From the NCBI GenBank assembly GCA_963781565.1, contig CAWAHA010000029.1, positions 15,683 to 79,682 of the forward strand: a stretch of DNA of 64,000 nucleotides, in the 5' to 3' direction. The translations under genes and the position numbers were made by a program. The notes below the pieces were generated by a model. The model was not told where the DNA came from and ran no database searches. It saw nothing but the letters and a program-made list of their open reading frames with translations. Origin of the DNA: an uncultured Acidimicrobiaceae bacterium (lineage in GTDB: Bacteria > Actinomycetota > Acidimicrobiia > Acidimicrobiales > RAAP-2). Below, in pieces: positions 1 through 64,000 of the stretch. How positions within the stretch are numbered: the first letter of the stretch is position 1; each line of letters starts with the position of its first letter.

Positions 1-398
1 GCGAAGTCGCCCGACGGCTCGCCTGCGATGCCAAGGTGCTGGTTTCTGCCGACGGGGCCGACGGCCGCAGCCTCAACCTCGGTCGGACCCGACGGGACCC
101 GAGCGACGCCCAGCGGCTGGAAATCAGACGACGTGACAAGGGATGCCGGTTCCCGGGCTGCACCCACACCGAGTTCACCGACGTCCACCATGTCCGCCAT
201 TGGGTCGATGGTGGGCCGACCGACATTGAGAACCTCGTCGAGTTGTGCGATCAACACCATCGCTGCGTGCACGAGATGGGATGGAAGATCTCCGGCAACG
301 CCAACGTGGAGTTGACCTTCCAGAGCCCGACGGGAAGGCGTTCGACCTCGACCCCTTCCCCGAGTCTTATTGCAGCGCGAGACGGACCGCCTGGTTGA
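1..398 (+). CDS. HNH endonuclease, C-terminal part (5' end lies outside the window); actinobacterial DUF222/REP13E12-like type
   Basis: The frame of ORF 36..398 is open back to the window edge. HNH pattern present: CRFPGC...HHVRHW...NLVELCDQHH. The 3' end overlaps convergent menD by about 30 nt. Confidence 0.7.
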   Translation, partial: EVARRLACDAKVLVSADGADGRSLNLGRTRRDPSDAQRLEIRRRDKGCRFPGCTHTEFTDVHHVRHWVDGGPTDIENLVELCDQHHRCVHEMGWKISGNANVELTFQSPTGRRSTSTPSPSLIAARDGPPG

Positions 399-2049
399 TC
401 GCTTCGTGCAGCGCGACGTTCTCGGGCCGGCCGGGCACCTTGACCCGGACGAGCGAGGGCGAGGACGCCGGCGCGGCCAAAGCGGACTCGAGCTGCGACA
501 GCTCCGAAATTTCTTGAACCGGAAGGCCAAATCCGCGCGCCACTGCGCCGATGTCGCTGGTGGGTGGCGTTCCGAAGAGCTGCTCGAACACCACGGGTTC
601 GACCGTGGCGGCTTGGGGCAGGAACGAGAAGATCCCTCCCCCGCCGTTGTCGAGCACGACGAAGGTGCAAGGGACCTCGGGCAGGTTGACCAGGCCCGAG
701 ACATCGTGGAGAAAGGTCAGATCGCCCATGAGGGCGACCGTGTGCGTGCCCTCCGTGCTTCCGGAGGCGGCTATCCCGAGCGCAGTGGACACGACGCCGT
801 CGATCCCGTTCACTCCCCTGTTGGCCAGCACCCTCGGGGGCGTCGGGCTGGGTTCGGCGTACCACTCGAGGTCCCGGATCGGCATGGATGCCGCCGCCAC
901 GAGCGTGGCGCCCGACCGCGTGGCATGGCGATGGACCACGCGGGCCACGAGCGGCTCGCTCACATCGGTCCCCAGGACCTCGGCGATGGCCTTCTGCGCC
1001 TTGGCCTCGCGCTCGCGCCAGGAGTCGAGCCATTGCGGATCGGACGGTGCGGCCGTGGCGATGGCGGCGTCGAGCCAGCGATCGACGTTGCACTGATGGA
1101 ACTCGGTCGCCACCCGGAGAGGGTCGGCCCACTGCCGCCACGGATCAACGACGATGATCCGCGCGCCGGCGTCGGCCGCGCGAGAGATATACGAGCCGAG
1201 TGCCCGAGAGAGCCAGGGCATCCCGAACAGCACGATGCACTCGGGCAGCGGGGGCTCCGTACGGACAATCGCATCGGCCGCCGCGATCGATCCGTCCAAC
1301 CGGCCGCCCGACAGCGGATCCGCCAGCACCGGCCAGCCGAGCGTCGCCGCCAGGCCCGCGACGCCGGCTGCGTCTGCCCGCTGGGACCAAGGCCCGCCGG
1401 CGATGATCATTCCCCTCCCCCGCAGTGGCGCCAGGTCGACCGGAGCCGCACCCGGCCGGCCGTCGCCCAAGACCACCTTCGGCCCCTGTCGGGCTGGAAG
1501 AGGTTCCGCGGTGCCGACGAGCGGCTCGCGGAATTCCAGGTTGAGGTGGACCGGGCCGGGACCACTGGCTCCGTGCACGGCCTCCTCGAACGCCCTGACG
1601 GCCAGGGGTCTCCATGCGGCCTCTTGGCCCTCGACAGGCACCCCGGGCGAAAAGGACCAGCGGACAGCCGCGGCGAACAGTCCGTTCTGGTCGATGGACT
1701 GTGGTGCGCCGGTGTCATGGAGCTCGGGCGGCCGGTCCGCCGTGCAGACGATGAGCGGGACCCCGGCGTGGTGCGCCTCGACGACGGCCGGGTGGAGCTC
1801 GGCGGCGGCAGTGCCACTCGTGACGCAGATGACGGTCGGCCTTCCCGTCGCCATCGCCAAGCCCAAGGCGAAGAACGCCCCGCTGCGTTCGTCGAGCCGG
1901 ACGTGGACGCGGAGCCGGTCGGCCAGGGGCAGCGCCAGTGGCGTGGAGCGCGAGCCGGCACAGATGACGGCATCGGTGACCCCGAGGCCGACCCACTCGT
2001 CGACCAGGGTGGCGCTAAAGGTGGCCTGTACGCTCACCCGTCGTGCCAC
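367..2049 (-). CDS. menD: SEPHCHC synthase (2-succinyl-5-enolpyruvyl-6-hydroxy-3-cyclohexene-1-carboxylate synthase)
   Basis: Intact 560-aa ORF. ThDP-enzyme layout with typical MenD N-terminus ([33 protein letters not shown]...[18 protein letters not shown]). Sits in a men gene neighbourhood. Confidence 0.9.
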
Positions 2050-2827
2050 TCCATGTCGAGGTGCGCGGTTCGGGTCCGCCGCTCGTGCTCCTGCACGGCT
2101 TCACCCAGACGGCGCGCCTCTGGGGCCCCTTTGGGGACTTGTTGGCAGCGTCGCGCACCCTGGTGGCGGTGGATCTCCCCGGTCATGGCGATTCGGGATC
2201 GGTGCGGGCCGACCTTCCGACGACAGCAAGGCTCGTGGCTGAGGCGGTACGGACACAGATCGGTGATGAGCCGTGTGCCCTTGTCGGGTACTCGCTTGGT
2301 GCCCGGGTCGCCCTGCATGTCGGCCTCGCCGCCGACCTGCCACTGAGCCATGTCGTTTTCATCGGCGTGACCGCAGGCATTGAGGACGCGACCGCACGCC
2401 AGCGCCGGCGCCAGTCCGACGAGGAGCTTGCGGATGGGCTGGAGGCATCCGGCGACGTCGAGGGGTTCATTGACGCATGGCTGCGCGGACCGCTGTTCGA
2501 ACGGCTGGACCGCGGTGGCGCAGCCCAGCGCTCCGAGCGGCTCCGCAACAGCGCAGCCGGCCTGGCTTCGAGCCTGCGCCTGTGCGGCACGGGCACCCAG
2601 GAGCCGTTGTGGGATCAACTCGGAACGTTCCACTCCCCGTTCTTGCTCTGGCGGGGTCGGACGACGACCGCTTCGCCGCGCACGCTCTGCGCTTGGCCCG
2701 GCTCGTCCCGCACGGCGTCGCTTCCCTGGTCCCGGGCGGCGGCCACGCCGTGCACCTGGCCCAACCCGAGCAGGCCGGCCGGATCGTGCGTCACTGGCTC
2801 GACGCTGCCGGGCCCGGCGTCGCCTGA
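2043..2827 (+). CDS. menH: Alpha/beta hydrolase, SHCHC synthase-like; needs one frame correction near 2630
   Basis: N-terminal part in ORF 2043..3068 ([10 protein letters not shown]...[11 protein letters not shown] nucleophile elbow). C-terminal part in ORF 2477..2827 ([14 protein letters not shown]...[12 protein letters not shown]). Lies between menD and menA. Confidence 0.75.
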
Positions 2828-2847
2828 GGGGATGCGAGCCGGTCCCA

Positions 2848-3824
2848 TCACAGCAACAATCCGATCGCCAGGAGGGCGCCGGCGAGGATCTGGAGCCGTG
2901 CCGTCGTCCCCAGCATCGGCAGTAGGGCCCGACCCTCCTCGTCACCGAGAGCGAGACGCACGGGGACAACGGCCACCGGGAACGCCAACAAGGCCAAGAG
3001 GGACCAGGGCCGGTAGCTCGACACGATGCCGACGACCCAGCGCGACGCCCAAGAGCGTGAAGCAGTAGAACATGCCCGCTCGGCGCCTCCCGAGTCGCAC
3101 GGCCAACGTCTTCTTCCCCGACTCGGTGTCGGTGGCGATGTCGCGCAGGTTGTTGGCCTGCAAGAGGGCCGCGGCCAGCAGGCCGATGGGCACGCCCACC
3201 CAGAGCACGAACCACCAGTCGTACTTGTAGACGAAGAGGTGTCCGGCCAGCGAGACGACGAACGGGGCGTGCTGGACGTATGCGGACCCTGCCGTGGCCA
3301 CGAGACCGAAGAAGACGAAGACGAAGAGCTCGCCGAAGCCGAGGTAGCCATAGGGCCGGGGGCCTCCGGTGTAGCCCCACCCTGCGATGCCGCAGACGAG
3401 GCCGATCGGGACCAGCCACCACGTGACGCGGGCCGCCAAACCAAGGCCCGCCAGCGCCGCAATGCCGAAGGCGATCAGTGCGGCGATCTTGACTTCGCGC
3501 GACCGTCGCCAGCTTCCCGGCCACGAGCCGGATGGGACCCACCCGGTTCTCGTCGGTGCCCCGCACTCCATCGGCGTAGTCGTTGACGTAGTTCGTCCCG
3601 ATCTGAATGCCGAGGGCCACGATCAGGGCCAGGACCGCGTTGAGCCACGACAGCTGGCGATCGAAGTCGGCACAGGCCACGGCATGGCAGCTCCCCGAGA
3701 GCCGTGGCGTGAAGCTCCCGCTCGAGAGGTAGCCCGCGGCGGTGCCCACCACGACGGGGACGATTGCGGCCGGGAGCGTGCGCGGGCGCGCGCCCGCCAC
3801 CCACAACTTGAGCGGAGGGCTCAC
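2848..3824 (-). CDS. menA: 1,4-dihydroxy-2-naphthoate polyprenyltransferase; needs two frame corrections (about 3520 and 3055)
   Basis: Three ORF pieces tile a UbiA-family protein. ORF 2034..3824 gives the N-terminus ([16 protein letters not shown]...[12 protein letters not shown]). ORF 2942..3571 gives the middle ([15 protein letters not shown]...NNLRDIATD). ORF 2848..3462 gives the C-terminal TM helices. The GTG start overlaps the menB stop (GTGA). Confidence 0.8.
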
Positions 3825-4712
3825 GGGCGACGCGGGAAGCGCGAGAAGTCCGGAGGCCGGTGCTCCACGAAGGCGTTCCGGCCCTCTTGCCCTTCCTCGG
3901 TCATGTAGAAGAGCATGGTGGCGTCACCGGCGAGCTGCTGCACGCCGGCCAGGCCGTCGTCCGCCGCGTTCATGCCCGCCTTGATCATGCGCAGTGCGAT
4001 GGGCGAGAGCGTCAGCATCTGCCGGCACCAGGCCACCGTCTCGCGCTCGAGATCGTCCAAGGGGACCACGGCGTTCACCAACCCCCAGTCGAGAGCCTGT
4101 GCAGCGTCGTATTGACGGCAGAGGAACCAGACCTCCTTCGCCCGCTTCAGCCCGATGGTGCGGGCGAGGATCGACGAGCCGTACCCGCCGTCGAAGCTAC
4201 CGACCTTGGGTCCGGTCTGGCCGAAGCGCGCGTTGTCGGCGGCAATGGAGATGTCGCAGACCAGGTGCAAGATGTGCCCGCCGCCGATGGCGTACCCGGC
4301 GATCATGGCGATGATCGGCTTGGGGATGCGGCGCATCAGGATCTGCAGATCGAGGACGTTGAGGCGGCCGATACCCCGCTGAGCGACCTCGTCGTCGCCG
4401 ATGTAGCCGTCGTCGCCCCGGATCTTCTGGTCCCCTCCGGAGCAGAACGCATCAGGGCCCTCGCCAGCAGAGGATGATGGCGCCGACGTCGGGGTCGTCC
4501 CGGGCCATGGTGAAAGCGTCGGTCAGCTCGAAGAGCGTCTGCGGCCGGAAGGCATTCCGGCGTTCGGGGCGGCAGATCGTCAGCTTCGCGATCCCCTCCG
4601 CGACGTCGTAGCGGATGTCCTGGAACGAACCGCGCGACTCCCACGCCGGAGGCGGGAGGGGGCGGAGGTCGTCGAGAGGATCATGGGGACTGCCGGTGAC
4701 CACGGTCTGCAC
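3821..4712 (-). CDS. menB: 1,4-dihydroxy-2-naphthoyl-CoA synthase; one frame correction near 4466
   Basis: ORF 4452..4712 gives the N-terminus ([28 protein letters not shown]). ORF 3821..4336 gives the C-terminus ([13 protein letters not shown]...GSFDGGYGS). Removing one base near 4466 restores [29 protein letters not shown] and joins both parts. Confidence 0.9.
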
Positions 4713-4734
4713 GGCGACCTACGCTACTTGGCTG

Positions 4735-5908
4735 GTGCCTGAGCTCGTCGCACTCGACCTTCCCGGTGGCATCGGCTTCGTCGATGCACTCCGGGCCATT
4801 TGGGACACGGGCGATGCTGCCGCTCCGCTCGATCCACGGCTGCCGCCTGTGGCGCGCCAGGTGCTGCTCGACACGTTGCGGCCGACGCGAATTGTGGGCT
4901 CGGACGGGGAGCAACATGCTCTCCGCGAAGGCATCGGTGTGGAGGAAGGCGACGCGCTGGTCGTCGCCACCTCGGGCACATCGGGTCACCCAAAGGCCGC
5001 CGTGCTCACCCACGACGCTGTCGCCGCCTCAGCCGAGGCGACCTCGGTCCGGCTCGGCGTCGAACCCGACCGGCACGCGTGGATGGCCTGTCTGCCCCTG
5101 GCGCACATCGGAGGCTTGGCGGTCGTCACGCCGTGCGATCGTCACCGGCACGCCGCTCGTCGTCCTGCCGGGATTCGAGGCCGAGGCCGTCGAAGACGCC
5201 GGACGCTCCGGCCGGGTGACCCACGTCTCTCTGGTGGCGACAGCACTCCAGCGCCTCGACCCCTCGGTCTTCACGTGCGTGCTCCTCGGCGGCAGCCGTG
5301 TTCCCGAGGATCTGCCGCCGAACGTCGTCGCCACCTACGGCATGACCGAGACGGGCTCGGGTGTGGTGTACGACGGCTGGCCGCTCGACGGGGTGGAGGT
5401 GGCGTTCCGCCCCTCGCCGCGCCGGCAGAGGGCGCCGACGCGGGCGCCGGAGGCGAAATCCTCATCCGGGCCCCCATGCTGCTCCGCTGCTATCGGGGCG
5501 GCGACGACGGCCGGGTGGTTGGACCCGACGGCGCGTGCCGACTGGTTCGCCACCGGTGACGCCGGTCGGCTGAGTGGCGAGGGGAAGCTCGTCGTCTCGG
5601 GTCGCATCGACGACGTCATCACGACGGGAGCGGAGAAGGTCTGGCCCGATGTGGTCGAGCGCATCCTTGCCGCGCACCCCGGCGTGGCCGAGGTGGCTGT
5701 CTGGAAGCGCCCCGATCCGGAATGGGGCGAGCGCGTCGTGGCCTGGGTCGTGCCCACCGACGACGGCCCGTCACTCGACGAGCTCCGTCAGATGGTCACC
5801 GACGGCATCGCTCCTTGGGCTGCCCCGAAAGAGCTCGTGCTGGTCGATGACCTCCCCCGCACCGCCGCGGGCAAAGTCCGGCGGCGCGCGCGCTCGACGC
5901 CTGATTGA
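4735..5908 (+). CDS. menE: o-succinylbenzoate-CoA ligase; about three frame corrections (about 5130, 5420, 5545); start uncertain (GTG 4735 or 4696)
   Basis: Alternates between the frames of ORFs 4615..5559 and 4766..5908. Adenylate-forming motifs present: TSGTSGHPKAAVLTH, YGMTETGSG, GEILIRAPMLLRCY, WFATGDAG, GRIDDVITTGAEKVWP, PRTAAGKVRR. Divergent from menB. Confidence 0.8.
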
Positions 5909-6031
5909 GGGATCGGGCGGCGCACTCCTCGATCAGGCCGGCGGCGAAGTCAGGTACCGGTGGTACAGGAGCACCGCCGTGCGCCTATAGCCTGAGCCGG
6001 CGTCCGTTACAGCACGAAGGAGGTCGGCCGA

Positions 6032-6565
6032 TTGCCTGCCTGCAGCCGCTGCCTGGTTGAAGTGCCAGTGGGTACTGCGCTTTGTCCCAAGTGCGGCGCT
6101 GCCATCAGGCCGCACGTCATGCCGAGAGCGACAACCAAGCGGGCCCGAAAAGTCGCGGCAACGGCCGCACGCTCGCTCAACGCCAAGGATCGGGTCGCCG
6201 GCCCGGCCAGCCTGGCCCTGTTGATCTCATTCTGGCTTCCCTGGTACAGCCTCGGGCCCTTCTCGGTTGACGGACTCAGCGTTCACGGATGGCTGTTCAT
6301 CGCCGTCCTCGACTCCATCATCCTTGTGCTCTACGCCTTGATCACCGCGTTCGGGGCCGGTGACCTGGCAGAGATGGGCCGTCTGTCCAAGGACCAGCTT
6401 CTCGTCCTCTTGACCGGGGTCAATGTTGCTCTGGTGGTGCTGGCGTTCCTGCTCAAACCGGCCGGATTCAGCTGGTCTTGGGGCGCCTTTCTCGCGCTGG
6501 TCGCCGCCATCGTGGCTTTTCTCCCGTATGGACTGCCCCTGATCAGGGCCCAACGCCGAAGCTGA
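6032..6565 (+). CDS. Zinc-ribbon membrane protein, function unknown
   Basis: Intact 177-aa ORF with TTG start 8 nt after GAAGGAGG. N-terminal CxxC...CxxC (CSRC...CPKC) followed by about 4 hydrophobic helices. Confidence 0.6.
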   Translation: MPACSRCLVEVPVGTALCPKCGAAIRPHVMPRATTKRARKVAATAARSLNAKDRVAGPASLALLISFWLPWYSLGPFSVDGLSVHGWLFIAVLDSIILVLYALITAFGAGDLAEMGRLSKDQLLVLLTGVNVALVVLAFLLKPAGFSWSWGAFLALVAAIVAFLPYGLPLIRAQRRS

Positions 6566-6620
6566 ATCCGCCACGCGACCATGGCCGAGGTGATTCCGCC
6601 TGCTGCCGGCCACGGCTGGA

Positions 6621-7534
6621 TCAGACCGGCTCTTCCGGAACACTCGAGAGCAAGTGGGCACTGAGACGTGCGAGCTTGTCGGGATTCGTCACGGAGCGGA
6701 CACCGACGATGGATCCGTCCATGATGTCCAGCACGAGGGTGGCGACGACGGTGTCCCCGTCGACGAAGACCGTGGCGGGCTGGCCGTTCAGAATGGCGGC
6801 GCGCGGCGACACCATGCAGCTTCTTGGCCACATTGAGCAAGAACCTCGAGCTGCGGTAGGGGCCGACGACAGGTCGCATGGCCGCCCGCACCTTCCCACC
6901 ACCGTCGGTCCAGACGACGACGTCGTCCGACAGCATGGAGAGGAGGCCCGAAAGGTCGCCGGTGGCGCAGGCCACCAAGAAACGGTCGGTCAGGGCGCGG
7001 CCCTGGCGCAGATCGGCATCGAAGCGCTGGCGCCGCTCCTCAATGCGGGCACGCGGCGCGCGACCCCAGCTGCCGGCAGGCCGCCGGCGACCGACCGAGG
7101 GAGTGCGCCACTTCCTCGAACGAGTAGCCGAAGATGTCGTGGAGGAGATAGGCGGCGCGTTCGAGCGGTGTCAGCTCTTCGAGGAGCACCAGGAAAGCCA
7201 GCGACAGCGAATCCGCCTGCTCGGCCGCCGCCTCCTCCTCGACCACCAGCGGCTCGGGGAGCCACGGCCCGGCGTACGTGACCCGAGTGGACCGGGCCGA
7301 GTTGAGCTGGTCGAGGCAGAGGCGGGTCACGATGGTGACGAGGTAGGCACGCACCGACTCGACGGCGCGGTCGTGACGTCGCAGCCAACGAATGGAGGCG
7401 TCCTGGACCACGTCCTCCGCGTCGGCTGCACTGCCCAGCATCCGATAAGCGATGCCGAACAGCAACGATCGCCATTCTTCGAAGGCCGCCGCGTCGGCCT
7501 CGAGGTCGGGCGGCGGCATTTCAGGCAGCGGCAT
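6621..7534 (-). CDS. ECF41-group (SigJ-like) sigma factor with fused C-terminal SnoaL-like domain; two frame corrections (about 7070, 6815)
   Basis: ORF 7040..7651 carries sigma regions 2 and 4 (FEEWRSLLFGIAYRMLGSAADAEDVVQD...LTPLERAAYLLHDIFGYSFEEVA). ORFs 6331..6978 and 6621..6902 carry the extension (FLVACATGDLSGLLSML..DDVVVWTDGGGK...ILNGQPATVFVDGD). ATG candidates at 7534 or 7519. Confidence 0.8.
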
Positions 7535-7543
7535 TTCAGGCAG
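7514..7543. repeat. Perfect 15-bp tandem duplication (CGGCATTTCAGGCAG x2) spanning the CMD stop / sigma start junction
   Basis: Read directly. It duplicates the TGA-N-ATG junction and yields MPLPE-MP(L/P)P at the sigma N-terminus. A 7-nt CAGTGGT repeat follows at 7541 and 7550. Confidence 0.95.
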
Positions 7544-8117
7544 TGGTACCAGTGGTGACGTCCCGCATCGGGATCTCGCAGTTGTCCGAGAATCCCTGGC
7601 TCCGCAGACCGAGCCCTGCGTTGAACCGGGAGCGGAAGTTCTCCAGCGCAACCCAGGCGGCGAGCTCGACGAACTCCGCGTTACTCAGATGGGTCCGGAG
7701 ACGGGCAGCCAGCTCGTCGGAGACCTCGGCGGGGCTGCTGGTCGCCGTCTCGGCGTACTCGAGCACCACGCGCTCGCGCTCTTCGAAGAGGTTGCTGGTG
7801 CGCCAACTTCCGACGGCGCGGACCTTGGCCGGGTCGATGCCCCGATGCATGCCCTCGTAGTAGCCGTAGTCGACGCACCACGAGCAGCCGATCTGCATGC
7901 CGGTTGCCTGCACGGCCAGCCAGCGCAGCGTCGGATCGAGCTTCTTCCAGCCGAACTGGACGGCCGTTTCCAGGCTGCCCATGGCCACCAGAACGCCGGC
8001 GTGGTGTGCGGCGGCCTCGGTCGGTTCGACGTTCTGGCCGAACCGGCGCTTCGAGTATCGAGTGCCCAACCGGGCGACGAGGCCCTTGGGGTGCTCCAGC
8101 AACGGGACGTGAGCCAT
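7536..8117 (-). CDS. Carboxymuconolactone decarboxylase (AhpD-like) family protein; the COE partner of the ECF41 sigma
   Basis: Internal ATG at 8117 is preceded by AAGGAAGGGAG. CxxC motif (GCSWCVDYG) typical of the CMD/AhpD fold. The stop lies 2 nt before the sigma ATG. Confidence 0.8.
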   Translation of the reverse strand: MAHVPLLEHPKGLVARLGTRYSKRRFGQNVEPTEAAAHHAGVLVAMGSLETAVQFGWKKLDPTLRWLAVQATGMQIGCSWCVDYGYYEGMHRGIDPAKVRAVGSWRTSNLFEERERVVLEYAETATSSPAEVSDELAARLRTHLSNAEFVELAAWVALENFRSRFNAGLGLRSQGFSDNCEIPMRDVTTGTTA

Positions 8118-8160
8118 GGCTCTCCCTTCCTTCTGTCTCTGCATCTCTGTCATCACTTCA

Positions 8161-8187
8161 GACGGGACAGGCCCTGATTGTGTGACA
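8161..8187 (-). promoter_or_regulatory. ECF41-type promoter TGTCACA-N16-CGTC upstream of the CMD-sigma operon
   Basis: The minus strand reads TGTCACA caatcagggcctgtcc CGTC with an exact 16-nt spacer, about 45 nt upstream of the CMD start codon. Confidence 0.75.
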
Positions 8188-8200
8188 TGACCGGGCCGGG

Positions 8201-8299
8201 CCGGACCTTCCCACAAAGCGGCGGCCAGCTTGGTTTCACCAGCCCCGGCGGCAGCGCGTTGAGCCCGACATCACCACGGCCGTCTTCGTCACGTTGTAC
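8201..8299 (-). pseudogene. Fragment of a short-chain dehydrogenase gene, homologous to 13413..13549
   Basis: By hand alignment, about 85% nucleotide identity over ~74 nt plus a further 16-nt identical block after a ~45-nt gap. It translates to YNVTK..DVGLNALPPGLVK versus YNVTK...DVRVNALAPGLVK in the intact SDR. Confidence 0.6.
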
Positions 8300-8624
8300 A
8301 CGTATGACAAGGGGATTCAGACACGGCCGGTCAGTCTTCTGGCGTTGACGAGAGCAAGTACTTGGCTCAGCGCGGACAATCGGGCTGTCCCATCGACCCG
8401 GCGAACGCCTATCACTTGTGAAACCCTCTTTGGGGGCTCGGGAGTGAAAACAGCGGACACGAAATCCATCAGTCACTCGAGGTGAGGTGTACGGGGACAG
8501 TGGGTGAAAGCGTCTGTGGGTGGCCGAAGGATCGGTATCGCTTTCCCGGCGTCGAAGCCGACCTTTCTGCCGTGCTGTGCACAACTACAAAAAGGACTAT
8601 GGCCATGCGCAGGACGAACTGACG

Positions 8625-8990
8625 ATGATCAAGGGAAAAGGATTTGGCGCGCACATCAATCGGTATCTGAAAAGCACTGGCTATCAGGTAGTCAACATCG
8701 CTCGGCGCCACGAGGCGTATTACCAGGATGCAGACGAGGCAGACGACGCCACGATCGCTGCTGTTCGGCCATTCACGGGGACATCGAACGAGCGGATACT
8801 CGCCGTACGGGATGCGATCCTCTACGTCGAGCGGTTCGGAATACCAGGGACGATCGTGGAGTGTGGGGTCTTGCGGGGCGGAATGATGATGGCGGCGGCG
8901 AGGACTCTCCTTGAGATTGGCTGCGCTGACAGGGACATCTACCTGTTCGATACCTATGAGGGAATGACTGAACCCAGCGCCGAGGACGTG
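8625..8990 (+). pseudogene. N-terminal half of a TylF/MycF-type SAM-dependent O-methyltransferase (truncated)
   Basis: Part of ORF 8520..9062: TSNERILAVRDAILYVERFGIPGTIVECGVLRGGMMMAAARTL...IYLFDTYEGMTEPS. Homology stops near 8990, where another gene fragment begins. Confidence 0.65.
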
Positions 8991-9806
8991 GACTTCTTTC
9001 AGCGAATACGAGAAGGACGCCGCCGCGGGCACGTTGCCCGACTTCTCACTCATAGAGCCTGACATGGCATCGGGACACAACGACTACCACCCCGCTCTCA
9101 GCCGTTCGATGATCGGCGACAATGCCGACTTGGGGCTCGACCCTCCATCGTCGCTGCTCGGAGGCGAGGCATTCCTGGAGCGGATCTACGACGCCTACCG
9201 CGATGACCGCTCCTTCAGGTACCAATGTCTGGAACACCGCCCTCCTCATCGGGTGGGACGAACGAGGTGGCACCTATGACCACGTCCCACCGGGAGCAGT
9301 CCCTCCGCGCGATCCTGCGGCACCGGCAGGTGAACTCGGCTTCACTTTCGACCGCTCGGGCTACAGAGTCCCAGCGATCATGGTGTCCCCGTGGGTCGAA
9401 CCGGGATCGGTCTACAACGAGGAGTACCGCCACACTTCCCTTATCGCCACGCTGCGAAAGATGTGGGACCTTGGCGATGCGTTCACGAAGCGCGACGAAT
9501 CCGCTCGGACCTTTGAGGGCGTGTTCACTCTCGATGTCCCCCGTGACCCGGCGACGTGGGCCAGCGTCGAAGCCCAGCCTGTGCCGCAATGGACGCTCGA
9601 CATCGTCGCCGCCGGTGGCATAGAGCACACTCGGCAAGGCGATCGGGCCGGGATTGCTCGATGCCGCAAAGAAGATGGGCGTGCCGTTGCCGTCACAGCT
9701 CGACGGACCCAATGCAGAGTTCACCCCTGAACTGCTGATCAAATTCCTCAGGCAGATTTGCTGGCATCTCTTTCCTCGCCTCGAACCCAGCGACGCCGAT
9801 GTGTAG
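8985..9806 (+). pseudogene. C-terminal half of a phosphoesterase / phospholipase C family protein (N-terminus missing; two frame breaks near 9230 and 9610)
   Basis: GTLPDFSLIEPDM..NDYHP (ORF 9034..9279), then WNTALLIGWDERGGTYDHVPP...FDRSGYRVPAIMVSPWV...YRHTSLIATLRKMWDLG (ORF 9122..9730). An unlisted frame then runs to TAG 9804-9806 (LGKAIGPGLLDAAKKMGVPLPSQLDG...FPRLEPSDADV). Confidence 0.65.
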
Positions 9807-10393
9807 AACCGCCCATATCGCTCGACCGGCTCGACTCTCGCCTCCGCGTCGACCGGATTCGGCCTGCTCTTAGAACCCCCGTCGCTCGCTCCACGAGCAG
9901 GCGGTAGTCACCTGTCGTGGGCTGCCGTGGACGGGCCTGGCCGCCATCGGCGCGGTGGAGTCGGACAACGGCAAGTCGAGCCTGCCGGGTGTCCACAGTG
10001 GCGCCAATACGGCAGGCGCCGAAGGACCGATGCGATTCGAGCCGACGAACTTCTGGTGACATGGCAACCAGCAATAGCTCGTTGACCTGCCGTTTTAGAT
10101 CGAGCGGCTGTGGCTCAGGCCTTGACATCGTCCAGCGCCGAGCAGTGAAGGGGGCGTCCCTGCCGGCGCGAGTGGGGATCCACGGCTACGTGGTCGCCGC
10201 CCCGGTCCGTTGGACGGGATACCGTGGCGACCTCACCACCTAGGGGCAGGCGGCGGCCTGGAAAATGATGACAGGACGTCAGGGGCGGGCGTTGGTTGAA
10301 CGGAGGCGTGTCGAGAGCATGCCTGGAACCCTGCTCGGTGGTCTGCGTTGGCGCAGCGGCAACGTGATACCGGCCGAGTCGGCGGACCTCTAG

Positions 10394-11904
10394 ATGATGT
10401 CCCGACCACCCGGCACGAGCGTGCAAGTGAGTGATGACGAGCTCCAGCAGCGTGCGAACACCTCAACCAGCGAGGATATTGAGTCGAACAGGTTGGCGCG
10501 GCCACGTTTCCGCCGTCCCGAGTGGTTCCTTGTGCTCTTGATCCCCGCTGCCGCCTACTTATGGTTCGTTCATTCCTTCGCCGTCAACGCCATTTACTAC
10601 GACCAGTGGGACAACGTCGCACTCCTTACGAGCTGACCTTTGGGTTATACCTACACCGCCCACCCGACGCTATTGGTGCGGCTATGGCACCAGCACAACG
10701 AGAACCGGATGCTTTTCCCGAACCTTGTCGTCCTCGCGCTCGGGTCGTGGACGCACCTGAACGTGGTAGTCGAGGAGTTCCTGAGCGCAGCACTTGCGAT
10801 TCTCTCAGCACTACCTGGTCGTCTTACGTCACCGGCGAGATCTGTCTATGACGCCGTGGGTCGCATACCTGCCCCTCATGGGCTTGATGCTGACCCTGGG
10901 CCAGTACGGCGACACCTGTTCGGATTCCAGCTGGCGTGGTACATGGTGCTTTTTGCATTCATCGTGACAATCTGCCTCCTCGATTCCACCGAGCTGGTTG
11001 GATCCTCTTCTCGTGTGCCGGGGCCGCAGCCGTGATCGGAAGCTATTCCTCTCTACAAGGGCTCTTGATCTGGCCCGCAGGTCTTGTCGTGTTGATGGCC
11101 CGCTATAGTCGCCGTTCGTTTCTCACAACGTGGATCGGGGCGGCCGCATGCACGACAGTGATCTACTTCTATAACTTCGATTACAGCACGAGCGACTCGA
11201 GTGGAAGCGGTTACCTGCTCTCACACGCTTGGTCGGTCCTCCAGTCCTTCCTGGCAGCGGTGGGCAACGTTTCGGGGAGTGAGGTGTCACTCGGTCCCGG
11301 AGCATCTGCGTCGGGCATAGAAGTGCTCGGCTTGCTCATAGTCGTCCTTGCTGCGCTGGCCCTCGTTATCCACGTAAAGACCCGGCTCCGATGCGCAGCC
11401 GATTGGGCCGGCGCTGATCTGTTTCGGAGTGCTCATGGCGCTTTCAATCGCGCTCGGTCGGAGTCATCTGGGGATTGCAGGCACAGTTCAATCGCGCTAC
11501 GCCACGTTCGATCTGTTGATACTCGCTGGTTCCTACCTGTGCCTCCTCGACGGAGCGGGGTGGGCACGCCACCGCACCGCTGACGCCGTGATTGATACGG
11601 GCGAGGAGTCTGCGGTCTCGCTCGACGAGGGTCAAGAGACGGCGCCCGGCAGCGGCGCTCGCGGCTTCGCGGTGGTGTTCTCGTGATCTGCCTTGTGCTC
11701 ATAGTGTGGCTGGTGTACTCCGGAGCAGAAAATGGAGTCGTTTTCGGGAGGCAAGGGCGAAGTGGCATGCAGAGTGCCGATTTGGTGGTTGCGCGTGCTG
11801 AAAAAAGCGCCGAACTCGTTGCTACAGGCAGATCTGTCCCGAATCCCCGCGAACCGGTGCTCCGTATCCGCGCTCTCGCCATAGAGGCCGAGGAGCGCGA
11901 ATGA
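10394..11904 (+). CDS. Polytopic membrane protein, possibly a GT-C-fold glycosyltransferase; spread over at least 5 frames or ORFs
   Basis: ORFs 10394..10636, 10640..11035, 10936..11583, 11429..11686 and 11683..11904 tile one hydrophobic protein. An acidic YYDQWD motif follows TM1. WHQHNENRMLFPNLVVLAL is present, and there are many TM helices. The family call is only a guess. Confidence 0.4.
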
Positions 11905-12266
11905 GCTTCTTTGCAACGGCCGATGGAGCTCGACTTGCGCGCGTAAAGTTGCCTCCGTCGCCCCATGCTGTTCCCCTCGTCACGCAGGTGGTCAAGCGCA
12001 AGAACAGTGCCGTGCTTCGAGGTGTTCAGTACCTTCTGGCCCCAGCCTCGGGCGACTACCCCATTACGTCTGTCACCTTTGTGATTCGTGGCGCCGGGCT
12101 GCCAGGACAGCTTCAGCTTCGTGGAGCGCAGATTCTCTATGGCTGGTTGAGCGACTGGCTAACCACCAAAGTCCCCGACGGCTCTTACTCTATACAGAGC
12201 GTCGTCCGCGACGCTGGAAGACAGGTCAGCAAGAGCCGCACTGTGCTGGTTACGGTCACGAACTGA
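11901..12266 (+). CDS. Beta-rich, Ig-like extracytoplasmic domain; probably the C-terminal part of, or coupled to, the preceding membrane protein
   Basis: Intact 121-aa ORF with an ATGA overlap to the upstream frame. It has an alternating beta pattern and ends VLVTVTN. Confidence 0.35.
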   Translation: MSFFATADGARLARVKLPPSPHAVPLVTQVVKRKNSAVLRGVQYLLAPASGDYPITSVTFVIRGAGLPGQLQLRGAQILYGWLSDWLTTKVPDGSYSIQSVVRDAGRQVSKSRTVLVTVTN

Positions 12267-12679
12267 AGCGGATCATGAAATCACTGAGCAGAGGTTGCCT
12301 CCGGAAGCATCGAGACTGTGACTAGACCATACGGTACCGAGGGGCGTCGAGACAGTTTGCCGGTTGTGACTCGAACCTCCGATGGACGAGATCTGCCGCC
12401 TCGACGGAGAACGCCCAGGGGCGCTTGGGCTCTCCGGCCAAACGGGAGCGTCCGCAAGGGGGTGGCTGATCACTCGAGCAGGTCCTCTTGACTCTGGCCG
12501 CTGTTATGTAGGTCGCAGGATCCTCATTCGATCGCCTCGTCACGGCAACGATCTACCGCGCCAACGTCGAGGATTTCGCCACCGTAGAAAGGATCTATGA
12601 CCTCTCGTCCCCGATACTCCACCAGCGCTGCTCGGCTCCAGCCAACACGTGGTTCCGCCTCGCGGCCTCCTGGTCTTGA

Positions 12680-13096
12680 TCGGGTGAGTCTGCTGCTGCG
12701 CTCTTGGCGCAGTCGCAGCGCACGGCCGAGAGCGTTTGGGCCTACGCCTCGATCGAGGATGTGCGCGGCAACCTGCGGCGTACCGGATACCCCGAGGCCA
12801 GGCTCCACTTTGTGAAGGGACCAGTCGAAGAAACATTGCCGGAGCAGGCACCTACCCAGATTGCAGTGCTTCGGCTGGACACCGATTGGTATGAGTCCAC
12901 AAGGCACGAGCTTGAGCATCTCATCCCGCGACTCGTTCCAAACGGCATCCTCATCGTTGATGATTACGGACATTGGAAGGGTTCGCGCAAGGCAGTCGAT
13001 GAGTTCCTCGCAGGTAGCAACCGGCCGGTCCTGTTGAACAGAACCGACTACACCGGCCGTATGGCCGTAGTCCCCGGGGCAGCGCTTCTGGATTGA
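12680..13096 (+). pseudogene. C-terminal half of a TylF/MycF-type O-methyltransferase (same orientation as the N-terminal half at 8625)
   Basis: ORF 12704..13096: SIEDVRGNLRRTGYPEARLHFVKGPVEETLP...IAVLRLDTDWYESTRHELEHLIPRLVPNGILIVDDYGHWKGSRKAVDEF, the classic metal-binding/SAM C-terminal core of the family. Confidence 0.7.
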
Positions 13097-13188
13097 CAGC
13101 CGTATCAGCGTAACGAGTGCCTCTAGAGCCCGACCGCCGTCAAAGTACGGTAGATACCCGGAGGGTCGGCCACGACTGAGCCCGTGCT

Positions 13189-14016
13189 TCACTCGTGCCT
13201 GATTCGGTATGAGGCGGTAAGCGAGCAGCAAGATGGGCGTCCGTCCTCAGCCCACGCCACCCGAGGGCTGGCCGTCGTGCCACCGTCGACCACGAACGTC
13301 TGGCCGGTGATCCACGAGGCGGCATCCGAGGCCAGGAAGAGGGCAGCGGTGGCGATGTCGTCGGGCAGGCCGAGCCGGCGCAGCGGGATGTGGGCGGCGA
13401 TGCGGTCCTCGCCCGGACCCTCCCACAACGCTGCGGCCAACTTGGTCTTCACCAGTCCCGGCGCCAGCGCGTTGACCCGGACGTCAGGGGCCAGCTCGAA
13501 GGAGAGCTGCCGGGTGATGTGTAGCACCGCCGCCTTCGTCACGTTGTACCACCCGATGCCCGGCTCGACCCCGAGGCCACCGATGGAGGCCACGTTGATC
13601 ACCGAGCCGCGCAGTCCCGCCCGCACGGCGGCGCCCGTCCACACCAGGACGGCCAGCTGGTTCACCTCGAAGGTCTTCTGCGCCCGCACCACGTCGATGT
13701 CGATCATCGGCCCGAAGTACGGGTTGGTCCCCGCGTTGTTGACGAGGATGTCGAGGCGGCCGAAGCGGGCCACCGTCTCGGCCACACACGATTCGGCGTC
13801 CTCGGGCTTGCCGACATGCGCCGCGGTCCAGGCCACCTGTTCCTCGGGTGCGCCCCCCGCCACCAGACCCGCCGCCGCGTCGGCCAGGGCGTCGGCTTTG
13901 CGCGACGTGATCATGACGTTGGCGCCGGCTTCGGCGAAGCGGGCGGCCATGGCCAGGCCGATCCCCCGGCTCCCTCCGGTGATCAGCGCCGTCTTTCCCC
14001 TGAGTTCGAGCTCCAT
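13189..14016 (-). CDS. SDR family oxidoreductase
   Basis: Starts MELELRGKTALITGGSRGIG. Contains NNAG, the YNVTKAA catalytic motif and WITGQTFVVDGG. The last ~25 codons (13189-13265) look like a non-homologous, lower-GC tail. Confidence 0.85.
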   Translation of the reverse strand: MELELRGKTALITGGSRGIGLAMAARFAEAGANVMITSRKADALADAAAGLVAGGAPEEQVAWTAAHVGKPEDAESCVAETVARFGRLDILVNNAGTNPYFGPMIDIDVVRAQKTFEVNQLAVLVWTGAAVRAGLRGSVINVASIGGLGVEPGIGWYNVTKAAVLHITRQLSFELAPDVRVNALAPGLVKTKLAAALWEGPGEDRIAAHIPLRRLGLPDDIATAALFLASDAASWITGQTFVVDGGTTASPRVAWAEDGRPSCCSLTASYRIRHE

Positions 14017-14082
14017 CGCCTGAGCCTTGCACGGTGCCGCCGGTGCGCCGCAGTCGAGGAAAGGAGCCCTAGCATCGCTCCC

Positions 14083-16152
14083 GTGAACCACCTGGCTGAC
14101 GAGACGAGCCCGTATCTCCGCCAGCACGCCGACAACCCGGTGGAGTGGTTCCCCTGGGGGGACGAGGCCCTGCGCCGGGCCCGCGCCGAGGACAAACCCC
14201 TGTTCGTCTCCATCGGCTACGCCTCGTGCCACTGGTGCCACGTCATGGCGCACGAGAGCTTCGAGGATCCGGAGACCGCGGCCGACCTGGCGAAGTCCTT
14301 CATTTCGGTCAAGGTCGACCGGGAGGAGCGTCCCGATCTCGATGCCGTCTACATGGCGGCTACCCAGGCGCTGACCGGGTCGGGCGGCTGGCCCATGTCC
14401 GTCTTCTGCACACCCGACGGGCGGCCCTTCTACGCCGGGACCTACTTCCCCCCGGTCGAGCGCCACGGCATGCCCTCGTTCCGCCGCGTCCTGCAGGCCC
14501 TGGGCGACGCCTGGACCAAGGAGCGGGCCCAGGTGCTCGAACAGGCCGATGCGCTGGTGGGCGCCGTGCAACGGGAGCTCCGCCTGGCCGAGGCGCTGAG
14601 CGAGGAGGCGGCGGGCGGCGCGGCGTCCCAGCCCGGCACCCGCGCTGCGGCTGGCCGGCGCGCCGGCCGGGGAGCGGGCTCGACGCCGAGGCCCTCGTCG
14701 AACAGGTGGTGGCGGGCGTCGCCGGCGGATTCGATCCCGAGTGGGGCGGATTCGGGCCGGCACCGAAGTTCCCCCGTCCGAGCCTGGTCGAGCTCTGTCT
14801 TCGGCAGGCCCGTCGTGGCCGGCTCGGATGCCGCGCATGCCCGCCACATGGGCCTGCGCACGCTCGACGCCATGGCGGCGGGCGGCATCTACGACCACAT
14901 CGTCGGCGGGTTCTGCCGCTACTCGACCGATGCCCAGTGGCTGGTGCCCCACTTCGAGAAGATGCTCACCGACCAGGCCCAGCTGGCCCGGGCCTATCTG
15001 CACGCGTGGCAGGACGGTGGGCGGGCGGAATACATGGGCGTGGTCACCGAGACGCTGGACTTCGTCCTGCGCGATCTCTCGACGCCCGAAGGCGCGCTCT
15101 ACTCGTCCTTCGACGCCGACGCCGGCGGCGTCGAAGGCGCGCACGCCACGTTCACCCTCGAGGAGTTGCGCCAGATTCTGCCCGCCGTCACTCGTCGGGC
15201 CGGCGGCCGATTGGTACGGGATCACCTCCGGCGGCAACTGGGAGGGACGGTCCATTCCGGTCCGCCCCGTCGGAGCACCACTGGCGCGCCCGCCCGAGGT
15301 GGAGGAGGCCCGCGTGCTGCTGGCCGCGGCGCGAGCCGAGCGGGTCCAGCCGGCCCGGGACGAGAAGGTGCTGACCGAGTGGAACGCCATGACCGTCGCC
15401 ACGCTCGCCGAGGTGGCGGCCGCCACCGGTCGGGCCGACTACGGGCGGCGCGCCGAGGAGATCGGCGAGTTCCTGTGGGCGTCCATGTACAACGACGGAC
15501 GGCTCATGCGCAGCTGGCAGGGCGGCAGGGCGCGTCACCTGGCGGTGGCGGCGGACTACGCCTGGTTGGCCGAGGCTTCCTTCCGGCTGTCCGAATGGAC
15601 GGGCAGGGCGCTGTGGCGTGAGCGGTCGGTCCGTGCGGTGCATCAGCTGCTCGACCTGTTCTGGGACGACGCGTCCGGCGGCTTCTTCACCACCGGGAGC
15701 GACGCCGAGGCGCTCGTCGTGCGACCGAAGGAATTCCTCGACGGCGCAGTCCCCTCCTCCAACTCAATCGCCGTCGCCGCCCTGCTGCACGCCGGAGCCC
15801 TGGTCGACGACGAGCGGATCGAAGAGCGCGATCGAGCGCACCGTCGGGCTCGCGGGCCCGCTGCTGGAGCGCCATCCCGGCGCGCTCGCCGACATGGTCG
15901 CGGCGTTGCCGATGGTGAACGGGCGCAACGAAATTGTGGTCACGGGCAATCGCACCGATCTGCTCGCGGAGGTGCGACGCGAGCTGGCTCCCGGCCGCCG
16001 TGGTCGCCTGGGGCCAGCCCGATGACGGCCCGCTCTTCACCGAGCGTCCGGCCGAGCCCGGACTGGCCTACGTCTGCCAGGGCCGCGTCTGCCAGATGCC
16101 GGCGGCGGACGCCGCTACCCTGGCGGGCCAATTGGAGAGACTGATCGGATGA
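14083..16152 (+). CDS. Thioredoxin-domain protein of the YyaL/DUF255 family (N-acylglucosamine-epimerase-like C-domain); about five frame corrections
   Basis: NHLADETSPYLRQHADNPVEWFPWGDEAL...SIGYASCHWCHVMAHESF...GGWPMSVF. Later segments are found in ORFs 14145.., 13816.., 14741.., 15618.. and 15934.. (FDPEWGGFGPAPKFP, GGIYDHIVGGFCRYSTD, EWNAM, AYVCQGRVCQMP). Confidence 0.85.
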
Positions 16153-17054
16153 GCGGGACCTCAATGGATCCGACGACGGACAGCGCCGGCGGCCGCGCTG
16201 ACGCAAATGGCGTCACCGGCGACTCCGGCACGGTGTTCGATCATGCCGCCCTGGAACCCACGGAGCACACCGACGAGCGAGCGGACGCTGAGCGTCCGGA
16301 CGCCGAGGAGCATGAAGGCCGGCCCGAGGCGGCCTCCCATCGGCGCCCGGCGGAAACCGCGGCCGATCCGACACAGCTGCTCCGACGCTCGGCCCGCAGC
16401 TCGGAACGGGTCCCGACGGCCGGGGGCTCGACTCTCCACCTTCTCGTCTTGTCCTCGACGCTCGAGGACACCACCGTCGTCGATCTGGCGACTCGCACGG
16501 TCATGCGGGTCCGCGTGCCCTGGCCCGAGGGCCACGAACCCGATATCAGCACGTTCGACGTGGTGGAGGTGACGTTGGCCGACGATCCCGAGCGCGACGA
16601 CCTGGCCCGACCCGAGGCGACCACCGTGGCCGATCTGCCCCGCCATGTGGGCACGCTGCGGGGCCGACGTCTCCGCAAGCTCCTCCGACGCCTGGTGGCC
16701 TCGCCCGACGGTCCCCTGCTCGGGTTCCCCGGCCCGTCGGCGCCCTACTGGGAGTTCCGGGGCTTCCGGCCTTCGGTGGCGATCATCGAACCGACCCGGC
16801 GACCGCAGCTGATCAGGCGGCAGGCCGACGGCACGACCTGGGTCCGCTTCGGATGGGACCGCGACGACGTCTGGCTCCCCGTGGAGGACCGCAACGCCGC
16901 CCGGGCCCTCGACGCGGCCCGGCGCGAGCGCCTGAGTGGGAAGAGCCTGGCCACCGCACTGGGGTTCGAGCCCCAATACCTCCTGGTGACGGTCAGTCCC
17001 CCGCGGGACGGCCACTGCTACAAGGTCTGCGCGGCGGTGCTGCCTCGGGGGTAG
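16149..17054 (+). CDS. Hypothetical protein with an acidic, disordered N-terminus
   Basis: Intact 301-aa ORF. Its ATG overlaps the YyaL-like stop (ATGA). I recognise no family. Confidence 0.55.
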   Translation: MSGTSMDPTTDSAGGRADANGVTGDSGTVFDHAALEPTEHTDERADAERPDAEEHEGRPEAASHRRPAETAADPTQLLRRSARSSERVPTAGGSTLHLLVLSSTLEDTTVVDLATRTVMRVRVPWPEGHEPDISTFDVVEVTLADDPERDDLARPEATTVADLPRHVGTLRGRRLRKLLRRLVASPDGPLLGFPGPSAPYWEFRGFRPSVAIIEPTRRPQLIRRQADGTTWVRFGWDRDDVWLPVEDRNAARALDAARRERLSGKSLATALGFEPQYLLVTVSPPRDGHCYKVCAAVLPRG

Positions 17055-17093
17055 GAAGGGCGCCGCTCAAAGCAGGCGCCCGGCGTCGCCGGC

Positions 17094-17765
17094 TCAGCGG
17101 CCGAGCTTGCCTCCGGCCAGGTCCTCGGCCATCGCCCAGCCGAAGGCGACCAGACGATCACCCCGGTCGACCTTGAAGCTCTCGAAGTGCGTCTCGACGC
17201 CCTCGGGGATCTTGACCTTGGGGGCGACGAAGTCCAGGCCACCTGCCACCGAACCGTCGCCCTTCAGCACGAAGGTGCGATCGTCGAGCCGGCTTTCACA
17301 GCCGAAACGCTTGGAGAGGCGGCGGGCCCAGGCCCGCTCCTCGCCCGTGGACTTGTGACCCGGGAAGGGCACGACGTCCTGGAGCCCGTTGAAGGCCCGG
17401 AAACCCTCGGGGGTCAGCAGGCGGGTCCCGAGCAGGACATCCTCGTCAGGGAAGGCCAGCAGGGCCCGACGGTACTGATCAGCCATGATCCCCTTGAGGG
17501 CGGCCTCGGCACGTGACGTGCGGTCGACCAGCGCCAACCCGACCAACAGCGAAGGGGTGCCCCCGATGCGCTCGAGGGTGCAGAACGAGTAGCCCCGCAG
17601 CTTGTTCCCCTCCCGGGCCTGGGTGATCAGGACCCAGACCTCACGCTCTTTGGAGAGATAACCGATGTCGAAACCGGGTGGCCGGTCCGCACAAAGGTCC
17701 GCCATTTCAACCAGCTCAGCGTCGCTGAGCGCAGTGCAATCCTTGGTGCTCACTACGATCGGCAT
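17094..17765 (-). CDS. Hypothetical protein (possibly acyl-CoA N-acyltransferase-like fold; weak)
   Basis: Intact 223-aa ORF, co-directional with and 126 nt downstream of dnaE. I recognise no signature motif. Confidence 0.55.
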   Translation of the reverse strand: MPIVVSTKDCTALSDAELVEMADLCADRPPGFDIGYLSKEREVWVLITQAREGNKLRGYSFCTLERIGGTPSLLVGLALVDRTSRAEAALKGIMADQYRRALLAFPDEDVLLGTRLLTPEGFRAFNGLQDVVPFPGHKSTGEERAWARRLSKRFGCESRLDDRTFVLKGDGSVAGGLDFVAPKVKIPEGVETHFESFKVDRGDRLVAFGWAMAEDLAGGKLGR

Positions 17766-17891
17766 GAGGTCAGTCTACTGGTTGCGCTCCGCACGTTCCC
17801 AACCGGCCCGACCCTCGGGGTTGCCGGAGTGGTGCGCTGACCCCTACATCACCCCAGCTCAGCGCGGATTTCTGACGTCGTGGTCAGGCTC

Positions 17892-20800
17892 TCAGGAGAG
17901 TACGGCGCTCTGGCCGAGCAGGCGCTTGAGCTCGCCCACCAGGCCGTTGCGACAGTCCACGTTGAACTCCGGGGGGAGTTGCAGCACCTTCGCCCCGACG
18001 TGCAACAGCACCGGCGACGTCCCGGGATGCCCACTCAGCACGTCCTTCAATCCGTCGACCTTGGCATCGGTGAGCACTCCGAGCGGCAGCGTGATGTGGA
18101 GATTCTCCTGGCCCCGCTCGAGTATCGGCCGGGAGACCTCCATGCAGACGATCTTTGGATCCTCCTCACGGGTGTCGAGCCGGCCCCGCACCACCAGGAT
18201 GGCGTCGTTCTCAATGAGGGAGCCGTACTCGGCCATCGTCTTGGGGAAGACGAACACCTCCATGGCTGCCTGCAGGTCTTCGAGGACGAACCGGGCCATG
18301 AGATCGCCCTTCTTCGTGTACGAGCGGCGGAGGTCGGTCACCACGCCCCCCACCGAGCGGACCGGGGCGCGGTCCCCTATGGCCGTGTCGTCCTCCCGCA
18401 TGTCCGAGAGCGTGCAGTCGGTGTACCGCGCCATGGCTGCCTCGTAGCCCATGAGCGGGTGGTCGCTCACATAGAGGCCCAGCATCTCCTTCTCGAAGGC
18501 CAGGCGCTGCGCCTTGTCGAACTCGGTGTCGGGGATGGCCACTTTGACCCCGCCCCATCCCGGATCGGCCTGCTCGTCCTCGAACGCGGCGAACAGGGAG
18601 GTGATGCCCAGGTCCTGCTCTTTGCGGCGCTCGATGGAGCGGTCGACGATCGACTCCATGACGAGGGCCAGGCCCTGGCGCGGGTGGTCCATGGAGTCGA
18701 ACGCGCCCCCCTTGATGAGCGACTCCATGGTCCGCTTGTTCAGGACGACCGGGTCGACCCGGGCGCAGAAATCGAAGATGTCCTCGAACGCGGCCGTTGG
18801 CGGTGCGTTCGGCCACGATCCGCTCCACCAGGCTCTCGCCCACATTGCGTACCGCGGCCAGGCCGAAGACGATGGAATTCTCCGGGCGGCGGGTGCCGTC
18901 CTCCTCGACGCTGATGTCCGGCGCGAACTCCGCCAGGGAGCGGTTCACGTCGGGGACGAGCACCTCAATTCCCATGGAGCGGCACTCGGCCAGATAGACG
19001 GCCGTCTTGTCCTTGTTGTCCTTCACCGAAGTCAGCAGGGCCGACATGTACTCGACCGGGAAGTGCGCCTTGAGCCACGCCGTCTGGTACGCCACCAGCC
19101 CGTAGCCGTAGGAGTGGGACTTGTTGAACGCGTAGTCGGCGAACGGCTCGATGATGTCGAAGAGCTGTGTCCCCAGCTCCTCGCCGTAGCCCTCCGTGAC
19201 GCACCCGGCGACGAACTTCTCTCGCTCGGCGGCGATGAGCGCTCGGATCTTCTTCCCGCACGCCTTGCGCAGGTTGTCGGCCTCCTCGAGGCTGTAGCCC
19301 GCGAACTTCTGGGCCACCCGCATGACGGACTCCTGGTAGAGCATCAGCCCGTAGGTGTCCTTGAGGATGGGCTCAATGTCGGGGTGGAGGTAGGTCAGCT
19401 CCTTGCGCCCGTTCTTCAGCTCCGGGTAGTCCCGGTGCATGTTGGCGGCCATGGGACCCGGGCGGTACAGCGCGACGAGCGCTGCCACGTCGTCGAAACT
19501 GGTGGGGGCCAGGGCCCGCAGGGTCTGGCGCATCGCCACACCTTCGAGCTGGAACACGCCGATCGACTCGGCCCGTCGCAACATCTCGAGCGTCGGCTCG
19601 TCGGCCAGGTCGACCCCGTCGATGTCGGGCCGCTCCCCCGTCTCGGCCTCGATCAGGTCGAGCGCCCGCTCCATGACCGAGAGGTTGCGCAGGCCGAGGA
19701 AGTCCATTTTGAGCAGGCCGAGGTCTTCGACCCCGTGCATTTCGTACTGGGTGACGATGGGCGCATCCTGGGGGTTCTCGCCGGCGCCCGGCTTGCGCTG
19801 AATGGGTAGGTAGTCGGTCAGCGGATCACGGGAGATGACGACTGCGGCGGCGTGGATGCCGTCCTGGCGGCGCAGTCCCTCGAGTCCCAGCGCGACCTCA
19901 ATGACCTCCTTGGCGTCGGGGTCGACGTCGCGCATCGCCCGCAGCTCGGATGCGGCGGCAAATCCTTCCTCGTGCCCGTCGGTCTTGGTGATGCACGCGT
20001 GGAGCGGGGTGTCGCGCCCCATCACGAGAGGCGGCATCAGCTTGGCGATCCGGTCGCCGACGATGTAGGGCTTCCCGAGGACCCGCGCCGCGTCACGCAC
20101 TGCGGCCCGGGCCTTGATGGTCGAGAAGGTGATGACCTGGGCCACCCGGTCGCTGCCGTACTTCTCGGCCGCGTAGCGCATGACGTCGGCGCGATAGCGC
20201 TCGTCGAAGTCCATGTCGATGTCGGGCATCTGCTTGCGGCCCGGGTTCAAGAAGCGCTCGAAGAGAAGGTCGTACCGGATCGGGTCGAGGTCCACGATCT
20301 TGAGGCAGTAGGCCACACAGCAGCCGGCAGCCGATCCCCGGCCCGGGGCCGACGCGGATCTTCGACTCGCGGGCGAAGCGGATCAGGTCCCACACCACGA
20401 GGAAGTAGGCGGCGAAGCCCATGTTGCCGATGACGCTGAGCTCGTAGTCGAGCCGCTCCACAACCTCGCCCGGCAGCGACGCGCCGTAGCGCTCCTTCGC
20501 CCCCTCGAAGGTGAGGTCACGCAGATAGGCCAGCGCCCGCTCCTCGTACGTCTCGCCGCTGAAGCGGTCCGGCACCGGGAACTCCGGCAGGCTCGGCTTG
20601 CCGAGCTCAATCTGGACGTCCGCCCGCTCTGCAATGAGCAACGTGTTGTCACACGCCTCGGGGACGTCGCGGAAGAGATGGCGCATTTCTGCGGCCGTCT
20701 TGAGGTAGTGCTCGGTGCCTTCGAACTTGAAGCGGTTGGTGTCGGAGATCAGGGCGCCCGTCTGCACGCAGAGGAGCGCGTCATGGGCGACCGCGTCCTC

Positions 20801-21482
20801 ACGGTGGGTGTAGTGACTGTCGTTGGTGGCGAGCAGCGGCGCACCGATGCGTCGGGCGATCTCAATCAGCTGAGGATTCGTACGGTGCTGGTCGGCGATG
20901 CCGTGGTCCTGGATCTCGACGAAGAGGTTCTCCTTGCCGAAGATGTCCTGCAGGCGGGCCGCCTTCTTCTCGGCCCCCTCCACGTCGCCGGCCAGCAGGG
21001 CCTGGAGCACCACACCGCCCAGACACCCCGTGGTGGCGATCAGGCCCGCCGCATGACGCTCGAGCAGCTCCCAGTCGACTCGGGGCTTGTAGTAGTAGCC
21101 CTCGAGATACGCGGCCGAGGACAGCTGCATGAGGTTGCGATAGCCCTCGACCGTCTCCGCCAACAGGGTCAGGTGGTAGTAGAGCTTCTGCCCGCCCTCG
21201 ACGTCGCCGCCCGTGTCGTCCACCCGGCCCCGGCGCACGGGTCGCTCCAGTCCGTGACTCGCCCGCCATGTAGGACTCGGTGCCGATGATGGGCACGACG
21301 CCCTGGTCGCGGCAGGCCTTGTAGAAGTCGAGGACCCCGTACATGTTCCCGTGGTCGGTGATGCCGAGCGCCGGCTGGCCGTCGGCCACAGCGGCCGCGA
21401 CCAAGTCCCCCACCCGTGCGGCTCCGTCCAACATGGAGAACTCGGTGTGCGTGTGCAGATGCGTAAACGACCGCTCCGACAC
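17892..21482 (-). CDS. dnaE: DNA polymerase III alpha subunit; three frame corrections (about 21240, 20320, 18810)
   Basis: Four ORF pieces (20862..21482, 20093..21238, 18211..20316, 17892..18845) tile a full DnaE. They cover the PHP domain (FTHLHTHTEFSMLDG), the palm/fingers (LLKMDFLGLRNL, FNKSHSYGYG) and the OB/C-terminal part. Confidence 0.95.
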
Positions 21483-21588
21483 CGGCCCTCCTCTCGTCGT
21501 GGTACTTACACCGGTGTCATTCGTCCGGGACTCAGCAATCTACCCCGCGGCTGCGCGGCGGCGATTGACCGCTGGCGGTTCACGGCAC

Positions 21589-22047
21589 TCAAAGATACGT
21601 GCCCGGGCGGCCGGTCTCGCCCGCCGAGGGAAGCCCGCGCTGGCGCATCTCCTCGAGCTGGGCCCGGGCCGCCATCTGCTGCGACATGAGCGTTGCCTGA
21701 ATCCCGTGGAAGAGGCCCTCGAGCCAGCCGACGAGCTGGGCCTGGGCGATCCGCAGCTCGGCGTCGCTGGGCGCGTCGTTGTCGAACGGTGGCGCCATCC
21801 GCTCGAGCTCGGCCACCAGGTCGGGTGACAGCACCTGGGAGAGGTCGCGAATCGATTGCTCGTAGATCTCCCGCAGCCGCACCCGGCTCTTCTCGTCGAG
21901 CGGCGCCGAGCGCACCTCGTCGAGCAGCGTCTTGACCATGGACCCGATGCGCAACACCTTGGCGGGCTCGTTGACCGACTCCGTCTGGCGCTCCTCCTCC
22001 GACTCGTCCCTGCTCACGCCGTCCAGGACCTCATCCGGGGAGACCAC
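21589..22047 (-). CDS. bpa: Bacterial proteasome activator (Bpa/PafE, DUF2587)
   Basis: SDAELRIAQAQLVGWLEGLFHGIQATLMSQQMAARAQLEEMR is close to what I recall of mycobacterial Bpa. The C-terminus is ...GRPGTYL (Bpa-type xxYL tail). Confidence 0.8.
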   Translation of the reverse strand: MVSPDEVLDGVSRDESEEERQTESVNEPAKVLRIGSMVKTLLDEVRSAPLDEKSRVRLREIYEQSIRDLSQVLSPDLVAELERMAPPFDNDAPSDAELRIAQAQLVGWLEGLFHGIQATLMSQQMAARAQLEEMRQRGLPSAGETGRPGTYL

Positions 22048-22211
22048 CCCTTCGGCCCCTGCGTCCCCGGGTCGGCCGCCTCAGTCGTCGTCATGTCGTC
22101 CTTCGTCGTGTCAGCCATGGTGCCTTCCGTCTCTGCGCGGTCGCCGGCATCGGTCGGCCGCACGGTCCCATTGGTCGTGGCGGGCCCATGTTGCCACCGG
22201 CCGCGTCCCGC

Positions 22212-23403
22212 TCACGAAGCCCGCCAGCCCAGGAGGGGCACGGACATCTCCGCCCGCGTCAGAGAGCCGTGGCGGGCCTTGAGCCGCAGCTCACCGGTGT
22301 CGGCCGGGTCGAGAAAGGCCGTCGGCGCGAAGGGAACGAGCGCCACATCACCCAGCCGCGCCGCCACCTCGGGTGAGGGCACTCCCCCGAGCCAGCCGTC
22401 GTCGATCATCTGCTCCTTCGTCCGCACCCAGGCCACGTCGCCGTGCAGCGACTGCCGCAGTGGCCGCCACGTCCTCGGCGGCGCCGGGACGGACATGCAA
22501 CCAGCGGAACCGCCCTTCGCCCGTGATCAGCGTGACCGCCTCCATGATCTCGGGACCGATCAGCTCGACCGATCCTCCGACCTCAACCTGCCCGTGGTCC
22601 GCCGTGACGACGAGGACCGCGCCCGGGGGGAGCACCTCGAGGACATCGCCGACGAGACGGTCCACGGCACGGAGTTCGTCGTCGTAGTACGGGCCCAGGC
22701 CTTCGGCATGGGCCACCTTGTCGATGCCCTCGTAATACGCATAGACAAATGGGGCACCGCCCGACGTCAGATCGCGGACGGCGGTCACGAGCCCAGCCGG
22801 CGTGTGCCAACGGTGCAGGTCGACGTCGCCCAGATGCGCCGCCGTGAATCCGGTCGGCCCGAAGTCCTGGCGGGTCACCACCGGGACGGGAGCCCGGGCG
22901 CCTGGGAACGACTGACAGGGCTGGAACCTCGACGCCGGCACGGACATCCGGGCGTCGACCCCACCGACAGACCACTGGAGCACGTTCATGACTTCTCCAT
23001 GGAGAGCGAGGCGGTAGCCGATCACACCGTGCTCCGCCGGGGTCCTCCCGGTGACGAGCGTCGTCAGGGCGCAGGCTGTGGTGCTGGGGGCCACCGACGT
23101 GATCGGTCCGCCGACACCGCCGGCCAGAACCGGGGCCAACGAACGGCGCTCACGGAGCTGCTCTTCACCGAGCCCGTCGAGCACGAGGAGCACGACCTGA
23201 TCGGCCCCGGCCACGGGCTCGGGAAACCAGTCGGGCAGGGGGGTCCGGCCCGGGTGGGCCAGCTCCCCGAGCAGGGAAGGCACGACCCGATGCAGGCCCG
23301 CACCGTCCCAGTCGGGCAGGACCGGTTCGGGCGGTCCCCCGGGCAATGCGTCCTCTTCCTGCGGCGACGACGCCGTCGCCTGGGCGGTAGCGCCGTCAGT
23401 CAC
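22212..23403 (-). CDS. Alkaline phosphatase / nucleotide pyrophosphatase superfamily protein; one frame correction near 22490
   Basis: VLLVLDGLGEEQL...APSTTACALTTLVTGRTPAEHGV...VVTADHGQV (ORF 22348..23442), plus the C-terminus in ORF 22212..22496. The GTG 23403 start is a guess. Confidence 0.65.
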
Positions 23404-23467
23404 GGAGGGACACCCTACGACCCACACACCCCCTGTACCCACGAACGGGCCGGTAGGATTGCAGTTT

Positions 23468-23901
23468 GTGAGGGTTTCGACGCGGGGAGACTACGCAAGC
23501 CGGGCTCTGCTCTCGCTGGCCCTGCACGGAGCGGAGACACCCACTTCGGTCAGGGACATCGCGGTCCGGACCGCCCTGCCCCAGCCGTACCTGGAGCAGA
23601 TCCTCCTGGCCCTCAAGGGAGCCGGCCTGGTCCGCTCGAAGCGGGGCGTGGGCGGCGGCTACGTCCTGGCCCGCCCCCCGAGGAGATCTCCCTGGCCCAG
23701 ATCGTGTCCGCCGTCGATGGCCCGATCGCGGCCGGCGACTTCGGGGAGCCGCACGAGAACGGCGCCTGCGACCACGAGGGCCAGTGCATCCTGTTGGCCG
23801 TCTGGGCCGACGTGGGCGAGACGATCCGCACCCACCTGCAGTCCTACAGCCTGGCTGACATGGTGACCCGGGCCCAAGGGGGCGTGGCGGCGACGGTCTG
23901 A
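23468..23901 (+). CDS. Rrf2 family transcriptional regulator; one frame correction near 23690
   Basis: (V)RVSTRGDYASRALLSLAL...SVRDIA...PQPYLEQILLALKGAGLVRSKRGVGGGYVLARPP, then EEISLAQIVSAVDGP...CDHEGQCILLAVW in the frame of ORF 21856..23901. Confidence 0.8.
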
Positions 23902-23913
23902 CCCGTCGCCCCG

Positions 23914-24487
23914 TCATCCCCGCAGGTTCCACGCCTCAATAGCCGGCCAGTCGAGTTCCCAGCCCAGGACGCAGACCGCCCCTGTCCGCAACAGGAAGAG
24001 GCGCCCGGCCACCGGAGGCAGCCCGAGCCACCGTGCCGTCAGCACCCGCAAAATGTGCCCGTGGGCCACACACAGGGTGTCGGTCTCGATGGCGCGGGCC
24101 CGCGCAATGACCCGGTCCGCCCGGCGGCCGACGTCGGCGGCGGTCTCCCCGGCGGGCACGCCGTCGTCCCACAGCGTCCAGCCCGGTCGGAGCTTCCGGA
24201 TTTCCGGCGCTGGTCAGGCCCTCGTAGTCTCCGTAGTCCCACTCCATCAGGTCGGGCTCGGGCTGGCCCTCGTACCCGGCCAGGGTGCACGTCTCCTCGG
24301 CCCGGACCAGCGGGCTGGTCAGCACCTGCCCGAAGTTCGTGGGGCCGTACTGGCGCACGAGGATGCCCGCTGCTCTCGCCTGCTCATTGCCCTCGGAGAG
24401 AAGGGGAATATCTGTGCGTCCCGTGTGTTTTCCATTCTCGGACCACTCGGTCGCCCCGTGTCGAAGAAGCACCATCCGGCCAGGCAT
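23914..24487 (-). CDS. Histidine phosphatase (phosphoglycerate mutase-like) family protein; one frame correction near 24190
   Basis: MVLLRHGATEWSENGKHTGRTDIPL (RHG motif) in ORF 23936..24796. The C-terminus, with the second catalytic His (LCVAHGHILRVL), is in ORF 23914..24159. Confidence 0.8.
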
Positions 24488-24644
24488 GGGGCGTAGACCA
24501 CCACGAGCCGGAAAACGACGCAACTCGGTCCGAACACCCCGATGGAATGATCCGGAGGCAAGTCCGGTTATACCCGACAGGTTGATCCCGGATTCACCCG
24601 GGTACGTACGACTGGGAGTGAGAGAAAGAACGTCTGGAGCCAAG

Positions 24645-25481
24645 ATGAAGAGCGCGGTGAGCACGTCGGACACATTGGGACTGATGCTGCGAGACCTCGA
24701 CCAATTCCCGATGCCCGACCATGAGCAGCAGGTCGAGCTAGCCAAGAGGGTCGTGGCCGGTGATGATGCTGCGAGAAAGCAGATGGTTGCCGCCAACCTG
24801 CGGTTGGTGGTGCACTGGGCCCGGCGCTACCAGGACCGAGGGGTCGACATGGCCGACCTGGTCCAAGAAGGCACCTTCGGGCTCATGCGCGCCGTGGACA
24901 AGTTCGACTGGGAGCGAGGCTTCCGGTTCTCCACCTACGCCACGTGGTGGATCCGGCAGGCTCTGCAGCGTGCCGTGCAGCAGCACGGCCGCACAATCCG
25001 CATCCCCCTCGAGGTCGGTGAGCAGATCCAGCGGCTCGAGCTGACCAAGTCCGAGCTCGCCAGCACTCTGGGCCGGAAGCCCACGGTGGCCGAGCTGGAC
25101 GAGGCGACTGGGATGACGGCGGACGAGCGGGAGTCCCTCGAGGACGTGGCCCGCGTGACCGCATCCTTGGATCAGCCGGCAGCGCTCGAGTCCTCGACCA
25201 CCTTGGGCGAGCTCGTCGCTCCCGATGACTCGGATTTCGTCATGGACGTGGAGCAGACGATGGTCTACGACCGGGTCCGCGATGCAGTCGAGCGCCTGCC
25301 CGGCCTGCAGCGGGACGTGCTCAGGCTCCGTTTCGGCTTCGACGGTGACTCGCCGGCCTCGTTGCAGTCCACGGCGGAGCGACTCGGCGTCGGTGTCCGG
25401 CGTGTGCGTCGGGCCGAGGAGGAGGCCCTGGCTGCACTGCAGTTCGATGCCGACGTCGTCGGCATCCACCAGGCCGCCTGA
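24645..25481 (+). CDS. Sigma-70 family RNA polymerase sigma factor (regions 2-4, no region 1.1)
   Basis: ATG 24645 lies within ORF 24285..25481. Contains DLVQEGTFGLMRAVDKFDWERGFRFSTYATWWIRQAL, RTIRIP and a region 4 HTH (SLQSTAERLGVGVRRVRRAE). No frame break. Confidence 0.85.
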   Translation: MKSAVSTSDTLGLMLRDLDQFPMPDHEQQVELAKRVVAGDDAARKQMVAANLRLVVHWARRYQDRGVDMADLVQEGTFGLMRAVDKFDWERGFRFSTYATWWIRQALQRAVQQHGRTIRIPLEVGEQIQRLELTKSELASTLGRKPTVAELDEATGMTADERESLEDVARVTASLDQPAALESSTTLGELVAPDDSDFVMDVEQTMVYDRVRDAVERLPGLQRDVLRLRFGFDGDSPASLQSTAERLGVGVRRVRRAEEEALAALQFDADVVGIHQAA

Positions 25482-25492
25482 GCCCGACCCAG

Positions 25493-26476
25493 CTATCGCG
25501 CCAGGTAGGCCTCAAGGTCGGCGGGCAGCGGCGAGGTGAACTCGCTGCGCCTTCCCGTGACCGGGTGCACGAATCCCAGCTTGAAGGCGTGCAGGAAGAA
25601 TCGCCCCGACCCGAGGCGCTTGTCCGGCGCGCCGTAGCGGGCGTCCCCGACGACGGGGTGCCCGATGGCCGCCATGTGCACTCGGATCTGATGGGTCCTT
25701 CCGCTCTGCAACGCGAGCTCCAAGAGGGTGGTGGGCTGCTCCCCTGCGCGCCGCTCCAGGACAGTGAAGCCGGTGCGGGCCGGCTTTCCTGAGGCGGTGA
25801 CCGCCATCTTGGTCGGGGTGCGGGTGGAGCGGCCTATGGGCGCTTCGACCTCACCCCGGTCGTCGGCCACTTCGCCGGCGACGAGAGCCAGGTAGCGACG
25901 CTCCATGGTCCTGGTCGCCAACTGATCGACCAGCGCCCGGTACGCGTCCTCGGTCCGGGCCACGGCCAAGAGGCCCGACGTGCCCTTGTCGAGGCGGTGG
26001 ACGATCCCGGGCCGATCCGGCGGGCACACCCCAGCGGCCACCAGCTCGGCCAGATCGGGGAACCGGGAGAGCAGACCGCCGACCAGGGTCCCCTCGTCGT
26101 GCCCTGCCCCAGGATGGACCACCAGCCCGGCCGGCTTGTCCACGACCACCACCGCGTCGTCGGCGAAGACGACCTCGAAGCGCACGCCGGGTTCCGCCGC
26201 CACGCCAGCCTGCCGCTCCGCCGGAAGGCGAATGGTCAGCGTGGCCCCCTGACGGAGCATCTCCCGACCCACCGAGACCGGGGAGCCGTCCACGAGGACG
26301 CGGCCCTCCGCAATCAGCTGGGTGGCCGCCGCCCGCGAGACGTCGGCCACCATGGCCACAGCGCGGTCTGCCCGGACCCCCGCCAGGAGTGCCGGTACCT
26401 CCGTCGCAATAGTCTCCTCGCCCGTCGTCGGCGACGCCCCCGCGCCGGGAGCGCCGGAACCTGTCTCCCCGCTCAC
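25493..26476 (-). CDS. RluA-family 23S rRNA pseudouridine synthase (RluD-like) with an S4 domain
   Basis: HRLDKGTSGLLAVART, TGRTHQIRVHMAAIGHPVVGDARYG. Intact. Confidence 0.9.
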   Translation of the reverse strand: MSGETGSGAPGAGASPTTGEETIATEVPALLAGVRADRAVAMVADVSRAAATQLIAEGRVLVDGSPVSVGREMLRQGATLTIRLPAERQAGVAAEPGVRFEVVFADDAVVVVDKPAGLVVHPGAGHDEGTLVGGLLSRFPDLAELVAAGVCPPDRPGIVHRLDKGTSGLLAVARTEDAYRALVDQLATRTMERRYLALVAGEVADDRGEVEAPIGRSTRTPTKMAVTASGKPARTGFTVLERRAGEQPTTLLELALQSGRTHQIRVHMAAIGHPVVGDARYGAPDKRLGSGRFFLHAFKLGFVHPVTGRRSEFTSPLPADLEAYLAR

Positions 26477-26976
26477 GCCGCCCCCTTCGCCTCGGGACGG
26501 GCCGGTGCTCGGCCACCGAAGAGCAGCGCCACGATGATGACGATCACGCCCACCGTCACGCAGGCATCGGCGACGTTGAAGGTGGGCCAGTCGCGCAGGG
26601 TGATGAAATCGGGCACCTCCCCGCCCGGACCGCCCACGATCCGCTCGCTCAGGTTCCCGATGGCGCCGCCGAGCACAAGCCCCGAGCCCACCGCCAACGG
26701 GAGGGTGCGGACCTGCCCCACCACGAAGGCCAGCACCACGACGGCCACGCAGAGGACGATCGTCACCAAGAGGCCACGGCCGCTGAAAAGGCTGAAGGCG
26801 AAGCCAGAGTTGTAGGTGAGCGCCAGGCCGAAGGGCCCCCAGACGTGACGAGGGTCATGCAGATGGTCCACGGCGAGCGTGGTCGTCACCCGGTCCACGA
26901 CCACCACCGTGACGGCGATGGCGAACGCCAGGACGCCGAGGCGGGTTAGCGCCGCGACAGCCCGCCGCTCTTGCAT
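26473..26976 (-). CDS. lspA: Lipoprotein signal peptidase II
   Basis: Four TM helices, FNVADACVTVG motif, and an ATGA overlap with the pseudouridine synthase gene. Confidence 0.85.
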   Translation of the reverse strand: MQERRAVAALTRLGVLAFAIAVTVVVVDRVTTTLAVDHLHDPRHVWGPFGLALTYNSGFAFSLFSGRGLLVTIVLCVAVVVLAFVVGQVRTLPLAVGSGLVLGGAIGNLSERIVGGPGGEVPDFITLRDWPTFNVADACVTVGVIVIIVALLFGGRAPARPEAKGAA

Positions 26977-27833
26977 GCCACGCAGAGGCGGGCATACGGC
27001 AACGCCCGCAGGCGCGGCTTCGGAATGGGCTGAAAGCAGCGCTCGCAGTACCCGAACGTCTTGTCCTCAATGCGTCGCAACGCATCGTCGATCTCCTCGA
27101 CCGCCAGGAGGGCCTGGCCGGAGAGTGCGAGGTTGCGCTCCCGATCGACGGTGACGGTGCCGCCCTCACCCGATTCCTCGTCGAACTGGACGTCACCGGG
27201 TTCACGCTCGAGCGCCAGCGAGTCCGCCTCGGCCCGCAACGAGGTGGCCTGCTCCTGGTAGATGGCACGGTCGGCGACCAGAAGGTCATGCACCTCTTCG
27301 AGGAACTTCGTGTCCTTGGCGTAGGGCCCGGTCTTCGGCCGGACCGGCGGCGGTGCCTTCGGCTTCGGCGTGAAGGTGGTACGGGGAGGAGCGACCGGGT
27401 CGGCCGCTCCGTTCCCGGCGGCCACTTTTGACCCGGCCGCGACCTTCTTGGCGGTGGACTTCTCGGCCGCCTTCTTGGCGGTCGCCGGAGCGGGGCTGGC
27501 CTTCTTGGCCGGCGCCGCCTTCTTGGCGGCGGGGGCTGCCTTCTTCGTCGGCGGGGCCGCCTTCTTGGCCGGCACCGCCTTCTTGGCCGATGCGGTCACG
27601 CTCTTCTTGGGCGCGACGGTCGACTTCTTCGCTGACGGTGCGGCCTTCTTGGCCGCGGGGGCTGCCTTCTTCACAACAGGAGCTGCCTTCTTTTTAGTGG
27701 GGGCGGGACGCTTTGTCGCCGTTGCGTCAACCTTCGCTGAGGTCTTTTTGTTCCCGGCCCGTGAGGTTGTCGCGGCGGCCACCCGCGACGCCGGTGCCCG
27801 CTTGACCTGGGCACCTTTGCTCGCTGGGGTCAT
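26946..27833 (-). CDS. DksA/TraR C4 zinc-finger protein with a long N-terminal Lys/Ala/Pro repeat (histone-H1-like) domain
   Basis: Residues ~20-150 consist of AKKA/PAKK repeats. The C-terminus has a coiled region and CERC...CVAC (YCERCFQPIPKPRLRALPYARLCVACK). It sits between lspA and divIVA. Confidence 0.8.
   Translation of the reverse strand: MTPASKGAQVKRAPASRVAAATTSRAGNKKTSAKVDATATKRPAPTKKKAAPVVKKAAPAAKKAAPSAKKSTVAPKKSVTASAKKAVPAKKAAPPTKKAAPAAKKAAPAKKASPAPATAKKAAEKSTAKKVAAGSKVAAGNGAADPVAPPRTTFTPKPKAPPPVRPKTGPYAKDTKFLEEVHDLLVADRAIYQEQATSLRAEADSLALEREPGDVQFDEESGEGGTVTVDRERNLALSGQALLAVEEIDDALRRIEDKTFGYCERCFQPIPKPRLRALPYARLCVACKSGGLSRR
27383..27773 (-). repeat. Low-complexity coding repeat (GCCTTCTTGGC-type units) encoding AKKA/PAKK
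   Basis: Reiterated ...gccttcttggc... units are visible on the plus strand. Confidence 0.8.
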
Positions 27834-27854
27834 CGTTCCCTCCTTCGGACCACG

Positions 27855-28739
27855 TCAGGTGGCCGGATGCCCCGAACAAGACCTCGCCCGGGGAGCGGGT
27901 GACGATACCGGAATGCGAGGGACAGGGGCAACAAGCCCTGCCGTCCCGAGGGGGTTGGTCAGATGGACCCGGGCGATCCCGAGACGGACGCGCTCTGCAG
28001 GTTCAGGGTCGGCGGACCGTCTTCGGTCTCCGGGCAGCCGTTGCGGCCGGGCGTCCTGGTCGTGTGGCATCTGCTGGGGCGCCGCCTTCGGCTTGACCCC
28101 CATCAGCGAGTTGGCCGGCTGCACGTTCTCGTCGACCCACTTGAGGATCTCGGACAGGGCGCCGCGCAGCCGGTTGCGCTCCGACTCGAGGTGGCGGGCC
28201 ATGCTCTCCACATCGGTGGCCAGCTCAGTGCGGGTGGCCTCCAGCCGCGTGACCTCCTCGCGGAGCTTCTGGTGCGTCTCGGCCTGGAGTTGCGCCGACG
28301 TCGCCTCGGCTGCGGCAATGGCGGCGCGTGCCGTCTCCTCTGCCTGGGCGACGACCACCGCCGCCTCCGCCTCGCTCTCCCGCTTCGTCTGGTCGACGAA
28401 CTTCTGCGCCAGGAGGAGGGTGCGCTGCAGCGTCTCGTCGGAGAGTGCATTGGCCTCGGCCGTGGCGGCCGCCGCCGCAGCTGCCGCGGCGACGCCCTCT
28501 TCGCTGTCGGCCGCCATCGGCGCCGCCCGCTTGTCCCGCTCGAGCTGCGCGATGCGCTCGCTGGCCTGGCGCAGCCGCTCGTTCAGTTGCCGGACGTGGT
28601 CCTGGAGCCCTTCGGCTTCCTGGGCCGCCTTGTCCAGGTACTCATCGACCTCGTCGACGTTGTAGCCCTTCAGCCCGAGGCGGAATTCCACGGTGCGGAG
28701 CGTGTCGAGGATCGATGAGGGGGCCTGAGAATTGTCCAT
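27855..28739 (-). CDS. divIVA: DivIVA/Wag31 polar growth and division protein
   Basis: LRTVEFRLGLKGYNVDEVDEYLD N-terminal domain plus long coiled coils. The start is taken at the internal ATG 28739. The frame of the C-terminal ~70 aa is uncertain. Confidence 0.85.
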   Translation of the reverse strand: MDNSQAPSSILDTLRTVEFRLGLKGYNVDEVDEYLDKAAQEAEGLQDHVRQLNERLRQASERIAQLERDKRAAPMAADSEEGVAAAAAAAAATAEANALSDETLQRTLLLAQKFVDQTKRESEAEAAVVVAQAEETARAAIAAAEATSAQLQAETHQKLREEVTRLEATRTELATDVESMARHLESERNRLRGALSEILKWVDENVQPANSLMGVKPKAAPQQMPHDQDARPQRLPGDRRRSADPEPAERVRLGIARVHLTNPLGTAGLVAPVPRIPVSSPAPRARSCSGHPAT

Positions 28740-28854
28740 GGATTCTGAGTCTAACCCCAGCACCTTGTGATTCCAGGTATGCCGCGATCAGTTCAGAAGC
28801 ACCGGAATCAGCACGAATTGCGCAACCAGGATGACGGGGAGGAAGGAGAAGAGT

Positions 28855-29106
28855 TCAGCGCCACAAGACCTGGAACACCAGGATGTTGCCAACCACGATG
28901 ACGATCAGGAAGGAGAAATCCAGGCCACCCATCGGCTTGACGATCTTGCGCACCGGCCGCAGCACAGGCTCGGTCGCCTGGTAGAGGAAGTACTGGACCC
29001 GCGCCAGAGGGGTGCCCGGCTGGATTCGGAACCAGCTCAGGATCGCGTAGGGGAACATGATCACCCACATGTACAGCAGGATTAGCAGTCCGATGAAGTA
29101 GAACAC
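28855..29106 (-). CDS. yggT: YggT family membrane protein
   Basis: 83 aa, two TM helices, ILSWF...P...ATEPVLRPVRKIVKPMGGLDFS. Confidence 0.8.
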   Translation of the reverse strand: MFYFIGLLILLYMWVIMFPYAILSWFRIQPGTPLARVQYFLYQATEPVLRPVRKIVKPMGGLDFSFLIVIVVGNILVFQVLWR

Positions 29107-29126
29107 TGCCCGCGAGGGTAATGCGG

Positions 29127-29711
29127 TTAGTCGCGGCCGAAACCGCGCTCAACCAGTCGCTGACGCTCCTCGTCGGAGACCTTGACGTTGGTCGGGGCCA
29201 GCAGGAATACCTGGTCGGCCACTTTCTCCATCTCTCCGCTGAGCGCATAGGTGACGCCGCTGCAGAAATCGATCATGCGCCGCTGCAGGTCGCGGTCGGC
29301 CATCTGGAGGTTGACGATCACCGGACGGTTGTCCTTCAGGCGGTCGGCGATCTCCTTGGCGTCGCCGAACCGAGAAGGCGCCACCACGTGCACCCGTCCC
29401 GAGGCGGCCGGCGCCGGTCCGGTCGGGTTCATGGTCGGGTCGACGGGAACAGCCCGCACCGCCGTCGGACGGGGCGCCACGTTGCTGGGCGTCGACCTGG
29501 TCTGCTGGCTCGGCTGGGCCGACTCACGCGGAATGGTGCGGACCCGGCTCATGCCGCCGCTGAACGCCTCCGCCGGCTCCGGATCCTGGTCCTGAGACCG
29601 GGAGTCGACCCTGGTCGCGGCCGAGAAACCACGCGGCGCGCGGTCCTCCAGGTCGTCGTACTCGTCGTACTCGTCGTCGAGCAGGCCGAGATACACCATG
29701 GTCTTCTTCAT
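29127..29711 (-). CDS. sepF: Cell division protein SepF
   Basis: N-terminal MKKTMVYLGLLDDE membrane-targeting helix. C-terminal core VVAPSRFGDAKEIADRLKDNRPVIVNLQMADRDLQRRMIDFCSGVTYAL. Confidence 0.85.
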   Translation of the reverse strand: MKKTMVYLGLLDDEYDEYDDLEDRAPRGFSAATRVDSRSQDQDPEPAEAFSGGMSRVRTIPRESAQPSQQTRSTPSNVAPRPTAVRAVPVDPTMNPTGPAPAASGRVHVVAPSRFGDAKEIADRLKDNRPVIVNLQMADRDLQRRMIDFCSGVTYALSGEMEKVADQVFLLAPTNVKVSDEERQRLVERGFGRD

Positions 29712-29870
29712 GAACGAGGGTGACATGCCTTCTCCTGTCCTCGGACAGCGTAGTGCCTGCTCGGCAGCGCGGGCAGGTCCTGGAGGACGGGCATCTCGGG
29801 TCCTTGCACCCTGACGCTCCTGCTCAGCCTCATCTCGGCCTCGACCCGAGGTTGCCCGTCAGGCTCCACC

Positions 29871-30527
29871 TCACGCTGCGGTCACCGGCGGGCGCGGCCC
29901 GAAGAGGGCCCGGCCGATGCGCACCATGGTCGAACCGGCGGCGACCGCCGCCTCGAGGTCGTCGCTCATCCCCATGGAGCGTTCCTCCAGCCCGAGGCCG
30001 TCGGCCAGGCGCCCGAGGGTCTCGAACGCCTCCTTTGCCGCACCCTCGCCCGGGGCCGCCACCGTCATGAGGCCTTCCACCTGCAAGCCCGATATCACCG
30101 AGCTGCGCCACCACTGCGCCGGTGGCGGCCGGCGCGCACCCGTTGCGACCGGGCAGGCCGGTCGTCTCGACTTGGACCAGGACCCGCGCCCGGGGGGCGA
30201 ACCGGGCGATCCGCTCACCCTCGGCGACCCGGGCCACGCTCTGCCAGACGCCCACCAGCGGGGCGAGCTGCGCGACCTTGTTCCGTTGCACCGCGCCCAG
30301 GAAGTGCCAGACCACGTCGGTGGTGTCGACCACCCCGGGCCCGGTCCCGCCCCAGCTTCGGCCGCCTTCGCCACGAGCTCCGCCGCGTAGTTCTCACCCA
30401 GGTCGGTCAGCCCGGCATCCACCGCGGCACGCACGGCGTCGGGACCGAAACCCTTGGTGACGCCGATCACCCGCACCCGGGCGGGGTCCCCGCCGGCGCG
30501 CGCAATCCGCTCCCGAACTGCGAGCAA
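29871..30527 (-). CDS. ylmE: YggS/YlmE PLP-binding homeostasis protein; two frame corrections (about 30335, 30090)
   Basis: VIGVTKGFG...LGENYAAEL (ORF 29871..30527 N-terminus), WHFLGAVQRNKV (ORF 29830..30333), and SMGMSDDLEAAVAAGSTMVRIGRALFG (C-terminus). Confidence 0.8.
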   Translation of the reverse strand: MLAVRERIARAGGDPARVRVIGVTKGFGPDAVRAAVDAGLTDLGENYAAELVAKAAEAGAGPGPGWSTPPTWSGTSWARCNGTRSRSSPRWWASGRAWPGSPRVSGSPGSPPGRGSWSKSRRPACPVATGARRPPPAQWWRSSVISGLQVEGLMTVAAPGEGAAKEAFETLGRLADGLGLEERSMGMSDDLEAAVAAGSTMVRIGRALFGPRPPVTAA

Positions 30528-30547
30528 GCCTGCGTGCGACTTCGTCG

Positions 30548-31658
30548 CTAGCGAAGGAAGGAGGGGACGTCGAAATCGTCGTCTCCCAGGTCGAGCTCCT
30601 CGTCGGCCCCGGTGGCGTCGGCGAAGATGTCCACCGGCTCGGGCGTCGAGAAGATCGTCGAAGCGAGGTCCTCGGCCTTCGATGAGGGACTGGCGCCCTC
30701 TTCCCAGCGCTCGAACCCTGCCGCGATCACGGTGACCCGTACCTCGTCGCCCATGGAGTCGTCGATGACCGCGCCGAAGATGATGTTGGCGTCGGGGTGG
30801 GCGACGCCGTGGATGATTTCCGCCGCCTCGTTCACCTCGAAGAGCCCGAGGTCAGAACCGCCCGCGATGTTGAGCACCATGCCGCGGGCGCCCTCAATGG
30901 AGGCCTCGAGCAGCGGAGAGGTGATGGCGGCCCGGGCCGCGTTGGCCGCCCGTCCCTCGCCGATGGACGAGCCGATGCCCATGATGGCGGTGCCGGCGTT
31001 GGTCATGACCATCTTCACGTCGGCGAAGTCGGTGTTGATGAGGCCCGGCACCGTGATGAGGTCGGTGATGCCCCGCACACCTTGCAGGAGCACCTCGTCG
31101 GCCATCTTGAAGGCGTTGACCATGCTGGTCTTGTCGTTCGACACGGTGAGGAGGCGGTCGTTCGGAATGACGATGAGGGTGTCGACCTTCTCCTTGAGGA
31201 TCTGGATCCCCTTCTCGGCCTGCATGGCCCGGCGCCGTCCCTCGAAGGTGAAGGGCCGGGTGACCACGCCGATGGTCAGCGCGCCGAGGCCCTTGGCGAT
31301 TTCGGCCACGACCGGGGCGGCGCCCGTGCCCCGTGCCCCCGCCCTTGCCGGCGGTGATGAAGACCATGTCGGCGCCCTGGAGCGCCTCTTCGATTTCGGC
31401 CCGGTGCTCCTCGGCAGCCAGCCGGCCCACTTCGGGGTCGCTTCCGGCACCCAGCCCGCGGGTGAGCTGGCGCCCGATGTCCAGCTTCAGGTCGGCGTCG
31501 CTCATCAGGAGCGCCTGCGCGTCGGTATTGGCCGCAATGAACTCGACGTTGCGCAGACCCGAATCGATCATCCGATTGACGGCATTGACGCCACCGCCAC
31601 CGACCCCGACGACCTTGATCACTGCCAGGTAGTTGCCCTGGGAAGGCACGGTCGTCAT
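30548..31658 (-). CDS. ftsZ: Cell division GTPase FtsZ; one frame correction near 31328
   Basis: [17 protein letters not shown] (ORF 30894..31736). Removing one base near 31328 restores [17 protein letters not shown], which then runs into ORF 30548..31450, ending [10 protein letters not shown]. Confidence 0.95.
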
Positions 31659-31839
31659 GAACTCCCTCGTCCTCGGGTCGATCGCCGACCGGTCACTCGC
31701 TGGTGGTTTCCGCCAGACGTCGCCCGCGGCCTGCAACCATCGACCAATCCCTGAACCTCTGGGGAAGGTTGATGTTCACAGTGCGGGAACGTGAACCCCA
31801 CCATACGGGGGGCCGTTCGGGCTGGTCAAGCATCCTACG

Positions 31840-32652
31840 TCAGCCTGAGGTCACCGTCGGCGCATCGGGGACGCTGACATCGATGACATCGCCGTTGTGC
31901 AGGGTGGCCCCCGCCAGAATGGAGGAGACGTCCTCGTATTTGGCGGTGAGCTCGGCGGCGCTCCCGATGTCGACGACGATAGGCGTGGTCAGGGCCAACT
32001 GGACCCAACCCGCCGGCTCGACCGTGACTGCGGTGACCTGACCGACGAAGGACGTCGGGAGCGACGAGGCCACCCGGAGCCCCGGGGCGTCCTTGAGGGA
32101 GAGCACCGTGCCGGGCTCGCCGGGAGGCTCGGGCACCGCCAGGAGCAGGAGCCCTGGCGGGCGGGTGGCCGACTCCCCCAGCACCCTCCCGTCGCTGCTC
32201 AGCGACTCCCACGTTCCGTCTGCCTTGCTGGCAGTGAAGCGGGCGGTCTCCTCGGTCACGGCGATGTGGACCCCGTCGGGCCACGACACCTGCACGGAGG
32301 CCGTGCGTACCCACGGCAGCTGCTCCAGGCGGGCGGCCGCTTCTCCGGTGTTCACGTCGAGCAGTGGCGGATGGGTGCCCAGCCCCGCCTGGCTCACGAC
32401 CTGGGCGGCCGACTCGTGCAGGTTGCCGGTCACCGTGACCGATCGGGCGGAGAAAAGAGGCGTGTGGACGAGGAACCACCCGCCTACGAGGAGAGCCGCC
32501 GCGCCGAGCGCGACGCTGGCGATGAGCAAGCGACGCCGGCCCTGCTCCCTGATGACCGCAGTGCGCCGGGCCGACAGGCGCGGATCCATCCGCCGCACCC
32601 AACCCCTCTGAGTGGACGGTACCTTGGCGCCGGTCCGGCGTGCGGGCGTCAT
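31840..32652 (-). CDS. ftsQ: Cell division protein FtsQ (POTRA)
   Basis: Single TM helix followed by a POTRA-like VTVTGNLHESAAQV...LPWVRTASVQVSWPDGVHIAV. ATGA overlap with murB. Intact. Confidence 0.8.
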   Translation of the reverse strand: MTPARRTGAKVPSTQRGWVRRMDPRLSARRTAVIREQGRRRLLIASVALGAAALLVGGWFLVHTPLFSARSVTVTGNLHESAAQVVSQAGLGTHPPLLDVNTGEAAARLEQLPWVRTASVQVSWPDGVHIAVTEETARFTASKADGTWESLSSDGRVLGESATRPPGLLLLAVPEPPGEPGTVLSLKDAPGLRVASSLPTSFVGQVTAVTVEPAGWVQLALTTPIVVDIGSAAELTAKYEDVSSILAGATLHNGDVIDVSVPDAPTVTSG

Positions 32653-33686
32653 TGCGCGACCTCGCCCAGGGCCGTCCCGACGCCACCGTTCTCATCCACC
32701 GCACCATCTTCCCCGCCACCGAACCCGAGAAGGCGGACCTCGGCCTGCAGGACCACGCCGCTCAGCTGGGCCACGACATCGCGTATGTGTGCCATGAGCG
32801 CGAGGACGTCGTCGGCCCGGCCGTCCTTGTCGGCCTGAATGAAGTTGGCGTGCTTCTCCGACACGTGGGCCGTGCCCAGGCGGAAACCCTTCAACCCGGC
32901 CTCCTCGATGAGCCTCCCGGCCGAATCCCCCTCGGGGTTGGTGAACACCGAGCCGGCGTTGGAGCCTCCGGGCTGGTGCTCGCGACGCCATTTGACGATG
33001 GCGCTGACCGCCGCCTGTTCCTCCTCGACCACGCCCGGGGTGACCGACAGATCCGCCGCCAGCACCACCTGGGTGGCCGCCACTGCGGAGGAGCGGTAGC
33101 CGTAGTCGAGGTGGCGCGACGCTCGTCGGTCCCTCCGGCCTCACTGCAGAGATCGACCCAGCTGTAGCGCACGAGACACGAGGCCATGTCCGAGCCGTGG
33201 CCTCCGGCATTCATACGGACGGCCCCGCCGACCGAGCCCGGGACCCCGACGGCCCAGGACAACCCGCTCCACCCCGCGTCGGCGACGCGACGGGCGAGCA
33301 CCGGCAGAGCGACCGCTGCGCCGGCCCGCACCACGGCAGGAGGGCTCGCCGGAGCTCCTTCCCCCTCCCGCTCCGGTGCGGGGAGTTCCACGCCGGCGAA
33401 GCCTGCGCCCAAATGCAGCACCATCCCGTCGAACCCCTCGTCGGCCACCAGCAGGTTGGAGCCGCGCCCCAGCACGAAGACGGCAGACGTCCACGCGCCA
33501 GACGATGCCTGCTGGCGGCACAGCCCGCCGGACCATGGCCAGGTCGTCGGGCCCATCCACCTCGACGTAGAGCGCGGCCGGCCCCCCGACGCCGTAGGTC
33601 GTCAGCGGGCCCAGCGGCTTGCCCAGCGTGGCCCGCTCGCCCAGGGCGTCGGCCAACCGGTGCAGCTCGTCTCCCGACCTCACCAC
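32649..33686 (-). CDS. murB: UDP-N-acetylenolpyruvoylglucosamine reductase; about two frame corrections (about 33520, 33100)
   Basis: LTTYGVGGPA (ORF 33141..33686), VLGRGSNLLVADEGFDG...GVPGSVGGAVRMNAGGHG (ORF 32891..33556), GSNAGSVFTNPEGDSAGRLIE...VSEKHANF (ORF 32649..33083). Confidence 0.85.
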
Positions 33687-35069
33687 TCCGGAGACTCGAG
33701 CAGCTGGTCGGGCAGTTGGGTCAGGTCACCTGCGCCGAGGGTCAGGCAGAGATCGCCCGGCCGCAGTGTCGCGGCGACCGTTTGGCGCAGCTCCTCCCAC
33801 CCGGCCACGTAGCTGACCGGGAGCCGAGGGTCCTGGTCCCGCACGGCGTCGGCCACCAAGCGCCCTGACACCCCGGGCACGGGCCGTTCGCCGGCGCTGT
33901 AGATGTCGGTGACGACCAGCACGTCGGCATCGGCAAAGGCGGATCCGAACTCCGAGGCCAGGGCAGCCGTGCGCGTGAAGCGGTGGGGCTGGAACACTGC
34001 GACGACGCGGTCCCACCCCCCGGTCCGGGCCGTGGCCAGCGCAGCGCGTACCTCCGCCGGCAGGTGGGCGTAGTCGTCCACGAAGGTCACCCCGTTGGCG
34101 TCGCCGCGGAACTCGAAGCGCCGGGTCACCCCGGCGAAGCGGGCCAGCGCGGCCTGGGCCGCCGTGAAGGGCGCTCCGGCTTGCAGTGCGGCCACCACCG
34201 CCGTCGCCCCGTTCCGCGCGTTGTGCAGACCCGGGACGCCCATGGCGATCGTGCCCAGCTCGCCTTCGGGACCCCGCAGGCTGAAGGACACGGAGCTGCG
34301 CTGCAGATCGAGGTGCTCCATCACATAGGTCGAGCCGGGGTCGGAGCCGACGCTGGTGGCGCCGTGCTCCCGCCCGATCGCCGCCGCCTCGGGATCGTCG
34401 GCGCACACGACCGAGCCCAGCCGCGCCCCGGCCACGAAGTCCGCGAAGGCGGCCCGCAGGACATCGAAGGTCCCGTAGAAATCGAGATGGTCCGGCTCGA
34501 CGTTGGTCAGCACGGCCAGGTCCGGCGTGATCGCCTGGAAGGTGCCGTAGCTCTCGTCTGCCTCGACCACCAGCCACTCCCCCGTATCCCACACGGCGTT
34601 CGTCCCGATTTCGTTGACGTCGGCGCCGATGACGAAGGAGGGCCGCAGGCCGGCCTCGACCAGGATCAGCGAGAGCATCGATGCGGTCGTCGTCTTGCCA
34701 TGCGTGCCCGACACGGCGAGGCAGCGGCGGGTGGCGCAGATCGCCGCCAGCATCTCGGAGCGCGGCACCACGCGGATGTCCCGGCGCGCGCGCCTCGGCA
34801 AGCTCGGGATTCTCGGGCTGCACAGCTGGGGAGTACGTCACGGCGTCAATGTCCGCCACGTTCCCCGGCGCGTGCCCGACGGCCACGGTGATGCCATGGG
34901 AACGAAGCCGCTCCGCCACCGGCGAGTCCTTCAGATCCGAACCGGAGACCTGGTGGCCCATGTCCCGCAGCACGAGCGCGATGGCGCTCATGCCTGCCCC
35001 TCCGATGCCCACAATGTGGATGCGCCGTGGTTGTCCGAGGTCGAGAGCGGCGTCAGCGGGCATGGGCAT
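33680..35069 (-). CDS. murC: UDP-N-acetylmuramate-L-alanine ligase; one frame correction near 34795
   Basis: IHIVGIGGAGMSAIALVL (frame of ORF 33726..35252). Then AVSGTHGKTTTASM, EADESYGTF and VDDYAHLPAE (ORF 33680..34801). Confidence 0.9.
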
Positions 35070-36237
35070 CCACCAGCTCGGCGACGCGGGCTGCCGCGTC
35101 GGGGTGCCCGTTCTCCCGGGCCGCTTCGCACATGGCCTGCAGCCGGCCCGGATCCGCCAGCAATGCATCGAGCTCCGAGGCGAGGCGACGCCCGGTGCAC
35201 TCATGATCGGGGATGAGGACCGCTGCGCCCATGCCGACCAGTGCCTGGGCATTGCGTGTCTGGTGGTCGCGTGGAGCTCCGGGCAGCGGGACGAGAATGG
35301 CCGGAACGCCCGAGACCAGCAGCTCGGCCACCGTCATGGCTCCCGCCCGGACGACGCAGACGTCGGCCGCGTTGTAGAAGTCCGGCATCTTGTCCTCGAA
35401 CGGCACCACCCTGTACCGCAGTCCGTCCCCGTCGTCTTCGGTCACGGTGGTTCCGGCGGTCCCGGCGCTCGGCGCCCCCGCTGCGGCCACCGAGCCGGAA
35501 CCGGCGGGCACGAACGCCTCGTAGTCACGCCGGCCGGTGACGTGATAGAGCGCCCGGTCGGCGTGGGGGGCCCAGGCCGTGGCCAGGTCGGCCACGGCGC
35601 GGTTGACCTGGCGGGCGCCGAGCGAGCCACCGGCACAGGCCACGGTCTGGCGGTCCGGAGGCAGATGCAGGTCTGCCCGGCTGGCCGCCCGTCCCAGGGC
35701 GTCTCGCTGCAAGGACGCGAGCTCCGGCCAGACCGGGGTCCCGGTCACATGGGTCCGGGGCAGGTCGGTCCCCGCGAAGGCAACCGCATTGGCCTTGGCG
35801 AACCGGCCGAGCAGGCCGTTCACGGCACCCGGCACGGAGTCTGTGGTCATACAGACGAGGGGCACCCGGGTGAGCACGGCTGCCATCCCGGCGGGAAAGC
35901 TGGCGTACCCGCCGACGATGACGACCACCCGGGGCCGACGGCGGAGGAAGGAGCCGACGGCACGCAGGCAGGCCCAGATGAGCCCCGCCACCGCACCCGC
36001 GTTGGCCCACCAGGCGGAAGGCCGCAGACTGCGGCGCACGCCGCGGCCGTGGAGGAGTGTGTAGGGGAACTCCAGCGTCGGCCAGGTCGTGGCCTCCTGG
36101 CCCCGGCGGGAGCCGTAGAGCTCGATCGTCTGCGCCGAGTGCCCGCGGTCAACCAGGGCGCGCGCAATCTGGAGCGAAGGGACGATGTGACCGCCGGTCC
36201 CACCGCCCGCAATCACCGTGCCGCGCCGTGTGCTCAC
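35053..36237 (-). CDS. murG: Undecaprenyldiphospho-muramoylpentapeptide beta-N-acetylglucosaminyltransferase
   Basis: C-terminal 395 codons of the long ORF 35053..38739: VIAGGGTGGHIVPSLQIA...RAGAMTVAELLVSGVPAILVPLP...HQTRNA. The GTG start overlaps the ftsW stop (GTGA). No frame break. Confidence 0.9.
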   Translation of the reverse strand: MSTRRGTVIAGGGTGGHIVPSLQIARALVDRGHSAQTIELYGSRRGQEATTWPTLEFPYTLLHGRGVRRSLRPSAWWANAGAVAGLIWACLRAVGSFLRRRPRVVVIVGGYASFPAGMAAVLTRVPLVCMTTDSVPGAVNGLLGRFAKANAVAFAGTDLPRTHVTGTPVWPELASLQRDALGRAASRADLHLPPDRQTVACAGGSLGARQVNRAVADLATAWAPHADRALYHVTGRRDYEAFVPAGSGSVAAAGAPSAGTAGTTVTEDDGDGLRYRVVPFEDKMPDFYNAADVCVVRAGAMTVAELLVSGVPAILVPLPGAPRDHQTRNAQALVGMGAAVLIPDHECTGRRLASELDALLADPGRLQAMCEAARENGHPDAAARVAELVDAHAR

Positions 36238-37551
36238 CGACCTCGGGCCGAACCGGCGGGCCGGCGACCCGACCCGGCGAGCCGCAGTGTCGTCCCGGCC
36301 TCGCCCTGCCGGGCGACATTGATCAGGATGCCGGCCGCAGCCATGGTGATCACAAGCGACGAACCGCCGAAGGAGATGAACGGGAGCGGAATGCCGGTGA
36401 CGGGGAGGACGCCGACCACCGCCCCGACGTTGATCAGGGTCTCTGCCCCCACCCAGGCCACCAGCCCGAGGGAGACGAGCGCGCCGAAGCGGTCGGCCGA
36501 CTGCACCGCGGCCCGGATCCCGAGCCACATGAACCCGGCCAGGAGGGCGAGCACGAACAGGGCGCCGACAATGCCGAGCTGCTCGCCGATGACGGAGAAG
36601 ATGAAGTCGGTGTGCGCGTTGGGCAGGAACCCCCACTGCGCCTGACCGCCGCCGAGGCCCGAGCCGACGAAGTGGCCCGAACCCAGACCGATGAGCGACT
36701 GCATCACCTGGTAGCCCGACCCCGAGCTGTGCGCGGAGGGATCCATGAAGGAAAGCAGCCGGGCGCGGCGGTAGGGCGAGGCGATCGCCACGATCAGGGC
36801 CAGGCCGACCAGGGCGGCCATCACCTTCATGACGGGCCCGAGGCGCACGCCGGAGACGAACAGCAGCGCCAGTGCGATGAAACCGAGGACCATGGCCGTG
36901 CCCATGTCCGGCTGGGCCAGGATCAGCACGCAGGCGAATCCGGTGACGATGAGGAGCGGTCCGATGATGCGGCGGTCCGCGGCATCCTCGTCGAGGCGGC
37001 GGGTGATGAAATCGGCGGCGAACAGCGTCAGGGCGAGCTTCATCAGCTCGGAGGGCTGCAGGCGGAACTGCCCGAAGCCGACCCAGCGGCTGGAGCCCAT
37101 GGCGTGCACCCCGAGGCCCGGGACGAGCACCACGAAGAGGAGCCCGATCGTCACCAGCATGATGAGGGGGCTGAAGCGGCGCAGCTTGCGGTAGTCGAAG
37201 CGGATGGCCAGCCAGAGCACCACGGCGCCGATCGCCATCCACATGGCCTCGCGGATCAGGATCGCCCAGGGCGACCCGTAGGTGGCGATGGAGACGACCG
37301 AGGACGCTGAGCCCACCATGACGAGGCCGATGAGGCAGAGCAGGACGACGTCGAGGAGCAAGAGCGTCGAGACCGAAATGCGGTGGCTGCCGATGCGGAC
37401 GCCGAGTCCCTCGGTACGGGCGGCCTGGCGGTGTGCCAGTCGAGCGCGGGCCGGCGCTGGCCGTCTTCACCTTGGCGACGGGCGTCCGGCGGGGCCGGGG
37501 CGACGTGTGTCGCTCCGGCGTGGCTGTACTGGTACTGCGGGTCAACGTCAT
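36234..37551 (-). CDS. ftsW: SEDS peptidoglycan glycosyltransferase FtsW; one frame correction near 37460; alternative in-frame start at ATG 37701
   Basis: ORF 36234..37361 has the SEDS core (QPSELMKLAL, PDMGTAMV, HTDFIFSVIGEQLG, GIPLPFISFGGSS). The Arg/Pro-rich N-terminal tail lies in the frame of the long ORF, starting at ATG 37551 or 37701. Confidence 0.85.
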
Positions 37552-37701
37552 GGCGCCCACTCCCCCTGGGCGCGGGCGCGCCGCTCTGCCCGGTCCGACA
37601 CCCGATGCATGGAGCCAGTCTCCCCCACCGCGCGGCCGAAGTGGCGGACCGCGCCGCCGAGCCGGCACACCGAGCCGCGCCTCGCCGCCGGAGGAGGTCA
37701 T
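37548..37701 (-). other. 154-nt segment occupying the canonical murD slot (no MurD-sized ORF present)
   Basis: ATG 37701 overlaps the mraY stop (ATGA). One frame runs in-frame into ftsW. Another reads RRGSVCRLGGAVRHFGRAVGETGSMHRVSDRAE... and stops in a TGA that overlaps ATG 37551. Confidence 0.6.
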
Positions 37702-38739
37702 GTGAACTTCGCCACCGTCAGGAAGTCCCCGTAGAAGATCCCGAGCCCCAACGCGCAGAAGAGGCCGCCGAGGATCCAGAAGCGGACGATGACCGTCGTC
37801 TCGGGCCAACCGCCGAGCTCGAAGTGGTGGTGGATGGGAGCCATGCGGAAGATGCGTCGGTGGAAGGCGCGAAAGCTGATGATCTGCAAAATCACCGACA
37901 CGGTCTCCATGACGAAGAGGCCGCCGATGATGAGGAGGAGGAGATCGAGGTTGAGCAGCAGGCAGAGCGCGGCCAAGCCGGCGCCGATGGCCAGCGACCC
38001 GGTGTCGCCCATGATGATTTTCGCCGGCGCCGCGTTCCACCAGAGGAAGCCGATGCACCCGCCGGCCAGCGCCACCGACACCAGCGCCAGATCGACGGCC
38101 GACGCCGGCAGCACGTGGTAGATGGAAAAGTGCCGGAAGATCCAGTACCCCATGATCGAGAGCACCGCGAAGCAGAAGGTCCCCGACCCGGCGGCGAGAC
38201 CGTCGACGCCGTCGGTGATGTTCACCGCGTTGGACGTGCCGACCATGACCAGAACGGCGAAGATGATCCAGCCGATCGGCCCGAGATTGATGCCGATCAC
38301 GTCGATCCGGGTGAACGACAGCGCGGTCGAGGTGTGGGCCCAGTAGCACGGCCAGCACGGCGAAGACCAGGGCGCAGGCGATCTGCGCGCCGGACTTGCC
38401 CCGCTTGTTCAGCCCGAGGCTCCGCTTGTGGTGGACCTTGATGTAGTCGTCGAGGTACCCGATGAGGCCGAACGCCACCACGGCGCCGACGGCCAGGTAG
38501 CCGGTGCGGGAGAACCGGATCTCGGTGCCGATGTGCCCGATGGCGTAGCCGGCCACCGTGGCGGCGACGATGGCGATGCCGCCCATGGTCGGCGTCCCTG
38601 CCTTGGCCGAGTGGGAGGCGGGGCCGTCTTCTCTGATGTGCTGACCCAACTCGCGCTGGCGGAAGTAGCGGATGAGGAAGGGGGTGAAGAGGATGGCGAT
38701 CCACAGAGCGACGCTTCCCGAGACAAGCAGGCCGAGCAC
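37698..38739 (-). CDS. mraY: Phospho-N-acetylmuramoyl-pentapeptide transferase; one frame correction near 38335
   Basis: N-terminus in the long ORF (GTPTMGGIAIV...GYLDDYIKV). C-terminus in ORF 37698..38300 (NAVNITDGVDGLAAG, MGDTGSLAIG, APIHHHFELGGW). The GTG start lies 11 nt after GGAGG. Confidence 0.9.
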
Positions 38740-38876
38740 GGGGTGTCAGGCCTCCGGCAGGGACTGCCGGGATGCCGATTCGCCGCGCGCCGCCACCGGA
38801 GACGCCGCCACCGAAGAACTCGACGCCGCGCCCGCTCGCCACACCGACGCCGGGCTGCGCCGTCCACGTCCGCGGG
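38740..38876 (-). other. 137-nt segment occupying the canonical murF slot (no MurF-sized ORF present)
   Basis: Lies between the murE stop (TGA 38877-38879) and the mraY GTG (38739). It contains only the mraY RBS and short reading frames. Confidence 0.6.
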
Positions 38877-40364
38877 TCAGCGCTGAAACGCGACGAGAGA
38901 ATCCGGCGGGCCTCGACGGCGTCGTCGAAGGGGAGGCGCTCGCCGGCCACCTCCTGGTACGTCTCGTGGCCCTTTCCCGCAATGACCACGACATCGCCCG
39001 GCCGCGCCGCATCGAGGGCCAGGCGGATGGCGACACGGCGGTCTGGCTCGACGACGATGTGCGGGTTGGACCGCCCACCAGGGACGCCGCCCAGCACATC
39101 CTCGAGAATGGCCAGCGGGTCCTCGAAGCGTGGGTTGTCGGACGTGAGGAACGCCAGATCGCTCAGTTGCGTCGCCGCCGCGCCCATCAGAGGCCGCTTG
39201 GCCCGGTCCCGGTTCCCCCGCAGCCGAAGACGCAGAGCACCCGGCCCGATGGGGCCAGCCGGCGCGCCTCGCCGAGCACGACCTCCAGTCCGGCCGGCGT
39301 GTGCGCGTAGTCGACCAGCACGGTGAAGGGAGGGCCGTCAGACGCCCGTCGTGCTTCCCGGGCGCGGCAATGACCTGGAGCCGGCCCGGCACCGGACCGA
39401 GGTGAGCCATCGCCCGTGCGATCTCCTCTGGCCCGAGTTCCAGCTCGTCGAGCGCCAATGCGGCCTCCGCCGCCAGGAGGGCGTTGTCCACGTTGACGGC
39501 ACCCGTCAGCGGGGTGACGATCCGCTGCCCGCGCCAGGTGAACTCCGAGTGGCCCGGACGCAGCACAATGTCGGTGGCATCACCGTGATGCACGGCGATG
39601 GTGGGGATGCGGGCGCGCTCCAGGAGACGTTGTCCCCACGGATCGTCCGCGTCGACGACGCCGCGCAGCGCGTGGCTCGGGGTGAAGAGCATTGCCTTGG
39701 CCTCGAAGTACTCCTCCATCGTCCCGTGGTAGTCGAGGTGGTCGTGGCTGAGGTTGGTGAAGACCGCGACGTCGAAATGGATGCCCTCGACCCGTGCTTG
39801 GACCAGCGCGTGGCTCGACACCTCCATGGCGACCGCATGACGATGGCCGTCGGACTTCTGGCGGTCGCGCACACCGGCCAGCACCCGCTGCACCTCGGTG
39901 GCCTCGGGCGTCGTGCGCGTCCCTGACAACGTCCCCATGACGTTCGTCGGACGGCCGGTCGCGCCGAGGAGGTCGCCCAGCAACTGCGTCACGGTCGTCT
40001 TGCCGTTGGTTCCCGTCACGCCGATCATCAACAGATCACGGGCGGGGTAGCCGTAGAAGGCGGCGGCCAGCCGGGCCATGACCGGGCGCATGGTGCCGGC
40101 CGCGATCCGGGTCTGCACCACGTCCTGGTCGATCAGCTCGGGAATGAAGTGCTCGCACAGGAGGCCGATGGCGCCACGATCGACCGCCTCGGCGGCGTGG
40201 GCGTGCCCATCGCTGACACCCCCGGGGACGCAGCAGAAGAGGTCACCGGGAACGACCCGGCGACTGTCGTGCGAGATCCCGCTGACCTCGACCGCCGAAG
40301 GGTCGCCGACGGACTCAATGACCTCTATGTCGTCGAAGAGGAGGTTCATAGGCACGCGTGGCAT
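38877..40364 (-). CDS. murE: UDP-N-acetylmuramoyl-L-alanyl-D-glutamate-2,6-diaminopimelate ligase; two to three frame corrections (about 39300, 39215, possibly 38900)
   Basis: [45 protein letters not shown] (ORF 38877..40508). [19 protein letters not shown] lies in a second frame. [11 protein letters not shown]...[11 protein letters not shown]...AGKGHETYQ is in ORF 38297..39187. The DNPR motif suggests meso-DAP specificity. Confidence 0.9.
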
Positions 40365-40434
40365 GGTCGAACCGACAGCGTTGCATGCCTCGGACACGCC
40401 TGCGACACGACTGCAATGGGCGTGTCCAGCAATG

Positions 40435-42594
40435 TCACGTGATGTCCTGGGCCTGGTCCGATGTGGAGGTCGGCGTGGCGCCGGGCGTCGTGGCCGGCGT
40501 CTGGGCACCGGGAGTGGTGGGGATGTCGTAGCGGTGGAGGGCGTAGCTCATGATCTGCGAGAACACCGGAGCGGCCACCGTGCCGCCGAAAATGGGTGTC
40601 GGCCGGTCCAGCACCACAATCATGGAGAGGGTCGGGTTGGCGGCTGGGGCGAACCCGACGAAGGACGCCATGTAGGCGCCGGTGATGTAGGAGTCGTGCC
40701 CCGTCGTGGGGATCTGGGCGGTCCCCGTCTTCCCGGCCACCGTGTAGCCCGGGACGGAGGCGCTGGTCCCGGTGCCCTCGTTCACGACCTGCTCCAACAT
40801 GGTGGACAGTTCCGAGTCGATGGAGGGCGAGAACACCTGATGGGTGGCCGAAGGAGCCGTCTTGGTCAGGGCACCCGATGGGCTGACCGTGGCCTGGACG
40901 AGCTTCGGCGCCACGTACGTGCCCCCGTTGGCCACCGCGTTGTAGGCATCGAGCACCTGCAGCGCGCTGACGGCGTCAACCTGGCCGATGGGGAGTGAGA
41001 CGTAGTCCGTCGGCTCCCACTGCGCGGCAGTTGCCAGCAGTCCAGGGGACTCGCCCGGGAAGTCGAGCCCTGTGGGCTGACCGAAGCCCAACGCCTTCAC
41101 CTGGTTCAGCAGACGCTGCTCCCCCACACCCTGCGCAATGAGTCCGGTCCCGATGTTGGACGACTGCGCCAGAATCTGCGTGGCACTGAGCTGCTCGGTC
41201 GGGTGGGGCTCGGCGTCGTGGAACGACGACCCGTCCAGGCTGATCTGGTCGGGCACGGTGAACACGGTGTTCGGGTTGATGAGGCCGAACTGCAGGGCCG
41301 CCGAGAACGTCACCAGCTTGAAGACCGAGCCCGGCTCGTAGAGCTGCGTCACGGCCAGGTTGCTCGAGGCTTCGTTGATGGCGTCCTTGGGACCGATCGG
41401 CACCACGCCGCCCGGATCCGACGGCGTCGTCGCGGGAGTGGCACCGAGCGCTGCCGGATGCGTTGCGACGAGATTGGCCATGGAGAGGATTTGCCCGGTC
41501 TTGACGTCCATGACGACGGCCGTGCCGCTCGTGGCGTTGGAGGTCTCGATCGCGCCGGCGAGCGCCTGCTCGGACTCGTACTGCAACTGCGAGTCGAGGG
41601 TGAGCTCCAGCCCGGTGCCCGGGCTCGAGGCCACCTGCTGGGTGGCCGGGGACTGGGGCAGCGTCACCCCGGCGGGCGACTGTTGAATCGTCTCTTTGCC
41701 TTCGATCCCGGCTTTTCGACCTTGTTGTACTCGTACTCGAGCCCGGCCCCGCCATTGCCGGCGGCGTTCGTGAACCCGACGACGGGCGCGGCAAGGTTGC
41801 CGTTGGGCACCTCCCGCTTGGAGTCGGCGATCAGCGAGATGCCGGGGAAGGCGTCTGCAGAAATCGTCTGCCCGGTGGACTGCGGGAGCTGGTGAGCCAG
41901 GACGATGTAACCGGTCCGCTGGTGCAGCTCGGTGGCCAGCGTCGCCACCGGGACGTGAATGATGGGTGAGAGTGCAGTGGCGGTCTGGACCGGATGCGAG
42001 AATCTGAAAGTCGTCGGCCACGACGTCATCGGTGGGGACAGAGAGGGCAAGTGGCGCGCCATCACGGTCGTAAATGCCACCACGCACCGACGGCACCGAG
42101 ACGGTGATGGCGGACTCACCGTGCGCCGCCGCCTGGTACGAGCTCGAGTGCAGGACCTGCACGTCGACGAGCCGGGCGACCACCAACAGCATGGCCAGAA
42201 TGAGCACCATCCGGATCAGCCGGACCCGGCGGGTGAAGGTGCCGTTCTCCCAGCCGCGCCCGCGGCGCTCCCGGGTGGTCTTGGTCGGGGGGCGGCGTGG
42301 GTGCGGCCGCTGGCGGGGCCGGCTGGCCGGCGCTGCTGCCGCAGCGGCCGGACGCCGGGGAACCGCCGGCTGACGACGCCCGGGCGGGGCCGGACGGCGC
42401 CGGACGCGCCGCGGGGCGGGCCGGACGTGTTCTCGTGGACGACGCCCGCGCCGACGGATCGGTCGGACGGGCCGCCCGTCCTTGCGTGCGATCCGTCGTC
42501 GTCCTGGTGCTGCGGATTCCGCCCGAGGAGCTGCTCCGGCGGCCTGAACCAGCGCGCGCGCGCGCCCAGGGTCTTGTCGGGTCGGACTGCTCAC
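40435..42594 (-). CDS. ftsI: Class B penicillin-binding protein (FtsI-type transpeptidase); two frame corrections (about 41990, 41705); start uncertain
   Basis: TM helix plus dimerisation domain (RGGIYDRDGAPLA). The middle part is in ORF 41664..42119 (GLEYEYNK). Transpeptidase motifs present: PGSVFKLVT (SxxK), SSN, KTGTA. Confidence 0.85.
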   Translation of the reverse strand: MSSPTRQDPGRARALVQAAGAAPRAESAAPGRRRIARKDGRPVRPIRRRGRRPREHVRPAPRRVRRRPAPPGRRQPAVPRRPAAAAAAPASRPRQRPHPRRPPTKTTRERRGRGWENGTFTRRVRLIRMVLILAMLLVVARLVDVQVLHSSSYQAAAHGESAITVSVPSVRGGIYDRDGAPLALSVPTDDVVADDFQILASGPDRHCTLTHHSRPGGDAGHRAAPADRLHRPGSPAPAVHRADDFCRRLPRHLADRRLQAGGAQRQPCRARRRVHERRRQWRGRARVRVQQGRKAGIEGKETIQQSPAGVTLPQSPATQQVASSPGTGLELTLDSQLQYESEQALAGAIETSNATSGTAVVMDVKTGQILSMANLVATHPAALGATPATTPSDPGGVVPIGPKDAINEASSNLAVTQLYEPGSVFKLVTFSAALQFGLINPNTVFTVPDQISLDGSSFHDAEPHPTEQLSATQILAQSSNIGTGLIAQGVGEQRLLNQVKALGFGQPTGLDFPGESPGLLATAAQWEPTDYVSLPIGQVDAVSALQVLDAYNAVANGGTYVAPKLVQATVSPSGALTKTAPSATHQVFSPSIDSELSTMLEQVVNEGTGTSASVPGYTVAGKTGTAQIPTTGHDSYITGAYMASFVGFAPAANPTLSMIVVLDRPTPIFGGTVAAPVFSQIMSYALHRYDIPTTPGAQTPATTPGATPTSTSDQAQDIT

Positions 42595-43157
42595 GGCGTC
42601 GTCGTCGGCGTCGTCGTCGGCGTCGTCGTCGGGCGTGGTTGCCGTCGCCTCGTGCCAGACCCCGAGGGCGCGCCCGCACCCGCCGAGGAGGTTGTCGGCG
42701 GGGGTGGGGCGGGTGCGGGCGTCACCTTCGGGGTGGGGAGGGGCACGGACAGGGAGACATAGGGCAACTCAATGGGACCGGCGCCGGCGCCGGCCGTCAC
42801 CATGTGCAGCTGGGTCGTGGCATCAGCCACAATCCGGGTCGGCGTTTCGAGCTTGGCCACGGCCAGTTCGGCTTGACGGTGGGCACTCTGCTCGACGGAG
42901 AGCTCGTGCTGCAGGCTGGCCAGCTTCACCTGGCCGTTGGCCAAAGAGGCCTGACCGACGACCACGGCCAGCAGCGCCACCACGACCATGCTCACCGAAA
43001 TGATGGTGAGCAGCCTCCCCCCACCAGCACCGGTGCGGCCCCCTCGTATGCCGCGCCGTGTGCGGTCGGGAACGACCCGGAGCGGGGCGCGCCTGGTTGT
43101 TGGAGCTTCTGCGCCGCGTCCGGCGCGCCGGGGAGTGGCAGCGGGAGAAGGTGCCAT
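42591..43157 (-). CDS. ftsL: FtsL-like cell division protein (single TM helix plus coiled coil)
   Basis: Position between rsmH and ftsI. TM helix LLTIISVSMVVVALLAVVV followed by a heptad-like region. ATGA overlap with ftsI. Confidence 0.7.
   Translation of the reverse strand: MAPSPAATPRRAGRGAEAPTTRRAPLRVVPDRTRRGIRGGRTGAGGGRLLTIISVSMVVVALLAVVVGQASLANGQVKLASLQHELSVEQSAHRQAELAVAKLETPTRIVADATTQLHMVTAGAGAGPIELPYVSLSVPLPTPKVTPAPAPPPPTTSSAGAGAPSGSGTRRRQPRPTTTPTTTPTTTP
42595..42630. repeat. Perfect 12-bp tandem repeat x3 (GGCGTCGTCGTC)
   Basis: Read directly. It encodes (TTTP)x3 at the C-terminus of the FtsL-like protein. Confidence 0.95.
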
Positions 43158-44099
43158 CAGGCGGCTTCGGCTTCCGTGCGAACAATGGCGCGCAGGCGAG
43201 CACTCTCCGAGCGAGGATTGGCCGCTATCTCAGCCGCCGATGGCTTGCGGGCGCCACGGAACACGAGCTGATGGCGCACCACGGCTCCGCAGACACAGGG
43301 CAGACCCGGCGGGCAGACGCACCCGCCTGAGGCGGCCTCGGCGAAGACCTGCTTCGTCAGCCTGTCCTCCCCCGAGTGGTAGCTGATGACAGCGCACACG
43401 CCTCCGACGGCCAGGTGCGACAAGGCGACGGGCAGCACCGTCGCCAGCTGGCCGAGCTCGTCGTTCACCTCAATGCGCAGGGCCTGGAACACCCGCCGGG
43501 CGGGGTGACCCTTCCGGCGGGCCGGCGCCGGCACGGCCGACGCCACGACTTCGGCCAGCTGCCTCGTGGAGGTCAGTGGCCGGGCTTGGACGACAGCACG
43601 GGCGATGCGCCCGGACAGCCTCCCCTCGCCGTTCTGGCGGAACAGGGTCGCCAGCTCTTGCACCGGGAGGGTGTTGAGCAGGTCGGCGGCGGTCGACGCC
43701 GCTTGTCGGGTCCATCCGCATGTCGAGCGGGCCGTCCTGGCGGAACGAGAAGCCACGCTCGGACCAGTCCAGCTGCGGGGAGCTCACGCCCAGATCGAGG
43801 AGCACTCCCGAAAGCGGCCCGAATCCCGAACGCGAGAGCACCGCCTCCAGGGTGGAGAAAGGTGCGGCCAGCAGCGTGACCCGGTCCCCGAAGTCCGACA
43901 ACCGAGCGCGTGCGGCCTCGAGTGCCGCCGGATCGCGATCCAGCCCGACGACGCGCAGGGCGGGGTAGGCGTCGAGCAACGAGGCGGCGTGCCCGCCCCC
44001 ACCGACGGTCGCGTCGACGACCACCCCTGGGGGTACGGATGCGAACAGCGAGACCACCTCGTCGCGCAGCACGGGAATGTGTTCGAACGAGTGGGCCAT
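43157..44099 (-). CDS. rsmH: 16S rRNA (cytosine1402-N4)-methyltransferase; one frame correction near 43720
   Basis: HIPVLRDEV...DATVGGGGHA...GVLLDLGVSSPQLD..RGFSF..DGPLDMRMD (ORF 43470..44204), then RIARAVV...RVFQALRIEVNDEL...ISYHSGEDRL (ORF 43157..43756). Confidence 0.9.
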
Positions 44100-44312
44100 C
44101 TGCAGCCCCTCGGCCGGTGGGTCGAGAGGGAGGTGGAGTTCCGAACGACCAACTTGAAGGTGGGTGGAGTGGCCTTCTAGCGCGCCGGTCGAGGAGCTGC
44201 ACATGGTCCAGTGCGTCCTGCGTGGTGTCGTCTTGTTCAGGGTCCTGTGTCGTGTCCTTTCTGTTGTGACTCTCTCTGTCGCCGTTGTCTCTGTTGCCTC
44301 TGTCGGTCGCGA

Positions 44313-44735
44313 CTAGGCCTCGTCGTCGAGCAGCCAGCTCTCCTCCGGCAGCACCCGCTCGGCCCAGGCCGTCGGGTTCCACAGCTCCACCCGGTCGATC
44401 GCCCCGTGCACGAGTACCTCGGACTCCAAGAGGGCGAAGGTCCGCAGATGGGCGGGAATCGGCATACGTCCCTGCCGGTCGATCTCCACCTCGGCCGAGT
44501 TGGCCGCCCATATCCGGGCGCGGTTCCGGTCGGCGCGACCGGACTCTGTCTTCTCCTGCATTGCCTCCATCTGCCGCTCGAACTCCCCGGGGGTCCACAG
44601 CGCCAGACAGCCCTCGGAGTTCTGGGTGAGATACCCGCCACGCTCGTCGAACTGGGCGCGGAACTTCGCAGGCAGGATCACCCTGCCCTTGGTATCGAGC
44701 GAATGCTCGTATCTCCCTACGAAGCCTGCTGCCAC
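44313..44735 (-). CDS. mraZ: Transcriptional regulator MraZ
   Basis: FVGRYEHSLDTKGRVILPAKFR and a second DxxGR repeat (EIDRQGRMPIPAHLR). The GTG start lies 9 nt after GGGAG. Confidence 0.9.
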   Translation of the reverse strand: MAAGFVGRYEHSLDTKGRVILPAKFRAQFDERGGYLTQNSEGCLALWTPGEFERQMEAMQEKTESGRADRNRARIWAANSAEVEIDRQGRMPIPAHLRTFALLESEVLVHGAIDRVELWNPTAWAERVLPEESWLLDDEA

Positions 44736-44788
44736 TGGCTGGATCTCCCACGACGCTCCCTGGCTTGCGTCCTCTGACGCCCCCTCAC

Positions 44789-44844
44789 ACCACTCCGCGC
44801 CACTTTAAACCCTTTTCCACCACCGCACAACCACTAGAACCCAC
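44789..44844 (-). promoter_or_regulatory. Candidate MraZ operator: five GTGG(G/T) boxes, two pairs with 10-nt phasing, 54-109 nt upstream of mraZ
   Basis: CCAC is found on the plus strand at 44790, 44800, 44817/44820, 44831 and 44841. The minus strand reads caGTGGGttctaGTGGTtgtgcgGTGGTGGaaaagggtttaaaGTGGcgcggaGTGGT. Confidence 0.45.
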
Positions 44845-44992
44845 TGCAACACAACTGAAACCCCCGGCCCGCCCCGGCTCTCCCCCGGCCCGCGCAGCGA
44901 CCCCGAGGCAGCCGGCCGCCCGGTCCTCCGGCGTCGCTGCAGGCGGGCGGGCGCGCCCCGCGCCGCCACCACCCCGACGGAGGGACGAACCC

Positions 44993-45091
44993 GAAGAAGA
45001 AGTGAGAAGGAAGGGAGTGGGAGAAGGAGAGGAGAAGAGAAGGAGAGGAAGGAGAGGAGACAGGTGAAAGAGCGGAGAGAGGGAGGAGCGG
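44993..45091. repeat. Polypurine/polypyrimidine tract: 93 of 99 nt are purines on the plus strand, with a 42-nt uninterrupted run and AAGGAGAGGA x3
   Basis: Counted directly. The only pyrimidines are at 45003, 45018, 45061, 45065, 45073 and 45089. AAGGAGAGGA occurs at 45024, 45040 and 45049. Confidence 0.9.
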
Positions 45092-45100
45092 GTCGCCGGC

Positions 45101-45799
45101 CTAGCCGGCCGGTGTCGCCGTCCCATCCTTCACCGTGAAGTCGGTGAAGGACTCCAACAGCGCGGCACGCAGCGGAGCCAGATCACGCACCGGCGGCTCC
45201 AGCTCCGCCAGCCCGCACGCCACGGAGGGCAGGCCTCCGGCCAGGTCGGCCCGCCTGCGCGCATCCACGTCCATGAGCGCCAGCAAAGAGGTCGGATCCC
45301 AGCGGAGGTAGGCGCACGAGGAGAACAGGGCCCCTTCCCGGGCCCGCCACTGCGAAAGGCCGACCACCTTGCGAGAGCCGTGGAACACCTCGCCCGGCCC
45401 GCGGCCTGCGAAGCACACGAGGTCGCCGAGCGCCCCGGGCGCCGATCGGCCCCGGTGCACCGCCAAGCCGCGCTGACCCAGGCCGGTCAATGCCCCCGTC
45501 CACCACGCCCCGACCCACTCGGCCGCGGCCGACACGTCGGCGACCCACAGCGGGTCGTCACGCGGGATCCAGGCGTCGAGCCACAGCTGGTCGCCCGGCC
45601 CGAGGGAGACCGCGCCTCCCCCGCCACGCCGCCGGGCCAGCTCGACCCCGCCCGCTTGCAGCCGAGCCGTGTCGACGAGCTCCCTCGGCTGGGTACTGCC
45701 GAGCACCACCGTCGGGACCGCCACGTCACGGGCGACGGCGACCCGCCGGCTGCGGGTGCGGAACTGCTCGACGTCGAAGAGGGACTCGGGAGAAGGCAA
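45101..45799 (-). CDS. Biotin/lipoate A/B protein ligase (LplA/LipB-like) family protein
   Basis: Intact 232-aa ORF. VLGSTQ...RRRGGGGAVSLGPGDQLWLDAWIP...KVVGLSQWR matches the BPL_LplA_LipB catalytic-domain pattern. Confidence 0.65.
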   Translation of the reverse strand: MPSPESLFDVEQFRTRSRRVAVARDVAVPTVVLGSTQPRELVDTARLQAGGVELARRRGGGGAVSLGPGDQLWLDAWIPRDDPLWVADVSAAAEWVGAWWTGALTGLGQRGLAVHRGRSAPGALGDLVCFAGRGPGEVFHGSRKVVGLSQWRAREGALFSSCAYLRWDPTSLLALMDVDARRRADLAGGLPSVACGLAELEPPVRDLAPLRAALLESFTDFTVKDGTATPAG

Positions 45800-45802
45800 G
45801 CC

Positions 45803-46309
45803 TCAGGACGCCGCGGCGAGATACGGCTCCCACAAGGGGTCCACATCCGACAAGTGACGCAACCGCCAGAGATGCCCGTCCGGAGGAGCGGGCTTCACGC
45901 TCATCGTCCAACCCAGCTCGGACAGGAGCTGGTCGGCCTTCACCAGGTTGTCGCGCTTGCAGGCGGCGACGACGTTGGACCAGTCGTGGGTGCCGCCTCG
46001 GCTGCGCGGGATCACATGGTCGATGGTGTCGGCCGGCTGGGAGCAGTAGACGCAGAGCCCACCGTCACGCCGCAACACGGAGCGCCGGGTCACGGGCGGC
46101 GTACGGGCCCAGCGCGGAATGCGGACCATGTGTGAGAGGCGGACGATCGACGGCACGTCGATGGAGAGGCGGGCCGAGTGGAAGACGCTGCAGTCTTCGC
46201 GGATGGCAACGGCCTCGGCTCGTCCCGCCAGCATCAGAACGACGGCACGACGATCCGAGACGAGGGCCAGCGGCTCATAGGTCGCATTGAGGAGGAGCAC
46301 CCGCTCCAT
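45803..46309 (-). CDS. HNH endonuclease (small McrA-like type)
   Basis: CVYCSQPADTIDHVIPRSRGGTHDWSNVVAACKRDN. Intact, 168 aa. Confidence 0.8.
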   Translation of the reverse strand: MERVLLLNATYEPLALVSDRRAVVLMLAGRAEAVAIREDCSVFHSARLSIDVPSIVRLSHMVRIPRWARTPPVTRRSVLRRDGGLCVYCSQPADTIDHVIPRSRGGTHDWSNVVAACKRDNLVKADQLLSELGWTMSVKPAPPDGHLWRLRHLSDVDPLWEPYLAAAS

Positions 46310-46321
46310 ACGGAAGAGAGG

Positions 46322-46615
46322 CTATCCGCGGCGGGGCCGCGACCTCTGACACCAGCGCACGTAGGCCAGGACGTCGCCCGGGGTCAGCTCCCCGGTGACC
46401 CCGTCCCCTCCGTAGGCGGTGACGAGCCGGAAGCGCCAGTAGGCGTCGCCGGGCAGGGGCAGGAAGGGGGCCCGGTGCCACCAGCCCCGCCGGGCCAGGC
46501 GGCGCAGGGCGCCGGCCGAGGCCCACCAGAGACCCGGACGGGGCCCGACCGCCCGCAGCACGACCCGGGCATCCCGGCCCCAGCCCCGCCGCCTTCCGCC
46601 ACCCGCGCCGCTCAC
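46322..46615 (-). CDS. Small hypothetical protein translationally coupled to the ROK gene
   Basis: GTG 46615 overlaps the ROK stop (GTGA). The protein-like tail is PLPGDAYWRFRLVTAYGGDGVTGELTPGDVLAYVRWCQ. This is the C-terminal part of listed ORF 46322..47506. Confidence 0.4.
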   Translation of the reverse strand: MSGAGGGRRRGWGRDARVVLRAVGPRPGLWWASAGALRRLARRGWWHRAPFLPLPGDAYWRFRLVTAYGGDGVTGELTPGDVLAYVRWCQRSRPRRG

Positions 46616-47506
46616 GTCGCGACCCCGGCGCCGGCCCCGCTCAGTCCCAACCGGGCCGCGCCGATGAGCGGGCCGGCATCTCCCAGCCCGCCGGGCACCA
46701 CCCGCGCCCCCCGGGCGAAGGCAATCCGGCACAGCGCATCCATCTCCGCCTGTGCCGCCGCGAAGAAGGGTGGGCCGAAGCCCAGCGCCACCGATCCGCT
46801 CACGACCGCCAGCGACAGGTCGAGCAGGACGGCGACGGCGGCGATGGCGCGGCCGACGAGCATGCCCGTCCGCGCCACCCACTCCGGCGACGCCAGCCGG
46901 GCCGGCTGCCCGGTCAGGGCCTCCAGCGCCGTGCCCGACGCCTCCGCCTCGAGACAGCCCCGGCTCCCACAGACACAGGCGCGACCGCCGGGGACGACGA
47001 CGATGTGACCGACATGGCCCGCATTGCCGAGCCGGCCGTCGAGCAGCCGGCCGTCGACCACCAACCCGCCACCCACGCCGGTCGACACGACCATGGCGAT
47101 GTAGTCGTCGTGCCCGACCGCCGCCCCCACCCAGCCCTCGCCGAGCGCCAGCGCCTTGGCGTCGTTGTCCACGTAGGTGGGGAGTCCCGTCAGCGCCGCC
47201 AGCCGCGACCGCAGGGGAAACGACCGCCACCCCAGAATGTTCAGGGGCGACACCTCCTCGCCGCCGGGACTCATCGGGCCGCCGCACCCGGTGCCGCACA
47301 CCACGAGCCGGTCCCCCGGGCCCACCAGGCCGGTCACGCCTGCGACCACCCCGGCCAGGGCGTCCCACAGGGCCTCGGCGTCGTCCGGCCCGGCGGAGGG
47401 AGGGGTCGGCTGCATCGGCGCGGTGCAGCAAGGTGCCGTCGAGGGCGACCAGCCCGGCCGCCATCTTCGTGCCGCCGATGTCGACGGCCAGGGCGAGATC
47501 TGCCAC
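46612..47506 (-). CDS. ROK family sugar kinase or regulator; one frame correction near 47420
   Basis: LAVDIGGTKMAAGLV (ORF 46322..47506 N-terminus), then DNDAKALALGE, GGGLVVDGRL..G..GNAGHVGH and CVCGSRGCLEAEASG (ORF 46612..47415). Confidence 0.8.
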
Positions 47507-47620
47507 GGGAGGATTGTTACCGTCGACGGAGGCGGGACCGCGCCAGGCGCGTCACGCTCTGGCCGTCACGGGGTCAGCCATACGGACCGAGCGGAGCCGG
47601 TGCGGGCCCCGGCGCCAGGC

Positions 47621-48028
47621 TCAGTTCTCGCGCCGGTGAAAGCGCGAGCGGAACCAGTCTCGGGCATCGCTCACCGCGCTCTCGATCCCGTTGACGGCGC
47701 CCTCGGACTTCGATTGCCCGTCCTTCGATCGTGTCAGGTCGTGCCATCCGGCACGTCCCATGCGGCGCAGGTTGCGCTCGAACCAGATGGCCGAGGCGAA
47801 CATGATCACGACACCGACGAAGCCGGCGATGACCGACTTGCTGTAGAAGGCGACCAGGATCACCACCCCGAGGACGAAGGTGACCGCCGCCCACTTGCAG
47901 TAGCGCCCGGCGTGCCGGTACACGGTCTCGGAACGCACACGCTCCGCGAACTCGGGGTCCTGGCGAACCAGTGACTCCTCGAGCTCAGCCAGAATGCGCT
48001 GTTCGTGGTCCGAAAGCGGCACTACCAC
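47621..48028 (-). CDS. DUF3040 domain membrane protein
   Basis: PLSDHEQRILAELEESLVRQDPEFAERV followed by two TM helices. The start is either GTG 48028 or GTG 48022. Confidence 0.75.
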   Translation of the reverse strand: MVVPLSDHEQRILAELEESLVRQDPEFAERVRSETVYRHAGRYCKWAAVTFVLGVVILVAFYSKSVIAGFVGVVIMFASAIWFERNLRRMGRAGWHDLTRSKDGQSKSEGAVNGIESAVSDARDWFRSRFHRREN

Positions 48029-48267
48029 CTACCCCCTGGGATCTCCACATCCACCTGCCACCCATGTTGGCACGCGCCAGGGACGCCGACAACGAGTTCG
48101 TGTCCCTTCGTGCCTGCCTGCACGGCCGTCTTCACCGTCACGCAGCTTAGAACCCGGCGGCGAGCATCGGCACGCGGTCATCGACTTGCAATGAGCGGCC
48201 CAGGCCGTGCCCAGGATGCCGAGGCCGCCCCGACCGGCCGCCGGACCATCTCCCCCGGGGCCGGGAT

Positions 48268-48561
48268 CTACTCCTCGGCCTCAGGCTTGGCCTTGCGCCG
48301 CATGATCAGGAACGTGATGAGCGCCCCGAGCAGGCCCGAAAGAAGGATCACGACGATCAGCGGTGCTTGGCGGTGGAAGACCCAGAAGTCAATCTGCACC
48401 TTCCTGATGTTGGCCAGCGCGAACCAGCCCAACAGGATGCCCACCGCCAAAATGCCGACCAGCCGGAACTGGTAGCGGCGATCGGCCTTCTTCTTGCCGC
48501 CCCCGTCCTCCTCGAAGGTCGGGGGCTCCGAGTGCACCGGCGGTCTGGCCACGGCCACCAT
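48268..48561 (-). CDS. LapA/DUF1049-like small membrane protein
   Basis: Two TM helices flanking NIRKVQIDFWVFHRQAPLIVVILLS. The start is uncertain. Confidence 0.55.
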   Translation of the reverse strand: MVAVARPPVHSEPPTFEEDGGGKKKADRRYQFRLVGILAVGILLGWFALANIRKVQIDFWVFHRQAPLIVVILLSGLLGALITFLIMRRKAKPEAEE

Positions 48562-48649
48562 TCTGCCCTGCCCACGAACCCGCGGCGCGGTCCTCCAGCC
48601 CGCCCCCCTCGCCGCCAGCTGCTATGAGAGTGGTCCCGGAAGGAGGGTC

Positions 48650-50213
48650 ATGACCACGAGCGATGTACTCACCGGCGCCCGCACCATGTGGGAGCTGGTC
48701 GACCGCCGAGCGCAGCTGTCGCCGGACCATCCCCTGCTCATCGCCGCCGACGGTGAGACGGTCACGTCCGGCCAATTCCGTGACCGGGTCGAGCGGGTCG
48801 CCGCCGGCCTCCACGACATGGGCATCACGACCGGATCGATCGTGTCGTGGCAGCTCCCGACCCGGATCGACACCGTCGTGCTGTCCATCGCCCTGGCCCG
48901 TCTCGGCGCCGTCCAGAACCCGATCATCCACCTCTACCGCGAGCGGGAGGTGGGCTTCGCACTGCGCCAGACCGGTGCCGAGCTGTTCGTCATCCCGTCG
49001 ACCTGGCGCAACACCGACTTCGTCGCCATCGCCGAGGGCGCATTGGCAGGCGCGGACCGTCGCCCGACCATCCTCACGACCGACGGAGGCCTGCCCGAGG
49101 GCGACCCGGCCGCGTTGCCTGCGCCCCCGGAAGGGACGGCGCCCGAGGAGGCGCCCGATCCGCTGGATCTACTACACGTCCGGCTCGACCGCCGACCCCA
49201 AAGGCGTGCAGCACACCGACCAGACCTTGATCGCCGGCGGCTGGGGCCTCGCCCGTGCGCTCGACATGGGCCCCGACGACGTCGGGTCGATCGCCTTCCC
49301 GTTCGCGCACATCGCCGGCCCCGATTATCTGGTCACCATGCTGTCGATGGGGTTCCCCGCCATCCTCGTCGAGGCCTTCTCGGCCCCCGACGTGCTCCCG
49401 CTCTTTCGTGAGCACGGTGCCACCATGGTCGGAGGGAGCACCGCCTTCTACGTGGCGTACCTCGGCGAGCAACGCAAGACACCCACGGAGCCGATCCTCC
49501 CGTCGTTGCGGCTGATGTCCGGTGGTGGTGCCGCCAAGCCGCCCGAGGTCCACTACGAGGTGCGCGACGAAATCGGTGGACGCGGCGTGGTGCACGGGTA
49601 CGGCATGACCGAGGTGCCGATGATCGCCAACGGCTCGCCGCACGACACCGACGAGCAGCTGGCCAACACGGACGGGAAACCGGTGGAGGGAGCCGACGTG
49701 CGCATCGTGACGCTGGACGGCCGGCCGGCCGAGCCCGACGAGGAAGGCGAGGTGCGGGTAAAGGGCCCGATGGTCTTCCACGGCTACACCGACCCCGCCC
49801 TCGACGCCGAGGCCTTCGACGAGGACGGCTACTTCCGCACCGGCGACCTGGGCCGCCTCCGGGCCGACGGGCACCTGAACCTGACCGGTCGCCTCAAGGA
49901 CGTGATCGTCCGCAAAGGGGAGAACATCAGCGCCAAGGAGATCGAGGACCTGCTCTACACCCATCCCGAGGTGGTCGAGGTCGCAGTCATCGGGCTGCCC
50001 GACGCGGCGCGGGGCGAGCGCGTCTGTGCCGTCGTGCAGTTGGCGGACGGGTCGACCGGGCTCGAGCTGGCCGACGTGGTCTCGTTCTGCCGTGAGGCCG
50101 GGCTCATGACGCAGAAGATCCCCGAGCAGCTCGAGCTCCGGACCGATTGGCCCAGGGCCGGGACAGGCAAAATCGTCAAGAAGTCCCTGCGCGACGAGTA
50201 CGCCTCGCAGTGA
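48650..50213 (+). CDS. AMP-dependent acyl-CoA synthetase/ligase; one frame correction near 49155
   Basis: ATG 48650 lies 3 nt after AGGAGGG. YYTSGSTADPKGVQHT, YGMTEV, YFRTGDLG, GRLKDVIVRKGENISAKEIE and the terminal GKIVK are all present. Confidence 0.85.
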
Positions 50214-50785
50214 CCACGCCCAACCTTGGTGCACCACGGCCCCGCGGCCTCGTCGTCCCACCGGAGCCGCTTGAAGACCGGCCGTACCGCATCGTCTTCG
50301 TCTGCACCGGGAACATCTGCCGCTCCCCCATGGCCGAAGTGATCACGCGTGCGCTGGCGGCATCGACCGACCTGGCGGACGGGACCACGCTGGCCGACCA
50401 CCTCGAGGTGCGCAGCGCCGGGACCGGGCCGTGGCACGAAGGCGAGCCGATGCATCCGCTGGCGCAGGCTGCGCTGGTCCGCGCCGGGTACCCGGACCAT
50501 CCGCACGTGGCCCATCAGGTCGTGTCCGCCGAGCTCGGGAGCATCGACCTCCTGGTCGCGCTCGATCGCCGCCACCAGCAGACCCTGCGCAGCCTGGGCG
50601 CCGACCCCGACCGTCTCGCCCTCCTCCGCTCCTTCGACCCCGCCGCCGGTGCGGCCGCCGATGTGCCCGACCCCTACTACGGCGACGACGAGGTCTTCGG
50701 CGAGTGCCGCGACATGATCGCCGCCGGCTGCGCCGGGATCGTCGCCTCCCTGGCGTTCCAGCGGGACACCCGCGGGGTGGCCTAG
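50210..50785 (+). CDS. Low-molecular-weight protein tyrosine phosphatase
   Basis: VFVCTGNICRSPMAE (CX5R P-loop) and DPYYG. The GTG start overlaps the upstream stop (GTGA). Confidence 0.85.
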   Translation: MTTPNLGAPRPRGLVVPPEPLEDRPYRIVFVCTGNICRSPMAEVITRALAASTDLADGTTLADHLEVRSAGTGPWHEGEPMHPLAQAALVRAGYPDHPHVAHQVVSAELGSIDLLVALDRRHQQTLRSLGADPDRLALLRSFDPAAGAAADVPDPYYGDDEVFGECRDMIAAGCAGIVASLAFQRDTRGVA

Positions 50786-50882
50786 GCACAGCCGGTCCCG
50801 ACAGCGCGCCAGCCGCGCGAAGCCGCTGGTCAGCCACCGTCCACCCCGGGGGCCGGGGCAGAGTCTGTGCCATAGTGCCGAC

Positions 50883-52256
50883 GTGGTCTCACGAAGGGTC
50901 ATGCGCCGGCGGCGCCAGTTCGCCGTCGGGGGCGCACTCGTCCTCCTGCTGTTGATCTATTTCGCCTTCTTCACGGGCGGTTCGAGCTCTCCCCCCAAGG
51001 CCCCGGCAACGACCCACCACGCCGTTGCCACGGCGGAGCGCTTTCCGAAGCACTCCCCGCTCAACCCCGACTGGACCGGCAACGGCAAGACCGTCACGCT
51101 CGGCTTCGGGGGTGACGTCCATTTCGCAGGCGCCGTCGGGACCAACCTGGCCAAGAACCCCTCCACCGCCCTCGGCACGACCATCCCGCAACTCTTCTCC
51201 GGGGCCCAGCTCCGCATGGTCAACCTCGAGACCGCGGTGACCGACGGGACCTGCCCCGAGCCGCAGAACAAGCCGTACATCTTCGACGCGCCCGCCTCTG
51301 CCGTCACGGCCCTCAAGAGCGCCACGGTGTCGGTCGCCACCGAGGCCAACGATCACGGCATGGACTGCGGCGCCCAGGGTCTGTCACAGAACCTGACGAT
51401 CGCGTCGCAGGCCAGCTATCCGATCATCGGGATCGGCAACACCGCGGCGCAGGCCTTCGCGCCCTACCGGGTGACCATCAACGGCCAACGCGTGGCGATC
51501 ATCACGGCGACGCAGGTGATCGCCGACAACCTCGTCACCACGTGGACCGCGTCATCGACCCAGCCGGGCGTGGCCTCGGCGATCGACCCCACGCAACTGG
51601 TACGCGAGGTCCAACAGGTTCGTCGCTCGGCCGACACCGTGATCGTCTACGTCCACTGGGGCACCGAGACGCAGGCCTGCCCGAACCCGCAACAGGAGCC
51701 ACTGGCGCAGCAGCTCATCAAGGCGGGCGCCGACATCGTCATCGGCTCGGGTACCCACGTCCTGCTGGGCGCCGGCTACCTCGGCGGCGCCTACGTCGAC
51801 TACGGCCTGGGCAACCTCGCCTTCTACGACGACACCGCTCCCGAGACCGACAGCGGCACCCTCATCGTCACCGCACAGGGCCGCCACATCACCGGCGCCG
51901 TCTGGCGCCCCGCCACCATCCTCGACGGCGTGCCCCAACCGCTGACGGGCACCCCGGCCACGGCGGCGGTCTCGAGCTGGAACGCCGCCCGCAGCTGCAC
52001 CAACCTGTCGCCGACGCCGACGGCGACCCTCGCCACCATGCGCGGCGAGACCGTGCCCTTCGTGGCGCCGGCCACGCCGCCGGCCACGACCACCACGACC
52101 GCGGCGGCTTCGAACGGTGGGAGCACCACGACGACCACGGCACCGGCGTCCGGGGGATCGACGACCACCACGACAAGTGCCGGGAACACCACCACGACGA
52201 GCACGACCACTCCCGCCTCGACCACCACGCAGGCGACGGACAACGCCGGCGGCTGA
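50883..52256 (+). CDS. CapA (PGA_cap) family metallophosphoesterase-like exported protein with a Thr-rich C-terminal tail
   Basis: N-terminal TM/signal sequence. GFGGDVHF, MVNLETAVT, ATEANDHGMD, VYVHWGTE and IGSGTHVL are present. Intact, 457 aa. Confidence 0.8.
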   Translation: MVSRRVMRRRRQFAVGGALVLLLLIYFAFFTGGSSSPPKAPATTHHAVATAERFPKHSPLNPDWTGNGKTVTLGFGGDVHFAGAVGTNLAKNPSTALGTTIPQLFSGAQLRMVNLETAVTDGTCPEPQNKPYIFDAPASAVTALKSATVSVATEANDHGMDCGAQGLSQNLTIASQASYPIIGIGNTAAQAFAPYRVTINGQRVAIITATQVIADNLVTTWTASSTQPGVASAIDPTQLVREVQQVRRSADTVIVYVHWGTETQACPNPQQEPLAQQLIKAGADIVIGSGTHVLLGAGYLGGAYVDYGLGNLAFYDDTAPETDSGTLIVTAQGRHITGAVWRPATILDGVPQPLTGTPATAAVSSWNAARSCTNLSPTPTATLATMRGETVPFVAPATPPATTTTTAAASNGGSTTTTTAPASGGSTTTTTSAGNTTTTSTTTPASTTTQATDNAGG

Positions 52257-52339
52257 GCCGCAGCTGGACCAAGTCCAGAGCGGAGCCGCGCCGGGACCCG
52301 GCCGGCCTCAGCCAGCGAGGCAAATGAGGTCAGATCAGG

Positions 52340-53766
52340 TCAGGCGGGATCGATCTTCGACCAGGTGTGGGGCTGCTCGGCGAAGGCTTCCTCGCCGGGC
52401 AGGCGCTGGTACCGGAAGCGGATCTCTTCGAGGTCGTTGGGCTCTGCGACCGTCGCCTCCGACAGGCGAAGGACCATGTCGGCCTGGCGCCGGAGAACGA
52501 CTCGCTGCTCGACCGCCGTGGTGTCGAGCATGATGGAGCCGAGAGAGTCCATCAGTCGGATCAGGACCGCCGGCATGGCGGAGGCCGCTTGGCGGATTTT
52601 GTCGAAGGCACGGTTGACCATGCGCGCGTACGAAGGGTCGAACTCGACCAGGCGCACGTTGCCGGCCGCATCGCGGTAGACGCCCTCGTCGAGGACCCGG
52701 CCCGAGACCCGGCCCAGCCCCGCCGACAACCAGTCGATGCAGGTCAGGGCGGTGAAGGTGTCGTTGACGGCCGACGAAAGCGCTCTGATGGCGATCTCGA
52801 CCAACTGGTCGATGGCGAACACGGGGTCCTGCACGAGGGTGCGGTGCGGCCCCGTCACGTGGGCCTTGGACAGGGCGAGGGCGACCTCGGGCGCCGCGCC
52901 CCGGGGCCACACCATGGCCAGGGGACGGCCGGTGGCCAAATAGTGGCCTGGGCGGTGCTCCAGACGGATCACCGAGTCGGTCCGCGTGGCGATGGCGATC
53001 AGCTGGGAATACCCGACGTACTGGATATAGCCGCTCACCTGCGACGGCACCGCGGCGCCGCGGTCATCGATCAGCTGCAGCAGTTCGGGAACCGACTTGC
53101 CGGCATGCGGCCGCTCCGCGGGCTCGACCGCCGCACCGACTGCGTCGGGGAATTCGGCGTCGATGGACTTGATGAGGTCACGGGCGATACCCGCGATCAC
53201 CTCGGGCAGCTGAATCGACTTCGCAATGTGGTGGATGAAGTAGATCAGCACCGCGATGTCGACCAGCAACAGGGCCTCGGCCACCGAGGTCGAGAGGTAC
53301 GGCACGAACTGTCGCGCCTGCGCTGTTGATGGAGACCAGCGCCAGCACCGAGTAGACGAAGGTGCCGACGAAGACGCCCAACGTGACCTGGTTGCCGATG
53401 TCGCGCACGAAGTTCCGCAGCATCCGCGGTCCGAACTGCTGTGAGGCCAACGTGAGCGCCAGGATGGTGATGGAGAACACCACGCCCACAACGGTGATCA
53501 CCGCCGCCGCAATGGCGATCAGGACCTGACGCTCGGCATCGGCACTCCCGGTGCGGATCCAGCGCGGCAGCGCCAGAGTGACCGTGGAACTGCGCCAGGT
53601 CGATCACGAACGTGACGAGGAACAGCAGCACGGCCGCCACGATCAAGAGGCTGGGTACGACCCACAAGGTCGTCCGCAGCTCTTCCCAGCGCCAGCTCGG
53701 CAGCTGACGGCGGTCCTTGCCGACACGCGCCGGCTCGGGCGGGACGAACTCTTCGGTATCGCTCAC
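52340..53766 (-). CDS. DUF2254 family membrane protein; two frame corrections (about 53575, 53325)
   Basis: ORFs 53245..53766, 53178..53501 and 52340..53491 tile it. ITILALTLASQQFGPRMLRNFVRDIGNQVTLGVFVGTFVYS and IYFIHHIAKSIQ are present. Confidence 0.7.
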
Positions 53767-53967
53767 GTCGAGACCGTCGATCCGCCGCGGCGCGGCACGG
53801 CGCGCGGCGCGAGGTTGGTGGGGATGGCGGTCGTCATGGGCACGGGTTCACTCGTCGCCGACCAGTCTTCCCGGCACCCCATGCCGTTGCGAGTCCCGCA
53901 ACGGCGTCGTCATGGTATCCGCTGTGCCCTGCCTCTCCCTTCTCGTCGCGGTTGCGCGAAGACGGCG

Positions 53968-55260
53968 TCACGCCGGGAAGAATCGGGGCAGGAGGTCCCG
54001 GTTGGCCCCGAGAAGTTCGTCGGCCAGCTCGGCCGCCAGCGGGTACTGCCCGACGAGCGGATTGGCCAGCAGCGCCCGCACGACGTCGTCCCGGCTGCCC
54101 GAGCACGCCGCCTTCACGGCCAGCCGCTCGTAGGCCTTGGCGTGCTGGACGAGTCCGAGCATCTCGGGTGACAGCTCCCGCTGGGGCAGCGGGTGGGCGC
54201 CGGTGGCATCGACGACCGCCGTCGTCTCGACCACGGCGTCGTCGGGCAGGCCCGGGATGGCGCCGTCGTTGCGCATGTCGACCACCTGGATGTCGCCCGT
54301 TCCGGCGTGGAGCGACGCCATCAGGCGCACCGCGGCCAGCGAGTAGTAGGCGCCGCCGCGGTACGACAGCTTCTCCGGCTTGGTGACCAGCGCGGGGTCC
54401 CGGTACTCGCTGCGAGCAGCGCGGCCTCCAAGCTCGGCCACGACCTCCGCCCGCGAGCGGTGCCCGGGGGCGGACTGCTGGGCCACCTCGGCATCGTGTT
54501 GGTAGTAGTAGTGCACGTAGTACGAGGGCAGCGCCTGCTGCAGGCGCAACACGTCGATCGGAGACGCCGCTCTCGAGCTCGAGCTCGGGGCCGAAGCGGT
54601 CGAAGAGATCCTGCAGCCGGTCATCGCCGCCGTCGCCGCCGACCCGGGCCGACCGGATCCAGGTCAGATGGTTCAGCCCGACATGCTCGACGTCGACCGA
54701 ATCGGGGTCGACGCCGAGATAGTGCCCGATCCGGCGCTGGGCCCAGATGGCCACGTTGCACAGGCCCACGGCGCGGTGGCCCTCGTCGAGCAGCGCCTGG
54801 GTGACGATCCCGACCGGGTTGGTGAAGTCGACCATCCACGCGCCCGGGTTGCCACGGGCCGCCATCTCCTCGGCCAGTCCCAGGACGACGGGCACGGTGC
54901 GCAGCGCCTTGGCCAAGCCCACCGGCGCCCACGGTCTCCTGCCCCAGACATCCGTAACCGACCGGCAGCGTCTCGTCGACGTGGCGCGCCGCCTGCCCGC
55001 CGATGCGGAGCTGGACCACGACGAAGTCGGCCCCCTCGAGGGCTGCGTGCGGGTCGGCCGTCGTCGAGAAGGTCCCGCCCCATCCCCGCGTGCCGCAGGA
55101 TCCGCTCGGAGAGCCCTCCCACGACCTCCCGCCGCTGGTCGCTCGGGTCGAGCAGGACGAGGTCGTCGACGGCCATCCGATCTTCGACGTCGCACAGGCC
55201 GTCGACCAGCTCGGGGGTGTACGTGCTCCCGCCGCCGACGACGACCACCTTGGTGCCCAC
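53968..55260 (-). CDS. Glycoside hydrolase family 4 (6-phospho-beta-glucosidase-like); about five frame corrections
   Basis: KVVVVGGGSTYTPELVDGL, FVVVQLRIGG, WMVDFTNPVGIVTQAL, VGLCNVAI, HVGLNHLTWI and YYVHYYYQHD are scattered over four listed ORFs. Confidence 0.75.
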
Positions 55261-55283
55261 GCAGCGCAACGTAACATCCGTCC

Positions 55284-56320
55284 GTGGCTGCGCCCCTCCG
55301 CTTCCGCGCCGGCCGTCCTGGCCTTCGACGGGGGAAGCACGAAGACCGATGTCGTCCTCGTCGCACGGCTCGGCGCCGTGCTCGGCCGGGCCCGGGTCGG
55401 CCCGAGCAACCATCAGCTCGTCGGCCTCGACGGCACCGTCAGCGCGCTGACCGAGGCCCTCGCCGCCGTGCTGGCCGACGCCGGGATGTCAGGCGCCGCC
55501 GGCGCCGATCTGCCCGACGGGCGTGTACTGCCTGGCCGGACTCGACCTGCCCGTCGACGAGGAGAAGCTGGCGCCGGCCATCGAGTGCGTTGGGATGGAC
55601 CGACACGGTGATCCTGCGCAACGACACGTTCGCCGTGTCGCGGGCCGGGACGACGGCGGCCTGGGGCATCGGCGTCGTCTGCGGGACGGGGATGAACTGC
55701 GCCGCGGTCGGGCCCGACGGGCGCGACCGTGCGCTTCCCCGCGCTGGCCGAGCTCTCCGGAGACTTCGCCCCGGGGGGCGCCTGGCTCGGCGTCCGCGCC
55801 CTCGGCCTGGCCCTGCGGGCCGGCGACGGGCGGGGGCGCCGACCACCCTGCGCGAACGGGTGCCGGCCCACTTCGGCGTGGCCGACGCCGAGGCCGCCCT
55901 GACCGGCGTCTACACCGGCGCCCTCCCCTACGCCCGGCTCTTCGAGCTGGCCCGGGTCCTCCTCGACGCCGCGGCAGAGGGCGATGCCCCGGCCCGCCAG
56001 GCGGCCGACATCCTGGCCGACGAGGTCGTGGCCTTCGTCCGCGCCGCCGTCGTCCGGCTCGACCTGCAGCACGAGGCCGGTGGAGGTCGTCCTCGGCGGC
56101 GGCATCTTCGACACCGACGACACGGCGTTCCACGCCCGGGTGGCCGCCGGCATCCACGCCGTCGCGCCACGCGCCGTGCTCGGTCCGCCTCGACGCCCCG
56201 CCGGTGCTCGGGGCCGCGCTGATCGGGCTCGATGCCGAAGATGCCCGCCAGACGCCCTGGCCACGCTCCGCGGGCGCTCACGGTCCCGAGACGCACCGGA
56301 CGCGGCCTGAGCCAGGCTGA
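55284..56320 (+). CDS. BadF/BadG/BcrA/BcrD-type ATPase (N-acetylglucosamine kinase-like); about four frame corrections; ends approximate
   Basis: VLAFDGGSTKTDVVLV, YCLAGLDLP, ILRNDTFA, GIGVVCGTGMNCAA and VVLGGGIF..PVLGAALIGL lie across ORFs 55003.., 55523.. and 55284... Divergent from the GH4 gene. Confidence 0.65.
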
Positions 56321-56386
56321 CCGACCCGACCGTCGACCCGATCCGCTCGACCCGACCTGACGCAGCTCCGCCGGGCTGAGCCGGAC

Positions 56387-56900
56387 TCAGCTCCCTCCGC
56401 CACCCGCCACCGCCGGCACGCCGGCCGGCACGTGCGGCATGGCGTCGGCCACCAGGCGCTCGTCGTCCGCCAGCAGCGAGTGGGCCAGGTCCTTGACCAT
56501 GGCGATGATCTCGGGGTGCTCCTCGGGGTTCCATCCGTCGAGGAGCTCGGTCAGGCCGGTCGCGGCGCGCCTCGGTCAACTTGTCGAGCGCCGCCGTGCC
56601 CGCCGGCGTGAGGTAGAGGTCGCAGTCCGCGCCGCGGCGCCGCTCCTCGATCATGCCGGCGGCCAACAACCCGTCGACCCCCGGCTGGATGAGCTCGGCG
56701 CCCACCTTCAACCGCTTCGCCACGTCGTTCACCGTGCACGCCGGCTGATCGGCCAAGCGGTAGAGCAGCCAGCACGCACGCGGGGGCAGATCGATGCCCG
56801 CCCGCTGGGCCAGCGTGTGGTACAGCTCGACCCGGTTCTCCCGGTCGGACAGCCGCGTGAGCGCCAGCTCGATCTCCTGCAGCGACGACCGCGGGTCGGG
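56387..56900 (-). CDS. MarR-like winged-helix region directly following the MFS transporter frame (fused domain or unresolved separate gene)
   Basis: Translated by hand: SSLQEIELALTRLSDRENRVELYHTLAQRAGIDLPPRACWLLYRLADQPACTVNDVAKRLKVGAELIQPGVDGLLAAGMIEERRRGADCDLYLTPAGTAALDKLTEARR, then TGLTELLDGWNPEEHPEIIAMVKDLAHSLL after one frame shift. Stop is TGA 56387-56389. Confidence 0.6.
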
Positions 56901-58449
56901 CGAGCCGTTCGACCTCGCCGATGTCGACCGTCTGCACCGTCTTGCGCAGCTCCACCTCCGGGAGGAGCCAGCTCAGGAGGAAGGCCACGAATGCGATGGG
57001 CACCGCCACCAGGAAGACGACCTGAATGGCATGGGTGACGGCGTCGATGTACTTCGTGTAGAAGAACAGCCCGGCCGCGGTCGACTTCAGCTGGGCGAGC
57101 ACGACCGGGATTGATCGTCTGCGGGTTGAACTTCCTCAGGACCGACGCCGGGACCTTGGCCAGGGTGGGTGCGATCGTGTGGTTCAAGACGATGGCGTAG
57201 ATGGCCCCGAAGACGGCGGTGCCGAACGAGCCGCCGATCATGCGGAAGAACGCGGAGCTGCTGGTCGCCACGCCGAGATCCTCGTAGGACACCGCGTTCT
57301 GCACGGCGACCACGAGGACCTGCATGACCAGGCCCATGCCGACGCCGAAGACGAACATGTAGCCGGCCAGCACCCAGCCGTTGGTCGACGCATCGATCAT
57401 CGACAGCAGGTACGCGCCGATGGTCATCAAGGCGGTGCCGACGATCGGGAAGACCTTGTAGCGGCCCCAGCGGGTCACCAGCCGACCGGAGATGACCGAC
57501 GCGCCGAGCATGCCGAGCATCAGCGGCAGAATGCGCAGTCCCGACGCCGTGGGACTGACGCCCTTGACGATCTGCATGTACAGCGGCAGGAAGGTGAGCG
57601 CCCCGAACATGGCGAAGCCCATGACGAAGCCGATGGAGCTGGCCGCGTTGAAGACCCGCTCCCGGAACAGCTTCAGCGGGATGACGGGCTCGGCGGCGTA
57701 GCGCTCGGCGAAGAGGAACGCCACCGGCCAGCACGACGCCGAGGACCGCGGTGAGAATGCTCGGCACCGAGAGCCAGGCCCACGAGATGCCGCCCAGGCT
57801 GGCGAAGATGATGAGCGACGTCGCCGAAGCGGCCAGGAGCAGCGCCCCGGCGTAGTCGATGGCAGTGCGAGACCCTGCTCAGGTGTCCCGGGAGCACGGC
57901 ACCGGTCACGAAGAACGCGAGGATCCCGAGCGGCAGGTTGATGTAGAAGACCCACTGCCAGGTCAGGTAGGTGACGCAGAGCCCGCCGATGAGCGGCCCG
58001 ATCACGGTGGCCACGGCGAACATGGCGCCGAACAGCCCCACGTAGCGGCCCCGGTCGCGGGGCGACACGACATCGCCGATGATCGTCTGCGCGCCGACCA
58101 TCAGCCCCCCGCCGCCGAGCCCCTGCAGGGCCCGGAAGGCGATCAGCTCGGTCATGGTGTGGCTGAGGCCGCACAGCGCCGACCCGACGACGAAGATGAC
58201 GATGGAGGCCTGGAAGAAGGTCTTGCGCCCGTACTGGTCGCCCAACTTCCCCCACAGCGGCGTCGAGACGGTCGACGCCAGCAGGTAGGCGGTGACCACC
58301 CAGGCCAGGTGCGAACCCCCGTGCAGGTCGCCCACGATGGTGGGCAGCGCCGTCGAGACGATCGTCTGGTCCAGCGCGGCCAGGAGCATGCCCAGCAGCA
58401 GCGCACCGAGGATCACCCACAGGCGGCGCTTGGTGATCGTGTCGGCCAT
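56900..58449 (-). CDS. MFS transporter, DHA2 (EmrB/QacA, 14-TMS) type; about three internal frame corrections (about 57895, 57740, 57110)
   Basis: LDQTIVSTALPTIVGDL, GKLGDQYGRK and LQGLGGGG (ORF 57673..58497). The later TM helices are in ORFs 57087..57767, 56729..58420 and 56551..57102. The start is taken at ATG 58449. Confidence 0.8.
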
Positions 58450-58665
58450 GGGGGGTGCTGCGATGGTGCTCACACCCACCTCCCCGACGTCTGCCACGAT
58501 CGACTCAGAGTAGGAACGTCCTGCTCAAAATGCAACCAAGGGCAGCCGACCGCCCGGTACCGCCGGAACGCTCCCGGCGGCCGGAGCCGCCCGCGCTACG
58601 GTCCCGCGGAGAAGAACGCGGCGACACGCCGTGGCGGATCGACAGCAAGGAGGACCAGGGGTCCC

Positions 58666-59632
58666 ATGCGAACTCGCCTCACCGAACTGCTCGGCGTCGA
58701 GTATCCCGTCATGTTGGCCGGCATGGGGGGCGTCTCGTATTCGGAGCTGGTCGCCGCGGTCTCGGAGGCCGGGGGCTTCGGCTGCCTCGGTGCGGGCACC
58801 ATGAACAACGCCACCATGGCGGCCGAAATCGCGGCCGTGCGCGCGGCCACCGACAAGCCCTTCGCCGTCGACCTCCTCACCGCCATGCCCGGCGAGCATG
58901 GCGGAGCAGGTCCAGATCATCATCGACGGGGGCGCCACGGCCTTCGTCGCCGCGCTGGGCGTCCCCACCGAGGTGATCGAGCAGTGCCACCGCGCCAACG
59001 TGCTGGTCGTGAACATGTGCGGGAAGGTCGATCACGCCGTGCGCGCCGTCGACGCGGGGTGTGACCTCGTCGTGGCCCAGGGCACCGAGGCCGGGGGCCA
59101 CACCGGCCAGGTGGCGACGATGCCCCTGGTCCCCCAGATCGTCGACGCGGTGGGCGATCGCGTCCCCGTCGTGGCGGCCGGCGGCATCTTCGACGGGCGC
59201 GGCCTGGCCGCCGCGCTGTCCCTCGGTGCCGACGGCGTGTGGGTGGGCACCCGCTTCATCGCGACGCCCGAGGCCCGCAGTGTCCTCGGCTACAAGGACA
59301 AGCTGCTGGCCAGCCGGGAGGACCAGACCACGGTGAGCCGGGCCTACTCGGGCAAGACGATGCGCGTCGTGCGCAACGAGTACACCGACCACTACGACGC
59401 CCATCCCGAGGAGCTGAAGAAGTTCCCCGAGCAGCTCAGCGTCTCCTACGGGGCCGGGGCCATGCACCTCGGGGGCGACTCGTTCAGCGATGGCGTGGAC
59501 GTCGACCGGGAGTGCTATCCGGCGGGGCAGGGCGTGGGTGCCATCACCGAGCTCGTCCCGGCGGGCGAGCTGGTGCGCCGCTTCGTGGCGGAGGCCGAGG
59601 AGACCCTCGACCGCCTCGCCACCCTGCGCTGA
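58666..59632 (+). CDS. Nitronate monooxygenase / 2-nitropropane dioxygenase family flavoprotein; one frame correction near 58900
   Basis: ATG 58666 lies 10 nt after AAGGAGGA. LGVEYPVMLAGMGGVS is present, followed by VVAQGTEAGGHTG and AAGGIFDGRGLAAAL.LGADGVWVGTRF (ORF 58898..59632). Confidence 0.8.
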
Positions 59633-59655
59633 ACGGTCAGGACGGACGGCGGCGC

Positions 59656-60462
59656 ATGCCTGAGGCCCGGGTGGCGCTGGTCACCGGCGCCAACCACGGG
59701 ATCGGCGCGGCCACGGCCAAGGCGCTGGCGGCCCAGGGCACCGCCGTGCTGTGCACCTACTTCCGCGACGAGCACCTGGGCGGCCTCGACGACCCCGCGC
59801 TGCCGGCGGCCTACCGGGCCACGCGCATGGCACGGGCGGACAACGTCGCCCAATCGATCCGGGCCGCCGGCGGCCGTGCCGCCGCGCTCGAGGCGGACCT
59901 GTCCGATGCCCAGAGCATCCCGGCTCTCTTCGAGGCGGCCGAGGCCGAGCTGGGGCCGGTGTCCATTCTGGTGAACAACGCCTCGGGCTGGGTCGCCGAC
60001 AGCTTCGTCCCCGCCGCCACGAACCGCTTCGGACTGGCCCAGGCGCTCGTGCACGCGGACACGATCGACCAGGTCTTCGGGGTCGACGCCCGCGCCGCCG
60101 CCCTCCTCATCGCCGAGTTCGCGCGCCGCCACGTGGCCCGGAACGGCGAGTGGGGCCGCATCATCGGCCTCACCTCGGGAGAGGCCAACGGCTTCCCCGA
60201 GGAGGTCTCCTACGGCGCCGCCAAGGCGGCACAGGTCAACTTCACCCTGAGTGCGGCCACCGAACTGGCCCGCTTCGGCGTGACCGCCAACGTGGTGCAT
60301 CCGCCGATGACCGACACCGGCTGGATCAGCCAGCGGATCGCCACCACGGCGCAGTCCGCCGGTCACCGGGTCGCCACGCCCCGCCAGGTGGCCGAGGTCA
60401 TCGCGTATCTCGCCTCGGAGGCCGCCGACCTCGTCACCGGGAACGTCATCCGCCTCCGCTGA
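59656..60462 (+). CDS. SDR family oxidoreductase
   Basis: VALVTGANHGIGAA, NNASG and YGAAKAA. Intact. Confidence 0.8.
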   Translation: MPEARVALVTGANHGIGAATAKALAAQGTAVLCTYFRDEHLGGLDDPALPAAYRATRMARADNVAQSIRAAGGRAAALEADLSDAQSIPALFEAAEAELGPVSILVNNASGWVADSFVPAATNRFGLAQALVHADTIDQVFGVDARAAALLIAEFARRHVARNGEWGRIIGLTSGEANGFPEEVSYGAAKAAQVNFTLSAATELARFGVTANVVHPPMTDTGWISQRIATTAQSAGHRVATPRQVAEVIAYLASEAADLVTGNVIRLR

Positions 60463-60639
60463 ACCCGGCGCGCCCCTCCCGAGGCCGGCCGACGTCCGAC
60501 ACCGGCCTTTGCCGCGGCCTCGTCCGGCCTGGTCCGGCCCTGGCCGCCCCGTCCGGCAATGACGTCCTCCCTGGTCAGGACGCCGCGAGCCCGTCGCCGG
60601 GCCCCGCCACACCCTCCCTCCGCTACCGAGGCTCGAAAA

Positions 60640-60742
60640 ATTGGTTGACTGTACGACATATTGCGATATATCATTAGAGTACAAATAAGACCAGAAAAGG
60701 TCTGGCCCGACAGGGCCCTACGCACAGATCAAGGAGTTTCAA
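60640..60742 (+). promoter_or_regulatory. AT-rich promoter/operator region upstream of the PadR gene
   Basis: A local GC drop. TTGACT (60645-60650) is followed after 16 nt by TATATC (60667-60672). Short inverted repeats AGACC-N6-GGTCT / CCAGA-N5-TCTGG lie at 60687-60705. The RBS AAGGAG is at 60731. Confidence 0.35.
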
Positions 60743-61327
60743 ATGGCACACCAACACGAACACGACCGGGGACACGGCCACGATCACGATCACGACGAGC
60801 TCCACGAGCGCCTCCATGAGCACTTCGCGGCACGCGGCATGCGCGGCCCGCGGGGCGGCCGCTGGGGCGGCGGACGCGGCGGCTGGGGCGGCGGGCGGCG
60901 AATGCCGCGCGGCGCCATCCGTACCGCCATCCTCGTCGCCCTCCGCGACGAGCCGGGGAACGGCTACGAGGTCATGCACCGGCTCGAGGAGTCGAGCGGC
61001 GGGCTGTGGCGCCCGAGCCCCGGCTCCGTCTACCCGCACCTCCAGATGCTCGAGGACGAGGGTCTGGTGCAGTCGTCCGAGGTGGACGGCAGCCGCACCT
61101 TCACGCTCACCGAATCAGGACGGGCAGAGGCCGAGAAGGCCCAGCTCCCCTGGCAGGAAGGCGCCGAGTCCGACGACGAGGTACGCACGCTCCGCCAGGG
61201 CGTGGGGCAACTCATGAGCGCCGCCAAGCAGTTGGCCGGCGCCGGTGAGAAGGCGCAGATCGAGCGGGGCATCAGCGTGATCCAGAAGGCCCGCAAGGAG
61301 CTGTACCAAATCCTGGCCGAGGACTGA
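60743..61327 (+). CDS. PadR family transcriptional regulator with a His-rich and Gly/Arg/Trp-rich N-terminal extension
   Basis: AILVALRDEPGNGYEVMHRLEE...WRPSPGSVYPHLQMLEDEGLV winged helix. The N-terminus is HQHEHDRGHGHDHDHDELHERLHEH. Confidence 0.8.
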   Translation: MAHQHEHDRGHGHDHDHDELHERLHEHFAARGMRGPRGGRWGGGRGGWGGGRRMPRGAIRTAILVALRDEPGNGYEVMHRLEESSGGLWRPSPGSVYPHLQMLEDEGLVQSSEVDGSRTFTLTESGRAEAEKAQLPWQEGAESDDEVRTLRQGVGQLMSAAKQLAGAGEKAQIERGISVIQKARKELYQILAED

Positions 61328-61401
61328 CCCGGCCCAGGCCGGTCGGTCGGCAGGACTGGGAGGCCGCTGAGTGAACCGCCCGGTACTGTGCTGAAGGAGC
61401 C

Positions 61402-62401
61402 ATGACCGCCACGACCACCGCCTCGACGCTCGATGGTGGCGCTCCCGGCAACGGGACGCCCATCATCGAGACGGTCGACCTGACGAAGACCTACTCGGGC
61501 ACGGACTTCCGCGCCGTCGACGGCCTCAATCTTCGGGTCGGAGGCGGGCGAGGTCTTCGGATTGCTCGGACCCAACGGAGCCGGGAAGACCACCACCATC
61601 GGCGTCCTGACCACCCGTGTCATCCCGACGGGTGGTCAGGCGCTCATCGGCGGCATCGACGTCGTGGAGCATCCGACGTTGGTCAAGCAGTTGATCGGCG
61701 TGGTCTCGCAGCAGAACACCCTGGACCGGCAACTCACCCCCTTCGAGAATCTCTACTGGCACGGACGCCTCTTCGGCATGGGGGCCAAGGAGTCACGACA
61801 GACGGCGGAAGAGCTGCTCGAGCGGTTCCAGCTGACCCGATTCGCCAAGGCGTCGGTCTACGCGCTCTCGGGTGGGATGGCCCAGAGGCTGATGGTGGCC
61901 CGGGCCATCTTTCACCGACCAGCCGTCCTCTTCCTCGACGAGCCGACGGCCGGGCTCGACCCGCAGGGACGTCTGGCGTTGTGGGACCTCCTCGAGGGCC
62001 TCAACGCCGAGGGCCAGACCATCATGCTCACCACGCACTACATGGAAGAAGCCGACAAGCTCTGTGCCCGCGTGGCGATCATGGACCACGGCAAGATCCT
62101 GGCCCTCGACACTCCGGCCGACCTCAAGCGCAGCGTCGGCGCCGACACCATCGTCACGGTCAAGGCCGCGGGAGACGCCGAGGCGCTGGCGGCCGTCTTC
62201 CAGAGCCGGCTCGAGGGCGTCACGCGGACCCGTGCGCTCCCCGACGGCGTCGAACTCCAGGTGCGCGGCGCTGATCGCCTGGTCCCCCGGGTGGTCGAGG
62301 CGGCGGAAGCCGGAGGTTTCTCCCTGGCCGACCTCTCCGTGGCCGAGCCCACGCTCGAGACCGTCTTCATCGGGTTGACCGGAAAGGAGCTGCGCGACTG
62401 A
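61402..62401 (+). CDS. ABC transporter ATP-binding protein (ABC-2/DrrA-like); one frame correction near 61545
   Basis: The N-terminus is in ORF 61402..62274 (VDLTKTYSGTDFRAVDGLNLRV). Then GPNGAGKTT, LSGGMAQRL and LFLDEPTAGLD follow (ORF 61562..62401). Confidence 0.85.
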
Positions 62402-63309
62402 TGGCGGCCACGACATCTGAGACCCTTCCGCCGACGACGTTCGGAGCCCCGGGCACCCACCGGGTCGCGCTGACGCCGACCCGTTCGACGACAGCCGCCA
62501 GCCGCACGTCGCTTCGGGCGCTCATTCAGCGCGACCTGGTCGTGCTCTGGAAGCACAAGGTCGAGTTCACCGTGCGCACCTTGGTGCAGCCCTTCCTTCT
62601 CTGTTTCGTCTTCCTCTATGTCTTCCCGAAGATCGGGCAAGGCATCGGTGGCGGCGGTGGAGCCGCAGCCGAGTCCGCCTTCGCCACGGTCCTCGTGCCG
62701 GGTGTCGTCGGTCTTTCCATCATGTTCCAGGGCATCCAGGCCGTGGCGATGCCGCTGGCGCAGGAGTTCGGGTTCACCCGAGAGATCGAGGACCGGGTGC
62801 AGGCGCCGTGCCCGATCTGGCTCGTGGCCATCTCCAAGGTCATCTCCGGCGGTGCCCAGGGCTTGCTCTCGGCCGCGATCGTCCTGCCCATTGCCTCGGT
62901 CGTGCACGCCGCCGGCGTCGAGGCGCAGATCAACCTGCACTGGCTCCTCATCCTGACGCTCGTCCCCCTGTCGTGTGTCTGCATGGCCTCCCTCGGGCTT
63001 CTGCTCGGCACCTCGTTCGAGCCGCGCAACCTCGGCCTCATGTTCGGATTCATCGTGCTGCCCATCACGTTCCTCGGTGGCACCTACTACCAGTGGACAC
63101 GTCTGGCACCCGTCAAGGCGGGCCCGGTGCACTGGCTGCAGATCGTGGTCCTGGTCAACCCGCTGATCTACATCAACGACGGGATGCGCGCCGCCTTCAC
63201 GGATGCCGCGCACATGCACCTCTACATCATCTATCCCGCCATCGTTGCGTTCAGCGTCATCTTCTTGACCCTCGGGCTCCGCAACTTCCGCCGCAAGGTG
63301 CTCGCCTGA
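62401..63309 (+). CDS. ABC-2 type transporter permease
   Basis: Intact 302 aa with six predicted TM helices. The start overlaps the ATPase stop (TGATG). Confidence 0.8.
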   Translation: MAATTSETLPPTTFGAPGTHRVALTPTRSTTAASRTSLRALIQRDLVVLWKHKVEFTVRTLVQPFLLCFVFLYVFPKIGQGIGGGGGAAAESAFATVLVPGVVGLSIMFQGIQAVAMPLAQEFGFTREIEDRVQAPCPIWLVAISKVISGGAQGLLSAAIVLPIASVVHAAGVEAQINLHWLLILTLVPLSCVCMASLGLLLGTSFEPRNLGLMFGFIVLPITFLGGTYYQWTRLAPVKAGPVHWLQIVVLVNPLIYINDGMRAAFTDAAHMHLYIIYPAIVAFSVIFLTLGLRNFRRKVLA

Positions 63310-63514
63310 GCGAGGGTGGCCTTGCGGCGCACGGCGCCAGCACCCGGAACGCACCGAAGCGCGCCCATGGCGCCCACCCCACCCGATGATCTGGCGATTG
63401 GGTGAAAAATCCGTGCAATCGCGCCTGATTGTGGGCCCGGCTGGGTAGGGTGACCGGAACCGTGCAGCCCATACGGGCGACTGCTCCGGGCGGGGCGGCG
63501 AAGGGACGGATCTC

Positions 63515-64000
63515 ATGGATATGACTGGTCAAGAGACGCTGTCCGATCTGCCGGGCGCCTACGGCCGGGTCCGGGCGGGCACCGAACGCCTGGCCTCCGT
63601 GCTGAGCGCTGAGGACCAGACCGTCCAGACCATGCCGGACGTGAGCCCCACGAAGTGGCACCGGGCCCATGTGACCTGGTTCTTCGAGACCTTCATCCTC
63701 GGGGAGTACGCCGACGACTACAAGGCGTTCGACGACGCGTACGCCTACATCTTCAACTCGTACTACGAAGCTGTCGGCGCTCGCCATCCCCGAACCGAAC
63801 GCGGCTTTCTCTCACGTCCGGGCATCGACGAGATCGCCCGCTACCGAGCCTTCGTCGACGAGGCCATGGAGACCCTGCTCCGCCATCCCGATCAGCCCGG
63901 CCTCGCCGAATTGATCACCCTCGGGCTCCATCACGAGCAACAGCATCAGGAGCTCCTCCTGATGGACATCAAGCACGTGCTGTCCCAGAACCCGCTGCAC
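63515..64000 (+). CDS. egtB: Ergothioneine biosynthesis sulfoxide synthase EgtB, N-terminal DinB_2 domain (3' end outside the window)
   Basis: This ORF is not in the supplied track because it is open at the window edge. I translated it by hand: MDMTGQ...TKWHRAHVTWFFETFIL...NSYYEAVGARHPRTERGFLSRP...GLHHEQQHQELLLMDIKHVL. Confidence 0.8.
   Translation, partial: MDMTGQETLSDLPGAYGRVRAGTERLASVLSAEDQTVQTMPDVSPTKWHRAHVTWFFETFILGEYADDYKAFDDAYAYIFNSYYEAVGARHPRTERGFLSRPGIDEIARYRAFVDEAMETLLRHPDQPGLAELITLGLHHEQQHQELLLMDIKHVLSQNPLH

Follow-up and report, generated by a model that had tools for sequence, protein, structure and literature searches.

In Mycobacterium tuberculosis, the central genes of the dcw cluster are arranged in the order murE-murF-mraY-murD-ftsW-murG-murC-ftsQ-ftsZ. 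Other arrangements occur in Firmicutes: mraY normally lies directly after murE in Bacillus, and in Bacillus subtilis murF is located with ddl, outside the dcw cluster. The dcw operon of M. tuberculosis has been described as Rv2158c-Rv2150c (PMC3605390), and the cluster of Streptococcaceae is split into two, mraW-ftsL-pbp-mraY and murD-murG-ftsQ...ftsZ (PMC8136486). In the Streptomyces dcw cluster, an ftsW-specific internal promoter has been inferred from WhiA binding (PMC3781837). This promoter site falls within the murD gene, 269 bp ahead of ftsW, and requires a GACAC motif that precedes the -35 element; sepX, a related target of WhiA/B, is leaderless (PMC3781837, PMC10243135). In mycobacteria, an RTG codon at the transcription start is necessary and sufficient for leaderless translation, and short leaderless ORFs precede operon genes (PMC4633059; 10.1101/834739).

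We analyzed a 64-kb stretch of DNA from an uncultured Acidimicrobiaceae bacterium (referred to below as the window), which carries on its minus strand a dcw cluster with the order mraZ-rsmH-ftsI-murE-mraY-ftsW-murG-murC-murB-ftsQ-ftsZ. Gene coordinates were obtained by mapping the proteins of a clean relative, the Illumina MAG L001, onto the window (Table 1). The original prediction, made from the sequence, had noted this order without murD and murF at their usual places, and we confirmed it: neither junction fits a 1.4-kb gene. The coupling signals that it listed were also found, namely a GGAGG before the mraY GTG at 38739, an ATGA where mraY stops, and a TGA that shares bases with the ftsW ATG at 37551, and ylmD is absent as it had stated. 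An in-frame Ala_racemase_N (ylmE-like) fragment is present between ftsZ and sepF. We consider it very likely that the organism belongs to a soil/peat lineage of Acidimicrobiales whose compacted dcw cluster has long been without murF and murD, the two presumed gene stubs being the 3' end of murE and a control module. In this arrangement, murE abuts mraY across a 6-nt spacer, and mraY is followed by a spacer of ~150 nt and then by ftsW.

Table 1. Coordinates of the dcw genes and of the elements between murE and ftsW in the window
Feature	Position	Strand	Basis or remark
MraZ	44316-44804	-	domain match; mraZ-rsmH is the 5' end of the cluster
MraW methylase (rsmH)	43160-43783	-	domain match
ftsI, class B penicillin-binding protein	40438-42594	-	Pfam Transpeptidase, E = 2.7e-70
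murE	38746-40397	-	tblastn of L001 MurE; Mur_ligase_M
"137-nt stub" of the original prediction	38740-38876	-	murE 3' end, 38746-38876 (~43 codons), and 6-nt spacer cacccc, 38740-38745
mraY	37698-38739	-	Pfam MraY_sig1 and Glycos_transf_4, in different frames
mraY-ftsW intergenic spacer, 146 nt	37552-37697	-	sequence and alignments
Box TCCGCCACTT	37639-37648	-	exactly 38 nt upstream of the uORF RTG
-10-like hexamer GAGACT (nAnnnT)	37617-37622	-	ends exactly 6 nt before the RTG
uORF, 20 codons (MHRVSDRAERRARAQGEWAP)	37548-37610	-	ATG 37610; TGA 37550-37548 overlaps ftsW ATG 37551-37549
RNA hairpin N-CGG [GUGUCGGA] CCG-N'	37590-37605	-	within the uORF; RNAalifold and pair counts
ftsW	36234-37551	-	Pfam FTSW_RODA_SPOVE, E = 4.6e-105
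murG	36237-35053	-	L001 protein mapping
murC	35168-33680	-	frame shift near 34790
murB	33686-32649	-	in three pieces; between murC and ftsQ
ftsQ	32689-31840	-	L001 protein mapping
ftsZ	about 31750-30548	-	frame shift near 31332

As in the canonical actinobacterial dcw cluster, ftsI-murE follows mraZ-rsmH, and the ftsW-murG-murC-ftsQ-ftsZ block is present. The window shares with the M. tuberculosis cluster the order and orientation of mraZ, rsmH, ftsI, murE, mraY, ftsW, murG, murC, ftsQ, and ftsZ, the tight packing and overlapping of the genes, and a downstream sepF-yggT-divIVA block; it differs in that the murF and murD slots are empty, murB lies inside the cluster, and a uORF/non-coding module precedes ftsW. 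L001 FtsI aligns to the window over residues 1-717 in one frame, and FtsW has an N-terminal extension of ~60 aa ahead of its core. The MurE, MraY, FtsW, MurC, and MurB proteins of L001 all score above the NCBIfam cut-offs, with 421 bits for MurE on TIGR01085 (cut-off 257), 314 bits for MraY on TIGR00445 (192), 360 bits for FtsW on TIGR02614 (337.5), and 457 bits for MurC on TIGR01082.

A search of a genome collection with FtsW provided 80 Acidimicrobiales/Acidimicrobiaceae MAG loci at the species level, with 75-98% FtsW identity and including about 16 short-read assemblies as well as complete chromosomes (for example OY970336.1, OY969694.1, OY969891.1, and OY970387.1); a further 27 independent JGI/ENA metagenome contigs were pulled by the pattern of the module described below. 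The same murE-mraY and mraY-ftsW junctions as in the window were seen at 107 of the 107 loci (80 genomes and 27 contigs), and all 80 genome loci read ftsI-murE-mraY-ftsW-murG, without room for further genes. The comparison with relatives that had been proposed together with the original prediction thus revealed the same order as a routine feature, and the arrangement is therefore typical of the lineage rather than an anomaly of the window. The murD/murF-less dcw order is a normal lineage trait, neither a deletion nor an assembly error. It resembles the variant clusters of Firmicutes, where single mur genes leave the cluster as a stable, lineage-wide trait and stay in the genome; the window differs in that it comes from Actinomycetota, that both murF and murD are out, and that the remaining cluster is in one piece. 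Our literature search for a dcw arrangement without murD/murF in Acidimicrobiia found nothing specific.

The first presumed stub, the 137-nt gap between murE and mraY, turned out to be coding sequence when L001 MurE (548 aa) was aligned to the window. By tblastn, this protein runs across successive frames, with aa 1-351 in frame -3, aa 334-395 in frame -2, and aa 394-548 in frame -1, and it ends as ...SLPEA* at the TGA at 38748-38746. This is the true murE stop, 6 nt before the mraY GTG. The tail ...VAASPVAARGESASRQSLPEA* shares the frame of this TGA and matches the C-terminus of L001 MurE. In the window, murE consists of four frame segments; the indels near 39362, 39343, 39217, and 38835 bring in a stop codon from the wrong frame, at 38877, where murE had seemed to end. 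Of the two stubs, one therefore owes its appearance to frameshifts in the window that had been missed, and the peptide taken as MurF-N-terminus-like is a wrong-frame reading of the murE tail (best tblastn E ~0.5 in a 1.5-kb region). Among the 78 relatives scored, about 50 have exactly 6 nt between the murE stop and the mraY start, and the Shine-Dalgarno sequence of mraY sits within the last murE codons.

The second presumed stub, the mraY-ftsW gap, is 146 nt long (37552-37697) and not 154 nt. Its reported MurD-like peptide reads across a non-coding box and the start of a small uORF, and the best tblastn match was again at E ~0.5 in 1.5 kb. The part of the spacer right after the mraY stop is variable and indel-rich, and the 3' ~100 nt is conserved. 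The 44-nt module core has a mean pairwise identity of 0.889, as against 0.554 at the fourfold-degenerate sites of mraY and 0.513 in the variable spacers of the module itself. The distance from the box to the RTG is fixed in 76 of 81 sequences, so that the box would span -38 to -29 relative to a transcription start at the RTG. Positions 2 and 6 of the -10-like hexamer are A and T, respectively, in 76/76 sequences, each hexamer ending 6 nt before ATG/GTG, and positions 1, 3, and 5 vary (GAGACT in 51, GAGAAT in 9, AAGACT in 8, and others). The uORF has 20 codons in 54 of the 73 sequences where a stop is reached, and the RTGA overlap is open and in frame with the FtsW core in 64 of 81. Variation of the synonymous type is found at codons 7, 8, and 12-14 of the uORF, and its 3' half is variable with indels; codons 3-6, however, show zero synonymous variation, and their invariance indicates that part of the conservation is at the nucleotide/RNA level rather than the peptide level.

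The hairpin within the uORF is paired in 94% of cells (RNAalifold and pair counts). One pair switches from GC to CG in 7 sequences without breaks, and the closing pair is U.G, U-A, or A-U. Double-change cells number 18 versus 4.8 in shuffles, and none of 500 shuffles reached as high a value; the hairpin has only 4 base pairs, however, and its covariation may trace back to a small number of independent changes. No locus has more than one copy of the hairpin 14-mer, which was seen at 52 of 81 loci, always in the mraY-ftsW spacer, and all 27 of the 27 matches to the module pattern in metagenomes were the same locus. Searched for as a regulon motif, the box has a single occurrence in the 64-kb window. 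RNAalifold found no structure in the module larger than the small hairpin, and an Rfam search of the whole window at gathering thresholds gave no match; the sole one in 37300-37800 was a chance match with E = 6.4. A sigma-70 consensus scan of 37300-38900 likewise found nothing. Two further candidates were rejected. Pairing at a distance between the TCCGCCAC box and the loop of the hairpin, GUGUCGGA, would be disturbed by a T-to-G change in 14 sequences and a G-to-A change in 3, neither of them compensated; the ATG overlapping the mraY stop was dismissed as an ORF start, as the sequence downstream of it is variable with indels and the ATG itself is missing in L001.

Judged from this conservation, the spacer is a selected, predicted cis-regulatory module sitting where murD would be, and we believe that the module probably acts as a functional regulator. 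The box at -38 to -29, together with the A at -11 and the T at -7 of the hexamer, would provide the geometry of a promoter from which a leaderless transcript would begin at the uORF RTG. With the uORF stop overlapping the ftsW start (RTGA), the uORF would take the place of murD as the partner in translational coupling to ftsW. Another possibility is translation of the uORF from read-through mraY mRNA via the GGGAG located 9 nt upstream of it. The box is unlike a sigma-A -35 element, which speaks against the promoter reading, and the upstream GGGAG would be needless on a leaderless mRNA, which speaks against the leaderless reading.

The module resembles the leaderless short ORFs of mycobacteria in that the RTG lies 7 nt after an nAnnnT -10 element and an ORF of ~20 codons lies directly upstream of the next gene and overlaps its start; this class of element is found in Actinomycetota. 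The window differs in that the peptide is Arg-rich and not Cys-rich, and in that it has an SD-like GGGAG and a conserved hairpin. Moreover, the predicted element is inside the operon and not at its head. Like the Streptomyces ftsW promoter, a WhiA/WhiB target, the module would give ftsW a regulatory input of its own from the middle of an actinobacterial dcw cluster. A WhiA/WhiB-type GACAC motif was looked for upstream of the -35 position and was not found, the region upstream of the box being unconserved; the sole conserved complement of GACAC, in contrast to Streptomyces, is the only invariant GTGTC, at +11 to +15 of the uORF in the hairpin loop.

The same observations could be explained if the spacer element acted solely on the polycistronic mRNA, as an RNA site or a protein-binding site such as a processing/stability hairpin or a repressor site, with no promoter and no functional translation of the uORF. 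We regard this as unlikely, though still worth serious attention: it would account for the invariant third positions of uORF codons 3-6 and for the maintenance of the hairpin by paired non-synonymous changes (CGG to CCG with CGG to GGG), and the loop sequence GUGUC is the complement of the WhiA GACAC motif (PMC3781837), which serves only as a lead. However, the ORF length, the frame, and the RTGA overlap are retained despite a variable 3' half with indels, the A at -11 and T at -7 in 76/76 sequences and the fixed box distance are unexplained by the hairpin alone, and neither a larger RNAalifold structure nor an Rfam match supports an RNA element.

The preferred reading, a lineage-wide cluster with a control module before ftsW, raises the matter of where MurD and MurF are encoded. 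E. coli MurD and MurF sequences and an M. tuberculosis-type MurD were used as probes against the 64-kb window, about 21 kb around the locus in each of the 80 relatives (~1.6 Mb), and the 27 contigs. In the whole window, tblastn with the MurD and MurF probes gave matches at murE and murC only; the Mur-ligase tblastn of the 80 genome loci at E <= 1 gave 146 + 105 matches, all at murE/murC positions; and in the 27 metagenome contigs murE and murC alone were matched. A protein search with M. tuberculosis MurD returned Mycobacterium proteins for all of the best 120 matches listed. Neither of the ligases detected reaches the NCBIfam cut-offs for murD (TIGR01087, 212 bits) or murF (TIGR01143, 289 bits): L001 MurE reaches 85 bits with the murD model and 92 with the murF model, and L001 MurC 126 and 56 bits, respectively.

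These searches of the window, the dcw neighborhoods of the relatives, and the metagenome contigs would also suit a lineage with no canonical MurD/MurF anywhere, in which non-orthologous or repurposed ligases serve or the stem peptide is built differently. This reading, which the original prediction had listed as non-orthologous replacement, is unsupported and highly improbable, as the other steps are canonical, with equivalog-level scores for MurC, MurE, MraY, MurG, MurB, FtsW, and FtsI, and as the substrate of MraY and of the FtsI transpeptidase carries a pentapeptide with terminal D-Ala-D-Ala. In addition, genes often leave the dcw cluster yet stay in the genome (PMC8871954, PMC8136486). Since MurC, MurE, MraY, MurG, MurB, FtsW, and FtsI are intact and strongly conserved in the relatives, we infer that the D-Glu-adding and D-Ala-D-Ala-adding steps must be encoded elsewhere, and murD and murF would thus reside elsewhere in the genomes of this lineage.

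The first option of the original prediction, that the two genes were relocated and their old copies almost cleanly excised, survives in a modified form. The absence of murD and murF from the cluster stands and is ancient and lineage-wide, reaching down to 75% FtsW identity, and the relocation itself is presumed; the idea of stubs as relics does not stand. A recent excision in this organism or its close ancestors, leaving decayed murF/murD remnants, would fit the faint resemblances to MurD and MurF N-termini and an RTGA overlap before ftsW that recalls gene-to-gene coupling in operons. It is nevertheless extremely improbable: the stubs have no MurD/MurF similarity (best E ~0.5 in 1.5 kb, and no locus with matches outside murE/murC at E <= 1), the first is murE coding sequence, the second is a distinct element under purifying selection and not decaying, and the arrangement is shared by relatives down to 75% FtsW identity.

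The window itself contains many single-base indels, which break the essential genes murE, mraY, ftsW, murC, murB, ftsZ, and dnaE; an ABC ATPase gene is broken as well. In mraY, a 1-nt insertion near 38346-38347 places the gene in two frames in the window; in the relatives mraY has 346 codons, and 76 of the 78 scored have the two halves joined without a break in a single frame. Further 1-nt indels lie at about 34787, 33523, 33122, and 33115. Likewise, a 1-nt insertion near 37439-37440 separates the frame of the ftsW extension from that of the core, so that L001 FtsW matches frame -2 with aa 1-38 and frame -3 with aa 38-438. The dnaE gene is spread over at least three frames, and one extra C at 61539 disrupts the ABC ATPase gene, which is intact in a JGI contig of 97.6% identity (sample 3300055389). 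A contig search with the end-of-window protein retrieved only a 3.6-kb JGI contig. The breakage of dnaE and the ABC ATPase gene as well points to a general indel error rate, and, judged against the relatives, the indels most likely represent long-read assembly or consensus errors. That six of the ~ten dcw genes are frameshifted might instead suggest real decay of the cluster in a wall-less or degenerating organism, with the loss of murD/murF as part of it, but this is scarcely credible, given that the same genes are intact in relatives, that the window fragments have 92-98% protein identity to L001 (84-89% for murB), which is unexpected for pseudogenes, and that most events are single-base insertions in G+C-rich runs. 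Finally, although the window is clearly error-prone at the single-base level, an assembly artefact in which two ~1.4-kb segments with murF and murD dropped out of the contig, as the original prediction had also considered, is refuted to near certainty by the collinearity of the window with L001 over 15.5 kb (89.8% identity, small indels only), by identical junctions in the 80 genomes and 27 contigs from various projects and assembly programs, among them short-read assemblies made with MEGAHIT and SPAdes, and by the conserved junction sequences themselves (the 6-nt murE-mraY spacer and the module before ftsW).

Taken together, the ligases missing from this dcw cluster reflect a stable lineage trait overlaid with assembly noise and should not be taken as gene loss or misassembly; the contig needs polishing before pseudogenes are called in it. 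The locus is a clean natural case of two mur genes that have separated from a dcw operon of Actinomycetota kept intact in other respects, and it is relevant to the proposal that Mur enzymes must be co-expressed in the order of their genes (PMC10214165). The module can serve as a sequence marker of the lineage, as all of its metagenome pattern matches fell at this one locus. It is more likely that a lineage-specific FtsW control module arose in the place left by murD than that the lineage lacks canonical MurD/MurF. If the promoter and the coupled uORF are true, they would constitute a dedicated control point for the septal peptidoglycan polymerase in an abundant, uncultured group of soil Acidimicrobiales.

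The dcw cluster of the window lies on the minus strand (window G+C content about 70%), and Pfam scans of stop-to-stop ORFs recognised FtsI, MurE, MraY, FtsW, MurG, MurC, FtsQ and FtsZ. The genes on either side of the dcw core make the cluster otherwise normal. The original prediction correctly recognised that murF and murD are missing from their usual slots, and saw in the two short stretches left there possible stubs of both genes. Scanning the FtsW core against one genome per species yielded 80 loci, all of them from Acidimicrobiales or Acidimicrobiaceae MAGs with FtsW identities of 75–98%; many were Microflora Danica long-read MAGs, and approximately 16 were short-read, judging from contig names (MEGAHIT k141/k127 or SPAdes NODE). 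When the window proteins were compared with these loci by tblastn, the order ftsI-murE-mraY-ftsW-murG was common to every locus, and space for a 1.4-kb gene at the murE-mraY or mraY-ftsW junction was found in none. Because the relatives show the identical murF/murD-less order, it is lineage-typical and not an anomaly, an outcome that the original prediction had itself given as its refutation: the arrangement is ancient and lineage-wide.

The cluster contains exactly two Mur ligases, MurE and MurC. In L001, a clean Illumina-assembled relative used as the reference, MurE (TIGR01085, 421 bits vs a cut-off of 257), MraY (TIGR00445, 314 vs 192), FtsW (TIGR02614, 360 vs 337.5), MurC (TIGR01082, 457 vs 335) and MurB all exceeded their NCBIfam cut-offs, whereas MurE and MurC scored far below those of the MurD and MurF models. 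MurD/MurF probes (E. coli sequences and an M. tuberculosis-type MurD, the latter checked by protein search at 99% identity) matched the window and all 80 loci at E ≤ 1 only at the murE and murC positions. One relative's locus, L011 (uncultured Actinomycetota bacterium MFD06092.bin.2.63), carries unrelated sequence in place of ftsI and most of murE (1-8360), and its similarity to the window and L001 starts only at the murE 3′ end (L011:8359); this break reflects a genuine rearrangement or else a chimera in the contig.

Features of the window (its own coordinates)
Feature	Position	Remark
phosphoesterase-family fragment	9122-9730	only recognised feature in 8000-13000
dnaE	17895-21505	divided over at least three frames
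sigma-70 family factor	24237-25478	regions 1.2, 2, 3, 4; 414 codons; ~5 kb downstream of division cluster
divIVA	27858-28787	dcw flank
yggT	28858-29148	dcw flank
sepF	29130-29858	dcw flank
ylmE-like fragment (YggS-type, Ala_racemase_N)	29871-30527	between ftsZ and sepF; C-terminal part alone in frame
ftsZ	30548-31750	
ftsW ATG	37551	minus strand
uORF	37610-37548	minus strand
hexamer	37622-37617	minus strand
box	37648-37639	minus strand
L001 MurE (548 aa), aa 394 onward	from 39217	successive frame
L001 MurE, aa 334-395	39387-39211	successive frame
L001 MurE, aa 1-351	40397-39345	successive frame
rsmH	43160-43783	in-frame part; dcw flank
mraZ	44316-44804	dcw flank
lipoate-protein-ligase-like gene	45104-45802	immediately upstream of mraZ (stretch 45104-46321)
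HNH endonuclease gene	45806-46321	same stretch
PGA_cap (CapA-like capsule synthesis) domain protein gene	50718-52253	
1-nt insertions vs L001	38347; 37440; 34787; 33523, 33122, 33115; 31332	mraY; ftsW 5′ part; murC; murB; ftsZ

The supposed 137-nt gap between murE and mraY is murE coding sequence. The window and L001 form one collinear 15.5-kb block with 89.8% identity and small indels only, and L001 MurE maps onto the window in successive frames. After a further frame shift near 38835, the murE tail ...VAASPVAARGESASRQSLPEA* runs to the TGA at 38748-38746, leaving only cacccc before the mraY GTG at 38739. In about 50 of 78 relatives, murE likewise stops exactly 6 nt before mraY, which there has 346 codons; the stop at 38877 is thus a wrong-frame stop, and the peptide GGGARRIGIPAVPAGGL, which the original prediction read as faintly MurF-like, comes from translating the murE tail in the wrong frame. 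With murE and mraY packed to 6 nt, the mraY SD sequence lies within murE. The MurE of this lineage has an additional Ala/Ser-rich C-terminal tail of ~45 aa, poorly conserved and past the end of MurE family models; the TIGR01085 match stops near residue 500 of 548 in L001 MurE (tail, L001:8480-8619; window 38746-38890).

Similar breaks, caused by single-base indels and mostly by insertions, split essential and housekeeping genes throughout the window. By Pfam, the MraY signature and glycosyltransferase-4 domain lie in separate frames, the MurC N-terminal domain differs in frame from the middle and C-terminal domains, and no in-frame N-terminal part is seen for FtsZ; rsmH is also split, at 43696. 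Of the indels relative to L001, to which the murE events also belong, most are in G+C-rich runs. A single extra C at 61539 breaks an ABC ATPase gene whose counterpart on a JGI contig of 97.6% identity is intact; it is the sole indel within the gene, the other differences being substitutions. The fragments of broken genes remain 92–98% identical to the L001 proteins (84–89% for murB), as consensus errors would leave them and pseudogene decay would not, and the contig looks like a long-read assembly with insufficient polishing. Several nanopore-based relatives have similar breaks, for example L057 and L072, whose mraY halves are out of frame. The ylmE-like gene is probably frameshifted too, because its C-terminal part alone is in frame; the predicted absence of ylmD between ftsZ and ylmE was borne out in the window. 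The 8000-13000 region (G+C 0.61–0.65 vs about 0.70 elsewhere), with few ORFs bearing a coding signature, could be acquired or degraded. No CapB-type Mur-ligase-family partner of the PGA_cap gene was detected in the window.

The second stub, one frame of which the original prediction read as loosely MurD-like, is instead a conserved module. The first third of the 146-nt mraY-ftsW spacer (37552-37697) is variable with indels, and the remainder is strikingly conserved among relatives. A fixed layout is shared by 76 of the 81 sequences: the box TCCGCCACTT stands exactly 38 nt upstream of a codon that is ATG or GTG, and an nAnnnT hexamer (GAGACT in 51, GAGAAT in 9, AAGACT in 8, plus others), with A and T kept in 76/76, stops exactly 6 nt short of it. 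This codon opens a uORF; among the 73 sequences in which the uORF reaches a stop, 54 have a length of 20 codons (range 17–27, plus one of 47), and the peptide consensus is M-H-R-V-S-D-R-A-E-G/R-R-A-R-A. Its TGA overlaps an RTG whose frame is open and is that of the FtsW core in 64/81 sequences, and the junction is CTGA in 5 more; the predicted TGA overlapping the ftsW ATG is real because the uORF stops there.

Mean pairwise identity of the 44-nt core is 0.889, compared with 0.554 at mraY fourfold-degenerate sites, 0.513 in the module's variable spacers and 0.943 at mraY codon positions 1 and 2. Third positions vary in a synonymous manner at uORF codons 7, 8 and 12–14 and are invariant at codons 3–6. 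RNAalifold gave only a 4-bp hairpin, N-CGG[GUGUCGGA]CCG-N', at uORF nucleotides +6 to +21 (37590-37605), with one pair swapping from G-C to C-G in 7 sequences, no breaks, and U.G, U-A or A-U as the closing pair. Double-change cells numbered 18 vs 4.8 in shuffles (0/500 attained 18) and slid controls collapsed, while independent covariation events are few because the covarying sequences cluster in few sequence groups. No locus has more than one copy of the hairpin 14-mer, which is present in 52/81 loci and invariably in this spacer. When metagenomes were scanned with the box plus GTGNGGGAGACT, 27 contigs were retrieved, and each of them carries murE-mraY-[module]-ftsW-murG-murC; the module has no Rfam match. 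As judged from these alignments, the module upstream of ftsW is under selection, with its ORF length and stop/start overlap kept.

If the uORF RTG is taken as +1, the hexamer A falls at -11 and the T at -7, and the box spans -38 to -29. This spacing suggests a candidate sigma-70-family promoter that would produce a leaderless mRNA from the RTG, although the box is not a sigma-A -35 element; a consensus scan found no promoter at the module. For leaderless translation in mycobacteria it is both necessary and sufficient that the transcript begins with an RTG, and operon genes are commonly preceded by short leaderless ORFs (PMC4633059; 10.1101/834739). Alternatively, the uORF could be translated SD-dependently on read-through mRNA, GGGAG 9 nt upstream being a possible SD. 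Through the RTGA overlap, initiation at ftsW would be coupled to termination of the uORF, the uORF taking the upstream position held by murD in canonical clusters, and the hairpin or the Arg-rich peptide might modulate this coupling. In the invariant loop, +11 to +15 read GTGTC, which is complementary to the WhiA-binding motif GACAC. In Streptomyces, ftsW is activated by WhiA/WhiB. Here the complement lies in the uORF hairpin loop, a placement that differs from the WhiA/B activation geometry (PMC10243135); it may indicate a WhiA link, or a coincidence given the short motif.

Neither murD nor murF was found in the window, which covers 30 kb downstream and 19 kb upstream of the cluster, or in the 80 relatives over 10 kb to each side. 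Both are almost certainly encoded elsewhere in the genome, because the remaining pathway enzymes are canonical and conserved and because mur genes leaving the dcw cluster yet kept in the genome are well documented (PMC8871954; PMC8136486); true absence or replacement is very improbable. We found no description in the literature of a dcw architecture of this kind in Actinomycetota. This variant architecture is the remaining point of interest, and the strongly conserved, previously undescribed ftsW leader module is the second.
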